A DNA stretch of 64,000 nt from Nitrosopumilaceae archaeon (GCA_965208905.1 OZ242365.1:1472001-1536000); one strand, 5' to 3'; positions 1 to 64,000 are shown, numbered from the stretch's first letter. Notes: a model not told the origin generated them from the sequence alone. Program-made: numbers and translations.

Positions 1-603
1 GACCGAATTCCACCAAGGAAAGATCTCGAAATCTGGCAGAAAGATGCCAAAAATGAGATAGAAACATTGGAAAAAGACGGATTCACGCCTATAATGTCGG
101 ATGAAAGCCACCAAAATTTGAGCATGTTTGGCAGCGGCGCAGTCTATACACGCGGTGATGCCATACCGGTACAAACACCACTCGGCAACCAGCGCCAGAC
201 CATATACGGCGGCATCACGCTGGACGGGCAGACATGCTATATGGCCGCTAGCAAGGCCAACGACAGGTCCTTTATCCGGTATTTGAACAAGACGAAAAAA
301 CGGTTCGGCAAGGTTGCCGTAATACTGGACAATGCCGCATATCACAACTCTAGTCGTGTAAAGCGATACTTGAAAAAGAATAATAATTTCGTCAAACTGA
401 TATTCTTGCCTCCATACTCGCCGTTTTTAAATCCGGCCGAATGGTTATGGCTCAACGGCAAGGCAAGGATACGGCGAACTTTCAGGCGGCCGGCCAAAAG
501 ATATTTCCGAAGAAAAATCATGCTGATATACGAGTCACTGGAAATAAAGTTTGATCCGCGCAATATTCTGTTCAGAAATTTGGACAGAATCCTGCCGGTG
601 TAA
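1..603 (+). mobile_element. IS630-family transposase, C-terminal DDE part (frame open from the window start)
   Basis: MSDES, VILDNAAYH and LPPYSPFLNPAEWLW motifs of IS630/Tc1 DDE transposases; the frame is open from base 1. Confidence 0.85.
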
Positions 604-890
604 AACTGGTGTCGGGTTATTTATGCACCTAACTATATAGTTCGCTCCAAACACTCTATTCTCCATTTTATTTTTTTAATTTCCTCATCATAATTGTATG
701 GTATTACACCCATGTTTTACGCGCCTTTTTCTTGTTTGTATTTTTAAGGAATTAGTTGGACTGTTCAGTGTATGGCGCCTAGAGTGGAATATACGGTAGG
801 TCACAAACTTTCCAGTATACACCAGGTCACCATAACTTCCCAGTTCCTAATTTTTGGTATAGTTAAATACTAATTTTGTCACTACACAGT

Positions 891-1064
891 ATGCCAAAGT
901 GGCCACCCGGTGCTACCGAGTTTAATGTCTCGGTAATACCCAACGTTCGATGCAACACCAGCTACAGCTACATACCAAAGCCTGTACTCAGCAGACTCGG
1001 TAATCCCAGCGGGCTAAAGTTTGTCTTCGACGGAAAAGACATTGTTGTGCGCTCGCGCGACTAG
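891..1064 (+). CDS. Small AbrB/MazE-like (swapped-hairpin) DNA-binding protein, copy 1, 57 aa
   Basis: MPKW...EFNVSV...SYIPKPVLSRLGNPSGLKFVF; IPKP..LG signature; TTAAATA box ~27 nt upstream. Confidence 0.6.
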   Translation: MPKWPPGATEFNVSVIPNVRCNTSYSYIPKPVLSRLGNPSGLKFVFDGKDIVVRSRD

Positions 1065-1151
1065 CTGTATTGTGTATTTTTTATTGTTTTATGTAGTTCC
1101 GGGGGAACTAATTTTTGGTATGGTTAAATACTAATTTTGTCATTATACAAT

Positions 1152-1325
1152 ATGCCAAAGTGGCCACCCGGTGCTACCGAGTTTAATGTCTCGGTAATAC
1201 CCAACGTTCGATGCAACACCAGCTACAGCTACATACCAAAGCCTGTACTCAGCAGACTCGGTAATCCCAGCGGGCTAAAGTTTGTCTTCGACGGAAAAGA
1301 CATTGTTGTGCGCTCGCGCGACTAG
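1152..1325 (+). CDS. Small AbrB/MazE-like DNA-binding protein, copy 2 (identical protein)
   Basis: Same translation as 891-1064 from the ATG. Confidence 0.6.
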   Translation: MPKWPPGATEFNVSVIPNVRCNTSYSYIPKPVLSRLGNPSGLKFVFDGKDIVVRSRD

Positions 1326-1413
1326 CTGTATTGTGTATTTTTTATTGTTTTGTGTAGTTCCAAGGGGAACTAATTTTTAGCATAGATAAATACTAATTTT
1401 GTCATTATACAGT

Positions 1414-1482
1414 ATGCTAAAGTGGCCACCCGGTGCTACTAATTTTAATATCTCGGTAATGCCCAAGTTCAATACAACATAA
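1414..1482 (+). pseudogene. Truncated third copy of the AbrB-like gene
   Basis: MLKWPPGATNFNISVMPKFNTT* diverges and stops early. Confidence 0.7.
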
Positions 1483-1570
1483 CATACACTACATATTATA
1501 TCGTTGAATTTTATACAATTTTCTAATTTTGTGTAAAAAGTTTATTGCCGTGTAGCATTACCACTGTACG

Positions 1571-2398
1571 ATGACAAACGTACTACAGGTTGAGCACCTC
1601 TCAAAGACATTTATGCGAAAGAGTTTATTCAAGAAGGCAACAGTGGTAAAGGCAGTGGATGATGTCTCCTTTGATCTCGTGGAGGGCGAGGTCTTGGTCA
1701 TTGCTGGAGAGTCAGGGTCTGGCAAGTCGACCATTGCAAAGATGATACTAGGCGCCATAGAGGCAGACACAGGTACAGTAAAACTTGATAACAGTATAAT
1801 ATCGTATGATAAAGAGTCGCGACGCATGATACAAAAGAGCTGTCAGATGGTACACCAAGATCCGTATGACTCTATAAATCCACGCATGCGCATTCAAGAT
1901 ATTGTTACTGAATCGCTTCAGATACACCATATTGGAGATGCCCAGTCCAGAAAGAGGTTAGCAGCCGAAGCTCTACAAGACGTCAAGATGAACCCGGATG
2001 ATGTCATGCAAAAGTATCCACATATGCTCTCAGGAGGCCAAAGACAGAGAGTAGTACTAGCCCGGGCTTTGACTGTAAAACCGCGAATAATAATAGCCGA
2101 TGAGCCCGTATCCATGTTGGACGTATCCATAAGGGCTGAGATGTTAGAGTTGATGAGGGACCTGCAGCAAAAACGAAGCATCTCGTTCATATACATAACT
2201 CATGATTTAGCTACAGCCAGACACTTTGGAAACCGCATCATCATACTATACAAGGGAGCCATAGTAGAGCATGGTGAGATAAGTCAGACTCTAGATAACC
2301 CCCAGCATCCATACACACAAGCTCTAATCTCGGCCATATCCGAACCGGACCCAAACAATAGACTGCGCCAGCGTCAAGTCATGCAATGGAACGGCTAG
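1571..2398 (+). CDS. Oligopeptide/dipeptide ABC transporter ATP-binding subunit (OppF/DppF-like)
   Basis: GESGSGKS Walker A, LSGGQRQR signature, IIADEP Walker B, HPYTQALI C-terminal motif. Confidence 0.93.
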   Translation: MTNVLQVEHLSKTFMRKSLFKKATVVKAVDDVSFDLVEGEVLVIAGESGSGKSTIAKMILGAIEADTGTVKLDNSIISYDKESRRMIQKSCQMVHQDPYDSINPRMRIQDIVTESLQIHHIGDAQSRKRLAAEALQDVKMNPDDVMQKYPHMLSGGQRQRVVLARALTVKPRIIIADEPVSMLDVSIRAEMLELMRDLQQKRSISFIYITHDLATARHFGNRIIILYKGAIVEHGEISQTLDNPQHPYTQALISAISEPDPNNRLRQRQVMQWNG

Positions 2399-5300
2399 GT
2401 CGATACTGCGCGAGCATGACTGTCCCGGTATGATACCACCTGTGAAATACCGTTCTTGGGATATACACCATATATCAGCGAGGCCTTCTTGACGACAAAC
2501 TCCTTTAGTGACACCATTATGAACTGACTGTTCTGGGAGCGTTCATACAGTATGTTTGCCAACCTCTCGGCGTTGGTGGCATCAAGGTGCGCATCGGCCT
2601 CATCAAATATGTAAAATGGCGATGGTTTGAGTTTTTGCAGTGCCAGTACAAATACAATGGCAGTCAGCGTCTTTTCACCACCACTCAGGGATGTAGATAC
2701 GCGTTTCTGCTTATCGGGGAACTGTACCATGTATCGTATGCCGGATCCAAATATGTCATCCTCATCCTCCAACTCAAGCCAGGCGTTACCGCCAGACATA
2801 CTACCGAATATGGACCGTATCTCAGTATCTACAACATCAAATGCGTCAAGATAAGTCTGTCGTTTATCCTTCTCAACGCCTTCAATGAATGCAACTATCC
2901 TGTTGCGCTCCAGCTCTAGTTTGTTCTTTCGCTCGGACATGGAACGATACCCCACAGATACCGAAGCGTATGAGACCGGTGCATTAGCGTTAAGCGGTGG
3001 CAGGCCATCTAGTTCGGCGCGAATTTTAGATATAATCGGTTCAGTGTCCACATCTACAGGTATGCTAAAAGTGTTAGGGGGCAGCGTATCGGTAATACGG
3101 GTGTGTTGATTTTCATACTCTAATACGTCTCTGTCTAGTGAATCCTGTTGACGTCTTAGAGTTGAGAGCTCTTCGGTCAGTTGTTTGTCGCGTGCCCTTA
3201 GGGGCTCAAGTGTGTCATCGCATTCTTTTACATACTTTGCAAAGTCGCCAGATGTCTGTATTATCTCTTGTTCTTTTTGTCTAAGCGATACGGTGGTGTT
3301 TTGTTTGTTAGAGAGCTCGGCGCGTAGCGGTCCTAGAGACTCTTGAAGTTTTTTGCCTTCGCGTATCAGTTTCAGCTGTTTTTTTGCCAGTGATACGCCA
3401 TCATGTACCAGAGTCGTACTGCGGGATTGTAGTGTCTGCCACTCTGCTTTAATCTTGGAATATTTGGTGTCCACATCTGTCTTTAAAGCCTCAAACTCTG
3501 CCTTGCGGTCACTCAATACATTTAGTTTGGCTGCAATCTCTTTGGTCGCATCTATGGGAACCTGTTCTTCCTCAAACGCTATCAGTTCTTTGACACGGTC
3601 CACCAAGACAGACAGCCTGTCTGACTTTGTCTTTTGGTGTGGCATGGCATAATGGTACTTTTGCAGTCGAGTCGATATCTCAGTTATGATTTTTTTGGTA
3701 TGATCAATGTGAGAGTTCAGGTTATTCAGACTTTGATCCTCGGCAGCCTTGTTCTGTAGCATTTTGGAGAGATTAGAGTCATTCTGAGATATCCTATCAG
3801 ATATAGTAGTTAGTTTCCGGGCGTATCTGTCGCGCAGTCTCTTTAGATACTTTATGGACCTCTGTAAATCCTCTATACCCGAAGATACAGATATCATCTT
3901 TGAAAGGTTGGCGACCGCAGAGCCACCATCAAGTATCACTGAACTGTTATGCCCCACGTACTCTCCATTTAGCGTTACGGCGCGTCCTCCATTCTGCGCA
4001 ACCTTACGGGCTGATGAGAGTGATTCGCACAATATAGCATCACCAAATAAAAAGTTCTTTAGAGGTGTGAATCTATCCTCGCACTGTATATACTGAGACA
4101 GTGTATTACCTCGGTGGGATTGTATCTGTACTATTGCAGAGAGGGGCAGTATACGTACTCGGGGCAGTTTCATGTGTCGCACAACAGATGCCACACTCAA
4201 CATGGTGTCAACATCTTCCACTACCAAAGCCTTGAGCCAGTCGGCTCCAGTAGCCATAATGGCTCTCTCGTACTTTGGACCCCAAGAGAGCAGCTCATAG
4301 GCCAATCCCAATACTCCAAGCTCGGGAGCATCCACCCGCAGACGACCCACCGAATAATCCTCATGCATTACACGGCGAGCCAAGTGTAGCTTGGTGTCAT
4401 ATCGACTTGTCACCTGATCGGCCGAGATTGTAAGTGCATCAATATCAGATATATTTTGTTTGAGGTTGTCGTGTTTCTTGTTTAATTCTTTTAATCTGTC
4501 TTGTGTACGTCTGATTCTAGAGTTGTTTTGGTCTATCCACAGTCTCAGACTGTCCCGGGCAGATATCATATCTGGCATACTCTGCTTTAGTTTATCCAGC
4601 CGTGCGTTGTCCAGTTGAGCCCTTTTGGTATAATCATTTATTGATGCAGATGCATCGTACAGAGCACGTTCATGTGTACTCAGTGTACCACGATACAACT
4701 TTAGCACACCCTCGGAGCGTGCCTTCTTTGAGGCCGCCTCGGACTGCCAGGCTAAAACGTCGGCGAGTCTTTGGTCTATATCATTTAGTTTATCTATTAT
4801 GGTCCCTTGCTGTTGATACAAAATAGCCATTGTATCATGAGTTGTTTGCATACTTTGACGTAAATCATAACGAGACGATATGACATCAGATATGCCTGTA
4901 CGTGTATCATGTAGGCTTTTTGTGTTGGATTTTATCTGGGATTCGGTGAGCTTTACTTTTAGTTCCACGTTTTGGGCCTCATTGACTGCCAGGCTCACCG
5001 CCGCAGCTATATCTGCCCGATTCTTTCTGTATGTGTCATCGTTGCCCAGATGCGTCTTTTTTTGCGCAGTTATGCGCTTAATCTCCTCTTGTATGTTGGA
5101 TTGTTCGGATGTGATATCTTTCATCTTGCCAGATAGTATGGCGGACTTTTGTGTGGCAGAGTCAATCTTGTCTTGCAGTGACCGTAGTCTTTGTAGTGAC
5201 TGGATTGTGGTGTAGTGTGTCAGTTCTTGATGTAGTATTTTAGATCGTATGATCTGATTTCGTTCTTCTTCCATCTCAAGTATACGGTCCTTGGTATCAT

Positions 5301-5892
5301 CCATCTTGGCCAATGCCACCTCTAAGCGTCGGTCAGCCTGTTCCAGCTGGGACTCAGCGGCGCTCTTCTTTTCATCAAAGTATGACAGGCCCACCAAGTC
5401 TTCGATCGTCTTTTGTCTCTCATCAGGACTCAGCTCAGATATTCGTTGTATGTAGCCTTGCTGTACATGATTGAATGCATTTGGGCTGGCATTGGCCACA
5501 TCTAGTATGTCTCTAATGCGACTTCGGGTGGTCTTTTGTTTGTTCATGTAGTAGGCGCTCTCACCATCCCCGTTGATGATTCGTGTTATTATCACCTTGT
5601 CAGAGTCCACCGGAATGCTTCTGTCAGTATTGTCTAGATGGACACTAGCTCTTGCCACCCGCGTACTGGTCCGGGAGCCTTCTTGGTCATTTACAACGGA
5701 CTTCATTGATGGTACACGCAGTACTCTTGGACTCTTTTCGCCCAAGGCAAAGACTATGGCATCCAGAATGCTGCTCTTTCCTGAACCGTTTGGGCCAGAT
5801 ATTGATACAAGTCCTGGTGACAGTTTCAATACAGTATTTTTAAAGCCAAACGATTTGAAGCCGTACAATTCGACCTTATCCATGTGAACCAT
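2395..5892 (-). CDS. smc: Chromosome segregation protein SMC
   Basis: GFKSF, GPNGSGKS, long coiled coils, hinge (GVLG...GRAVTLNG), LSGGEK, PFYIFDEADAHLD. Confidence 0.95.
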   Translation of the reverse strand: MVHMDKVELYGFKSFGFKNTVLKLSPGLVSISGPNGSGKSSILDAIVFALGEKSPRVLRVPSMKSVVNDQEGSRTSTRVARASVHLDNTDRSIPVDSDKVIITRIINGDGESAYYMNKQKTTRSRIRDILDVANASPNAFNHVQQGYIQRISELSPDERQKTIEDLVGLSYFDEKKSAAESQLEQADRRLEVALAKMDDTKDRILEMEEERNQIIRSKILHQELTHYTTIQSLQRLRSLQDKIDSATQKSAILSGKMKDITSEQSNIQEEIKRITAQKKTHLGNDDTYRKNRADIAAAVSLAVNEAQNVELKVKLTESQIKSNTKSLHDTRTGISDVISSRYDLRQSMQTTHDTMAILYQQQGTIIDKLNDIDQRLADVLAWQSEAASKKARSEGVLKLYRGTLSTHERALYDASASINDYTKRAQLDNARLDKLKQSMPDMISARDSLRLWIDQNNSRIRRTQDRLKELNKKHDNLKQNISDIDALTISADQVTSRYDTKLHLARRVMHEDYSVGRLRVDAPELGVLGLAYELLSWGPKYERAIMATGADWLKALVVEDVDTMLSVASVVRHMKLPRVRILPLSAIVQIQSHRGNTLSQYIQCEDRFTPLKNFLFGDAILCESLSSARKVAQNGGRAVTLNGEYVGHNSSVILDGGSAVANLSKMISVSSGIEDLQRSIKYLKRLRDRYARKLTTISDRISQNDSNLSKMLQNKAAEDQSLNNLNSHIDHTKKIITEISTRLQKYHYAMPHQKTKSDRLSVLVDRVKELIAFEEEQVPIDATKEIAAKLNVLSDRKAEFEALKTDVDTKYSKIKAEWQTLQSRSTTLVHDGVSLAKKQLKLIREGKKLQESLGPLRAELSNKQNTTVSLRQKEQEIIQTSGDFAKYVKECDDTLEPLRARDKQLTEELSTLRRQQDSLDRDVLEYENQHTRITDTLPPNTFSIPVDVDTEPIISKIRAELDGLPPLNANAPVSYASVSVGYRSMSERKNKLELERNRIVAFIEGVEKDKRQTYLDAFDVVDTEIRSIFGSMSGGNAWLELEDEDDIFGSGIRYMVQFPDKQKRVSTSLSGGEKTLTAIVFVLALQKLKPSPFYIFDEADAHLDATNAERLANILYERSQNSQFIMVSLKEFVVKKASLIYGVYPKNGISQVVSYRDSHARAVST

Positions 5893-6038
5893 TCTACACT
5901 ATTACAATAACAAAACTAGTATATTAGACATTAACAGTATTTGGTTGTATCATGTATGGTATTGTGTAGATGTTTTAGTTGGAGTGTCATATGGTATAAT
6001 CAAAAGCCTGCTATATACAGCATTAAAGATATTTGTGA

Positions 6039-7148
6039 CTAGAGTGTATCATCATGTGATACGCCTACAAAGTCCTCACATGCCTTCTTGGCATCAGGGT
6101 CTGACATCTGCTGTATGGGGTGTTTCATTAGATATGCACTGGCCGGGACTATCGGACCTCCAACTCCTCGATTCAAGGCTATCTTGGCAAGGCGTATTGC
6201 ATCAATCACTATTCCGGCCGAGTTTGCCTTGTCATCCACATCAAGGCGCACCTCCATGTTGTATGGTATGTTTGCCCACTGGCGACCCTCTATGCGCATG
6301 AACATCAACTTTGTATTGCCCAGGAATGGTATAAAGTCAGACGGCCCTACGTATATGTCATCATCATCCAGGCGCTCATCCAGCTGGCTTTGGACACTCT
6401 CGGTCTTTGATATCTTTTTGGAGACTAATCTATCCTGCTCTTTCATGTTCAGAAAGTCGGTGTTACCGCCCACATTGATTTGGTATGTCCGGGTTATCTT
6501 TGTCCCCCTATCATTGCAGAGTCGTGCCAGGGTCCTGTGGACTATTGTAGCGCCCACCTGGCCCTTTATGTCATCTCCTATTACAGGGATGTTCTTCTCC
6601 TGAAACTTTGCCGCCCATGTATTATCAGATGCTATAAACGAGGGTATGCAGTTTACAAACGCCACATCAGCATCAAGACATATCTGAGCCCAGAACTTTG
6701 TCGCCTCATCAGAGCCCACAGGCAGATATGACACTATAATCTCTGTGTTGGTCTCTTTTAGTATCTGTAATATTTCATCACGTAGTTGTTCGATGGTCTT
6801 GTCAGAGGATATGGGCTTGATACGGTTGGCTACCCATATTCCGACACCATCTAGTGCGGGACTCTCATATATCAGAGCATCTGTTTTAGGCATGGTATCT
6901 TTGTCAATCCAGTCCACCATGTTGGGGTACGCGTATATGGCCTCATTGATGGTGCGTCCCACCTTGTTCTCACCCACATCAAAACCACAGACAAAGTCAA
7001 TGTCATGTATGCCATATCCCGCTAGTTTGGGATGTATTATGCCGATTACCTGCTGGTCCTGGTTGCGCCTATAGTATTCGATACCCTGTATCAGACCAGA
7101 GAAGCAGTTTCCTATGCCCACAAGTCCAACTCGAATTCGCTCTGACAA
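6039..7148 (-). CDS. ino1: Myo-inositol-1-phosphate synthase
   Basis: VGIGNC Rossmann motif, YLPVGS, IGDDIKGQVGAT, GGNTDFLNM, SKKISKT. Confidence 0.95.
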   Translation of the reverse strand: MSERIRVGLVGIGNCFSGLIQGIEYYRRNQDQQVIGIIHPKLAGYGIHDIDFVCGFDVGENKVGRTINEAIYAYPNMVDWIDKDTMPKTDALIYESPALDGVGIWVANRIKPISSDKTIEQLRDEILQILKETNTEIIVSYLPVGSDEATKFWAQICLDADVAFVNCIPSFIASDNTWAAKFQEKNIPVIGDDIKGQVGATIVHRTLARLCNDRGTKITRTYQINVGGNTDFLNMKEQDRLVSKKISKTESVQSQLDERLDDDDIYVGPSDFIPFLGNTKLMFMRIEGRQWANIPYNMEVRLDVDDKANSAGIVIDAIRLAKIALNRGVGGPIVPASAYLMKHPIQQMSDPDAKKACEDFVGVSHDDTL

Positions 7149-7249
7149 TTACTATGTATCTTCGGGCTCCCGTTTATAGGTTTAATTCTGGGATGTTCTG
7201 TTGCATCTTCGGAATCTTGGGGTCGGGGAGAATACGATGTTGATACAAG

Positions 7250-7645
7250 TCATGGTGCCCGGTATCCCATTTTCAACATCAGCTCGCCAACAGTCTTTGC
7301 AACGCGGGAACACATAGATTTTACTGAATTTGGGTCCAAATTGGACTCGTAGAAATTCCGATGTAGTGTGCTTGCGGATGAAAAGGAATTAGAAATTTCT
7401 TTGTTGTGTTCCTGTTTGGATAACATTTCGGCAAACGTTCCTAGTTCTCGATGGCTATTGATATCTTTCTTCTTTTTTGCAGCAACAGCTTTGAGGGCGC
7501 AGGACATAGTACCCCACATCATCTCGCTGGCTTTGTGGTAATCCTTTGACTTTAGATATTTTTCTGCATTATGGCTATAGTGCAAAACCATGCTTGCGTA
7601 CTTGTCCGCCGCGCTTTTCGCGGCATCAATTCGGGCAGACACCAT
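7250..7645 (-). CDS. PaREP1-family (HEPN-like) protein
   Basis: AEKYL..DY.KASEMMW...ALKAVA...SH and LHRNFYE motifs. Confidence 0.75.
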   Translation of the reverse strand: MVSARIDAAKSAADKYASMVLHYSHNAEKYLKSKDYHKASEMMWGTMSCALKAVAAKKKKDINSHRELGTFAEMLSKQEHNKEISNSFSSASTLHRNFYESNLDPNSVKSMCSRVAKTVGELMLKMGYRAP

Positions 7646-7868
7646 TAATCATCCTCATCTATGTCATCCACATCTATGTTGGCATATCCGATAATCTTTC
7701 CAGAGCTTGCATTAACTTTTATCTCTTTTAGATGCTGGCTCAAAAAACCAACATCAAATACAAGATGCCACCATGCAGACTTGAGGACTCTAGATTCATT
7801 GTGTCGTGACGCCCCTCGAGAAATTCCTCTGCCTTTTGTATTGCGTCTTCCATGTCATACTCTGTCAT
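7645..7868 (-). pseudogene. Frameshifted small acidic PepSY-like protein, coupled to the PaREP1 gene
   Basis: MTEYDMEDAIQKAEEFLEG... continues in another frame as WHLVFDVG...EIKVNASSGKIIGY...DDIDEDD*; its TAA overlaps the PaREP1 ATG (TAATG). Confidence 0.55.
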
Positions 7869-8151
7869 AAGTTAAACCGTATGATCATGTGATAAATCCT
7901 TTGCGCAGATAGGTTACTTTGCAAGGGTGGGTGGAGAGTCAAGAAGATTGCCTCTACGATCTTAAATAGTCCATCTGATCAGGACAGGTATGGGACGCAG
8001 GAAACCCCGGAAAGGTAGGGCATCAGAGCAGTGTATAACGCGCCTGGGCTCTACATCTAGGTACTTTGGTCCAAGATATGTCGTTGTAGAGTGCACGTGA
8101 GCGCATACACCAAGTTCATAGTCTTGCCATCCAAGAGTATCATTTCATACA

Positions 8152-9252
8152 TCAAGATAGCAGTTTAGCCAGCAATGAATCAAACTCAGACTCATCCAAT
8201 GGTGGCAATTTCATCACTTCTAGATTCTCATCTACGTGATCAGGGCTTTTGTGACCCGCCAGGGGGGCCAGTACTCCAGGAGTTGATCTTATAAACTGCA
8301 GGGATCTAACACTGGGTTTGCCGTATCCAAAGTCTGGCAGTACGCCCGGAGATAGTAGTTTTCCCTGCATGAATGGCACGCTGGTAAAGACACCCACATT
8401 CAGTGTTTTAACTGCCTGCAGGAATGGAACCATATTACCTTGGACTGTCTGTGTGGGGGTGCGCAGTGCTTGATCAAAATACATGTTATATGGCAGTTGT
8501 ACAAATCGTAGACCATGGTTTTTTCCGCCTACTTTTGTTGCCATCTCTAAAATCGACTCTAAATTAAGATAGTTTGGGTCTTTGGAGTCTACACGAAAAC
8601 TCTCCCAAGTTGCCAAGCCATAGTATCGTATGCGGCCCTCTGCACGCTGTGTCTCATACCACTCCATTATACTCAACAGTTGACGCATTATATCTTCCCG
8701 CGCAACATCCTGATGTTGGCTCTCCATCAGGTTATGCAAGTACAGCAGGTCTATACAGTCAACATCAAGATTTTTGAGGCTACTACACAATTGACTCTCC
8801 AAAAACGATATCTCCATGCAGTGATATTGGGAAGATATACCGTTTTCGTGTATTATGCCCTTGTTGGTGTACTGCTGCTTTACATATTGCCAAAAATCCA
8901 TCTGTACATCAGCATCATTTGTCACATAGCCACCCTTTGTGCAGACAAATACCGAGTCTCTAGATAGGGCATCATCCTCATCTAGACTATGCAAGGCTTT
9001 ACCCAATGCTCTCTCGGCCTTTTGAGATCTATAGTTTATGGCAGTATCAAAGACATTCACACCCGCAGAGACAGAGTCCTTAACGGCCTGTATCACCATC
9101 TTGTCGGTGGCATCATCAGCATCACCAAGATACATTCCCATCCCTACGTTTGATAGGTACATGTCATCAAATTTGACGTAGTTGGAGATATGGCGAGCGT
9201 GTCTCTGTACAAATCTTTGTGTTCCCGCCATGGTGGCATATCCTCTCAGCAT
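8152..9252 (-). CDS. Aldo/keto reductase family oxidoreductase (start placed at MLRGYAT)
   Basis: GMGMY, FDTAINY, CTKGG, IDLLYLHN, VQLPYN motifs. Confidence 0.9.
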   Translation of the reverse strand: MLRGYATMAGTQRFVQRHARHISNYVKFDDMYLSNVGMGMYLGDADDATDKMVIQAVKDSVSAGVNVFDTAINYRSQKAERALGKALHSLDEDDALSRDSVFVCTKGGYVTNDADVQMDFWQYVKQQYTNKGIIHENGISSQYHCMEISFLESQLCSSLKNLDVDCIDLLYLHNLMESQHQDVAREDIMRQLLSIMEWYETQRAEGRIRYYGLATWESFRVDSKDPNYLNLESILEMATKVGGKNHGLRFVQLPYNMYFDQALRTPTQTVQGNMVPFLQAVKTLNVGVFTSVPFMQGKLLSPGVLPDFGYGKPSVRSLQFIRSTPGVLAPLAGHKSPDHVDENLEVMKLPPLDESEFDSLLAKLLS

Positions 9253-9452
9253 TATACGATACAGATTATACACCATACATAAGCGTTTGAGGAATAGTAT
9301 ACAGTTTGAGATTGTCAATGATTTTGTATCGTATGGGGCAAGTCAGGTTTGCTACACAGGTACACATCATTGGCATGTGTTAGTTGTAAGAGACTAGTAG
9401 AATTTCAAGTTGTATGTGCAAGGATTGATCAAGGTGCACGTAAGATACTTGG

Positions 9453-10498
9453 TGTATTATGTCGAAATTATTTCGCCTAGTCATCGGTGTCCCTCTCCAT
9501 CCATTCTAAGTCACTCTTCCTGACATCATCTGGTACTTTTTTGTTGTGAAATGCCTGTAGCGGGGTCTCGCCATTGTTTATGTCTAAAGACCAGTGCAGT
9601 CGCACCTCGTTGTAGTACGCGACAAACTCCGCTAGGCTGCCAAAATGACATAGTTCTTCTTCCAAGGTGCGGTGGAACCGTTCAAGCTTGCCGTTTGTTT
9701 GTGGGTGGTAGGGGCGGGTGTTGATCAACTCAATACCCCGGTCAAGCAGCTCTGCCTCAAATATAGTGGGGGTCCATGATTTTGCAGGAATCTTTCTTCT
9801 CACACCCACAAAGCACGATCCGTTGTCGGAGAGTATGGTGGCCGGGGTTCCAAACTCAACAATGCTATTTTGCAGGACTGTTACCGCGTTCTCGGATGTG
9901 GCCCCCTTGAATATCATGGCTCCAACCACACATCTTGACGCATCATCAAGATATGTGATTAATTGGTAGCCTTGAAAACGTGGATCTTTCATCGCATGCC
10001 AGTCCGTATGCCACATCGCATTGGAGTATCTGCGCTCATAGCGTATCCATTTACGCCTGCGCGATTTTGCTGCAGATAGAGTGACCATATTGTTTTCTTT
10101 CATGATTGTGTATACCGTTTTTTCACTTATTTGTATGCCCTTGTGATTTAAGTACTTGGTGATCCTTGTGACGCCTGCTGGCATTATACGATGTGCTGCT
10201 AGTACGACGTTGGTTTGCTCCTCGGTGGGAGGAATCTTGGGTCTGCCTGGCATTTGTAGTGTGGGAATCTTGCCCGTTGCACGATACATTGCCCAGAGTT
10301 GTTGTACGCGTCTCTGGCTAATCTTCATCTCTGTAGCAATGTGTGATGTACTACTACCTTTCCTGCATTGTCGAATGATATAATCTATCTGCTTCTGTGT
10401 CAGATTGACTCTCATGGGTTTGCGTGATCTATATAGACTAAAATATTCTTTGGTTGGCAGTCTAAAGTTAGGGCGAACTAATTTCCGCACAATAGACA
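9453..10498 (-). mobile_element. IS481-family insertion sequence with intact transposase (about 9477-10415)
   Basis: TGT...ACA ends with imperfect IRs; flanking direct repeat CGTAAGATACTTGG (9439-9452, 10499-10512); WHTD, LDDASR, LSDNG, PYHPQTNGKLERFH motifs. Confidence 0.92.
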
Positions 10499-10601
10499 CG
10501 TAAGATACTTGGGCATACGCTCACACCAACTTTATGATATGTAATATATGCAAGTAGAATACCTGCGAATAACCACATAGTTAGTGTTATATGGGATTTA
10601 A

Positions 10602-10988
10602 TTGCCCGGCAAAATGGTGAGCAGTGCAAAATTGCTAAGGATGGTAGAAGAGATAATAGCTCTTGATACAAACATGCGTTTTGCTGCAATCATAGATTTG
10701 AAGGGAAACATACGTGAGGCCATCATGAAGTCTGGTAAAACCAGCCTAAAGTCCCAGAGAGAAGAAGAGCATTTTTGCAAGCAGGTTGCGCAACGCCGAC
10801 AGATGAGAAAGGATTTTGATTCAAGTCTAGGCAAGGTACGATATGTACACGTTGAACGTGAAAAGGTCTCCCAGATGGTAGTGTATACTCCCAAAAACAC
10901 CATATACTTTACAATGGAGCCCGAGCTAGCTGTAGAGGAAAAGATCAAACTGATAACAAAGATAAAGACAATGGTCAGTGCCTTATAG
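10602..10988 (+). CDS. Conserved thaumarchaeal roadblock/profilin-like protein (DUF6659-like)
   Basis: MRFAAIIDLKGN...RKDFDSSLGKVRYVHVEREKV pattern. Confidence 0.7.
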   Translation: MPGKMVSSAKLLRMVEEIIALDTNMRFAAIIDLKGNIREAIMKSGKTSLKSQREEEHFCKQVAQRRQMRKDFDSSLGKVRYVHVEREKVSQMVVYTPKNTIYFTMEPELAVEEKIKLITKIKTMVSAL

Positions 10989-11451
10989 AACCAAGGTGCT
11001 TTATTCAATTAAGGCAAAAAATATGGCAATTTGTGTGTGGGCCAGAAAATACATAGGCATGATACATCTATAATATTTGGCACCATTCAAGAATCTGCTA
11101 ACTCAAAGATGGCTATGTATAATCGGTTGACTCTGACAGAATAATTTTAGCGAGTTTTTTATTTGTGTCGTCAGAAGCTAATCTGGCAAGGAGGACAAAG
11201 ATTCATACTTTGAGCCCAAGAAAAACTACACCGGTAAGGGGATCAGCATCTGGAGTAGGATAGCCAGATTGTGAAAAAGAGCATCTAGGCCGATTATACA
11301 AAGTCTACAAAGCCCGTACCACGATAGAGGTTCTTGTGGTACGGCGGCAACAAACCAACGCTGTATAGGCCGCTATACAAGGCGCCAAGAAAAGACACAA
11401 GTAATGTTTACTTATGTATATAATTCCCTAATGTATGGATAGACATGTGTA

Positions 11452-12201
11452 ATGCCCATACGACTAGCCCAGATACATGAGTGGAACAAGGTACAAGACT
11501 TTTGTACCAATACATTTCAGTGGGGCGATTACATTGAAGATGTATGGGACTCGTGGGTAAAGTCAAAGAGTCTGCTAGTATACGAGGATAACGACACAAT
11601 TTTAGGAATATGTAACGTTGTCACACATAACACCGAAGCTTGGATAGAGGGTCTACGTGTAGATGTAGCGGCGCGTCGTCGCCACATAGGTAAATCACTG
11701 CTACGCGCCGCCGAAGAGGCCGCCATACAGCAGGGCGCCACATACAGTAGGTCCGCCATCGAAAGTAGCAATATGCCATCACTGCAGATGTGCTATATGG
11801 CTGGATACAAAACAGAGCAAAAGTGGTACATGTATAGATGCGATGCGCAACCACATGCTACATACGGTATAATCAAACCTGTACCAAAACATATGCAACC
11901 GAACAGATACGTCAATTCGTGGATTTGGGTAAATACTAACAATATATCGCCAGATCATATATTACATATGCCAGATGGGCCTGTCTTTGTACTGTCCGAC
12001 TCAGATAGGTTCCCAAACACACTCATGGTCACCATATACAACAATGCCAAACATGATATCAATGATACAATACACTACATATCCAACCTTGCATACAACA
12101 AAAACCAATCCATACAGATATTCTCCACTGATATAATACGCCACAAAGCATTACATGACCACAACTCTACAATAACGGTAGTTCTAAAGCAGATTTCGTA
12201 A
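11452..12201 (+). CDS. GNAT-family N-acetyltransferase
   Basis: WIEGLRVDVAARRRHIGKSLL acetyl-CoA-binding motif A; SNMPS. Confidence 0.88.
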   Translation: MPIRLAQIHEWNKVQDFCTNTFQWGDYIEDVWDSWVKSKSLLVYEDNDTILGICNVVTHNTEAWIEGLRVDVAARRRHIGKSLLRAAEEAAIQQGATYSRSAIESSNMPSLQMCYMAGYKTEQKWYMYRCDAQPHATYGIIKPVPKHMQPNRYVNSWIWVNTNNISPDHILHMPDGPVFVLSDSDRFPNTLMVTIYNNAKHDINDTIHYISNLAYNKNQSIQIFSTDIIRHKALHDHNSTITVVLKQIS

Positions 12202-12236
12202 AAACGGTTTTACAATAGCTATTTAGATACATATAT

Positions 12237-14078
12237 GTGTCCACCGAACAGGCCAAAGCCGCCGAATACATACAAAGAAAATCTGTCACAACCTGCATGA
12301 AGCGCAATGTACTGCAGATGAGTAAAGATACATCCACACGAGTGGCAGCAGACAGACTTCGAGAACACGAGCTGGACGAAATTCTTGTGGTCGAAGATGA
12401 AAAATGTATAGGCATAGTTACCGACAAGGACATTCTAAGCAAGGTCAGTGATGTCAATGTGGATGCCGAAAGTACCACACTCGAAGACATAATGGTCACG
12501 CCTGTGATATCCATACGCAAAAAGGAGAATCTGCACAAGGCATTAGAGATAATGAAAGATACACACCACAACAAGCTTCCAGTAACAGACAGGCGCGGAC
12601 GGGCACTAGGCATAATACACCGGCGCGAGATATTAGACAGGGTCCAGTGGGCGGCAAGTCAGGCCACGCCAAGATTGATGAGTCCACCCGCCAAGGCCAT
12701 ACTGGGAAATTTGGGATTTGTACTGCAGTTTGCTGGCGTTCTACTACTGTTACCAGCACTAGTATCAACATTCATGGGCGATACGGTTACTGCAACAGGA
12801 ATATACCTAAGCTTGGTACTTCTCTTGGTGGTGGGGTTCTTTTTGAACTCGTACGGGGAGAAGGCCAGAATGAATATGCGTCAGGCCTCTGTAGTTGTAC
12901 TGTCCAGTCTGTTTATGCTATCACTGTTTGGAACCATACCGTATCTATATCTGCCATCAGATATACAGCTAAACGGCACAGATGAGATAACCGTAGATAC
13001 CTTTGCTAGTGCATTCTTCTCTAGCGCGGCCGGGTTTACCACCGGTGGCATATCCCTATACGACACACCCGAAGACCTACCTCAAAGTTTTACGTTTTAT
13101 AGAAGTTATACTCAGATGATTGGCGGCATGAGTTTCATATATTTGGTCATTACCGCGTTTTATCCCAACAGCAAGCTAGCAAGCATGCGCAGCTTTATCA
13201 CCGGCAAGGGCTTGCACATGCGAGAACTATTTGGAACTATTACAATAATATTCACACTGTATGTCACGGTTATCGCACTACTACTATACCTGATGGGCGA
13301 TGACAACATAATAGACGACTTTTCATTGGCCATGAGTACATTGGCCACTGGTGGTTTTGTGCCGCACTCTGAGATTGTTCAAAACATGGAGTGGCCCAAA
13401 CAGATGGTGCTTATGAGCGCCATGATTCTGGGAACGTTGCCCTTTGCCTTACACTATGGGATGGTGAGCAAGAGGGGCAGATTGCCAGTTATTGGCCGGG
13501 AGGTATCTGTATACTTTGCAATGCTTGCTATTGCCATTATCATATTTGCATGGGTTGGCGGTACAGACATACTGAATAGCGCATTTTATGCCATATCTGC
13601 TAGTACGACTGCAGGCGTTCAACCATCCTCACTGGCAGATTTGGCCATACCAGGGCAGTACATACTGATAGTTCTTATGCTGATAGGTGGGTGCGGCTTC
13701 TCCACTGCCGGCGGCATCAAGATGTTTAGACTATTCTATTTGGTTAATGCGTTCAAGATGATACTCCCCAAGAGTCGCAGTAAAGTCAGCGCCGAGTCCC
13801 GACGGGACATACGGGCTGCCCTTATAGTGATTTCAGCATTCCCGATTATAGCTTTTTTGTGTGGTGCATATCTTGTAGAGTTTGAGGGTGCCGACCCTGA
13901 CTTGGCATTCTTTGATGCTGTGGGAATCATTACTACAGGCGGACTGTCCACAGGTGTAATAGACTTTGAGACATCTGCGCACACCAAAATTTTATTATCC
14001 ATGTTGATGATATTTGGTCGTCTAGAGATAATAGCTCTGGTATATGTAATAGCGCCTCGTATAATAGGTAGGAATTAA
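12237..14078 (+). CDS. trkH: TrkH-family potassium uptake membrane protein with N-terminal CBS pair
   Basis: CBS motifs (GIVTDKDIL, LPVTD..G..LGII); four pore motifs FTTGG, LATGG, STTAG, ITTGG; GGCGFSTAGGIK; FGRLEI. Confidence 0.88.
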   Translation: MSTEQAKAAEYIQRKSVTTCMKRNVLQMSKDTSTRVAADRLREHELDEILVVEDEKCIGIVTDKDILSKVSDVNVDAESTTLEDIMVTPVISIRKKENLHKALEIMKDTHHNKLPVTDRRGRALGIIHRREILDRVQWAASQATPRLMSPPAKAILGNLGFVLQFAGVLLLLPALVSTFMGDTVTATGIYLSLVLLLVVGFFLNSYGEKARMNMRQASVVVLSSLFMLSLFGTIPYLYLPSDIQLNGTDEITVDTFASAFFSSAAGFTTGGISLYDTPEDLPQSFTFYRSYTQMIGGMSFIYLVITAFYPNSKLASMRSFITGKGLHMRELFGTITIIFTLYVTVIALLLYLMGDDNIIDDFSLAMSTLATGGFVPHSEIVQNMEWPKQMVLMSAMILGTLPFALHYGMVSKRGRLPVIGREVSVYFAMLAIAIIIFAWVGGTDILNSAFYAISASTTAGVQPSSLADLAIPGQYILIVLMLIGGCGFSTAGGIKMFRLFYLVNAFKMILPKSRSKVSAESRRDIRAALIVISAFPIIAFLCGAYLVEFEGADPDLAFFDAVGIITTGGLSTGVIDFETSAHTKILLSMLMIFGRLEIIALVYVIAPRIIGRN

Positions 14079-14099
14079 TCTAGCATATTACATCTAAAT

Positions 14100-14888
14100 A
14101 TGATGTATAGCGCACGACGGGGGCGCATGTTGGTCATAACCGGCATAATACTGATTGCCGTCCTGTTTGTATGGTATTATAGGTATCAGGATCCGGAATC
14201 CTTGACGCCTCAGGCCATATCTACAATACATTGGCTGGCACAGATGTTCTATGTCTTACTGGTGGCATGTTTTGGTATGATATCTTGGGGTCTGTACATG
14301 TATCATCGTGCCAACATATCTGGTGACGGTCTATTATCTGTCATATCCACACATATAGACAATAAAAGGTCACAGACAGTATTTGTTATTGTTATAGTTA
14401 CGTATGGTGTATTCTTTTCACTGGTATCGGGCACGCTGGTATATCAGCCTACAGTAAACTTTGTAGAACATTATGGTGTGCAAGTACCATCGATACTGGT
14501 ATCGCCCTGTTGTGGGGATATGGGATATATGCCCACCATACTTGTGTATATAACCGAACATGTGGGGCTACAGATAATACCGCTAAATTTGGTACTACAG
14601 GCTACTGTCTCGTATTTGGTGGCGCTAAATGTAGCACTGGCCGTATCGGCATATACGGCATCCCGCAAGGCCAAAGGTGCCGGGATGGTGGGGGCCGTCA
14701 CGGGTCTGTTTGTAGCATGCCCCACATGTGTGGGAACACTCTCATCTGTATTCATAGGAACTGCCAGCGGCATTGCGCTCTCTGCCACGCTGTCGTATCT
14801 GCAGACAGCTTTTATTGCAGTATCCATACCGGTACTGCTGATTACTCCGTTTGTACTGGTCCGTCAAATCAGGCGATGTCGAATCTGA
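14100..14888 (+). CDS. Multi-pass membrane protein with PCC and CPTC motifs (unknown function)
   Basis: Several hydrophobic helices; ACPTC motif; directly follows trkH. Confidence 0.7.
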   Translation: MMYSARRGRMLVITGIILIAVLFVWYYRYQDPESLTPQAISTIHWLAQMFYVLLVACFGMISWGLYMYHRANISGDGLLSVISTHIDNKRSQTVFVIVIVTYGVFFSLVSGTLVYQPTVNFVEHYGVQVPSILVSPCCGDMGYMPTILVYITEHVGLQIIPLNLVLQATVSYLVALNVALAVSAYTASRKAKGAGMVGAVTGLFVACPTCVGTLSSVFIGTASGIALSATLSYLQTAFIAVSIPVLLITPFVLVRQIRRCRI

Positions 14889-15118
14889 GGCGTAGTGTTA
14901 TTGCCAATGTCGTATCCTTCCTGTTTTAGGTATTTCATGGCTAGTTTGTACACTACAGCATCATGTTCGGATATAGCTAGCGCATCGTTCCATGATATGT
15001 GGCCGTCTTTATCTATCTGTGATTTTATTTTGGGCAGTATGGAGCGGGCAATCTTGCGACAGTCATCAAATGTTCTGCCATCTTTGTAGGCGGTAACTCG
15101 TATATCACATTGCTCCAT
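14864..15118 (-). CDS. Hypothetical protein (84 aa)
   Basis: Protein-like composition; TATA-like sequence upstream; convergent with the previous gene. Confidence 0.6.
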   Translation of the reverse strand: MEQCDIRVTAYKDGRTFDDCRKIARSILPKIKSQIDKDGHISWNDALAISEHDAVVYKLAMKYLKQEGYDIGNNTTPQIRHRLI

Positions 15119-15377
15119 ATGGATAATCTTCTTTTATATCATATATGAAGATTAGTAGTAAGGTTTTGGAAATTATCTCTAGAATGTATACTGCCTGTCA
15201 AAATAAAGTCAATTATGCATGGGAATACTGAACCGACTGTATGTGTGGAAATTTCGTATTTTGTTTGCGTACCAGAATTACCATTGTGTCATATGTCAAT
15301 TGATGAGTGTAGTGCTTTTCACACATTAAATGATCAGTTTAGATAAGTGTATAATATTTCAGTTACATTCAGGCTAT

Positions 15378-16652
15378 AGCTGTTATACATAACGCGCAAC
15401 ATAAATATTAAAAAATTGAAAAAAATGGACTATTATTTAATGTCACAACCCGCGTTGGGTACACTGTTATAGTCAAGCTGAATTATAAGCGAGGTACCAG
15501 GGAATGTTCCGCTAATCTTTACATCATGACCACTGACTGTCAGAGGCAGAGTCTTGGGACTGTTATCATCCTCTGTTAGTTCCCAGTCATCGCCAAACGT
15601 GTACGTCACATCTGCGGTATCATCATTGTTTCCGTCTAGTATGGTCAAACCTAAAGTACCAAAGTTTGCTAGGTTGTCATCATCACCACTTGCTCCGATT
15701 ATATCGGTTATCGTCAATGGGTTTCCACCACAGTCTAGGGTGTCCTCGTACGTCTTTAGTATGCCATCACCAGATATGCTTGCACCAAATGTCCTGCTGT
15801 ATGGTGTGTCTGCACCTACGGCACTTGCTGCACCACCAATACTGATTGAACACGTAGTATCACTATATGCATTCCAGTTTACCATTACTGTGTATAACTC
15901 GATCTCTTCGTTCTCATCAGTCCTTGGGTTGTCCTTTGTAGCATTAAGAATTAAGGCATCTCTAGTAGTAGCGTCAGTAATATCAGTACCGAAGTTAGCA
16001 CCAGCAGGGTTAGTATGAAGCTTACCAAAGGTGGCTCCTGTAGTGTTACCAAACGTACCATCATACAGTCTGGTCTCAAACTGTAGACCCATGCCAGCTG
16101 TAAGTTTTCTATTATCAAATGTCTCAGGTCTGTCATATTCAACATAATTATCAATATCACTGCCGTCACCAATCACAAAGTTGTTGTTGTATAATGTTCT
16201 GCCATCTACAGTTATGTAGTTTATTTGAGAATATCCACGTAGTGTATTGGCACCAGTAGCATCATCAGAAATACTTGCGGAGAACTCTCGAGACAGATAC
16301 TGTACGTTACCAGCAGTACTGGCATCATCAGTAGCAGTTCGGATACTAGGATTGGAATGTATCATATCTGCCGTATCCAAGAATACATCACTACTACATG
16401 TGAATGCCATGTCTAGTTCATAACGATCAAAGCCAGATACGGTAGTCTTCTTGCCGTGTTGCTTGTAATCATAGTTGGTTATAGTTTTGGTTGTCGTGCC
16501 CTCAAAGAATCCAGATATGGTCTGTGTTGTCTGTGAGCTGCTAGTGGTATTTCTGATAACGCCTAACTCTGCACTTATGGCCTCAAGTTGATCATTTATT
16601 GTCGCCATGTTCAGTGCAATGCCAGCCACCCTTTCAGATAGTATCTGCAGGG
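15378..16652 (-). repeat. Arm 1 of a ~1.27-kb inverted repeat (partner 18927-20202)
   Basis: Reverse complement matches 18927-20202 from CCCTGCAGATACTATCTG through the terminator. Confidence 0.95.
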
Positions 16653-17085
16653 ATGTGCTGTCAACGCTACTACTCTGACCACTCACTATGCTAGTCTCAA
16701 TAGCCATCAGTCTATCCTCTATGCTGGTTATCTTGTTGTTTATCGCACCAATACTTGCTGCAACAGCATCAAATCCAGTTATTGATGATTTGATTTGAGT
16801 TACATCAGTAGAAATGGTAGCAACGCTACTCTTTACTTCATCAACAGAAGAACCCACAGATGTCAGTGTTGACTCAATGCCAGATATACTGGCAGATAGG
16901 GCCTCTACAGCATCAGACAGGCTAGATACCATATCATTTATGGCATCAACTACAGTCATTATAGCAGAAGTATTATCATCTATTTTTTCAATACGTTGTG
17001 TATTTGATTGTGCATATGCGTCTATTGTCATGGCTCCTGTTACCACTAATAGTGACAACAAGAGTGCATGTATTTTTATTTCCAT
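15433..17085 (-). CDS. Secreted/surface protein with signal peptide, coiled-coil stalk and T/D/G-rich beta-type C-terminal region
   Basis: MEIKIHALLLSLLVVTGAMTIDAYA signal peptide; heptad region; T-rich terminator after the stop. Confidence 0.85.
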   Translation of the reverse strand: MEIKIHALLLSLLVVTGAMTIDAYAQSNTQRIEKIDDNTSAIMTVVDAINDMVSSLSDAVEALSASISGIESTLTSVGSSVDEVKSSVATISTDVTQIKSSITGFDAVAASIGAINNKITSIEDRLMAIETSIVSGQSSSVDSTSLQILSERVAGIALNMATINDQLEAISAELGVIRNTTSSSQTTQTISGFFEGTTTKTITNYDYKQHGKKTTVSGFDRYELDMAFTCSSDVFLDTADMIHSNPSIRTATDDASTAGNVQYLSREFSASISDDATGANTLRGYSQINYITVDGRTLYNNNFVIGDGSDIDNYVEYDRPETFDNRKLTAGMGLQFETRLYDGTFGNTTGATFGKLHTNPAGANFGTDITDATTRDALILNATKDNPRTDENEEIELYTVMVNWNAYSDTTCSISIGGAASAVGADTPYSRTFGASISGDGILKTYEDTLDCGGNPLTITDIIGASGDDDNLANFGTLGLTILDGNNDDTADVTYTFGDDWELTEDDNSPKTLPLTVSGHDVKISGTFPGTSLIIQLDYNSVPNAGCDIK

Positions 17086-17131
17086 TACAGTGACTTTGAT
17101 TATTAGTATTTAAGGGCAAAGTACAATTTAT

Positions 17132-17599
17132 TTAACCACAGCTCAATATTTTATTACCATTCTCATCCATTATACCATCCCGTATTTTAGTAGTAGATAT
17201 GCGAGTGCCGTCTGAACCAGATACCATGGGCACTATTACAACATCCACGGCAGCTAATCCGCGCCTAGTACGCATATCATTTAATACATCACCCATGTGG
17301 GCGGTCTCCTCACTACACACCAAGACATGCACAGATGGTTCCAGTACGGAAGGGCCAAAATCATCATCCAGACGTGATATAACATATGTAGCAGTGGGGA
17401 ACTTGTCCCGTATAAAGCAGGTCAAATTATGTAGCCGTGTGTCATAGTTATTTACAACATGCTTGTCTCGCCGTATAACAAACTCATCACTACACAGGCC
17501 GATTATGGTACTATCATACTGTAACGCCACCGAAAGTAATGCCTCGTGGCCTTTGTGTATAATATCAAATGTACCACCAGTAGCAGCTATAAAAGACAT
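17132..17599 (-). CDS. coaD: Archaeal phosphopantetheine adenylyltransferase
   Basis: GGTFDIIHKGH, DDFGP, VCSEET, RISTTKIR motifs. Confidence 0.9.
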   Translation of the reverse strand: MSFIAATGGTFDIIHKGHEALLSVALQYDSTIIGLCSDEFVIRRDKHVVNNYDTRLHNLTCFIRDKFPTATYVISRLDDDFGPSVLEPSVHVLVCSEETAHMGDVLNDMRTRRGLAAVDVVIVPMVSGSDGTRISTTKIRDGIMDENGNKILSCG

Positions 17600-17603
17600 G
17601 TAA

Positions 17604-18626
17604 TCATTCCACAGTAAATAGTACGATAGGGCCGGGTACGGATATGGGCGTATTCAGATTGTTTCGTAGAAACACCTCCATTATATAATCTCCCACATAT
17701 GATGGGCTCCAGGGTACGGATATCTCGGTAATAGGTAATTGTACCTGCGTGCTCTCTGAGAATACAATTGCTGAACCAACCTTTGGTTTTATCTGTAGAT
17801 ATAACCAGTGAGTATTATTAGCATCTAGATGTAGACCGGTGCCCAGAGTTACGTTTTGATATACATCCAACAATACAGTACGCGTATCATTATCGTCTTT
17901 GATCCACACATCTGTAATATAAGATGCCAAATCTGGGGGAGAAGCAACATTAAAGATTCGTTTCTGTACGCTCATAGAACTAAAGACATCTGACTCGGCA
18001 TATATGGCAACACTTCTAGCATTATATGGTATGTTTCCATATACGTTGGTAAATAATGTGCCATCCATTCCCATATCCCCTAAAACATGCGTGTCAGTGC
18101 GCAACACCCGAGGAGGCTCAAAGACATCCCTGTACGTCACATGTATGGTAACGTTGCTGTGGGGGGAGTGGGCCACATCCGATATGGTTACATTTCCAGT
18201 TACAGGGTTCATATCAATATGTATGCCCAATGGCTTTGGGTTCGCCTGCTCAAACATCAATATACTTGGTATGGCATCTGCAATACGAATGCCCGGTTCC
18301 GGCGACTGTACAGAGAATGGGGATGATGATTTTGGAGGTATTACTTGTAGTGATGGTGATGATATTACACGGTATAGTGGCGTGTTACTTGTATCATCAT
18401 AGAACTTTACTAGTAATACTACATTTCCCACGTATGATAACTCAGACTCATTGTATATCATACCGGTTACTATGGTGTAACCATTTACATCCGTATACTG
18501 GTATGTGGGGCTTGCCATCTGAACCACCAATGTACTTGGCGTGTCATATGTCTGCGCATGTATCGATACAGGCACCAACAATATCATGGACAAAAGTACA
18601 CCGCACAAAATACATGACACTCGCAT
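17604..18626 (-). CDS. Secreted FxLYD-like domain protein (start placed at MRVSCIL)
   Basis: Signal peptide; IVTGMIYN...VKFYD...IPPKSSSPFSV. Confidence 0.65.
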   Translation of the reverse strand: MRVSCILCGVLLSMILLVPVSIHAQTYDTPSTLVVQMASPTYQYTDVNGYTIVTGMIYNESELSYVGNVVLLVKFYDDTSNTPLYRVISSPSLQVIPPKSSSPFSVQSPEPGIRIADAIPSILMFEQANPKPLGIHIDMNPVTGNVTISDVAHSPHSNVTIHVTYRDVFEPPRVLRTDTHVLGDMGMDGTLFTNVYGNIPYNARSVAIYAESDVFSSMSVQKRIFNVASPPDLASYITDVWIKDDNDTRTVLLDVYQNVTLGTGLHLDANNTHWLYLQIKPKVGSAIVFSESTQVQLPITEISVPWSPSYVGDYIMEVFLRNNLNTPISVPGPIVLFTVE

Positions 18627-18926
18627 GTCATTATATGTGACGCAATTCAATAATATAGTTATTGGCCAATATGCCTCTTGGGTATCCATGATGACGTAGG
18701 CGGAGATATCATGAAGCCGGAGTTGTTATGGCAATTCTGGGCGCAGTAACAGATCCTCTTGTAGATACGTGGGGAGTCGCTCAGGCGGCGTACCATTCCA
18801 GCGGGAAGCACCCACGCCACCTGGCGTATCCATCTGGTAGAACCAGATCTGATCTCCCTCCGAACTGGCATATATCTGCAGACCCGACCGCTTTGAAACC
18901 TAAAAAGTCCCTAGTTGGGGTCAGAA

Positions 18927-20152
18927 CCCTGCAGATACTATCTGAAAGGGTGGCTGGCATTGCACTGAACATGGCGACAATAAATGATCAACTTGAGGCC
19001 ATAAGTGCAGAGTTAGGCGTTATCAGAAATACCACTAGCAGTTCACAGACAACACAGACTGCAACTGGATTCTTTGAGGGCACTACAGAGAAAACTATCA
19101 CCAACTATGATTACAAGCAACACGGCAAGAAGACTTCCGTATCTGGCTTTGATCGTTATGAACTAGACATGACATTCTCATGTAGTAGTGATGTATTCTT
19201 GGATACGGCAGATATGATACATTCCAATCCTAGTATCCGAACTGCTACTGATGATGCCAGTACTGCTGGTAACGTACAGTATCTGTCTCGACAGTTCTCC
19301 GCAAGTATTTCTGATGATGCTACTGGTGCCAATACACTACGTGGATATTCTCAAATAAACTACATAACTGTAGATGGCAGAACATTATACAACAACAACT
19401 TTGTGATTGGTGACGGCAGTGATATTGATAATTATGTTGAATATGACAGACCTGAGACATTTGATAATAGAAAACTTACAGCTGGTGCTGGACTAAAGTT
19501 TGAAACTAGACTATATGATGGTGAGTTTGGCAACACTACAGGAGCCACCTTTGGTAAGCTTCATACTAACCCTGCTGGTGCTATTTTCGGTACTGCGATT
19601 CCGAGTGCAGATCCTAGTGAATATGAGTACTTAATTAAAAATGCTACAAAGGACAACCCAAAGACTCCTACGAACGAAGAGATTGAACTATACACAGTAA
19701 CGGTAAACTGGAGTTCATTTAATGCTGCTACATGTTCAATCAGTATTGGCGGTGCAGCAAGTGCCGTAGGTGCAGACACACCATACAGCAGGACATTTGG
19801 CGCAAGCATATCTGGTGATGGCATACTAAAGACGTACGAGGACACCCTAGACTGTGGCGGAAATCCATTTACGATAACCGATATAATCGGTGCAAGTGGT
19901 GATGATGACAACCTAGCAAACTTTGGTACTTTAGGTTTGACCATACTAGACGGAAACAATGATGATACCGCAGATGTTGCGTACACGTTTGGCGATGACT
20001 GGGAACTAACAGAGGATGATAACAGTCCCAAGACTCTGCCTCTGACAGTCAGTGGTCATGATGTAAAGATTAGCGGAACATTCCCAGGAAGCTCGCTTAT
20101 AATTCAGCTTGATTATAACAGCGTACCCAACGCGGGTTGTACGATTAAATAA
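18927..20152 (+). pseudogene. Headless variant cassette of the 15433-17085 surface protein (arm 2 of the inverted repeat)
   Basis: Homology starts abruptly at LQILSERVAG with no signal peptide; the frame is intact to the stop; variable blocks differ from copy 1. Confidence 0.85.
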
Positions 20153-20193
20153 TAGTCCATTTTTTTCAATTTTTTAATATTTATGCTGCGCAT

Positions 20194-20583
20194 TATAACA
20201 GCGTGTATAAGCTTCTGTACAGGTTATAGAAATAGTTCATCCCCCAACATCATGAGAGTTATCGATATGAAAACCATGTTAGGTTGTTACACTGTATTAC
20301 GTTGATGGTATTTCTTTCTAAGATATGTGATAAAACATATTGTATAATATTACACGATCTTTATAGCACGCCGATTGGAAAAGTCAAAAATTTGTTTCCT
20401 GTACTATATAATATGGCATATGCCAAATTGTTACAACAGGTCCGTAGTTCCGAAAAGTCAGGACGCGTTGCATGCAGATTAGGCATGTTGCTAGTGTTAC
20501 TCAATATGAAGAGTGTCTTTACAACAACGGTCATCACGCCTAGGCGATTTTCAATTGTGTAGGAACTTTTGCGTGCCGCCATA
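20194..20583 (+). mobile_element. MITE-like internal-deletion derivative of the IS630 element at 40564-42096
   Basis: 20194-~20537 matches 40564-~40905, and the tail CCTAGGCGATTTTCAATTGTG.AGGAACTTTTGCGTGCCGC matches ~42052-42092. Confidence 0.85.
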
Positions 20584-20635
20584 GAGGCATATCTACTGAA
20601 TTTAATTATATACAATTCACACATAACATATACGA

Positions 20636-21781
20636 ATGTCATATTTTGTTGCGGTAGCCGTCCTGTGTATGGGGTTTGGTGTTTGGAGTGCGTATGGTGA
20701 GTTAAGCCTAGAGCCGGTACTGACTGATCTGGATACTCCCTGGGATGTGGCGTTTGGTGATGAATGGATGTATGTGACCACCCGGCCCGGTATACTGTAT
20801 GGCGTACATGAGGGAGAGGTCACACCACTGTTGCATATGCGTGTGAGTGGTGGTGAGGGAGGAATGCTAGGAGTTGCCACACATGAGGGAATGATATATG
20901 TGTATTATACTGATATAAACAATGGAAATCGTGTGTCTCGATATACGCATACTGAAGATGGTCTCAAGCACGACATAGATATCATACAGGACATACCATC
21001 TGCGGCAATTCACAATGGCGGCCGCATACGGTTTGGCCCAGACGCGATGCTTTATGTGACTACCGGAGATGCTGGGAATCCCAACCACTCACAGGATGTA
21101 AACTCATTGGCTGGCAAGATACTTCGACTCAATCCTGATGGAACCATACCTGCCGACAATCCTGTACCGGGAAGTCCCGTATATGCATATGGTCTGCGCA
21201 ATCCACAGGGAATAACATGGGATGCCAACAACACAATGTATGTTACGGATCATGGTCCTTCGGGACTCTTTGAGAATGCGCATGATGAAATAAACCAAAT
21301 AATACCGTATGGTAACTACGGCTGGCCGGATTCTGTAGGTGACCGCGTTACGTCTGGAACAATAGCCCCTCTGATACACTCAGGTGCGGTAACCTGGGCG
21401 CCGTCTGGCTTGGAGTTTATCAACGGTTCTGGTATATTGGAGTGGGAGGGGATGCTGCTGTATGGTGCCCTGCGCGGAGCGCATTTGGGCACAGTAAATA
21501 TAGATGGTTCTGGCCACGCCACATATCTAGATGGTGAGATTGGTCGGATACGTGCCCCCATACAGCATCCCAACGGAACCGTATACGTGATAACCAGCAA
21601 TACTGATGGGCGCGGGTTGCCTTATGAGGATCACGACATGCTGTTGCGCGTGACCCGTGACATGTCTATACCCGACAAATACGAATACCTAGCCGATATT
21701 CTGTGGAGTATGTACCGTGATGGACACCTGACCGTGCAACAACTGCATGTGGCACTCGGGTATGTATCTTCGCTCAGTTAG
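20636..21781 (+). CDS. PQQ-dependent glucose/sorbosone dehydrogenase-family beta-propeller protein, secreted
   Basis: GEGGMLG, HNGGRIRFGPD, LYVTTGD, AGKILR, YAYGLRNPQG, HDEIN, NYGWP. Confidence 0.92.
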   Translation: MSYFVAVAVLCMGFGVWSAYGELSLEPVLTDLDTPWDVAFGDEWMYVTTRPGILYGVHEGEVTPLLHMRVSGGEGGMLGVATHEGMIYVYYTDINNGNRVSRYTHTEDGLKHDIDIIQDIPSAAIHNGGRIRFGPDAMLYVTTGDAGNPNHSQDVNSLAGKILRLNPDGTIPADNPVPGSPVYAYGLRNPQGITWDANNTMYVTDHGPSGLFENAHDEINQIIPYGNYGWPDSVGDRVTSGTIAPLIHSGAVTWAPSGLEFINGSGILEWEGMLLYGALRGAHLGTVNIDGSGHATYLDGEIGRIRAPIQHPNGTVYVITSNTDGRGLPYEDHDMLLRVTRDMSIPDKYEYLADILWSMYRDGHLTVQQLHVALGYVSSLS

Positions 21782-21789
21782 GTATAGCG

Positions 21790-21960
21790 GATACGTTCGA
21801 TAAGGGAATTGTACCAGGGTATTCCACGCAGATGTAAACGCTGCGTCCAACATCCTGTATCGGGCGGCGGGGAACGTCGTCCTAAGACGGCCGGGGCATA
21901 AAGAGGGCTACAAACCAACACCCGCCATGCTCCGTTCCATACAACAGGGCCGTCAGAAAA
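21790..21960 (+). pseudogene. TnpB (IS200/IS605) C-terminal remnant
   Basis: Translates as CTRVFHADVNAASNILYRA, a RuvC-III motif. Confidence 0.6.
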
Positions 21961-22043
21961 TGAATGAGTGTACAGCCAAGGCTGTGTACTTTTCTATATA
22001 ATTCCCAAAAGAGCCATATAGTCAGAGTATTGAGGTTATAACA

Positions 22044-22958
22044 TTGAGTATACGAGCCGAGTTACACTCTCATAATTCATTCTCCAACTTTCATGTAGGA
22101 GAGGATGAGCCGCCGTACGACTGTAACGTATCTGTAAGGGATCAGTTAGAGAGGGCATTACAACAAAATTTGGATGCCATATTTGTGACAAACCACAATA
22201 CATTATCTGGGTATGATGCCATATTACAATGTAAAAAGGATCATTCTAAATTCCAGAACATCATGGTGTATCCCGCAGAAGAGATAACAACCGATACGGG
22301 TGCCCACATATTGGCTTATGGAATATACGATGAGATACCACCTAATTTACCATTAGAAGAGGTTCTTGATGAGATACGCAGACAGAATGCCATATCTTCG
22401 GCGCCGCACCCATTCAGCCTGCTTGATGCCATGCGACAAGATGCCATACAGTGTGACATGATAGAGGTGTTCAACAGCAATAATGTAGATGTAATATCAA
22501 ATGACCGCGCAGCAGAGTTTGCTGCTACACATTCGATGATATGTGTAGCAGGTAGTGATTCGCATGTATCAAATACCATGGGCCGTTGTGTCAATACGAT
22601 ACACTCATCAAATGATTTAGACTCGATACTAGAGTCCATGCGACATGGCCGCATTACAATAGAGCAGACCGGCTATGCCAATCGAACAGAGACGCTGGAT
22701 CATCTGCAATACAAGATACGTAACTCGCGCCAGTACTTTGAAGAGTACATAACAGAGCACTATTCAAATTCGCGTTGGTTGCTTCGATTGTTGTTGCACA
22801 CGTACAGTTCCAACCCAAACAGCATACTGTGGACGCAGGTATACAAGTTGGGCGTGTACTTGATGAGTAGAGTCTCATCAAAGGTGAATCAAAAGGGCGC
22901 GGATCCCTCTTTTATGAAGAACCGGGATTTGTGCAATATGTTGCGCATGGCAATTTAA
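22044..22958 (+). CDS. PHP-domain metal-dependent phosphoesterase
   Basis: ELHSH, VTNHN, AEEI, APHPF, IEVFNS, AGSDSH. Confidence 0.9.
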   Translation: MSIRAELHSHNSFSNFHVGEDEPPYDCNVSVRDQLERALQQNLDAIFVTNHNTLSGYDAILQCKKDHSKFQNIMVYPAEEITTDTGAHILAYGIYDEIPPNLPLEEVLDEIRRQNAISSAPHPFSLLDAMRQDAIQCDMIEVFNSNNVDVISNDRAAEFAATHSMICVAGSDSHVSNTMGRCVNTIHSSNDLDSILESMRHGRITIEQTGYANRTETLDHLQYKIRNSRQYFEEYITEHYSNSRWLLRLLLHTYSSNPNSILWTQVYKLGVYLMSRVSSKVNQKGADPSFMKNRDLCNMLRMAI

Positions 22959-23524
22959 TGCCGGCAACTGCCATGTGTCCAGTCTGCAAACTCAAACTCT
23001 GATCTGTCGCACCAATAATCGTTTATCCACCCTAGACCAAACCCAATCATTATCTCACCTAGATGTAGTTCTGTATTGCAGTATACAACAGCAATTGTCC
23101 GTTCGTATCTATCCTGTCTCTGTTTATCGTCTATATCGTACTGTGCAGGCGAGCCTACAGGGCAGAGTAGTTTGGCTAGTACAGCATGCGGCATTGTATA
23201 ATTACCACTATCTTGTACATCGACTAGTGGTATGCGTATAATCACATCATCAATGTGTATGGTGTTCCCGTCAACGTTTCTTGTAACAGTACCATACACA
23301 AGTTCAGGATTGTCTGTTTGTGGTGGCTCTCCCAGATATATTATGTCTTCATCTAAAAGATAGCGAATCGCCGTTGTATACTCATCAGCAGTTAACAGAC
23401 CGTCTGTATAATATTGCGTCAGGTCTGATATCCATTCTGGTATGTGCGGCTCTGCCTCATCTGCATATGCTGCTACACTTGCATATGCTGCAGTTATAAC
23501 AAAAAGGATTATTGTAAACATCAT
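22955..23524 (-). CDS. Secreted thermonuclease (SNase)-like protein with thaumarchaeal IPxW domain
   Basis: Signal peptide MMFTIILFVITAAYASVAAYA; IPEWI...DGLLT.DEY..AIRYL; VTRNVDGNTI, IRIPLVD, DRYERTIAVVY. Confidence 0.75.
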   Translation of the reverse strand: MMFTIILFVITAAYASVAAYADEAEPHIPEWISDLTQYYTDGLLTADEYTTAIRYLLDEDIIYLGEPPQTDNPELVYGTVTRNVDGNTIHIDDVIIRIPLVDVQDSGNYTMPHAVLAKLLCPVGSPAQYDIDDKQRQDRYERTIAVVYCNTELHLGEIMIGFGLGWINDYWCDRSEFEFADWTHGSCRH

Positions 23525-23528
23525 TATT

Positions 23529-24584
23529 TGTTTTATATGAAAATTATGTTCGTTAATCATCGGTATCTCTCTCCATCCATTTTGGGTCCTTTTCTCTGAT
23601 CGCTTTTGTGGCCTTTCTGACAGAAAATGCCTGTAGTGGTGTCTCGTAGTTGTCAATATCCAACGAAAAGTGAAGTCTGCGCTCATTATAGTACTCTATA
23701 TAGGAAGATAGACTATCATAATGATGTATCTCTGTCTCTATACTACCGTGAAAGCGTTCCAGTTTGCCGTTTGTCTGCGGATGATACGGTCGTGAGTTTA
23801 TCATCTCGATTCCACGGTCTAACAACTCGGCCTCAAACGCAGTAGGCTTCCATTTGCCCTTAGGTGAATCGTCATGCCTTCTTCCCCCGTTAAAACACCT
23901 ACCATTATCTGAGAGGATAGTGGCCGGTGTACCAAATCTCGCTATTGCTTGTCGCAGCACATCTACTACGTTTTCTGAGGTGGCTTCCTTGAATAGGGCA
24001 GCACCCGTTATACACCTTGATGAATCATCTAGAAATGTGACTAGGTTGAGCCCTGCAAAGCGTTGATCCTTCATTATATGCCAGTCAACATGCCACATGG
24101 CATTGGAATATTTGCGCTCATACCTAACGTATTTTCTTTTTTTGGATTTTGCTACAGATGATGTGACTAGTCCATGTTCTTTCATTATGCGATATATGGT
24201 GGCATAGCTTATATTCGGATTGTCTTTTCTGACCCTCCTTGCTGTTCGTATGATGCCTACATCTTCCTCTGCATGTTTGTTCAACACGGTTCGGACCTCC
24301 TCTGCCGACGGTGGTGGGTGGACTGGCCGGCCTGGCTTTTGTTGCACGTGTATCTGTCCTGTTCTTGTAAACTCTGCACATAGTCGTCCTACATGTTGTG
24401 GTGTTACACCTATATCGTCTGCTATGTCAACAAGCGTCTTACCCTTACCACGTTCCCTTATGGCGTATCGTATCTGTTTATCCGTCAACTTTGTCATTTT
24501 CATCTTTTTTCGTGATCGATAAAGCGTGAAGTATTCCTTTGCTTGCAACCAGAACTTAGTCGAACCTAATTTTTGTACAACAGA
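23529..24584 (-). mobile_element. IS481-family insertion sequence with intact transposase (23553-~24503)
   Basis: Imperfect IRs; 15-bp direct repeat GTAAACATCATTATT (23514-23528, 24585-24599); WHVD, LSDNG, PYHPQTNGKLERFH. Confidence 0.92.
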
Positions 24585-25006
24585 GTAAACATCATTATTA
24601 AAAAATAATTAATATCTACTGTGTAATAAGTAGCGTAACTGCAAATTACCATGCTAAAAAAAATACTGTTGAAAAAGGTTCCTCCCGCCAAGCCAGGTGA
24701 CTGTGCCGCGCCTGGCGCCTCTAGTGTTTTACGCCGCTAAAGTCCAGTCCATATAAAATGTGATGGGCAATCAATGGTGCGTGTTGTGCCCTGGCTCATC
24801 ACCCGATTTTGCACGGGGAATCGGTACCGCGGCAGTACACGGGGCCGGTCCGCTCTTCAATGCTTTGATATTGAGACAAGGACACGCCGGCTGGTGCATG
24901 GCCGTCAAGTATGACCATGCCGTGCAAGCCGCAAGGCGGGTTGTGGCCAAGTCGCCCGTTCCTGCGGGAATAACCCCAATCACATCTTTCGGAGAGGTCC
25001 CGTTGA

Positions 25007-26068
25007 CTATCGCTTGTAGAACCGGGTGGATGCCAGTTGTGCCTTGTATCTCTTTTTGCCAATGCCCACTGCAACGTGGGCCCCCACCTTATACTCCGGC
25101 AAAACGTAGCAGTATCCGATGGGCCTGCCCAGCGTGGGAGAGAAGCCGCCGGAGGTGACCGTGCCCACCGGCTTCTCGTTGTCATATATGGTATCACCTT
25201 TTCTTGCTACGCGTCCAGAATCAACGACCATAAAGCCTCGCAGCTTCTTTGTTATCTTCCTTGAGAGCAGTGCGTCTCTGCCGATAAAATCAGTCTCCAT
25301 CTTTACTGTCCACCCCAAGGGCGCCTCCAAGGGTGTGGTGTCCTCGTCTATATCATTTCCATATAGCATCATTCCCGCCTCCAGTCGCAGGGTGTCGCGC
25401 GCCCCCAGACCTGCAGGCATTATGCCAAATGCGGCGCCGTTCTCCAATATCACATCCCAGAGGTGGCCGTGCCCGCCATCAAAGAACAGCTCAAAGCCGT
25501 CCTCGCCGGTATATCCTGTCCGGGATATCATACAGGGGGCGCCGTCCAAGTCCATGTGCACAAGCCGGAAGGGCCTCACGCCTCCCATCTCTGCACCCAT
25601 CTTCTCAAGTATGCGGGACGACTGCGGGCCTTGCAGGGCCAGCAGGGATGTCTCAGCCGTAACGTCTTTTATCTCGCACCGGCTCATGTCTGCACCGGCC
25701 ATTATCCAGTCCATGTCCTTTGTCCTGTTGGACGCGTTAACCACCATGACAAAATCGCCGGGACCCAGCCGACTTACTATGACATCATCCACTATCCCGC
25801 CGCTGTGGTTGCACATCGGCGAGTACAGTGATTGGCCGTCTGCCACTTGACGTATGTCGTTTGTTATTACACGCTGTATCAGATCTTGGGCACCCAGACC
25901 GCGTATCTTGAAACGCCCCATGTGTGACACATCAAAGAGGCCCGCACTGCCTCGGACACCCTTGTGTTCCTGAATTATACCCGAGTATTGAAGGGGCATA
26001 TCCCAACTGTAAAAGTCCACAATCTTTGCGCCCAGCCCGAGGTGTCGCTCGTAGAATGCAGTTCTCAT
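25007..26068 (-). CDS. gcvT: Glycine cleavage system aminomethyltransferase T
   Basis: GLFDVSHMG, VVNASN, LALQGP, SRTGYTGEDGFE, GLGARDTLRLEAG, VTSG. Confidence 0.96.
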   Translation of the reverse strand: MRTAFYERHLGLGAKIVDFYSWDMPLQYSGIIQEHKGVRGSAGLFDVSHMGRFKIRGLGAQDLIQRVITNDIRQVADGQSLYSPMCNHSGGIVDDVIVSRLGPGDFVMVVNASNRTKDMDWIMAGADMSRCEIKDVTAETSLLALQGPQSSRILEKMGAEMGGVRPFRLVHMDLDGAPCMISRTGYTGEDGFELFFDGGHGHLWDVILENGAAFGIMPAGLGARDTLRLEAGMMLYGNDIDEDTTPLEAPLGWTVKMETDFIGRDALLSRKITKKLRGFMVVDSGRVARKGDTIYDNEKPVGTVTSGGFSPTLGRPIGYCYVLPEYKVGAHVAVGIGKKRYKAQLASTRFYKR

Positions 26069-26117
26069 GGCGCAGATAACGTTACCATTATAAATATATC
26101 TTGATTAAGTTTTTGGT

Positions 26118-27014
26118 ATGGACGGCCCTGCTCTCATACGTCCGCGCTGGCTGAAGACTAAGATACCCTCAGGCGAGGCATACGCCAACGTACGAAGAAC
26201 CATCAAGCGGCACAGCCTGCATACGGTGTGCCAGGAGGCATCGTGCCCGAATGTGGCCGAGTGCTGGGGCGCCGGCACTGCCACCATAATGATAATGGGC
26301 GACATCTGCACCCGGGGTTGCGGATTCTGTGATGTGAATACAGGCAGGCCCGGGGCCTTGGATGTGCGGGAGCCGGGCGCCGTGGCAGGGGCAATACTAG
26401 ATTTGGGCCTTCGGTACGCTGTAATAACATCGGTGTGCAGGGACGATCTTCCCGACGGCGGGGCGGGGCATTTTGCAGAGACCATACGGCACATACGGCA
26501 CCGGTGCCCCGACACCATAGTGGAGTCTCTGATTCCGGATTTTGCAGGAGACCATACCCTGATAGATGCGGTGGCCGATGCAGGACCCCATGTGGTGGGC
26601 CACAACATAGAGACCGTGCGCCGGCTCAGCCCGCAGGTCCGGGACCGCCGGGCTGGCTACTCCCAGTCGCTGCAGGTCCTGCGCCACACCAAAGAGAGTC
26701 ATCCCAGAATATTTACAAAGTCATCCATGATGTTGGGTCTGGGCGAGTCCACAGACGAGATACTTGAGACGGCCACAGACCTCCGGGAATCCATGGTGGA
26801 CTTTGTCACGCTGGGCCAGTACATGCAGCCTTCAACACGACACCTTCCGGTCAAAGAGTACATACATCCTGAGAGGTTCGATCAGCTAAAACACATGCTG
26901 TGTGATTTGGGGTTCCTGCATGTGAAGGCCGGACCCTTTGTGCGGAGCTCCTTTCGGGCCTCGGACATAGCGGATATCGTATCGGGCCGCCGGGGCATGC
27001 GCCCCACCACATAG
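26118..27014 (+). CDS. lipA: Lipoyl synthase
   Basis: TVCQEASCPNVAECW auxiliary-cluster motif, CTRGCGFC radical-SAM motif, VRSSF. Confidence 0.96.
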   Translation: MDGPALIRPRWLKTKIPSGEAYANVRRTIKRHSLHTVCQEASCPNVAECWGAGTATIMIMGDICTRGCGFCDVNTGRPGALDVREPGAVAGAILDLGLRYAVITSVCRDDLPDGGAGHFAETIRHIRHRCPDTIVESLIPDFAGDHTLIDAVADAGPHVVGHNIETVRRLSPQVRDRRAGYSQSLQVLRHTKESHPRIFTKSSMMLGLGESTDEILETATDLRESMVDFVTLGQYMQPSTRHLPVKEYIHPERFDQLKHMLCDLGFLHVKAGPFVRSSFRASDIADIVSGRRGMRPTT

Positions 27015-27105
27015 TATCCTGTAGTGACACTCAATATTTCTGGAGCGGTAATGGCGCTAGACTAGTTTGAGAAAAGTATTGGATCTCACCTTGGAGTACT
27101 ACACA

Positions 27106-28182
27106 TCAGGATATTCTCTCAAAGGCAAAGGCGCCCGCACCCTCCCAGCCGTAGTCTATGAAGCATCCCATGTTGCCCTTGTATATTGCATCCTGCCGAA
27201 TACATTCGTCTACAAATTGTATGGAGCTCAGGGCGCCCATGTTGCCCGTGCTGCTCATTATGTCATGGCTCATGCGGATCTTTGAGGGATCCAGACTGCA
27301 GCCTTCGGCTACAGAGTCCACAAATTTTTTTCCCGCAGTGTGTATGCCAAATCTATCTATTCCTTCCGGGAGTACCCTCTGCAGCCGTGTGAGGCTCTTG
27401 GCGGCCAAACGCACAATGTCGTCCCGTAGGCCCCGCGGGTCCAGGCTCATGTCAAATATCACCCTGCATCTATTGTCCGGTGACATCTTTAGCGTGGCCG
27501 CCGGGACTGGCCTTGCACTCCTTGTTACAACCACGTGGCGTGGGTCTATGCGCACCTGCGCCCCGTCCGGTTCTGGCGATATTATGGCCGATGCGGCGGC
27601 ATCGCTGAATATTAGAAAATATATCATGCTGTAAAAGTCTCCCCGGCTCTTTCGTGTGATGTTTTTGATCTGCTTTATCCTGTCCAAAAACCACTCCGTA
27701 TAGCCGGACCCCATGATTAGCAACACAGCTCCTTGACCACCCATGGCAAAGTGCCCAGCCGAGTTCAGAAGTGACTCCGGAAGCGCCGAGCACGCAAGCC
27801 CCTGCAGGTTCTGCGCCCTTATATCTTGACGCAGGGAGAGCTGCGGCACCAAACCCGCGGTGGGGGCCGGATCCAGATATTGAGGGTTGTCGTTGACAGT
27901 GATCAGCATTCCTATGCCGGACCGGTCCATTCCACCCATGGATACGCTGGCGGCCTGCCGGTACATCTCGTCCATTGTAATGGTAGGCTCCACGTACTGG
28001 TCGCTCCCAAAGTCCACCTTTGATAGATCGTATGACTTGTAAACATACTCAATGCCCAGCTGACTCTTGGCATACTCCCTTGCCTCCCTGTCCATCTTGT
28101 CCCGCAGCATGTCATCCACAATCTCTGATATGGAATAGCGGAATGGGGCCTTGACCACCGAAATGCCCGAGAGCCACACCAT
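27106..28182 (-). CDS. Type III polyketide synthase / KAS-III-like condensing enzyme
   Basis: Cys-His-Asn triad: QGLACS, IHTAG, STGNMG; LIFSDAAASAII resembles LFGDGAAA. Confidence 0.75.
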   Translation of the reverse strand: MVWLSGISVVKAPFRYSISEIVDDMLRDKMDREAREYAKSQLGIEYVYKSYDLSKVDFGSDQYVEPTITMDEMYRQAASVSMGGMDRSGIGMLITVNDNPQYLDPAPTAGLVPQLSLRQDIRAQNLQGLACSALPESLLNSAGHFAMGGQGAVLLIMGSGYTEWFLDRIKQIKNITRKSRGDFYSMIYFLIFSDAAASAIISPEPDGAQVRIDPRHVVVTRSARPVPAATLKMSPDNRCRVIFDMSLDPRGLRDDIVRLAAKSLTRLQRVLPEGIDRFGIHTAGKKFVDSVAEGCSLDPSKIRMSHDIMSSTGNMGALSSIQFVDECIRQDAIYKGNMGCFIDYGWEGAGAFAFERIS

Positions 28183-28186
28183 GCGC

Positions 28187-29113
28187 CTACAGCCCCCGCA
28201 GCAGTGTGCCTAAATCCTCAAAGAATGCGTCATCGTACCTGTCGGGCGGGAGATCAAAGCCCAGAACCAGCACGTCGGCCTCCGACTTTCGGGCCATGCC
28301 GCGTATCACACGAGCGCAGGACTCGGGTGTGCCCCATACCGCCTGCACTTCGTCCAGCATGCTGTCGTCCACCATGCGTGCCCCGCCCCGCACCCCCTCT
28401 CTGCTGTATGCGTCCCGTATGCCGGCAACATCAAATCCCGCCGCGGCCAAAGGCTCGCCATAAAAGCCGTTTGCGCCCACATATCCGGCAACGGTCATTT
28501 TTACATCCATGCGGGCATCATGCGCCGTACTGCGACTCATAGATACGGGAATGATGGACATTATACCAAATTCCGGTGGCGCCCCCTCCCGGATTGCCCT
28601 GATGTGCTTTGGCATATGTGAGCGCGGCTTGAGAAAGAAGATGACGCCGTCGGCGTTCTGTATGGCGAGCTGCAGCACCCTCTCGCCCACTGCGGCCCAG
28701 TATATCGGCCCCGCATACCCATGTACGCGGAGGCTCTTGGTATATGACACAAGACGTGATACGGGCCTGCGAAACGCCATCTTCCACATGCCCTCTACGA
28801 TGACCGGCGCGCTTGTACCAATTCCCAGTATGAACCGCTCTCCTACGGTACGGTGGATGCGGAGCGCCTGATATAACATGTCTTCACGGGTGCGAGAAAA
28901 CACGTTGATTACACCGGTGCCCATGCGTGCTCGACTTGGGAGGCCTGCCGATACCTCCAGTATCATGTCCAGTGCGTTGACACCCATTATGCGCGGGTGG
29001 GTTTCTGGAACTAGAAAGTATTCCGCATAAGATCCTGCCAGTTCGGCCGCTCTCCTCACGGCCTTTGCGGGGGCCCGTATGCCCAGCTCTATCCCTATTC
29101 TGGCCCCGGACAT
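28187..29113 (-). CDS. LLM-class (luciferase-like) flavin/F420-dependent oxidoreductase
   Basis: VPETH, MGTGVINVFSR, RFILGIGTS, IYWAAVG, ADGVI, VWGTPE. Confidence 0.85.
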   Translation of the reverse strand: MSGARIGIELGIRAPAKAVRRAAELAGSYAEYFLVPETHPRIMGVNALDMILEVSAGLPSRARMGTGVINVFSRTREDMLYQALRIHRTVGERFILGIGTSAPVIVEGMWKMAFRRPVSRLVSYTKSLRVHGYAGPIYWAAVGERVLQLAIQNADGVIFFLKPRSHMPKHIRAIREGAPPEFGIMSIIPVSMSRSTAHDARMDVKMTVAGYVGANGFYGEPLAAAGFDVAGIRDAYSREGVRGGARMVDDSMLDEVQAVWGTPESCARVIRGMARKSEADVLVLGFDLPPDRYDDAFFEDLGTLLRGL

Positions 29114-30414
29114 GCTTTCTCGGCCTCCTGCATGCGCGCTGCGGCTGCTGCCGCGTCGGCAAGGGCTTCCGGCAGGGTGGGGTGTGCATGTATGGTATTG
29201 GCCACATCCTGTGGTCTGAGGCCCATCCTTATGGCCAACGCCGCCTCACCTATGATCTCGCTGGCATGCGCGCCCACAATCAGTGCCCCCTGCAGTGTAC
29301 CGTCTCCGGTATACACACTAGCGAATCCACGGGTCTGCCCCATGCAGTTTGCCTTTGCGTTGGCGACCATCTGCACTGTGGCCGCCGAACCCTCCAGTTT
29401 TCCCACCATTGCCACCTCGGGATACGTGAACACACAGTAGGGTATTGTGGTGTAGTCTATACGGGTGTGCCGGCCCAGTATGTTATCTGCCGCGACCTCT
29501 CCCTGGCGCGTGGCCACATGCGCCAGCTCGTACACCCCAGTGACATCGCCCACCGCATATATGCTGTCTGCGCTGGTCTGCATTCTTGCATCCACGGCTA
29601 TCCCACTGTCGCCATATTTGACACCCAGCATATCGAGCCGGTCTGCATCCAAGGCCGGGTATCGTCCCACACTGGCTAGTATAACCTCGGGGTCCATCTC
29701 GTCCCTCCCCACAACAATGCGGCCGTCATGTACGTTTGCCGTGGCGCCGGTGAATACCGATATGCCGTCCAGCTTCATGTACTTTTCTACTGTATCTCCT
29801 ACAATCTTTGGTTGCCCCGGTAGTAGGGACCCTTGCGCTTCGGCCAGCCACACCCTGCAGCCCAAGGCATTCAGTATGGATGCAAACTCGCATCCGCTAT
29901 ACCCCCCTCCTATGACCAGTATGGATTCGGGTAGACTCTGCAACTCAAACACAGAGTCGGTGGTAAGCGTCTCATAGCCCGGCAAATCTATAGTCTTTGG
30001 CATGCTCCCTGTCGCCAGCACCACATTGCGGGTCTCGTATCTTGCTCCGTCAACCTCTACAACGCCTGGCGATATCACACTGGCCTCTCCGGATATTGTG
30101 TCCACATTGTGCTGTCGGAGCTGGAGTCTCATCCCCGAAGCAATTCTGGATATTGTACTCTTCATGCCGGCGCTCAGCATGTCATAATTGATGCTTATGG
30201 TGCCGTCCCCTATGCCGTGTCTCTTTGAGGCCCTCACTCTCCGGGCCAAGTCGCCCATCGCATGAAGATACTTTGTGGGGATGCATCCCCTCTGGGTGCA
30301 GGTGCCGCCAAGGCCGTTCCGTTCTATTATGCACACATTGGCACCGCCTTTGGCCAGGCTTATGGCGCATGCATAGCCCCCGGGCCCGGCTCCCACAACT
30401 ATGGCATCATACAC
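29095..30414 (-). CDS. lpdA: Dihydrolipoamide dehydrogenase (GCS L protein)
   Basis: GAGPGG, GGTCTQRGCIPTK redox disulfide, IGGGYSG, IHAHPTLPE. Confidence 0.93.
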   Translation of the reverse strand: MYDAIVVGAGPGGYACAISLAKGGANVCIIERNGLGGTCTQRGCIPTKYLHAMGDLARRVRASKRHGIGDGTISINYDMLSAGMKSTISRIASGMRLQLRQHNVDTISGEASVISPGVVEVDGARYETRNVVLATGSMPKTIDLPGYETLTTDSVFELQSLPESILVIGGGYSGCEFASILNALGCRVWLAEAQGSLLPGQPKIVGDTVEKYMKLDGISVFTGATANVHDGRIVVGRDEMDPEVILASVGRYPALDADRLDMLGVKYGDSGIAVDARMQTSADSIYAVGDVTGVYELAHVATRQGEVAADNILGRHTRIDYTTIPYCVFTYPEVAMVGKLEGSAATVQMVANAKANCMGQTRGFASVYTGDGTLQGALIVGAHASEIIGEAALAIRMGLRPQDVANTIHAHPTLPEALADAAAAAARMQEAEKACPGPE

Positions 30415-30713
30415 GGTAGGGAGTATATACGATACACAATAAATATCGCTCTTCTGTAGGATGCTGGAAATGCAAAGTGATCCATCTGATGATCAAAGTT
30501 GTATCAGATCGGTATAACTTTACATTCCCAAGAATCAGACACTATACCAACCAATGTATAGCCAACCCTCGCCGCACCCAAGTGTGTCACCCAAGCCCAT
30601 ACTGCCGACTGCCTTCTCGGATGCCCTCAGGAGGCCGCTACGATTCATTCGAAAATACACTGAAAATACCATACATCCCGACAATACCGGGTAGGGCAGC
30701 CTATGCTTCCATA

Positions 30714-31448
30714 TCATCTTTTGTGCGTCCACGACCTTTGGGAGTATCTTGCAGCCATTATCCTCCTGCATTCTGCAATGTCCTTTCCAGACAGCGACAT
30801 GGTGTCCAGCCCACAACCAAACGCATCCTGCGCCCCCCTCTTTAGTGCATCAACGGTCTGTTCGAATGTATGACCAATGCCCGCCACCCTCTCCTTCACG
30901 CCCGCAATGGCCTTGTCCCGTATCTTTGCAGTGGGCACGTTGAGCAGCGAGAACATCTTTTCCACATCCACATCCAGTAGTATGGTACCGTGCTGCAGTA
31001 GAGCACCACCCTTTCTTGTCTGGGCGTTGCCGCAGACCTTCCTCCCATTTATGGTGACATCGTTGAGGGGAGAGAATGACGCGTCCAAGCCCATGTGGCC
31101 CAGCCCCAACACCACCATGTCGCATATGCTCCAGTATGATGCCATTATATCTGAATGAAACCTCTTGGTGACCAGCGAGTATGTGACCTCCATGTCGTGA
31201 AACACCGCGCCCCCGCCGGTGATTCGCCTTACGACATCCACCTGGCTGTGCTCGCACCGCTCCAGATTAACCTCTTCGCGCACTCCCTGAAAGTAGCCTA
31301 TCGTTATGCAGGGCCGGGACCAGCCGTATAACCGTAAAACTGTGTCCCCGGCGGCGCCATACCTATACAGGAGACACTCATCCACGGCCATGTTCCACGG
31401 GCCCGCACCCAAGCCGGTCTCCAGTATCTTGATGCGCTCAAACCTTAT
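30714..31448 (-). CDS. lplA: Lipoate-protein ligase A catalytic subunit (likely start at an ATA codon at 31448; first canonical start is TTG at 31412)
   Basis: NMAVDE, LRLYGW, VVRRITGGGAVFHD, ND...GRKVCGNAQ, LQHGTIL. Confidence 0.9.
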   Translation of the reverse strand: MRFERIKILETGLGAGPWNMAVDECLLYRYGAAGDTVLRLYGWSRPCITIGYFQGVREEVNLERCEHSQVDVVRRITGGGAVFHDMEVTYSLVTKRFHSDIMASYWSICDMVVLGLGHMGLDASFSPLNDVTINGRKVCGNAQTRKGGALLQHGTILLDVDVEKMFSLLNVPTAKIRDKAIAGVKERVAGIGHTFEQTVDALKRGAQDAFGCGLDTMSLSGKDIAECRRIMAARYSQRSWTHKR

Positions 31449-31750
31449 GGCGCATCGCCTCCCGCGTCCAGTATTGCCCCCGTCAGCGATTCGGCATCAA
31501 ACCCAAAGCATCTGGTACCGGCAAGTGCCGAGGAGATTCTCTGCCTCAGGGCATCCCTTTCCAGCTCTGTTCCCAGTAGCCCCGCCTCTAGGCCATCTAT
31601 CGAATCCTCTGGATGCATGAAAAAGTCTCCGGTGATCCTTATGTATCTTATCGTACGGGATTGGCGGGAATAATCCAGCCTTATTCTCACCATCTTCTCC
31701 AGCTTTGCCACATGTACGGTTACGACCGTGCTGTCCCGGTCAGGGTCCAT
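31445..31750 (-). CDS. Lipoate-protein ligase C-terminal/accessory subunit (LplB-like)
   Basis: IRITGDFFMHPEDSIDGLEAGLLG motif; adjacent to lplA. Confidence 0.85.
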   Translation of the reverse strand: MDPDRDSTVVTVHVAKLEKMVRIRLDYSRQSRTIRYIRITGDFFMHPEDSIDGLEAGLLGTELERDALRQRISSALAGTRCFGFDAESLTGAILDAGGDAP

Positions 31751-31753
31751 GCG

Positions 31754-33199
31754 TTATTCCTCCGGTGGTCTCCAGCGCAGGTCAAGATGCCGCGCGGCCA
31801 TCACCTCGTCCAGCCTTCCGGTGGCCGTGGTGTGAGGGGCGCCGTCGAGCATGTCCGGATTCTGCTCCGCCTCACGCGCTATCGCAGCGAGCGCACCGGC
31901 AAGCCGGTCCAGCGTCTCCTTGCTCTCCGTCTCGGTGGGCTCTATCATTAGGGCCTCTTTTACTATAAGCGGAAAGTATACGGTAGGTGGGTGGAAGCCA
32001 TAGTCGATCATTCTTTTTGCCATGTTCAGGGCACTCTTCTCACCGAACCGCCTTGTGGACACCACAAACTCGTGGGCGCACCGCCGGTCATACGGCACAT
32101 CAAATATATCCCTTATGAGACCCAAAAGGTAGTTTGCATTCAGGAGGGCGGCCTCCGAGACATTCACAATGTCGGATCCCCACGATTTGATATACGCCAA
32201 GGCCCTGAGCATGATTCCAAAGTTTCCATAGAACGAGTGGATCCTGCCGACGCTCTTATCGTAGTTATAGTCTAGATCAAACGTGGGGCCACCATCATGC
32301 CTCACAATCCTCGGCACTGGCAGGTACTCCTCTAGGAATGATCTGACACCCAAGGCGCCGCCACCGGGCCCGCCGCCACCGTGCGGGGTGGAGAAGGTCT
32401 TGTGCAGGTTCAAGTGCATCATGTCAAATCCCTGCTCCGCAGGCTTGCTGATTCCCAGCATCGCGTTCATGTTTGCCCCGTCGCAGTACAGAAGCGTTCC
32501 GTGCTTCCTTGATAGTTCAGTTATCTCCTGAAGGTGCTCCTCGTAGAATCCCAGCGTGTTGGGGTTTGTGATCATCACCACAGCCACGTCGTCCCCTATG
32601 GCCTTCCGGAACCCGTCCAAATCCATGTTACCGCGCTCATCGCTACGTACCGTTACGGTCTGGAACCGGCATGTGGCGGCAGTGGCGGGATTCGTTCCGT
32701 GCGCCGAGTCCGGAATTATTATCCGGGTGCGCCTCTCGCCCATCTCTGCAAAGTATCTCTTGGCGATCATGACCCCCAGCAGCTCCCCCTGAGAGCCGGC
32801 TGCAGGCTGCAGGCTGAATGCATCCATGCCGGTGATCTCCTTTAGGGCCTCCTGCAGATCCCACATGACCTCCAGCGCGCCCTGCGCGTGGGACGGTGGG
32901 GCGTGAGGGTGCATGCCTGCGAATCCGGGGAGCCTGGCCATATCCTCGTTTACGCGCGGGTTGTACTTCATGGTACACGAGCCCAGTGGGTATATGCCGG
33001 TGTCTATTCCATAGTTTTTTCTGGAGAGCTCCGTATAGTGGCGGATCACCTGTATCTCGCTTACATCCGGCAGGGGCAAGTAGTCCCGTTCGGGAAACTG
33101 GTCTTTTATGCCATCTTCATCTGTGCGGATGTGTCCGGTGTTTGCTTGGTCGTAATCAAAGATAAGATTCTCAGGTGTGTCCTGGTCTTGCGCAATCAT
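31754..33199 (-). CDS. gcvPB: Glycine dehydrogenase (decarboxylating) subunit 2
   Basis: YPLGSCTMKYNP, QPAAGSQGE, SAHGTNPA, HLNLHKTFSTPHGGGGPG, MIEPTETE; ATGA overlap with the gcvPA stop. Confidence 0.96.
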   Translation of the reverse strand: MIAQDQDTPENLIFDYDQANTGHIRTDEDGIKDQFPERDYLPLPDVSEIQVIRHYTELSRKNYGIDTGIYPLGSCTMKYNPRVNEDMARLPGFAGMHPHAPPSHAQGALEVMWDLQEALKEITGMDAFSLQPAAGSQGELLGVMIAKRYFAEMGERRTRIIIPDSAHGTNPATAATCRFQTVTVRSDERGNMDLDGFRKAIGDDVAVVMITNPNTLGFYEEHLQEITELSRKHGTLLYCDGANMNAMLGISKPAEQGFDMMHLNLHKTFSTPHGGGGPGGGALGVRSFLEEYLPVPRIVRHDGGPTFDLDYNYDKSVGRIHSFYGNFGIMLRALAYIKSWGSDIVNVSEAALLNANYLLGLIRDIFDVPYDRRCAHEFVVSTRRFGEKSALNMAKRMIDYGFHPPTVYFPLIVKEALMIEPTETESKETLDRLAGALAAIAREAEQNPDMLDGAPHTTATGRLDEVMAARHLDLRWRPPEE

Positions 33200-34452
33200 T
33201 GCATGGATACACCCCTCACATACGTCTCCATGTCTGGTACGGTATTCTTTTCTGTGCAGCATACAAGCAGCCGGTGGTCGTCCACTGCGATTCCGCCCAG
33301 TATGCCGCACCGCTGTAGGCGTTCTAGTATGTCTGTTGCGGACCTTGGTGTCTCTACAAGAAACTCGTTGTAGAACGGACCCGGCGTTATGGTTCGGAAC
33401 CCCCTTGTGTGAAGCATCTGCTGCAGCCGGTGCGCCCGACGGTACGAGGTATGGGCAACCGACCGAAGGCCGGTCCTTCCCAGCAGGGCCAGATATATGG
33501 TTGCAGACAGCGCCAAGAGCGTCTGGTTTGTCGTTATGTTGCTGGTGGCGCGTTCCCGCCTGATGAACTGCTCTCTTGCCTGTAGCGTAAGGACAAATCC
33601 CCGCCTGCCGGACCCGTCTTGAGTAGCGCCCACTATCCTTCCGGGTAGTTTCTTGGTAAGCGTATTCCTGACTGCCATGAATCCCAGACACGGGCCTCCA
33701 AAGCTTTTGGGTATTCCGAACGACTGCCCCTCGCCCGTCACAATGTCCGCCCCTGCCTCTCCGGGGGGACGCATGATGGCCAGTGATGTGGGATCCGATA
33801 TGCAGCTTATGAAGAGAGATCCATTCCGGTGAGCCTTCTCTGCCATGTGTGTGGGATCCTTTATGGAACCATCAAAGGCAGGTACCTGTTGTATGACGCA
33901 TGCCACATCGTCGTTTATGGTATCTGAGATGAAGATGTCGGCTCCCTCACAGTATGTCCTGAGAACCTGAAGGTATGCTGGATTCAATCCCGCATCCACG
34001 AAAACGCCTCTTCTTTTTGTGTATGAGTGGGCCAAGAGTACGGCTTCTGCCAGGGCCGAGGCTCCGTCATACAGTGACGCGTTGGAGACGTCCATTCCGG
34101 TGAGCAGGCATATGTATGATTGGTATTCATATAGAGCCTGCAGCACCCCTTGACTTGCCTCTGCCTGATACGGGGTGTATGCGGTGAGAAATTCCCCCCT
34201 TAGAACTATGTGACTTATGGCAGAGGGGATGTAGTGGTCGTATGAGCCGCCCCCGGCAAAGCACTTGGTCTGTGTGTTCTTTGCTGCAAGCGACTCGATA
34301 TATGATACCACATCCATCTCGCTCATTGGTTCGCCGAGGTCCAGCCTTGCTGCCCGGGGAACCTGATCCGGTACAAGCTCATCAACCGTCCGGCAGTCTA
34401 TTGCGGCGAGCATCTTTGATATGTGCTCACCTGTGTGCGGAATATAGTTCAT
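33196..34452 (-). CDS. gcvPA: Glycine dehydrogenase (decarboxylating) subunit 1
   Basis: EFLTAYTPYQAEASQG, NASLYDG, FGGP.LG, LQAREQFIRRERATSNI. Confidence 0.96.
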   Translation of the reverse strand: MNYIPHTGEHISKMLAAIDCRTVDELVPDQVPRAARLDLGEPMSEMDVVSYIESLAAKNTQTKCFAGGGSYDHYIPSAISHIVLRGEFLTAYTPYQAEASQGVLQALYEYQSYICLLTGMDVSNASLYDGASALAEAVLLAHSYTKRRGVFVDAGLNPAYLQVLRTYCEGADIFISDTINDDVACVIQQVPAFDGSIKDPTHMAEKAHRNGSLFISCISDPTSLAIMRPPGEAGADIVTGEGQSFGIPKSFGGPCLGFMAVRNTLTKKLPGRIVGATQDGSGRRGFVLTLQAREQFIRRERATSNITTNQTLLALSATIYLALLGRTGLRSVAHTSYRRAHRLQQMLHTRGFRTITPGPFYNEFLVETPRSATDILERLQRCGILGGIAVDDHRLLVCCTEKNTVPDMETYVRGVSMQ

Positions 34453-34848
34453 TTATTTCTCAGCGTTCCCAACCGATTCGTCGTACTGATCCCGAGTGAG
34501 CAAAGATTCCAGCTGGGCCGGATTCTCCGGCGCCATCTTTACAATCCACCCGTCCTGATATGGTGACTTGTTGATCAGTTCGGGCTGTGATAGCAGGTTC
34601 TCGTTGACATGTGTAACCCGCCCATCCACCGGACTGTATACATCCGTTGATGTCTTTACGGAGTCTATTATTGCTATGGCATCATTATACCTGTAAGAGA
34701 CACCGACCTCGGGCAGTTCAACAGAGACCACATCTCCGAGCTGATCCTGTGCAAATTCCGTAATTCCCACGATTATGCCGTCGTCTGCTGTGTCCACCCA
34801 TTCGTGCTCCTTGGTGTATCTCCTAGCCAACAGGTCAGATTTGGACAT
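34453..34848 (-). CDS. gcvH: Glycine cleavage system H protein (lipoyl carrier)
   Basis: YTKEHEWV, GITEFAQDQLGDV, IDSVKT lipoyl lysine, INKSPYQDGW. Confidence 0.96.
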   Translation of the reverse strand: MSKSDLLARRYTKEHEWVDTADDGIIVGITEFAQDQLGDVVSVELPEVGVSYRYNDAIAIIDSVKTSTDVYSPVDGRVTHVNENLLSQPELINKSPYQDGWIVKMAPENPAQLESLLTRDQYDESVGNAEK

Positions 34849-34895
34849 CTTCTTTAAAAAGCTATTCGCTCATATTCCGGGATTTATCCTTGTTA

Positions 34896-35600
34896 CTGAC
34901 ATTTAAATACTAATTTTGTATCACATAGTATAAACAAACAACCAGCAAACGACTCCGAAAAGCCTGTTAAAGATCTGCCCCTAGCGAAGTTATTCAAGAT
35001 ATTTCCCGATGAAGAATCCGCCATGAAGTGGTTCGAAGCCAACATATGACCGGATGGCCAAGTATTTCCTCGGTGCGGATACAAGTATACCCACGTCAGC
35101 AAACATAAGGAGATGCTGTACTTCTGCGTCGAGTGCAAGAGGCACTTTAGTGTCAAAAATAGGCACTGTAATGGAGCACTCCAAAATAAGCTACCGGAGA
35201 TGGGCCGTGACCACACACCTGCTTGCAACGCGCCCCAAGGGAATACCCAGCGTACAACTAGGTCGTGATCTAGATATAAAGCAGAGATCTGCCTGGCTAC
35301 AACACAAGTTCAGGGAGTCGCGGAGCACCGTAGCGGGGCCGAACCTAATGTCCGGCCCCGTCTAGATGCATCTGAGAGGATGCGAGAAGAACAAACATAC
35401 AGACAAGAAGTGCAAAAATAAAAAGATTGCCGTTGTGGGCATCAAGGACCGAAAGACTGGAACCGTTAGGGCCATACCCGTGCCGGAGACCGCCGCGGCA
35501 CGCCTCTTGGCATTTATCGAGGCCAATGTAGACCCCAATTCCAAGAAATTCACCGACGAGAACCGGACATACAACGTTAAAAAAGACATAAAGCATATAC
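34896..35600 (+). mobile_element. IS1595-family transposase pseudogene
   Basis: LFKIFPDEESAMKWFE, PRCG..CVECKRHFS zinc ribbon, GTVMEHSKI, KGIPSVQLGRDL, TDEN; internal stops and frameshifts. Confidence 0.85.
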
Positions 35601-36379
35601 TAATGAGTTATCTACCTATGACGTATCGGAGTGTTTTGCGGGATATTTTTGTGAGAGAGTCTGCGCATTTCTTTTATGGTATCATGGTTAATACACTTTG
35701 GTAAGTAGTTTGACACATCAAAAAGGCGCTCAACCACTCGTGTCTGGCGGGGAAATTACATAGGTGTTTGACTGGCTGCTGGTCGCATAGCGGCCCGATG
35801 TGTCTTGGAACTATCACGAGGACGGAAACGACTGCCCGTATTACCGTTCTTCACAAATAGCCATGTCTTTAGGCCTGCCCGTCTTCCGCAACCAGTCCGC
35901 GACAGGCGATGAGGTGGTAATGTCTATCGATTTATTCTGAGTTTTCCATTTTTTTGGCGAGTACTATGCGCATAGAAAGGCGACGGCACTTTGCATGAAT
36001 TAATGATCTACGCTATAGTAATGAGAAACAGCCAGAACATACCGTCATCTGGCAAGTATCGGAAGCACTTGACCGAGGCGGTAGAAGCTGGCATGCAGTC
36101 CTCCTTCTAAACTACCAACCATGATAACCCAAAACATATTTTTACAGAACGTGTTTGTGTATGTCACTGAGATCACTCATCAGAATAGCTCAGGGATGCC
36201 ACCAGCCTGTCTCAACACCCTTCGGAAAGACTTGTTAAAACAATTTCCTAGTGCCGCCAGACACAAAAGTATGCTGGTAGTGTGGTGTTTTAAGGTAGGA
36301 GCATACAGAGTGTTGCAGTAGAAGGCAAAACAAGCAAGGCATCTATGTCAGACAGACAACAAAAAACTGCCTAAAAAGT

Positions 36380-37170
36380 ATGGAAGACTATGCGCAACGA
36401 TAGGTGGACGAGGTGGGCAGAACATATGGAAAGTATTGAGAAGTTCATGCCGATCAGGCAGATGTCTGAACTAACCCACCCGAAGGCCAACAAGCCGCCT
36501 GATACCAGTATACGCGAGGAATCGTAAACGTGTTTAATAAAACACCATCGGATATAGTCTACAGTAGATTTTTGGAGTTAAGATGGGTAGACGGTTGTCC
36601 ACTGGACATCAGCTACTACCTTAGAGGAACAATGTGAGGAAATATGAAGTTGTCTCCACTAAAACCCGAGCATATACTAAATGCTATCGACGAGGCATTT
36701 GCTAACATTGAGCAACCATCAACCTTCAACACGGGAGAGCTCTCGGATTCCCTCATGTATACGGTCCTGATGGAGAAAGTTGTTGACCGGTTGGAACTAC
36801 AAAGCAAGCACAAGGTTGCACTCCTAAGCAAGATGGAAAAGCATAACATTTAGTTCCTGCTAGACAAACCACGAAGGCAGACAATCTGCGCATAAAGTAT
36901 CAACACTGATGTTGTTGCCAAACGATGGGAGAAGGCTGCAGCTACACCTAAGGAGAGAACAAACTGCGCCGAAATGGTCAGCAACATAGGATATGACACA
37001 TGAATAAGACTGGATCCAATCTGTCTCATCTACAGGTGACAAGAACATTATCAAGAGATCATCAACTACCTGTTTTCAAGATTGGAACCGAAAAGAATTA
37101 TTGGGTACGCCGAGAGGGTTATGAAAGACCATCAAGATACTAGGGATGCAAGCGTTGACATGTCCTGATC
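36380..37170 (+). pseudogene. Decayed gene of unknown function (includes ORF 36644-36853)
   Basis: Protein-like fragments broken by stops; no family recognised; limits approximate. Confidence 0.3.
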
Positions 37171-37374
37171 CAACCACTTCTGTGAGGACTCAAGCTGGAG
37201 TCGGAAGATTCAACTTGATCAGAGAAAACGAATCTACAAGTTTTTTATGATAATCTAACAGGAGGTACCCAATATCAAAAATTTCACTGTGTAAAGAGGC
37301 TGCATAATGTGGAGGGTTTTGGGCCTAGATTACAAACCCATGACATGCAATTGCTACAGTTCCGACTTTATGGG

Positions 37375-38334
37375 CTAGGTAAAATCCAATAAATTCGTGG
37401 CCCGGCCATGCATTTGATCCAGCGCCCGCCGTACACGACTTCCATCCAACCGTTCTATCTTGTCCTTTAGTTTTAAGAACGCTTCGTTGTATCTGGAACC
37501 ACCACGCGTTCTTCTGGTATAGTATAACAGATAATATGCGGTTCTACCATGATCTCCACGAATTTTAATATCGTCTCCAATCGGCTTACCCAGAATTTTT
37601 TTCACCTGTTCGGCATACTTCGTTTCTAACGACTTTTCGGCCAGTTCGCGCAGAACCGTCTTTGCATCCTCACCGAAGTATTCCTCTGTAGGTTGTGCTC
37701 TGTTCGGCATGTTTCGCTTTGTTTGACCTACAACACGCGATGCACCCTGCGCATTAACATTGATCAGAAAATCACAATTTTTGAACCGATCACTTATTGC
37801 TTTTAGTGTTTTAAACTTAATTTCCATCCCCTCGGGATCAACGAACACCAGTATAATTGGTTTTTTAAATTTACTTTCGATCTTGTCCAGTACATCTGTA
37901 ATGGCTTTATTAGAGTCATCGTTGATAACCCAAGACTCTACCTGCGGAATCTTTGATATTCTTTCTTTGAGACAGTTGCAACGTTCACGATTCTTCTCTA
38001 TCATTATACCGTAGTCAAACCCCTTTCCACTTTTGGTTGCACATAGCGCCGAACCTGCAACAATATCGCCGGCATCACCTACTTTTACAAGGCCTGCACC
38101 CGCAAACAAGTCTATGTAAACTGTGCCGTCAAATCCTTGTACTTCACGATTGGCGCTTCCAGCCACGCGGGTAAAAACATCAGACATATAATATACCGTA
38201 ATAAGTTTGAGCGCTGTGTGATAATCATACTTGTTTGCAATACCACCATCACTCACTTCTTGGCCGATCTCAGTTATAATTCTTAACTTTTCTTTGATCC
38301 AATCTAACTCACTCTGTGCCCTTGGCAACGTCAC
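37375..38334 (-). CDS. tcmP: Three-Cys-motif partner protein TcmP (SAM-dependent methyltransferase fold)
   Basis: HTALKL, YIDLFAGAG, AGSAL, DSN, LVFVDPEG, DFLIN, YYLLY; located near DUF5131. Confidence 0.85.
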   Translation of the reverse strand: MTLPRAQSELDWIKEKLRIITEIGQEVSDGGIANKYDYHTALKLITVYYMSDVFTRVAGSANREVQGFDGTVYIDLFAGAGLVKVGDAGDIVAGSALCATKSGKGFDYGIMIEKNRERCNCLKERISKIPQVESWVINDDSNKAITDVLDKIESKFKKPIILVFVDPEGMEIKFKTLKAISDRFKNCDFLINVNAQGASRVVGQTKRNMPNRAQPTEEYFGEDAKTVLRELAEKSLETKYAEQVKKILGKPIGDDIKIRGDHGRTAYYLLYYTRRTRGGSRYNEAFLKLKDKIERLDGSRVRRALDQMHGRATNLLDFT

Positions 38335-38419
38335 TTGTTTTTTTATAATCTAATAAATATTTGTGAATTTTATAAGTATTGACTCAGGACCCTCAAAGCG
38401 GGCATCATCATAGTTGCCT

Positions 38420-39490
38420 GTGATGTTAATTCAGCATTAGTATACCACTGCTACCGGCGCGACCAGATCCTAGATCTCCTACTCGGGCGGCGGCTTGAAC
38501 AGCCTCCAGTCCGGATCCCTGATCAAGCACCCCACCGCGGTCCGCGAAAAAATGCCCAGCTTACGGCAGGTACACGCCACTGAGACCAGCACCGAGAAAA
38601 CCTCCCTTCCCTCTATCGTGGGCAGCTGGTAGCGCACGTTCCTGTGCAGGACGGCGGCGTCACGTATCTACAACTCGGCGCCGTTATTGTGGGGCGGTAT
38701 GGCCGGATATCTGAGGAAGGTGAATAGGTGGGGGACGGCCCCCTCCAGTTTGATCCTGAACTTGTGATCCTCCGGGTAGGATGATGCCATCTCCAGGACG
38801 GTCTTCTCCAAGGAGAAGCACTCGGAGCTGCAGACCAGCTCTCTACCCCTGATGGTCCTGTATACGGATAGCAGCCGGCAGTAGCAGGATATGTCAGGTC
38901 CGCCGTTCCTGATGGCGCACTCTTCTGCCTCACGCAGGAAGTGCACCCAACACCTCTGCCGGACGGGCAGCACGTTGTATGTGACGTACCCGTCCGAGAC
39001 TACCGGGACGCCCACCTCTAGCAGGTCCCTGACGGCCTTGCGCGTGTTCCAGATAGCATTCGGAGATATGGTAAACCCGTAGAGCACGTCGAAAAAGTGG
39101 GATATGGTCTAGTCGGTGCACCTCCCCGCATAGTACTCCTTGACGAACTCCCGGATCTCAGGTCCAAACGACATTCCCGGTATGGTAGGCACCGTCGCGG
39201 TGGTGATCGTCCCGCCGCACCTCTTGCAGGACCCCTTTCCCATCACGTACGCGACGCACTTCACGGCCATTGACTTGCCGCCGGCAAAATCATAGACCGT
39301 CTTGACTACCGGCTACAGCTTCCTGAGGTGGTCGCGCCCGCACATGCTGCACCGGTAGACCCACAACACGACCGTCCGATCCGCCTTGTTCTGATGGGAG
39401 GCGCCTATGTGTCTGGTCGGCGGTCCCCTGTGGGATAGCCCATCCTTCATCTACCCTGTCCTTGCCACGAAAGCAGAGTCCCTTATTGAT
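38420..39490 (-). mobile_element. IS66-family transposase pseudogene
   Basis: VSDGYVTY, QRCWVHFLRE, IPPHNNGAE motifs; stops and deletions; limits approximate. Confidence 0.8.
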
Positions 39491-39540
39491 GTCTGCAACC
39501 ACAAGATGTTAATAAGTACTTGAGTATCATAACCTCAAGC

Positions 39541-40353
39541 ATGGCTAATGTGTCTGGTATAGAGTGGACAGAAGCAACTTGGAATCCCACCACAGGTTGC
39601 ACAAAGGTTTCTAGAGGGTGCCAAAACTGCTATGCCGAGGCACTCTCCAAAAGGTTGAGAGCAATGAAGATCAATAAATACAGAAACAACTTCAAATTCA
39701 CACAGCACGAGAACGAGGTTGACCTGCCACTGCGCTGGAAGAAACCAAGAAAAGTATTTGTCAACAGCATGTCGGATCTATTTCATGAAGACGTTGAGAT
39801 GGATTTTGTTGGACGATGCTTCTTTACTATGGTACAGGCGCACTGGCACATCTACCAGATCCTCACCAAACGTCCCGAAAGGATGCATGAGTTCTCCAGA
39901 ACATTTACCGCCTACTCCAATTCACCAATTCCTAATCATATCTGGATGGGTGTGAGTGTGGAGGACAACGATACTGTGTGGAGAATCAGTGAGTTGAAGC
40001 GTGTCAAGTGCTCTGTACGCTTTGTAAGTTTTGAGCCCTTGCTTGAGGATCTGAAAAATGTAGATTTACGAGGAATAGACTGGGCCATCATAGGTGGAGA
40101 GAGTGGTCGACAATACAGGGCAGTAAAGGAAACTTGGGTGCGTAATCTCATTGAGAAGTGTCTTAGTCAGGATGTGAAGGTATTTTTCAAACAGTGGGGT
40201 GGACCTAGGCCCAAGTCCGGCGGCCGTAAGATTAATGGGAGAACATACGACCAATTTCCTGATACAAGAGCAGATCGAGCATCTTGCGTGAAAATTATGG
40301 AGGCACTACAGCATAACTCGTCGTGGTTTGGGGATACTACAGACTATACATAA
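39541..40353 (+). CDS. DUF5131 (phage Gp37/Gp68-like) three-Cys Fe-S protein
   Basis: IEWTEATWNPTTGCTKVSRGCQNCYA, FVNSMSDLFH, LTKRP, SFEPLL, IIGGESG, FFKQWGG. Confidence 0.93.
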   Translation: MANVSGIEWTEATWNPTTGCTKVSRGCQNCYAEALSKRLRAMKINKYRNNFKFTQHENEVDLPLRWKKPRKVFVNSMSDLFHEDVEMDFVGRCFFTMVQAHWHIYQILTKRPERMHEFSRTFTAYSNSPIPNHIWMGVSVEDNDTVWRISELKRVKCSVRFVSFEPLLEDLKNVDLRGIDWAIIGGESGRQYRAVKETWVRNLIEKCLSQDVKVFFKQWGGPRPKSGGRKINGRTYDQFPDTRADRASCVKIMEALQHNSSWFGDTTDYT

Positions 40354-40563
40354 TCGTGGGTGTAGGGGTGGGTCATACTACTATGAGCAATACTAAAATT
40401 TCTTTATTACTAGGGCCCATAGGTGCGTTGATCCTGAGCCCGCAGTAAGCCACTTAGACTGGTTTTGAGAATAGTCAGTTCTAATTGCAGTTACGACACT
40501 GTGTATGTGATTTGCCACACTCCGAGGCAGATATGCGCATCAAATGCGTTCATCTTCTTAATG

Positions 40564-42096
40564 TATAGCGGCGTACATAAGTTTCTGTACATTTTCTAGA
40601 AATAATTCATCCTCCAACACCATAAGAGTCATCGATGTGAAAACCATGTTGGGTTTTTACACTGCATTATGTTGATAGTACGTCTTTCTAAGATATGTGG
40701 CAAAAACATATTGTATAATATTACACGATCTTTATAGCGCGCCGATTGGAAAAGTCAAAAATTTATTTCCCGTACTTGTAGTATGGCAGATGCCAAATTA
40801 TTGCAACAGGTCCGTAGTTCCGAAAAGTCAGGATGTGCTGCACGCAGATTAGGCATGTTGATAGTACTACTCAATATGGGGAATATCTGCAGCAACAGCC
40901 ATCACATATTCCTGTGACAGGCGTACGGTGGCATTGTGGGATGGGAGGGTGCCTCAGAATATAGATGTATTTGGTTATATACGAAGTGCACTTATCGATA
41001 TGCCCCTGTCCAGGCGCCCAACAAAAATACCGCGAAAACTGCTTGCAAAGGCAGAAGCGTGGCGATTGAACAGTGCGTTTACCACGACGGAGCTCTGCAT
41101 TACATGTAAGAGATCTCAGGTGTAAGGCTAAGCCCATCACAGGCAAGACGTTATGCCAAAAAGTGGGGGTATTCGCGCAAAAAGACATCCCCCCGTGCAC
41201 GTGAACAAGGCCACCATACAGGATGTGGAAGGATGGAGAGAAAGTGTTTTCCATATGGTCGCATAATCTAGGTTATGCTATTGCAACTCAGGATGAGTCA
41301 AACTATGCAGGATGCCAACTGTCGGGAAAATACTGGGCAAGGGTTGGATTGCGTATATTTATGTCATACGGTCAGGGGGCCATCAGAAGTTTTCTGTATT
41401 CTGTACCATGATATCAGACGGTAGATACTTCTTCAGCCACCCCAAGACGGCGGACACGACAAGTTTCCTGACACATATAGAGGAGGCGTACAAAATGGTG
41501 GGAAAGATGGTGCTGTTTCTGGACCGGGAGCCCCAGCATACATCTGCCGCGACCAAGGGGTTCTTTGAGAGTCACGATATCATTGTACAGTGGTATCCGG
41601 TGGGACATTCATATCGTAACCCTGTAGAGAAGGTCTGGAGCGTGTTGAAACACGCATTTCTACATTCCGTCCGCTATGCCAATACTGCCACACATTTAAC
41701 ATCAGTGTACAGGTTCATCTGGAACTATAAATGTGACTATTGTTTTTTCAAATACTGGAAACAAGGCCATCAGAGGGAATTATACGACCATTTGTACGGT
41801 CAGGCGGCCCGTTAGACCCGGCAATAGAAAAGTTGCGTGTAAACAGCGCCAAGAAACGCCGCCGTTACAAAAAACGGTAAAATATACAAAACCACGGCTG
41901 TTGCCACATGTCCTATACGGCCTTGAAATGCCGTATATGTAGTCATATAGAAACATGGTAGTGGCGCATAAAAAGTGCAGTACTGGCCACAATCGTATGA
42001 TGTTTTATCAAAATCAGGCGCACAGTCCTGCCAACCTGACCTGTGGGCATACCTAGGCGATTTTCAATTGTGCAGGAACTTTTGCGTGCCGCTATA
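40564..42096 (+). mobile_element. IS630-family element with frameshifted transposase
   Basis: TA-flanked IRs TAGCGGCGTACATAAGTTTCTGTACA / TAGCGGCACGCAAAAGTTCCTGCACA; QDES, LFLDREPQH, NPVEKVW motifs spread over different frames. Confidence 0.85.
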
Positions 42097-42311
42097 TTGC
42101 CCCAGTCTGATGATTTATAGATCAAGTTCAAACAAGCTACTGCATCTGTAGGTGACAAAATTCGGGAATTTCATATGAAACCAATCACCAAGAGTGGCAG
42201 ATCCTGGCAGTTTTGCACCAGTCCAGCCCATCGGAAGCAGATTAGCCCGGTATGGTGGACGCGGCGGTCATCGGCACAGATACGACGTGCATTCGAATAC
42301 AAGCGTGGTCG

Positions 42312-44732
42312 TTATGTTGCAGAGGACACGGCGCCTTCTACCGTTATGCTGGATGTGCCCTGAACTCCTTCCCGCACGTTCAGCACGTAGGGCAATGCCT
42401 CTTTCACATCCTCTATGTGGGTTATGACCAGAATTTGCCTGAATTGATCAGACAATGTTTGGAGAGCGTCAAGTATGTTTCTCTTTCTTTCCTCATCTTG
42501 GCTGCCAAAGATCTCATCTAATGCGATGAAGTTGGCCTACACCCATCCGGATCTCTCTGATAGTTCTTGCGATATTGCAATGCGCAGGCAAAGGTTGGCA
42601 AGATCTTCCTCACCGCCCGAGAACCGGTCCGTCGTAAAGATCTCCCCGTCGTCCTCGACTAGTATGTTGTAGTCATCATCCATCTCTATTGTGGCATACT
42701 TACCCCGCGTAATCGCATCAAGCAGTTCTGATGCCCTCTGTGAGAGCATGGGCCGTATTCTGGATATAAGATCCAACCTAAAGTTACCCATTACCTGTTC
42801 CAGTTTGCTCCTTGACTCCATCTTTTCCTTTTCTGCGTCTATCTTTGTCCGCTTTTTTGTTTCCTCGCTGATGTCCTCTGCAATCCGCGCCAATTGCCGC
42901 TCTACGTCTTGGGCCTTGCTTTTCAACTGAGCGCTCTTTACTCTGGCATTGACGAGTTTGGTAGTGATCTTCTCTGATGCTCGCTTAGCTTTCCGGTGAT
43001 CTGCACTATCGTACCCGATCATACTGAGGCTTTTTTCTTCAGTCTCTTGTTTCCTTTTTAGTACTGAGATCTCTTTTATGCATTTCGTGTGCCGTCTCTT
43101 CAGGACGGGTATCCGCTTTACATTCTCGGAGAGGCCTATAGACTTGTCCTTGACCCGTTGAAGTTTGTTATGCTTAGTAGTTACAGCTCGGTGGAGGGCA
43201 CGGTCATATACCAAACTTAAGTGACTATCAAGCCTCATTGCCAGCTTCGACTCTTCCTTTTTTAAAGATTCAAGACGCTTTTTGTCACTATCTAATTTAT
43301 CTAAAAGGTACGTCTTTTTGTGCACTAAAGCTACTGTTCGCTTGATTCTCTCGGAGATTCTCACCTCGGCATCTCTGGCCGACTGCAAGCGTGACTCAAG
43401 TCTCTCTTTTTTGTCTTGATCAGCACTCATCTTTTTTTCCAGTTTGGAGATGTTATCGGCAAACTGCTTGGAGACAAGTGGGAGGTAGTCTTGCAATGGC
43501 CGTCTGCATGTGGGACAGGTGCCGTCCTGACCCTGCTTTTTCATTCTAGCAAGATTCGTACTATACTCGCGCTTTTGTCTCTTGGCTTCCTTGATTTTCG
43601 CTGATACGTCGCTGACCTGCACGGTGAGAGCCGCTATGCAGGCCTTCTTATTTTGCAGATCAGCGTCTTGTCTTGTTATTTTTGCCTTAAGGTCCTGCAT
43701 GTCAGAGAGATTATTTTCGATGCGTTCGTTTGACCGGGTAACCTTTCTCATCTTCGAGGCTAGTGAGACACGCTGTCTCTCCAGTTCCTTTTTTTCCTTA
43801 AATTTGCCATGGGCCATGTCAAGATCTTCTTTTTGGTGTTTTATGGTTTCGTATTCAGCCAATTGTGGCTGTATATCCAGTAGCTGTCCCTTTGAGACCT
43901 GAGCGTTCCTTTGGTCAGCCTCGATGGTCTTCTTTTCTTTCTCCCTAGACTTTACCTTCTCTACGATACCTGTAAGTTTATTGTTGATTGTATTGTGCTT
44001 TCGATACATCTCCTCATGAACAGAAAAGTCGGTTTTTGCCTTCTTTGCAACTACTGTCACATCCCTGATTATTCCATTGTGTCTGTTGATCTGCACATCC
44101 GTTTGCTTCTTCTCTCTTGTCACCTGCCTTTGCTTTGCTATTAGTTCGTTCATGTCCTTCAGGTTGTCTTTGAGAATCTGAATCATGTTTGCGCTCTCCC
44201 GAATGTCTTTTCTTATTTCGGACAAGGCCTCGTCTATCCTGTTTATCCTGAGCAGTCTCATTATAGTCTTCTTTCTGTCTCCCGGTTGTAGTTCCGAAAA
44301 TGCGTTGAGTTCCTTTTGTTGTGCAAACACCGAAGCAAAAAATGCAACACGATCCATTCCGGTCCTCTTTGCAATATAGTCTGAAACCTCTCTTGATCCG
44401 TGTATGTGAGTAACCGTGTCTCCATTAAGGAAGACGCTGGCACGCATCAACATGCTCTTACCCTTCAACTCCCGGACTACCCTGACTGCATCAGAATCTA
44501 GCACAAATTCGAGCGTGACACTACAGTCCTCACCAGCCACCCCGGTCGTCTTTATCTCCTCGCCTTTCGTCCTAGCCGCAGTGTTTCCGTACAGGCACCA
44601 GCCTATGGCCTCAATCAAAGTGGATTTGCCGGAGCCGTTCTTACCCACTATTCCTATGATGCCCGAGGGAAAATCAATGCTTTGGCTTCTGTACTTGCGA
44701 TAGTTCTTAAGGTGTATACTCCTTAGCCGCAT
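42312..44732 (-). pseudogene. SbcC/Rad50-like SMC ATPase interrupted by one in-frame TAG (42537-42539)
   Basis: GKNGSGKST, CPTC zinc hook, FSGGE; after the TAG the same frame reads FIALDEIFGSQD...LVITH to a TAA at 42312. Confidence 0.85.
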
Positions 44733-44737
44733 TACGC

Positions 44738-45847
44738 CTACCTCTCTTCAACATCAGTGAGGTACTCTTGGCCCAAGGACAGGACTTTTACCATCATGCC
44801 GGGTTCAAGATCCTGATTTCTGACATAGTTCTCAAACTCATCGCCTATGGAACCGATCTGGGACGATGAGATGCTACCATCTTCGAGAGAATGGTTGTAG
44901 CCGAATTCATAGTGTAGTGCGCCAGATACAATCTGTCGGATTCTTTTGTTATCCAGAGCAGAGCGGACGTGACGCGGAATGTTGTCAAAAACCACTCGGA
45001 TGATCTTACCGTTTACCTTACCTGACACCATCTTTTCGAGCTCGTTTACTATCTTGGTCGCGCTGAGATCCTTACAGTCTATCGGCTCAAAAGAGACCAT
45101 GTCTCTTACATTGGTGCGTATATGCTTGACGGAAAGAGGATCCAGGCTAACATCCAAGAAGCCACTTATGTATCCGACCTCCTTGAATCTGAGCCTCTCA
45201 GGAGAGCCACAGTAGTAGGCGTTGTCCTTGATTTTCAAGAATTTGTGGTAGTGACCCAATGCAATATAGTCAAAGCCACTTTTTAGTGACGACACAGGAA
45301 GGATCTGGTCCTTGAACTCTCCCCATGATGCTTCCTGAACGCCTCTTATGGCAGCGTGAGCAACCATGATATTGAATTTGGATGTCTTGTCCGGACGCAA
45401 CCTCTTGATGCTCTTCTGCAAATCCTCATCAGAGTATGTATGCGGGATTGTGTGTATCGCGCAGTCGCAGATCCTTAATCGTTCGTATTTTCCACCAAAT
45501 ACCGGATAGATGTGCGGGAAGTATTGCAGGATCTTAAATACACTCTCAGTTGACCGTAGCCGTGGTGTGGAATGGTTTCCAGCAATGATCACGATCGGAA
45601 TCTGTTCCTTAGATAGTCTGAGTAGCTGTTCCAAGGCAACGCTGATCGCCCTGTTTGAAGGGCGCACGCTGTCGAATATGTCTCCAGCATGTATTGCCAG
45701 ATCAGGTTTTGTTCTGATGATATAGTCCACTATCTCTTTGAAGACACGATAGATATCCTCTTCTCGTTTGTTTATTCCAGATTCAAAAGTGATTTTTCCA
45801 TAGTCCGCATGTCCCAGATGGGTATCTGAAAAATGCACTAGTCTCAT
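44738..45847 (-). CDS. SbcD/Mre11-like metallophosphoesterase nuclease
   Basis: HFSDTHLG, HAGDIFD, IAGNHS, YIALGHYH, YCGSPE. Confidence 0.92.
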   Translation of the reverse strand: MRLVHFSDTHLGHADYGKITFESGINKREEDIYRVFKEIVDYIIRTKPDLAIHAGDIFDSVRPSNRAISVALEQLLRLSKEQIPIVIIAGNHSTPRLRSTESVFKILQYFPHIYPVFGGKYERLRICDCAIHTIPHTYSDEDLQKSIKRLRPDKTSKFNIMVAHAAIRGVQEASWGEFKDQILPVSSLKSGFDYIALGHYHKFLKIKDNAYYCGSPERLRFKEVGYISGFLDVSLDPLSVKHIRTNVRDMVSFEPIDCKDLSATKIVNELEKMVSGKVNGKIIRVVFDNIPRHVRSALDNKRIRQIVSGALHYEFGYNHSLEDGSISSSQIGSIGDEFENYVRNQDLEPGMMVKVLSLGQEYLTDVEER

Positions 45848-46066
45848 ACTCTTTGTGGCAAAATAGTCATGTATATGAGTATTGGTACGAGGGGCTAAAC
45901 CACATATACTTCTACTATCCCATCTGTATTCAAATTTGTAACTACATTCTAATTCAAAACCGCTATCGTATGGTTAAATAGTTTTTTGGTGTAAGTCTTT
46001 TCAGATAACCACAAATGAAGAAACTTACACACTATCATAACTGGACAAAAACAGAATATAATCATC

Positions 46067-47260
46067 ATGAACCGACGAGGCGGAGATATAGCGCATGACA
46101 CGTCAAGAGCGCTTGTCGTACGTGAGTTTAAGAACAATCTGACCGTACGAGCCAATATCATGAAACATTTGGAGGATGCAATCTCACCATTGGTTGACAT
46201 TCCTACCAAGCACAGCTCATTATACAATATGCAGGATTTCAATCGTGGAATGATGCGGGCAGTTTGTGCTGACTCTTCCGTAGGAGGGTGCGCATTTGGC
46301 GTGTCGGCAGGCAATTATGCAAGAATTTCCCCTAGCGATGAATGGGTCTGGAGACTGTTGGCTACGATGTATACAGATAATGTTCAAAAGATGTTTAAAG
46401 AATCAGTAGCAAAATAGCTTCTCAAACTAAAGCATCTGAATTTGCTGCCCAAAGACGGCATAGTTGTTGTAATAGATATGCACCTCATATCCGGATACGA
46501 CTGTACACGGGGAGATGAGTTGACAATATACAGGTACAAGAACGGGACCAAATATTTTGAGTGGTACATAACAATACAATGTGCCAACGACAGTATTCGT
46601 CTCAATCTAGTATGCCTGCCGGTCCCGGCTCTAACATCAGTTCCAGATATGGTGCATATTATCATACAAGAGTGCCTAAACTATGGCATAATGATCAAAC
46701 TATGTTTGTTTGATCGTGAGTTCTTTTCGGCTGAGAATATATCAAATCTGAATAAATTGAACATACCTTAGCTAATGCCCTGCCGTAACACTCATGGTGT
46801 GGTAGAGAAACTACATTATTTTGCAACTAACCCCTTTGAGGATGTATTGTACAATACTCTGACAGGATACAATGCAACTGCCTCATATAGTATAGCGATA
46901 GCCAAACGGAAAAAATGCAATTCTAAAAAGGATGAAAAATTACCTGAAAATATGTACATTGGTTTTGCTACTAATCTACCGTGGATTGACGTTATTGTAT
47001 ATGCCGTTAGGTGGGGAATCGAGTCTAGATACGCAATGATAGAGTCTATGAGGGCAAAGACGGGGAGTCGTGAGCCTGGGGCACGCCTGTTTTGTTTTCT
47101 ATACACACTAATGATGTTCAACGTCTGGATGCTGGTAAAGGTTGTACTAACAGCCTTGGTAGTATCCATGTCACGCCGCAGGAGAACAATTACACAACGG
47201 GCATTCAAGGAGGTGCTCAGGTCCATAATAGACAGAACTGGTTCAGGGCCTCCCAACTGA
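46067..47260 (+). mobile_element. ISH3-family (IS4-like) transposase pseudogene with two in-frame TAG stops
   Basis: VIDMH, KNGTKYF, LFDREFFS, YAVRWGIESRY motifs across three collinear ORFs in one frame. Confidence 0.8.
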
Positions 47261-47479
47261 TGCTATAGCCATGTACATGATACCCGCAGCTGCGTATAAT
47301 AGACAGGACGGGCTCAGGACCTCCTTCCCAGCCTATGCAGTTGAGGATGTGCATCCGGGGAGTCTGCGCATGGGTTGGAGTATCAAGTGCTGACAAGTGT
47401 ATACTAAAACGTCAGATGTGTAGGCAGATACAATAAACTGGCGTACTCCCGTTAAACCAATTTAACGAATCTGCCTTTA

Positions 47480-47868
47480 ATTTGCAGATCACTTATGGGT
47501 GAGCTGCCTTTGTCTTCATATTTTTACTCCTTCTAAAGTTTTTTTGAAATATCATTGGCAACGGTGATCTCGCCGATTATTCGTTTGAGGTTCTCTATCT
47601 CTTTGGTCTAGTTTTTTGTTGCGTCTCCACGGCTTGCAGGTGCCTGCTTGCCACCTTGTAGGAACTTGTCCTTCCAGTCCTGAAATGTAACAGGAGATAC
47701 ATTGTGTTTGCGACACAACTCGGCAGCAGATATGTGGGTGTTAAAAAAACTCCATTACTATGCTGACCTTTTCTTGTGGGCTACCGCCTCTTGCTCATGT
47801 TCTCGCTACTACCTCCTGCACCCATAAGCATTCGGTTTTGTTCGGGTTCACTCTAGCGGGCCCCACCA
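47480..47868 (-). mobile_element. IS3-family remnant (left end plus decayed orfA)
   Basis: End TGGTGGGGCCCGCTAGAG resembles the IR at 54238; AELCRKHNVSP.TFQDWK...LKRIIGEITVAND. Confidence 0.8.
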
Positions 47869-48000
47869 AACTGTGCGCATACGCCCCCATGTCAGCATAA
47901 TAATATACTAGCTGGTATACGATCAATTACCTTCTGATATTGTGTGTTTAATATCGCTCTGATTAGACTTTAATATACTATACATGGTGTATAGTATGAT

Positions 48001-48228
48001 ATGTCGGATGTCACACTAGACGCCACAGGACTCTTCTGTCCAGAGCCGGTATTTCGCACAAAGATCGCAATAGAAAAGATGCAGGCAGGTCAGACCATTC
48101 AGGTGTCTGCAGACGACCCCGCTGCTGAAGAGGACATATCCCGTTGGGCCAACCGCAGTGGTCACCAGCTACTGAACATAGAACGGGACGGGGAAAGACT
48201 AACCTTTGTGATAAAAAAGGTGAAGTAA
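48001..48228 (+). CDS. TusA/SirA-family sulfur carrier
   Basis: LDATGLFCPEP, ADDPAAEEDI. Confidence 0.9.
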   Translation: MSDVTLDATGLFCPEPVFRTKIAIEKMQAGQTIQVSADDPAAEEDISRWANRSGHQLLNIERDGERLTFVIKKVK

Positions 48229-49221
48229 GTGGCTAGTGTTGTATATAAGCAAGATACAATATCCCGTGTAGGGAACACGCCACTTGTACAATTAGAGTCA
48301 CTACAAAACAGTACAACCTCATATTGGGCCAAGCTGGAAGGACACAATCCATTTGGTTCTGTAAAGGACAGGGCAGCACTATACATGATACGAGATGCAG
48401 AAGAAAGAGGCATACTAAAGAAGAACAAAAGTGTCATAATAGAGCCCACATCTGGAAATACGGGGATAGCCCTTGTGGGAATAGCCCGAATTCTAGGGTA
48501 TAAGGTCGAGATAGTGATACCTGAAAAGGCCAGCGAAGAGACCAAACAGATACTACGTAACTTGGGTGCCAAGATGTATGAGACTTCTGATGATCTCTGC
48601 CCAAAGGTAGGAGTAGGTACTGAGCAGAGTATTGCGCTTGCCACATCCATAGCAGCATCAAGACCAGACACATACTACTCGCCAAACCAATACAGCAATG
48701 ATGCCAACTTTAAGGGCCATTACACTGCTACCGGTCCTGAAATATGGAAGCAGACTCAGGGTAAGATAACACACTTCTTTACGGGTGTGGGTACAGGAGG
48801 TACGATAACTGGTATAGGCACATACCTCAAAGAGAAGAATCCAGACATACGCATAATTGGTTGCCAGCCACAGTTGAACCATCTAATACAGGGGTGGCGC
48901 AACTTTGAAGAGTCCGCAAAGCCGGACCTATTCTTAAGAAGAGAAGGTGTAGTAGATGACTGGGTCGATGTGACCAATGATGAGGCATTTGGTGTCGTAC
49001 AAGAGATATACAAATCCGACAACCTGCTTGTAAGTCCTTCATCGGCCGCCGTATACGCCTGTATGAAAAAGTATGACGTATCATCAGGTGTAGTGGTGGG
49101 CATATTTGCCGATGATGGGCGCAAGTTCGGCAGCATATACAAAGAGAGAGATATATTCACAGAGAAGCAGTTCCAGCAGGCAGTACTAGACTCATCACAT
49201 ATGTCAAAGCTGGCATACTAG
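48229..49221 (+). CDS. Cysteine synthase family PLP enzyme (CysM/CysK-like)
   Basis: VGNTPLV, KLEGHNPFGSVKDR, EPTSGNTG, NQY, GVGTGGT; abuts the TusA gene. Confidence 0.92.
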   Translation: MASVVYKQDTISRVGNTPLVQLESLQNSTTSYWAKLEGHNPFGSVKDRAALYMIRDAEERGILKKNKSVIIEPTSGNTGIALVGIARILGYKVEIVIPEKASEETKQILRNLGAKMYETSDDLCPKVGVGTEQSIALATSIAASRPDTYYSPNQYSNDANFKGHYTATGPEIWKQTQGKITHFFTGVGTGGTITGIGTYLKEKNPDIRIIGCQPQLNHLIQGWRNFEESAKPDLFLRREGVVDDWVDVTNDEAFGVVQEIYKSDNLLVSPSSAAVYACMKKYDVSSGVVVGIFADDGRKFGSIYKERDIFTEKQFQQAVLDSSHMSKLAY

Positions 49222-50135
49222 TTTAGATACTTGTCCACATCAATGGCTGCCTGACAGCCAAAACCTGCAGCAGTAACTGCTTGACGGTACTGCCTATCAT
49301 GCACATCGCCAGCAGCAAAGACACCCTCCACGCTGGTGCGTGTGCCATTCATCACAATGTACCCCTCATCGTCCAGCTCCAACACGTCCTTAAACAGTGA
49401 TGTGTTGGGGTTGTGTCCTATTGCCACAAATACAGCTCCGGCACTCAAACGAGTCTCTTGGCCCGATGTAATATTCTGTATTGTTACAGACTCTACTTTA
49501 TTCTCGCCGGATATGTCAACTAGTTTTGAGTTCCAGTGGAACTGTATCTTTTCATTGGCAAAGGCGCGGCTCTGCATCGCCTGACTAGCGCGCAGTTTAT
49601 CGCGTCTGTGTATCACATGTATCCGTCGTCCAAACTTTGTAAGGAATAGAGCCTCCTCCATGGCAGTATCACCTCCGCCAACTACAAAGATGTCCTGGCC
49701 TCTAAAGAATGGTCCATCACATGTAGCACAATATGAGACCCCATGGCCGCCCAGTGTACTCTCACCTTTCAGACCCAGCTTGCGGGGATCTGCACCCGTG
49801 GCTATGATTATTGCTCTGCCCTCAAACCACTCATCTGTCCCTTTGACGCGCAGGGGACCACCAAAGTCCACCTGCTGAACAGCATCATCGATTATTCTAG
49901 TTCCCATCTTGGCGGTCTGTGCTCTCATATTTATCATCAGGTCAGGGCCCATTATACCATCTTGAAAGCCTGGATAGTTCTCCACATCTGTTGTGTTGAC
50001 CAGCTGCCCACCCGGCAGAATTCCAGACAGTAGTAGTGTGTTGTGGCCGGCTCTAGAGCAGTATATGCCGGCAGTATATCCGGCAGGTCCCGCTCCCACA
50101 ATTATGACATCATATCGTTCTGCCATACTGTGCAA
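49218..50135 (-). CDS. trxB: Thioredoxin-disulfide reductase
   Basis: GAGPAG, GGQL, CATCDG, GGGDTA, GVFAAGDV. Confidence 0.95.
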   Translation of the reverse strand: MHSMAERYDVIIVGAGPAGYTAGIYCSRAGHNTLLLSGILPGGQLVNTTDVENYPGFQDGIMGPDLMINMRAQTAKMGTRIIDDAVQQVDFGGPLRVKGTDEWFEGRAIIIATGADPRKLGLKGESTLGGHGVSYCATCDGPFFRGQDIFVVGGGDTAMEEALFLTKFGRRIHVIHRRDKLRASQAMQSRAFANEKIQFHWNSKLVDISGENKVESVTIQNITSGQETRLSAGAVFVAIGHNPNTSLFKDVLELDDEGYIVMNGTRTSVEGVFAAGDVHDRQYRQAVTAAGFGCQAAIDVDKYLN

Positions 50136-50435
50136 CAGTATTTTTTGGTAAATTAAAGGTAGTGAAATTTTGAATCATGTCAATTAATTATACTTGAAGA
50201 ACAATAGTGGAAAATATAGAAGAAACAGAGCACACTCGCTGCAATATACTATCAGGTATAATCACAAGGGGAATCGCGTATTATGATTTGTAATGTCATG
50301 ACTTGGAGCGTTAACAGCATAGCTTTATTGTATCTGATGTACACAGGATATGCTTTGCTGTCATACACATATGGTCAACTCAAATGTACGATTAATTTCA
50401 GATAGTTACATCATACTTGAAGTTAAATCATACAT

Positions 50436-51170
50436 CTACATCTGCCTGAAGAGATCATTATTATGTCGTATCAAATCCTGAACACTGCCATCACCTATCA
50501 TATCATCAACACCCCGCAGTATGGCCATAGGGATATAGTCTGTCTTTCCCATTACCAGCTCAGCAGCGCCCGCCAGTTGGTCAGCAACAGCAGTCACACT
50601 GACGCGCAGCACCCTCCCATACACATCATGATTCCCGGTGTGATCCAATAGAGGGGCAACTCCCGAGCATCCCACACATACATCAGTCTGGCCAACTCTA
50701 AAGGGCCTCCCCAAAGTATCAGATATTATGACGCCCACATCCATCTGCATGTGATGTCTTATCTTATCGCGTATGTGTTGCGCACTGGTATCACTACTCT
50801 TTGGCAGCAATAAAGCATGATCTGGGGGTACATTACTTGTATCCACGCCCGAGTTGGCACATATATGGCCATCATATCTTTGTGTAATTATTATACCATT
50901 GTCCATGCGAACTATAAACCGGGCCTCCTGCAGTACAAGCTGTATAACTCGGGCATCCTTGCCGTATTCGCCAGCGATGCCCCGGGCCAGCTCCGATGGA
51001 GACACGTCAGATAGTCGTATCAGTTGTCCCTCGGCCTTGGATACTATCTTTTGCGCAACAACTATGATATCATTTGGTTGTAGTTCTGCATGTTCTATTA
51101 TTATATCAGATATGTCGTCTCTGTGTTTGACATCTTGGCTCACATGTATGGGTATTACTTTTATCATCAT
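50436..51170 (-). CDS. cofE: Coenzyme F420-0:L-glutamate ligase
   Basis: QKIVSKAEG, CANSGVDTSN, IISDTLGRPFR.GQ, DQLAGAAELVMG. Confidence 0.93.
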   Translation of the reverse strand: MMIKVIPIHVSQDVKHRDDISDIIIEHAELQPNDIIVVAQKIVSKAEGQLIRLSDVSPSELARGIAGEYGKDARVIQLVLQEARFIVRMDNGIIITQRYDGHICANSGVDTSNVPPDHALLLPKSSDTSAQHIRDKIRHHMQMDVGVIISDTLGRPFRVGQTDVCVGCSGVAPLLDHTGNHDVYGRVLRVSVTAVADQLAGAAELVMGKTDYIPMAILRGVDDMIGDGSVQDLIRHNNDLFRQM

Positions 51171-51796
51171 GTATGGCCCATGTGGGCATCTATAAGAGGA
51201 ATTATGCGGACAAGATTCTTTTCATCCAAGATTGCAGTTGCCCTATCCTTTACCACATCCTGAGCCCTAAAAGCTATGCTCATGCCAGATATATCAAAGA
51301 GTTTCAAATCGTTGGCACCATCAACCACACATATAATGTCATCCTTCTTCTCTCCCCACTGTTTAATTATGTTTTTAGCGCTCTTTGACTTGTCCGAGTC
51401 CACATTTATGCGGACATCATCTAGTCGGCCATCTGTGAATATCAACTCATTGGACACCACATAATCTAGCTGCAGTTCTCTCTTTAAACGATCCGTCATT
51501 ATGGTAAAGCCTCCAGATACCGCAATTATACGATATCCTCTACTCTTTAGTATACGGCATGCCTTTCGCGCACCGGTCATTATGGGTAGTGAGTCTGCCA
51601 CTTCACGACATGTTGCATAGTCCAAACCCCGCAGGGCACGTATCCTTGTACGGAGGCCATCCTCCCAATTTATGACTCCCTGAATACCCTGCTTTGTTAT
51701 CTCCCATATCTCATTCTCTTTGTTTACCTTTTCGGCCAATATGGGCAGATACTCGGCGTCATACAACACTCCTTCCACATCAAAGATTACTAGCAA
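51167..51796 (-). CDS. serB: Phosphoserine phosphatase (HAD family)
   Basis: IFDVEGVL, VSGGF, K, VDGANDL HAD motifs. Confidence 0.85.
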   Translation of the reverse strand: MLVIFDVEGVLYDAEYLPILAEKVNKENEIWEITKQGIQGVINWEDGLRTRIRALRGLDYATCREVADSLPIMTGARKACRILKSRGYRIIAVSGGFTIMTDRLKRELQLDYVVSNELIFTDGRLDDVRINVDSDKSKSAKNIIKQWGEKKDDIICVVDGANDLKLFDISGMSIAFRAQDVVKDRATAILDEKNLVRIIPLIDAHMGHT

Positions 51797-51865
51797 TCTA
51801 ATTCACATGAAAAAAGCTAAATATATTAAAGTTTGAAATATTACTCGATAATACGAACAGGTGTA

Positions 51866-52153
51866 ATGATGAAAGAACTAGAACACAAATACGAAGTAAA
51901 AGTACAAAAACGAGATAAAGCCATGCGTTTTGATGCGTCAACAAAACAGGCCCTACGGGAGGCGGGCATGTTAAACGAGAAGAACAAGTTCAAGATAAAT
52001 GGTGTAAGCCCAAAGATGCTCAAAGCCATGAAACAAGAGTATGTAGACTGTCCAATCATGGAGCGGGAAGTACAGTTTGTACAGTGCTTTGCATGCCCCA
52101 ACTTTCAGAGCAGATCAAACGGTGTCGTCCTTTGTAGAGGAGACTCGTTATAA
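51866..52153 (+). CDS. Hypothetical Cys-cluster protein
   Basis: VDCP...FVQCFACPNF...VLC; lies directly upstream of proS. Confidence 0.7.
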   Translation: MMKELEHKYEVKVQKRDKAMRFDASTKQALREAGMLNEKNKFKINGVSPKMLKAMKQEYVDCPIMEREVQFVQCFACPNFQSRSNGVVLCRGDSL

Positions 52154-52157
52154 TAAA

Positions 52158-53591
52158 ATGTCAAAAAAAGAGCACATCGGCATAACAGAGTCCAAGAGTG
52201 GCAACTTTAGCGAGTGGTATACGCAGATAGTACTAAAGGCAAGACTAGCAGACTATGCCCCCGTAAAGGGCATGATCGTACTGCGGCCGGACGGCTATGC
52301 CATATGGGAGACGCTCAGAGCTGCATTAGACAAAAAGTTTGCACAAGAAGGTGTCAGTAATGCGTTCCTGCCAGTTCTCATACCAGAGTCTCTACTGGTT
52401 CGTGAAAAGGCACACTTTGAAGGATTCAACCCCGAGGTATATTGGGTCACGCATTCAGGAGATACGCCCATCGGCGACAGATTGGCTCTGCGGCCCACTT
52501 CTGAGACGGTACTGTATCACATGTACTCCAAATGGGTCAAGTCCTGGCGCGATCTGCCACTAAAACTCAACTTTTGGAATACAGCTTTACGCGCAGAGAT
52601 AAAGTCCACCAAGCCATTCCTGAGAACCTCGGAGTTCCTATGGCAGGAGGGGCACACTGTACATGAGAGTCGTCAAGAGGCCGAATCTCAGGTGGAAAAG
52701 ATGCTAGACATCTACAGAGAAGTGACAGAACAGCATCTAGCAATACCAGTACAGTATGGTAAAAAGAGCTCCAAAGAGCAGTTTGTTGGTGGCGAATATA
52801 CGCTTACAATAGAGTCCATAATGCCTGATGGTCGGGCACTACAGATGGGCACCAGTCACATGTTGGGTCAAAACTTTGCCAAACCATTCTCTGTAAAGTA
52901 TGCAGACAGTAACAATATAGAACACTACGCCTGGCAGACATCGTGGGGAGTCTCATGGAGGCTGTTGGGCGCAATGATAATGGTACACGGTGATGATCAT
53001 GGTCTGGTGCTGCCGCCTAAAATGGCGCACATACAGGTAGTAATAGTACCCATACTATTTGCAGATACCGATACTGTAATGAAGGCTGTACAGTCACTTG
53101 CCGAATCATTGTCAGGTATGGGTGTGCGTATACACGTAGATGCCCGAGAGAACGTCTCACCGGGATTCAAGTTCAACGATTGGGAGTTGAGGGGGGTGCC
53201 TCTTCGTGTCGAGATGGGTCCTAGAGATATAAAGGCAGGCACAATGGTCGTGGCACGTCGGGACACTTTATCAAAGGATACGATACAGATTGATGGTGCG
53301 CCAGATATGATACAGCAGATGTTACGCACAATGCAGGATGACATGTTAGAGAAGGCCAAAGAGCAGGCATCAAAACTCACCGGTGAGGCATCCGACTATA
53401 TGGCCCTCAAGGAGGGCATACGAGCAGGGGGGTTCTGGTGGGCCGACTGGTGCGGCAAAGAGTTATGCGAGGATACAATAAAAGAGGAGACTGGAGCCGA
53501 CATACGTCTGTTATCACCCAAGACCGGAGGTACATGTATAGTCTGTCAGAGTGGCAATAGTACCCGGGCATTGTTTGCACGGGGATACTGA
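52158..53591 (+). CDS. proS: Proline--tRNA ligase (archaeal/eukaryotic type)
   Basis: LRPTSET, FLRTSEFLWQEGH, SWGVSWR, HGDD.GLVLPP, C-terminal FARGY. Confidence 0.96.
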   Translation: MSKKEHIGITESKSGNFSEWYTQIVLKARLADYAPVKGMIVLRPDGYAIWETLRAALDKKFAQEGVSNAFLPVLIPESLLVREKAHFEGFNPEVYWVTHSGDTPIGDRLALRPTSETVLYHMYSKWVKSWRDLPLKLNFWNTALRAEIKSTKPFLRTSEFLWQEGHTVHESRQEAESQVEKMLDIYREVTEQHLAIPVQYGKKSSKEQFVGGEYTLTIESIMPDGRALQMGTSHMLGQNFAKPFSVKYADSNNIEHYAWQTSWGVSWRLLGAMIMVHGDDHGLVLPPKMAHIQVVIVPILFADTDTVMKAVQSLAESLSGMGVRIHVDARENVSPGFKFNDWELRGVPLRVEMGPRDIKAGTMVVARRDTLSKDTIQIDGAPDMIQQMLRTMQDDMLEKAKEQASKLTGEASDYMALKEGIRAGGFWWADWCGKELCEDTIKEETGADIRLLSPKTGGTCIVCQSGNSTRALFARGY

Positions 53592-53637
53592 TTATATACA
53601 GCCCATACGGACGTGTAACTTCAAACTTGATTAGAGT

Positions 53638-54237
53638 TTATGCGTAATTGCACAACTTGGCAGCATTGGGTGGTCCCGGCCCGTTCTGGCCGGCACCGCC
53701 CACCCCGGTACAGCCCATCGGCTCACCGCCGACGGAATTCTGGCGTTCCGGTTTGTGCGCCCCCGACAGATGCCATTCGGCATCTGCACTACGGCCCTCT
53801 AACAGCCGCATGATGTTAAGGAGTGTAATTCTCCGACCATGCGTGAGTGTACGGTCGGCGGCCGCCTTTTTCAGCAGCCGTATTATGTGATATAGTGTGG
53901 GGTCTGGTGACCCAAGTGGTGTATGACACATTAGGGCCAATATGGTACGAAATAGTATGTTGGCACCCGCGTTGGCATCCCGTTCCCTAATTGTACGACA
54001 TGTATAGCACCACATGTCGCGGGTCGGTATTTTACCGGTATTTGTCCCGATATGTTTTAGACTGCCGCCACACTTGAGACATTTCGCGGATGTATTTCGC
54101 GGTTCGATGCCTATATGCGGCAGACCCTCGGACTCGGCTGCATTTTTGAGTGCGTTCTGTCTTTGGCCTGTATTCAGTGTGGATTTTGTTTTGCCACGGA
54201 TAAATGGTGATATTGTATAGTTTTTGGTGTACAGTCG
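53638..54237 (-). pseudogene. TnpB C-terminal fragment truncated by the IS3 element
   Basis: IEPRNTSAKCLKCG...CYTC zinc ribbon, RDANAGANIL RuvC-III. Confidence 0.8.
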
Positions 54238-55484
54238 TGGTGGGGACCCCGCTAGAATGAGAACACTCACGTTCATACAGCTTAAAGTCGTAATGGGAGG
54301 GATGATGCCATGGTAAGAACAAAGTTTACTCCAGACCAAAAGATCCAGATCGTTTTGGAATCAATCAAGACCAATATTGGCACGGCCGAGCTGTGCCGCA
54401 AGCACAACGTTCATCCCCAAACGTTTCAAGCCTGGCGGCAAAAGTTCATGGACGCAGGCAAGTCCGGACTGACCCATCACGGAAAGAAGGATCCGATAAA
54501 GGCCATCAAAAAGGAGAACGGCGACCTAAAGCGAATCATAGGGGATCTGACAATCGCAAACGACGCTTTAAAAAAAACCTTGGAGGCAAGCAACGATTGA
54601 ACGCGGTAAAAATCATGCAGGAACAACATTTGAGCCTGCGCAAGTCGCTAGGGTATGCGGGCGTATCCAGGCGCCAATGGTACTACAAACCCAAGCCCAG
54701 AGACATGGGATTGAATCCGGATATATTGAGCACTGTGCTAGATACGAGCAGAAAGAGGCCCACGTACGGCACACGGCGCATGGCGGCCCAGATAACGCGC
54801 GATACGGGAATTGTGGTGAACCGCAAGCAGATACAGCGGATATATCGCAAAATGGGCTACATCCAGCCACAAAATACCAAAAACGACATCATTCGAGCGG
54901 GTCAAAAGCTCTTCAAACCCAAAGCCCCACACCAGTTGTGGGAGACGGACATCACATACATCTGGTGCGGTATAGACGGCTGGTGCTACTGCTTCAACGT
55001 AATTGACTGCTTTACGCGCAAGTGGATCGCCTACGCGTTTGATGTCAATGCCACACGAGACATTGCAATCACCTCAATCACCAACGCGGTTGCCGCAGAG
55101 AAACCTGACTGCTCACAATTACGATTGCGTACGGACAACGGCAACCAGTATACGAGCCGCGACTTTAGACATGCGGTTCAGGCCCTTGGCATCGGCAAAC
55201 ATGAATTCATCTACAAGAATACGCCGGAGCAGAACGGACATGTCGAATCATTTCACAAGACGCTGAAAAAGGAATACATCTGGCCGCACGAGTTTGCGAA
55301 CTATCAGGAGGCAGAGACGATCATTGCAAAGGCCTTTGTAGATTACAACACCGAGAGGATTCATTCCTCTATCGGATACATGACACCAGTAGAATTTGCC
55401 GAACAGTTGGAGATGACAAATAAATGATGGAAGATGTATGTAAAATCATGCCGAAAACAGTAACATTCTATGGGGTCCACTCCA
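54238..55484 (+). mobile_element. IS3-family element: orfA 54310-54600, orfB to 55427, with a -1 frameshift at the A8 tract 54570-54577
   Basis: TG...CA ends with IRs TGGTGGGGACCCCGCTAGAATG / TGGAGTGGACCCCATAGAATG; HTH orfA; WETDITY, TDNGNQY, ESFHKTLKKE. Confidence 0.93.
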
Positions 55485-55655
55485 GTATAGGTTGAATCAA
55501 CCATATACTAACAACACCAACAACTAAAATTGTAACAGATGCCAAAGCTATAATGGATACCTTATTCATGATAAATAACAATCAATCATGTATAAAATGA
55601 TTGTGAGCCTGAGGAATGTCAAAAAGTTGTGTAATGTGTTGTATTATCAAATTTC

Positions 55656-55868
55656 CTATATAATGGACATATTATGAGATTGGTTTGTCATTGTTTCATT
55701 CTGGAATAGATGAGAAAAGATGCATATGAATGACAGTATATTCTCCTGTTGCTCAACCCATCTTGGATCTTCTGATTTAGGTAGGTTAGATAGGTATTCA
55801 CATAATGATATTGATAGACCTCCCAATACTACGACGGCCAGTAAACCAACTATTACTTTATATCTCAT
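55656..55868 (-). CDS. Small membrane-anchored hypothetical protein
   Basis: N-terminal hydrophobic helix; overlaps the end of the upstream fragment. Confidence 0.4.
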   Translation of the reverse strand: MRYKVIVGLLAVVVLGGLSISLCEYLSNLPKSEDPRWVEQQENILSFICIFSHLFQNETMTNQSHNMSII

Positions 55869-56166
55869 AATTGCCCCCTTTATTCTGTCGTATTCTGTAC
55901 TTGCATTCCTGATGCCAGTAATATTTTAAAAAAGCATCTGCTATGGTCTCATAAGATATGGTACGGGAAGGCTTGTTTTGTGCCGCATGCTCAATCAGAA
56001 ATCTGGCCAGAGCCAATTTGTAGGTGTTATCTTTTCGCCCCTTTGTTATTATATGCTGAAAGTACGTAGATATTTCAGATTTAGATGGATCACCACTTGT
56101 GTATTCGTTCCAGTTATTCGTATATCTCTTTGAACTACCCGATGCACTCATTTCATCACGCCCCAC
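55858..56166 (-). pseudogene. N-terminal fragment of an HNH-endonuclease-associated protein
   Basis: NTYKLALARFL...IADAFLKYYW...YRIRQ pattern seen N-terminal to HNH domains; no HNH domain follows. Confidence 0.5.
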
Positions 56167-57318
56167 AACGACACAAGACGTAATCTAACTATATAAATAA
56201 AAAGTCACTGCTGCATATCACATCTAAAACATTTATGCAGTCCGCAAAAGCCAACACGGCATATGCATCCATATTTCATGTCACATATGCAATGCTGTCC
56301 ACACACCTGTCTGTATCAATGGCTGGCTAAACATTAGTGCACACAAAGTACCATACTACTCCAGAATGTATAATCGACATGTAACATTAACCGTATATGC
56401 CCAACTCAGATTTTTTGGGCACAACAGACAGGTAAGGGGGGCGAGACTTTCCAAAAACAGTAATTTTTGCTAGTTTATTATTATATGTTTGATATGATAT
56501 AACATATTTGCTAATATATTAATATCATTATTTGTTCTTAAATATATTCATAATAAGTAAATTTTATTTTAATAATCATATGTGTTTTAAAATTATACAG
56601 AAAATATATCATAGCTTCTAAAATAATGAATTTATTATGATATTTATCATAAATAACTAAATTTATTGTAACAGTATAACATGTATGAATCGACAAAAAA
56701 TCACAATACCATACAAGATACCGTTGATTGCATCATATGTATGTGGCACATATACCTAAAATGTAGCCAAAGTCACACTTTACAGCCAGACCTACATCTT
56801 TTGACGATATAACATATATTCCATTATGATATATCTATCCATTTAACTCTAGCAATTTGTCAAGTATGTTCAACTCCTGCCAAAGTGTCTCGTCCCCAAT
56901 GGATGTTGCCTCTGCATCAAAATAATCCCGGAATGCAGATATCAAAAGTGGATACGTGCCAGACACCTGTAGCGGCAAAGATGTTCTTTCCCACGTGCCC
57001 AGATTCCAATGTGAATATTCTGGAACAAAAACTCCATACTACTGTGAAGATAATTCACAAACATAGATAGAAGATAACCTATTAGAACATAAAGCGGTTC
57101 AAGAAACTATCAAAGTCATAGTAGCGATTGTAGCAGACAAACCAGATACTGTAGTTGCGGCCAGAGATATGATAACAGACATACAAAATGAGGTATTCGC
57201 AGAAATGGTTAGAAATGGAAGTGCGACCATAAACTGTAACGAACCTGATGCAAGTGAAACAGTAAAAGACGTGTGCAGTAGGCTAGATGAAAAGTAATTA
57301 GATTATTACAAAGTTAAT

Positions 57319-57789
57319 TTAATCAACCAATTCAAGATAGAGTGCGTCAATCTCAGGACTAATATTTTGGGCTCCAAGTACGGTTGTAGATTCGTGAAGT
57401 CCAGTAACAGTACCATATATGTCGACTATGTCATCTTCAAGTATGCGAGGTCCACTGTAATGAACAGCTAACCGATCTAGACTCCACTCTTCACTTTCTG
57501 GGGCTACAACGAGTAGATATGTCTCATCAAACCTATGAATCACCTGAACAACTTCCCCACGATAAAACACAATATCTCCAACATAGTCCTCATTATGTCG
57601 TAATAAGGTATCATATTCCAAACCATACAACGCAGCCAGTTTAACTTCATTAAGGCTCATGGTAGGTGTTTGAAGTTCTTCCTGTTGCTGGTCTTGCATA
57701 CTGGAGATCGATACACCAACCACTATGAGTAGGATAAACAGTGACAAAATAACTAATCCACCTATACCTAGTTTACGCTTCCATCCCAT
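57319..57789 (-). CDS. Membrane-anchored OB-fold-like protein
   Basis: TM helix, then Y..L.R..E.Y.G..V.Y.GEVVQV...ILEDDIVDIYGTV.G. Confidence 0.7.
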   Translation of the reverse strand: MGWKRKLGIGGLVILSLFILLIVVGVSISSMQDQQQEELQTPTMSLNEVKLAALYGLEYDTLLRHNEDYVGDIVFYRGEVVQVIHRFDETYLLVVAPESEEWSLDRLAVHYSGPRILEDDIVDIYGTVTGLHESTTVLGAQNISPEIDALYLELVD

Positions 57790-57987
57790 TAGCCACTAAG
57801 ACCTTTCTGATTATATAAGTCAAACAACCTCAAATTTAAATTTTTAAAAACAGTGGTTATACTTATAATATCATTAAGTATGTAGTTCTCGCTAAAATAT
57901 AATTAGGTGTATGTTTATAGTATTCTGTGGATACAGTACAAACAACTAAACCGCCTACCTGGTTTGAACTGTTAATAGAAAAGAAAA

Positions 57988-58275
57988 TCAAATCGGGCCA
58001 GGAGCATTCCTCATAGCTTGTGTATAGTCAACTCCCTCTTTAATTTCAAGATTACCCTCATTGAGACCAATTACGCATTGTGGACACATTCGTATATCAT
58101 ATGTTGCTTCACCATACTCAAATTTGGTAATATATACCGACCCAGGATGCTCAAAACATGATACGCTGATATGGTCATAACATGTAGCCACTGCCAAGTT
58201 AACTGTCTGTTGATTACAACTTGACATCACACATTTATTGATTATTTGTGCTGCTGATGTTTCAGATTTATTCAT
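57988..58275 (-). CDS. Hypothetical Cys/His-rich protein
   Basis: C...C, C..H, C..H, C..C pattern; TATA-like sequence upstream. Confidence 0.45.
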   Translation of the reverse strand: MNKSETSAAQIINKCVMSSCNQQTVNLAVATCYDHISVSCFEHPGSVYITKFEYGEATYDIRMCPQCVIGLNEGNLEIKEGVDYTQAMRNAPGPI

Positions 58276-59322
58276 TGTACATCATCATCATACATAATCT
58301 ACATTATATACTGATTTATAGACTATACTCGAATGTGTAACACTATCTAATGAGATTGTTATAAAGTATATATTTCCCAAAATTATCATGTGTTTCAAAA
58401 ATACATAATATGTGCATCCGACGATGGGTGGTTTATTTTATGTATTTTGATATTGGACAAATTGCATATCGACGCTTTCACTACAAATGTCAGATATCAA
58501 TTTTAGTAGGAATTGCACATGTATTCAGACAAGCTGACTCTGTCACATACAACAAATGTACTGGTGTTACGTTTTAGCACACATTGTTTTTAGTATTTTT
58601 TTACCACACGCATGATGTCAAAATAGGTGGTCGGCCACATAGACTATAACTGCAAAAACACTGTGCATGCATAACAGTCGTAAATTATTGATATTTCTAA
58701 ATTCGAATTTAGAAATATCATAAAATAAGCACTACAAAGCATGACATGCGTGGGCAGCTGGCAAGCTGTTACGAATTTCAAGAGGCATGCGTCTTGTGAT
58801 ATGTCTCTAAATTCAGATATGATAACATGCATGATAACATAAAAAAAAATAAAAAATGAATGATTAAAGGAATGGTCCAATGTTTGCTGTCAGACTTATC
58901 ATAATGGTTATGAATATGGCACCCCAAACACGGCCAGCAACCATATAGATATTACTAAATGACAGAACCGATAAATTATAGACACATCCTAAAACTAGAC
59001 GTCTTTGAGGGGTATGCCAGCCTGCATTTCCACATATGTTGGTGAACTGCCATTCAGATCGAGATGTCCTTTGTTGGTAAAGCAAACAAGCCCAACCTTT
59101 GGACAGTTGTTTTTCAGTTGTTAGAGTGAGCTCCGAACCTTTGTTTGATCAGACTGGTTATGTCAATATCAAATATTTCATCCAACACCCAAAATTAACA
59201 TCAACTAAAATATCAACAATTTAGAGACCTCATATAAGCATCCCAACTCAAGTTAACGACATTTATCGTTAATATTCCAAAACCACTGTAACCCATTAAC
59301 GTCTGTTTACACATAGTCTGTC

Positions 59323-59511
59323 ATGAAGGAAGAGTTACAGTCTAAACTCCGCGCCAAACATGACCAACTTCGTCAGGCCGAGGCCAAGTTGGTTGTATTA
59401 CGGGACGAGGCCGCCAAGTCGATTGGTGCCGTTGAGGCGCAGGTACGTAAAGTCGAAGTAACATACACAGAAACAAGCGACATTGAAGACGAAATCGTGC
59501 ATTCTTCGTGA
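59323..59511 (+). CDS. Small coiled-coil hypothetical protein
   Basis: Heptad, charged composition; ends just before the tandem repeat. Confidence 0.45.
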   Translation: MKEELQSKLRAKHDQLRQAEAKLVVLRDEAAKSIGAVEAQVRKVEVTYTETSDIEDEIVHSS

Positions 59512-59514
59512 CAG

Positions 59515-60051
59515 GTGGGTGAAATATTGTGCATTCGAAGGGCAAATATGACCCCAAAACCCCTACCTTTTTGGGTCAAAAGTACCCCATGTAATTACGC
59601 CTACATATGGCGCATATGTCGTGTTTGGTCTAAAAGTACCATACAAATAATGCCCAAGTTATACAGGGCAGTCTGAAAAACCAAAAGTCACACAAACATC
59701 ATCTTTTAACCCTTACTGGGGCGACAACATACACCATGTGGGTGAAATATTGTGCATTCGAAGGGCAAATATGACCCCAAAACCCCTACCTTTTTGGGTC
59801 AAAAGTACACCATGCAATTACGCCTACATATGGCGCATATGTCGTGTTTGGTCTAAAAGTACCATACAAATAATGCCCAAGTTATACAGGGCAGTCTGAA
59901 AAACCAAAAGTCACACAAACATCATCTTTTAACCCTTACTGGGGCGACAACATACACCATGTGGGTGAAATATTGTGCATTCGAAGGGCAAATGTGACCC
60001 CTAAACCCCTACCTTTTTGGGTCAAAAGTACACCATGCAATTACGCCTACA
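59515..60051. repeat. Non-coding tandem repeat, 223-bp unit x ~2.4
   Basis: GTGGGTGAAATATTGTGCATTCG starts at 59515, 59738 and 59961. Confidence 0.95.
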
Positions 60052-60370
60052 ACATGTTGCACGTACACCAAAAAGTGCCATACACGACACATGTACCATT
60101 TCACGCCTAAAAGCTAAACCCCCCATATACAATGTGCTATTTACGCCTAAAGCCAGATGTAGTAAATTTATCGATTTTGAGGGGGGTTTAGTGTTTACGC
60201 ATGATATAGGTAACCAATACTCAAAGCATGAAGATGTCATACCAAGATACATGGTCAAAATCTATTTCACGCCTAAAAGCTAAACCCCCACTCTTGTACG
60301 TATAGAAAGTATGGCTATATCACACACTAGTGTATATGATGTGAAATTATGCGGATTCCGAGTAAACATA

Positions 60371-63645
<3,275 letters not shown>

Positions 63646-63649
<4 letters not shown>

Positions 63650-64000
63650 TGTATCATCATACTGTACAATATACGGGGCCTACCAATCTCCCGGCGATAG
63701 CCGTATGGTTTCTTAAATATTGATTCAAGTTGTTCCAATATTGTACGATCATCCAGCCCATCTTTATTTATCCTCTTTCGAAGATGGCTAAGGCTCCTGT
63801 ATGGTTGCCTGTTTGTGACTATCATCTGCGTAATCTTTGGTATCAGCACCTTTGCACGCCTTCCAAGCAGGCGATCTTCTGCCATATCTCGTAGTTTTCG
63901 CTCAAAATATTTTTGAATCTTTGAGGTCTGTTTTCTTGCCTGCTCATCTTTTACATCACGGGTGAATGTTCGCCATGCGTAATTTAACATGTCGTCATAC
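63646..64000 (-). CDS. C-terminal end of an upstream partner gene (possibly a helicase), translationally coupled to the MTase
   Basis: Frame open to the window edge; ATGA overlap with the MTase start; PRILYS end recalls helicase partners of MTases (weak evidence). Confidence 0.45.

Follow-up and report, generated by a model that had tools for sequence, protein, structure and literature searches.

A luciferase-like (LLM) oxidoreductase and a divergent thiolase-fold condensing enzyme encoded next to it are best explained as a two-gene functional unit of the glycine-cleavage (GCS) and lipoylation module of the Nitrosopumilaceae and one sister family. The pair lies in a window of 64,000 nucleotides, the whole stretch analyzed here, from a Nitrosopumilaceae archaeon (GCA_965208905.1 OZ242365.1:1472001-1536000) with a Cenarchaeum-like genome, in which the module is a complete glycine-cleavage, LplAB and LipA set. 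Because the two genes are always paired inside the GCS/lipoate module in some ammonia-oxidizing archaea (AOA), hosts without a fatty acid synthase, they are a candidate source of the C8 lipoate precursor. We tentatively propose, with somewhat less than even confidence, that they form an acyl carrier protein (ACP)-independent keto-synthase/reductase add-on that supplies octanoate for LplAB and LipA.

The module is bordered on the left by an rve-family IS transposase (23553 to 24548, minus strand), which is multicopy in a genus-mate, and on the right by an IS1595-like transposase fragment (35366 to 35704, plus strand). The genes at its left end are gcvT, encoding the aminomethyltransferase (25007 to 26068, minus strand; GCV_T, 296 bits), and lipA, encoding lipoyl synthase (26118 to 27014, plus strand; TIGR00510, 386.8 bits, above the cut-off). 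Across a 91-nt gap, lipA faces the gene for the condensing enzyme, a KAS-like protein resembling type III polyketide synthases (PKSs) and 3-ketoacyl-CoA synthases (27106 to 28182, minus strand; 358 amino acids with Cys131, His281 and Asn314). Next come the gene for the LLM protein, a probably F420-dependent oxidoreductase (28187 to 29113, minus strand; 308 amino acids, Bac_luciferase), and lpdA, encoding dihydrolipoyl dehydrogenase, the GCS L-protein (29095 to 30414, minus strand; Pyr_redox_2, 192 bits; TIGR01350, 369.5 bits), whose translation displays a CxxxxC redox motif and a C-terminal His...Glu motif. Further along the minus strand are lplA, for the large catalytic subunit of a two-part lipoate/octanoate-protein ligase (30714 to 31412; LplA-B_cat, 167 bits; NF053750 LplA_large, 149 bits, under the cut-off), and lplB, for its small subunit, equivalent to the LplA C-terminal domain (31445 to 31750; Lip_prot_lig_C, 26.8 bits against a cut-off of 24). 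The lplB gene, which was missing from the gene list of an earlier sequence-only reading of the window, is kept in 23 loci (cluster 3). The remaining genes on that strand encode glycine dehydrogenase subunit 2 (gcvPB, 31754 to 33200, with an approximate start, the longest open reading frame extending to 33691; GcvP2_C, 91 bits), glycine dehydrogenase subunit 1 (gcvPA, 33196 to 34452; GDC-P, 397.8 bits) and the lipoyl carrier (gcvH, 34453 to 34848; GCV_H, 144 bits). LplA, LplB, LipA and a lipoyl acceptor are thus encoded together, as expected of a two-subunit ligase acting with LipA, and this holds for 22 to 23 loci.

The arrangement of lpdA, LLM and the KAS-like gene head to tail on the minus strand agrees in order and coordinates with the sequence-only reading, as does the convergence on lipA. 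A 19-nt overlap (29095 to 29113) joins the end of lpdA to the beginning of LLM, and 4 nt separate the LLM stop from the KAS-like start (28183 to 28186), which suggests that the three genes may be cotranscribed. Short RNA-library contigs, one of them bridging the lpdA/LLM junction, give weak transcript evidence.

The module has a GC content of 0.555, against a genome mean of 0.456 (standard deviation, 0.029). A second genome of the same genus (G116) has only positions 24915 to 34866 in common with the window, at 90 to 92% identity, and IS elements flank the module on both sides. Judged by these three features, the module, including the pair, is one unit in this genus. It corresponds to the known GCS and lipoylation cluster of deep-sea and sponge-associated Thaumarchaeota, and one of our loci (L005), 90% identical, comes from the sponge symbiont "Thaumarchaeon TS." The passages describing that cluster call it accessory and place it near insertion sites, and they give its contents as gcvHPT, E3, COG0095 and COG0320 only (PMC7265257, PMC7848895). 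The main texts of both papers, supplementary tables aside, contain neither "3-oxoacyl" nor "luciferase," and the main text of the second, again apart from supplementary tables, does not contain "polyketide" (PMC7848895).

The proposal of the sequence-only reading hung on linkage of the pair to lipoylation genes, and homologues do co-occur with gcvH, lipA and lplA, strongly, in two families of the order. In 22 of 27 genome-contig loci, lipA, gcvT, gcvH, gcvPA, gcvPB, lplA, lpdA, LLM and KAS were all found together, and three further loci are cut by contig ends but consistent with a full module. LLM immediately precedes KAS in each of these 27 loci, one of them decayed, and in three loci of the second family (f64). 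LipA is present in 17 of 201 family genomes, and the same 17 have the LLM orthologue (E ≤ 4.9e-121; next best match, 4.5e-50). Sixteen of them have the full KAS-like gene (E ≤ 2.5e-140) and the 17th has a 40-residue piece of it at a contig edge, whereas the 184 LipA-negative family genomes gave no strong match to either protein. Kin genomes are not independent, and the co-occurrence in 17 genomes represents a handful of evolutionary events. KAS and LipA are found in the same four of nine f64 genomes. The three f64 loci have the order LLM-KAS-lipA<-gcvT...lpdA, at identities of 31 to 33% for KAS, 32 to 36% for LLM and 53 to 57% for LipA, and therefore three different gene orders keep the pair in the module. 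At one locus (L010) the pair is split from the gcv genes, with lipA elsewhere in the genome, yet LLM and KAS are still adjacent. A decayed locus (L027) retains only fragments of lipA, lpdA, LLM and KAS, with three stops in KAS, and the module remnant of a genus-mate (G062) consists only of gcvH and 42 codons of gcvPA. Pairwise distances of KAS correlate with those of LLM at r = 0.97, compared with r = 0.81 to 0.89 for the other module genes.

Modules and lipA genes also occur without the pair. One locus of another family (f3, locus L067) has the same nine-gene LplAB/LipA/GCS module with neither LLM nor KAS, so the pair is not needed for the module everywhere. Across that family, the KAS-like protein was found in 0 of 111 genomes and LipA in 18 of 111, and five LipA-positive f3 genomes searched with PF08541 gave no match above the cut-off. 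In the order sample, 137 of 149 LipA-positive genomes lack the KAS-like family (E ≤ 1e-25). At the loci examined, lipA adjoins 2-oxoacid dehydrogenase genes in f69 and f73, and a short LipB/LipM-like transferase in f69, f73 and f66.

The condensing enzyme is as divergent as the sequence-only reading had held, all of its Pfam and NCBIfam scores falling below the cut-offs. The match to ACP_syn_III_C is marginal (25.9 bits against 26.6), and Chal_sti_synt_C scores 18.3 bits against 27; ACP_syn_III and Chal_sti_synt_N gave no match in Pfam. The best NCBIfam match is DpgA (29.5 bits against 425), and the FabH equivalogs score 17.8 to 19.4 bits against cut-offs of 285 to 437. FAE1_CUT1_RppA (PF08392) did not match at E ≤ 0.01, although outgroup archaeal proteins do match it. 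The Cys131-His281-Asn314 triad is intact as claimed. All 19 family members have it unchanged, as do all 15 sequences of a set that takes in relatives at 20 to 36% identity, and it aligns with the catalytic residues in phmmer and hmmsearch alignments. The noted HTAG and YGWEG motifs are likewise present. Type III PKSs use CoA thioesters without ACP and have a conserved GFGPG loop near the C terminus; the KAS-like family has D-Y-G-W-E/D-G at that position.

An AlphaFold model of the protein (pLDDT 87.6) placed it closest to CoA-using enzymes. The best 50 Foldseek rows were all type III PKSs (TM-score, 0.75 to 0.81), and VIA-align gave Z scores of 37.2 for Steely1, 37.0 for PKS11 and 35.4 for KCS6; ten type III PKS entries fell between 34.6 and 37.2, versus approximately 32 for KAS III. 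Compared with the fatty-acyl-starter type III PKSs, namely, PKS11 and PKS18 of Mycobacterium tuberculosis, the Steely1 C-terminal domain of Dictyostelium and germicidin synthase, it shares the thiolase fold over its full length (Z, 35.7 to 37.2; root mean square deviation of about 2.5 over 333 to 334 aligned residues) with the triad in register. However, identity is only 14 to 18%, the chalcone-synthase domains of Pfam stay under their thresholds, the GFGPG loop has given way to DYGWEG, a YTxWFLDRIKQ segment is peculiar to the family, and the setting is a cofactor and primary-metabolism module rather than a natural-product cluster. A broader profile (A2) matched 3-ketoacyl-CoA synthases and PKS18 best, with KCS chains at the top of the PDB matches (E = 5e-26), a result that is not family specific because A2 also holds outgroup sequences. 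Fold and triad agree with a type III PKS, whereas the Pfam chalcone-synthase scores and the sequence at the GFGPG loop do not. Most likely, the protein catalyzes decarboxylative condensation with CoA substrates and without ACP.

The LLM protein scores 67.8 bits with Bac_luciferase (cut-off, 27.9). Its best NCBIfam matches are all F420-LLM subfamilies, all nine below cut-off, the best named one being TIGR04024 with 63.4 bits against 345.4. The structures nearest to its model (pLDDT 88.8) are PepI, Mer, Adf and FGD, PepI having the best Foldseek E value (1.1e-13). PepI, from pepstatin biosynthesis, is described as a TIM-barrel, F420H2-dependent reductase of β-keto groups that arise from malonyl condensation (PMC12081711). 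Its TM-score to the LLM model is only 0.62, at 16 to 17% identity, and its catalytic residues are His62 and Tyr122. It is profile and fold similarity that suggests use of F420 by the LLM protein. The cofE gene noted earlier in this window as a sign of F420 is present (50436 to 51170, minus strand; F420_ligase, 225.5 bits) and predicts that the organism makes the cofactor.

Lipoate biosynthesis needs an octanoyl group, which bacteria and mitochondria draw from octanoyl-ACP. Archaea are described as lacking ACP, and archaeal LplAB is thought to use free octanoate or lipoate; the passages on this ligase name no source of the octanoate (PMC10332631). Searches of the closed genome (99.6% complete) for ACP (PF00550), phosphopantetheinyl transferase (PF01648) and E2 (PF00198) found none, whereas control searches with the first two models were positive in 11 of 14 and 10 of 14 genomes, respectively. 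The genome thus lacks the ACP and phosphopantetheinyl transferase that a KAS III enzyme requires, in line with the premise of the sequence-only reading that archaea generally lack ACP-based FAS II, and because it has no E2 catalytic domain, the gcvH product is the only evident lipoyl acceptor. It encodes two crotonase-family proteins, one 3-hydroxyacyl-CoA dehydrogenase and one thiolase.

In the route that we propose, the KAS-like enzyme would condense an acyl-CoA with malonyl-CoA, decarboxylatively and without ACP, to give a 3-oxoacyl-CoA, and the LLM protein would act on that product as an F420H2-dependent reductase of a β-keto or enoyl group. The 3-hydroxypropionate/4-hydroxybutyrate cycle could provide malonyl-CoA, C4 acyl-CoA intermediates, the crotonase and the 3-hydroxyacyl-CoA dehydrogenase. 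Together, these enzymes would assemble a short saturated chain, an octanoyl group, to be freed as octanoate, which LplA-LplB would attach to GcvH with ATP and LipA would convert to lipoyl-GcvH. Gene order, co-occurrence, codivergence, codecay, fold class, the intact triad and the lack of ACP, phosphopantetheinyl transferase and E2 are observed, whereas we infer the substrates, F420 use, reduction step, chain length and octanoate link of the pair. On their own, two enzymes cannot yield a saturated C8 chain, and the dehydratase and second reductase are assumed to come from the host. The module contains no thioesterase or other release enzyme, and type III PKSs usually release cyclized, unreduced products, which counts against the octanoate reading. 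The logic is that of plant KCS/FAE1, in which stand-alone CoA-dependent condensation is followed by reduction of the 3-oxoacyl-CoA by separate enzymes, although the KAS-like protein lacks both the PF08392 match and the membrane anchor (Z to KCS6 as above). BioZ (Z, 32.4) sets an example of a KAS III-type condensing enzyme devoted to the acyl skeleton of a cofactor, in that case the pimeloyl precursor of biotin. It works with malonyl-ACP and delivers its product to the FAS II of the host, whereas ACP and FAS II are absent here and the cofactor differs. An ACP-independent acyl route had been suggested from the sequence; the linkage, the absence of ACP, phosphopantetheinyl transferase and E2, and the CoA-type fold favor it, and the f3 module and the many LipA-positive genomes without the pair weigh against it.

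The pair might instead make another small acyl or polyketide compound, such as a regulator, a protectant or a cofactor-like molecule, useful only during glycine cleavage, with the KAS-like protein a true type III PKS whose product the LLM protein tailors. The nearest structures are indeed product-releasing type III PKSs (alkylpyrone, germicidin and acylphloroglucinol synthases), DpgA is the best NCBIfam match, though far under its cut-off, and the f3 module works without the pair, as expected for an accessory product. However, no tailoring, export or resistance genes lie beside the pair in the 30 loci examined, and the strict co-occurrence and codecay with lipA and GCS genes would be hard to account for if the product were a secondary metabolite, so that we consider this possible but doubtful. 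The KAS-like protein could also be a thiolase-fold acyltransferase or hydrolase, like CerJ, DpsC and ChlB3, rather than a condensing enzyme. It would move or release octanoyl or lipoyl groups between CoA and another acceptor so that the lipoyl arm can be salvaged or repaired, and the LLM protein would share its substrate. KAS III-like acyltransferases are in its structural neighborhood (CerJ, Z = 29.2; ChlB3, Z = 30.8; PhlABC, Z = 30.8), and canonical synthases lack the unusual motifs that are invariant in the family, NDNxxYLDP, YTxWFLDRIKQ and DYGWEG. Several of the acyltransferases just mentioned have altered triads, whereas the full Cys-His-Asn triad of decarboxylative condensation is invariant here; condensing enzymes also score higher (Z, 35 to 37), and acyl attachment is already provided by LplAB, making this role quite unlikely.

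The sequence-only reading had raised an alternative for the LLM protein, a Mer-like reductase. With F420 it would reduce methylene-tetrahydrofolate or -pterin and so draw off the C1 unit made by GcvT, the KAS-like protein having a separate role. Mer gives the best TM-scores (0.75 to 0.77) and the best phmmer match in the PDB (E = 1.4e-5), the GCS makes methylene-folate, and a search of the genome for canonical MetF found none. Moreover, Glu9 of the LLM protein, at the end of β-1 in the sequence GIELG, is invariant in 16 of 16 f1 orthologues and is the counterpart of the catalytic Glu6 of jMer (PMC11094777). That position is Val in both f64 orthologues aligned, however, and the position of jMer Asp96, at the end of β-4, is an invariant Ala102 (GIGTSAP). 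The Mer equivalog scores are far below cut-off (NF002619, 36.3 bits against 276; TIGR03555, 24.8 against 348.7), while two other LLM proteins of the same genome reach 131 to 135 bits on the Mer equivalog. Close LLM paralogues are present in 195 of 201 family genomes, so other proteins probably serve the core C1 demand. A Mer-like role would also leave unexplained why the protein is so firmly coupled to a condensing enzyme (r = 0.97) and why the pair stays together apart from gcvT at L010. These results weaken the Mer-like alternative, and we judge it unlikely. Finally, the pair could hitchhike with the module through shared inheritance of a gene block, with no functional link. Few independent lineages underlie the co-occurrence, and the evolutionary rate of the pair exceeds that of lipA about 1.2-fold, but the pair is kept in three gene orders and two families down to 31% identity, 69 columns of the KAS family and 53 of the LLM family are invariant, and both genes are lost or pseudogenized upon module decay, leaving hitchhiking very improbable.

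The preferred reading remains a two-gene unit of the module with octanoate as its possible product. The pair is a concrete, small and clonable candidate, strictly tied to lipA and lplAB within two families. If the octanoate proposal is wrong, it is still a conserved, unexplained part of a module that serves as an ecological marker of deep-sea and sponge-associated AOA. Taken further, the proposal is that AOA with the GCS module make their own octanoate by a CoA-dependent keto-synthase and an F420H2-dependent reductase, using parts of the 3-hydroxypropionate/4-hydroxybutyrate cycle, which we regard as speculative and, on balance, not probable. If true, archaea would for the first time have a defined de novo route to the carbon skeleton of lipoate, and a cofactor precursor would be made independently of ACP. 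The route would also include the first F420-dependent step of fatty-acyl chain synthesis, a new role for F420, and the gene module would bring its own cofactor supply into hosts without lipid-type fatty acid synthesis.

The glycine cleavage system (GCS) and lipoylation genes form one module between positions 25.0 and 34.9 kb of the window, whose source is a closed genome of 2.21 Mb (99.6% complete), with Cenarchaeum-like and Nitrosopumilaceae MAGs, several of them sponge derived, as its nearest named relatives. Its genes are gcvT (25007 to 26068, minus strand), lipA (26118 to 27014, plus strand), a gene for a 358-amino-acid thiolase-fold protein (27106 to 28182, minus strand), here called KAS-like, a gene for a 308-amino-acid luciferase-like oxidoreductase (28187 to 29113, minus strand), here called LLM, lpdA for the GCS L protein (29095 to 30414, minus strand), lplA for the catalytic subunit of the ligase (30714 to 31412, minus strand), the gene for an LplB-type small subunit (31445 to 31750, minus strand), and gcvPB, gcvPA, and gcvH, up to 34848 on the minus strand. 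The sequence-only reading had omitted the small subunit from its gene list, and its geometry was exact: lpdA overlaps LLM by 19 nt, 4 nt separate LLM from KAS-like, and KAS-like is convergent on lipA. The cofE gene that it placed in the window is found at 50436 to 51170.

Two details of the layout deserve comment. The longest gcvPB open reading frame (31754 to 33691, minus strand; 645 amino acids, GTG start) shares about 500 nt with gcvPA, and because its Pfam matches start near residue 210, the real start probably lies near 33200. In this lineage, about 300 nt separate lplA from lpdA (30415 to 30713), versus about 45 nt in Nitrosopumilus-type loci, and an opposite-strand open reading frame in this region (30477 to 30845) has no Pfam match; the gap could contain a promoter for lpdA, LLM, and KAS-like or be a rearrangement scar. 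Rfam at gathering thresholds and ARAGORN gave no match in the window. Four RNA libraries, from four studies, yielded contigs that cover parts of lipA, gcvT, gcvH, gcvP, lpdA, and LLM, only one 173-nt piece of KAS-like (27244 to 27416, run X3), and, in one case, the lpdA/LLM junction (28946 to 29163, run X5); these are assembled contigs of 90 to 99% identity, with possible DNA carryover. We take them to establish neither transcription nor a shared transcript, and the regions left uncovered are equally uninformative.

Named genomes, which all belong to the Nitrosopumilaceae or Nitrosopumilales, provided 27 loci, and LLM lies directly upstream of KAS-like in every one. The genes lipA, gcvT, gcvH, gcvPA, gcvPB, lplA, lpdA, LLM, and KAS-like occur together in 22 of them, and three more (L015, L023, and L026) are cut by contig ends with content consistent with a full module. 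At one locus, L010, the pair stands beside unrelated genes and lipA is on a different contig of the same genome; the last, L027, is a decayed remnant. Most genera share the order lipA (reversed), gcvT, gcvH, gcvPA, gcvPB, lplB, lplA, lpdA, LLM, KAS-like, in a block flanked by genes for ribosomal proteins L1/L10 and L12, then alaS and leuS, while in the window lineage gcvT and lipA have relocated to the opposite end. Across 201 family genomes, LipA occurs in 17, and the same 17 carry an LLM orthologue (E ≤ 4.9e-121; the next best match, at 4.5e-50, is a paralogue). KAS-like is found in 16 of these (E ≤ 2.5e-140), the 17th has 40 residues of it at the edge of a contig, and the 184 LipA-negative genomes gave no strong match to either protein. 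Two of the 17, G072 and G073, are flagged unpublished, and the count without both is 15 of 15. The co-occurrence with lipoate and GCS genes proposed as a check in the sequence-only reading thus came out positive, and this is the principal finding here. Pairwise distances of KAS-like and LLM correlate at r = 0.97, versus 0.81 to 0.89 with other module genes, and the evolutionary rate of the pair is about 1.2 times that of lipA.

Open reading frames of about 390 amino acids match the KAS-like profile over its N-terminal half only (E of 1e-15 to 1e-20; G058:C1:760806-761300, G134:C6:47994-48752, and G066:C90:870-1622, two of them in genomes without lipA) and, judged by sequence, would represent a more distant thiolase-fold paralogue. 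The KAS-like gene of another Nitrosopumilaceae genome (G739:C12:658-1698) contains one in-frame TAG. This codon might mark a pseudogene or be recoded, or it might be a sequencing error.

Where the module decays, the pair is lost along with it. In L027 (7149 to 10410; genomes G547/G810), between rpl1-rpl10 upstream and rpl12 downstream, there remain fragments of lipA (residues 73 to 256), lpdA (13 to 111), LLM (133 to 287), and KAS-like (225 to 358, with three in-frame stops), and every gcv and lpl gene is gone. A genus-mate lacking lipA and KAS-like (L075, 8431 to 8952, G062:C1) has a gcvH that looks intact (81% identity, 129 of 131 residues), and of the gcvPA that comes after it just the initial 42 codons are present. 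This stretch seems to be what is left of a lost module.

A search of 401 genomes of the order found the KAS-like family in two families only, the Nitrosopumilaceae (7 of 112, plus the genome of the window) and a sister family, f64 (4 of 9), in which the LipA-positive genomes are the same four. Three f64 loci have the order LLM, KAS-like, lipA (reversed), gcvT, gcvH, gcvPA, gcvPB, lplB, lplA, lpdA, with identities of 31 to 33% for KAS-like, 32 to 36% for LLM, and 53 to 57% for LipA. The pair thus stays together inside the module in each of three gene orders, in both families, and even at deep divergence. LipA itself occurs in 149 of the 401 genomes, and only 12 of those have the KAS-like family. 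At the loci examined in three other families, f66, f69, and f73, lipA adjoins a gene for a short LipB/LipM-like transferase, and in f69 and f73 also 2-oxoacid dehydrogenase genes; this is a different system. Family f3 has the same nine-gene LplAB/LipA/GCS module with LLM and KAS-like absent (L067), and five LipA-positive genomes of this family gave no KAS III-type match above the Pfam cutoff. The module adjoins a pyruvate-phosphate dikinase gene in both f3 and f64, in inverted orientation between them, which suggests that the core module is old.

In the window genome the module has a GC content of 0.555, versus a genome mean of 0.456 (standard deviation 0.029, 441 ten-kb segments), and ranks second highest among these segments. 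Only positions 24915 to 34866, exactly gcvT to gcvH, are shared with a genus-mate (G116) at 90 to 92% nucleotide identity, and the flanks differ. An rve insertion sequence and an IS1595-like fragment, both multicopy in genus-mates, form the borders; a search for direct or inverted repeats bounding the module found none, only two short pairs that are probably due to chance. Mobile-element genes are unusually abundant in the window, with three rve-family transposases, two DDE_3 fragments, an IS1595-like fragment, and a TnpB-like (Cas12f1-like_TNB) gene (67 to 603, 9477 to 10499, 23553 to 24548, 35366 to 35704, 41312 to 41815, 53638 to 54339, and 54393 to 55427). The window also encodes a Type ISP restriction-modification enzyme (60371 to 63649, minus strand; 1,092 amino acids, Type_ISP_C at 265 bits plus coupler and N6_Mtase domains), a myo-inositol-1-phosphate synthase (6039 to 7148, minus strand), and a cytidylyltransferase-like protein (17132 to 17599, minus strand); inositol-phosphate osmolyte genes of deep-sea ammonia-oxidizing archaea (AOA) are discussed in a section of PMC7265257. 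According to passages of PMC7265257 and PMC7848895, AOA of the deep sea and of sponges carry the GCS/lipoylation cluster as an accessory trait, located close to insertion sites. Neither main text contains "3-oxoacyl" or "luciferase", "polyketide" is absent from that of PMC7848895, and the constant association of the pair with a cofactor module appears to be undescribed in the searchable literature.

The condensing-enzyme-like protein is as divergent as had been supposed, every named-family score being below cutoff: 25.9 bits against ACP_syn_III_C (cutoff 26.6), 18.3 against Chal_sti_synt_C (27), and 29.5 against DpgA (425). By these curated thresholds it falls in no named family. The catalytic triad was rightly called intact, with Cys131, His281, and Asn314 invariant in 19 of 19 members and kept also in relatives of 20 to 36% identity; the family motifs are NDNxxYLDPxP, QG-L/M-AC, YTxWFLDRIKQ, HTAG, TGN-T/M-GA, and DYGW-E/D-G. 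The family is small and sharp edged: among 5.8 billion proteins, a word-indexed search retrieved 74 relatives, almost all of them 354 to 370 amino acids long and the few named ones from Cenarchaeum or Nitrosopumilaceae. When 1.84 billion cluster representatives were searched with a profile, 223 proteins reached E ≤ 1e-3 and only 17 reached E ≤ 1e-30. The AlphaFold model (pLDDT 87.6) best matches type III polyketide synthases (Foldseek TM of about 0.8 at 14 to 18% identity), and VIA-align gave Z scores of 37.2 for Steely1, 37.0 for PKS11, 35.7 for germicidin synthase, and 35.4 for plant KCS6, with KAS III enzymes at about 32 and HMG-CoA synthases at about 31. A broader profile (A2), which includes outgroup archaeal sequences, best matched plant 3-ketoacyl-CoA synthases and PKS18, and profile A1 gave zero matches in the PDB at E ≤ 1e-6. 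The predicted fold places KAS-like among CoA-dependent condensing enzymes. In the ESM Atlas, both proteins matched only their own cluster and generic KAS III or LLM clusters. Both families form new and divergent branches within known superfamilies.

For the distant metagenomic relatives P0075 to P0083 (alignment A3, very divergent), the question of context was answered through the order-wide search; a metagenome scan with P0076 as sole query found no relative. An apparent kinase-KAS fusion, P0055 (550 amino acids, on a single 4.7-kb metagenomic contig), was rejected as a functional clue: it joins a truncated amino-acid-kinase N terminus to a KAS-like protein lacking its first ~57 residues and is probably a rearrangement or assembly chimera, not a natural fusion. 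At L036 (1045 to 2809; genome G211, of a different Thermoproteota family), a KAS III/type III PKS-like gene of the ordinary kind, above Pfam cutoffs, adjoins a DUF35-type OB-fold/zinc-ribbon gene, a pairing that resembles the archaeal thiolase/HMG-CoA synthase/DUF35 arrangement and proposed ACP-independent fatty acid synthesis.

The LLM partner had alternatively been read as a Mer-like methylene-folate reductase, which would give it a C1 role, and we consider this improbable. That reading has some support: Mer is the best match of the LLM model by TM (0.75 to 0.77), canonical MetF (PF02219) is absent from the genome, and in the Nitrosopumilaceae orthologues beta-1 ends in a Glu that is invariant, like the catalytic Glu6 of jMer described in a passage of PMC11094777. 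However, the f64 orthologues have Val at this position, Ala invariably occupies the Asp96 position, and the protein scores only 36 bits where the genome's two other LLM proteins, both core ones (L044:301-1248 and L045:267-1379, both minus strand), reach 131 to 135 bits against the Mer equivalog; those two are candidate methylene-folate reductases for these archaea. A Mer-like role also leaves the constant pairing with a condensing enzyme unexplained. All nine NCBIfam matches of LLM are F420-type LLM subfamilies or Mer, each far under cutoff, and its model (pLDDT 88.8) matches exclusively F420 TIM-barrel enzymes, with the best E value for PepI, presented in part of PMC12081711 as an F420H2-dependent beta-keto reductase acting on malonyl-condensation products. 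Of the 201 family genomes, 195 have close paralogues of the module LLM. A complex prediction from the KAS-like and LLM alignments, run without controls, scored 0.00 and is uninformative on binding.

In the closed genome we found no PP-binding ACP, ACPS-type transferase, or E2 catalytic domain (controls match in 10 to 11 of 14 genomes). No condensing enzyme in this genome can therefore use ACP, and the sole evident lipoyl acceptor is GcvH. The genome has two crotonase-family genes, one 3-hydroxyacyl-CoA dehydrogenase, and one thiolase, which we take to be those expected from the 3-hydroxypropionate/4-hydroxybutyrate cycle. Within this setting we tentatively favor a pair that supplies an octanoyl precursor: KAS-like would condense acyl units without ACP, LLM would reduce the product with F420H2, and a dehydratase and one reductase might be borrowed from the carbon-fixation cycle. 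That the pair makes some other small acyl product is a lesser possibility, action of KAS-like as an acyltransferase is doubtful, and mere hitchhiking with the module is highly improbable; the remaining probability includes something not considered. A biotin (BioZ-like) role was rejected because every AOA needs biotin for its carboxylase and only 17 of the 201 family genomes carry KAS-like.

Part of the text of PMC10332631 describes archaea as without ACP and their LplAB ligases as requiring free octanoate or lipoate, and leaves the octanoate source unnamed there; a passage in PMC3904984 reports lipoylation as wholly absent from early AOA genomes. The pair is either a lineage-specific addition or was lost in f3, and it is not a universal requirement, because the f3 module exists without it and LipA mostly occurs without the KAS-like family in the order. 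Both facts weigh against the octanoyl-precursor reading, the f3 module more heavily. As a speculative reconciliation, organisms of richer habitats may salvage octanoate or lipoate. In two families of AOA, the pair is very probably a functional part of the GCS/lipoylation module.
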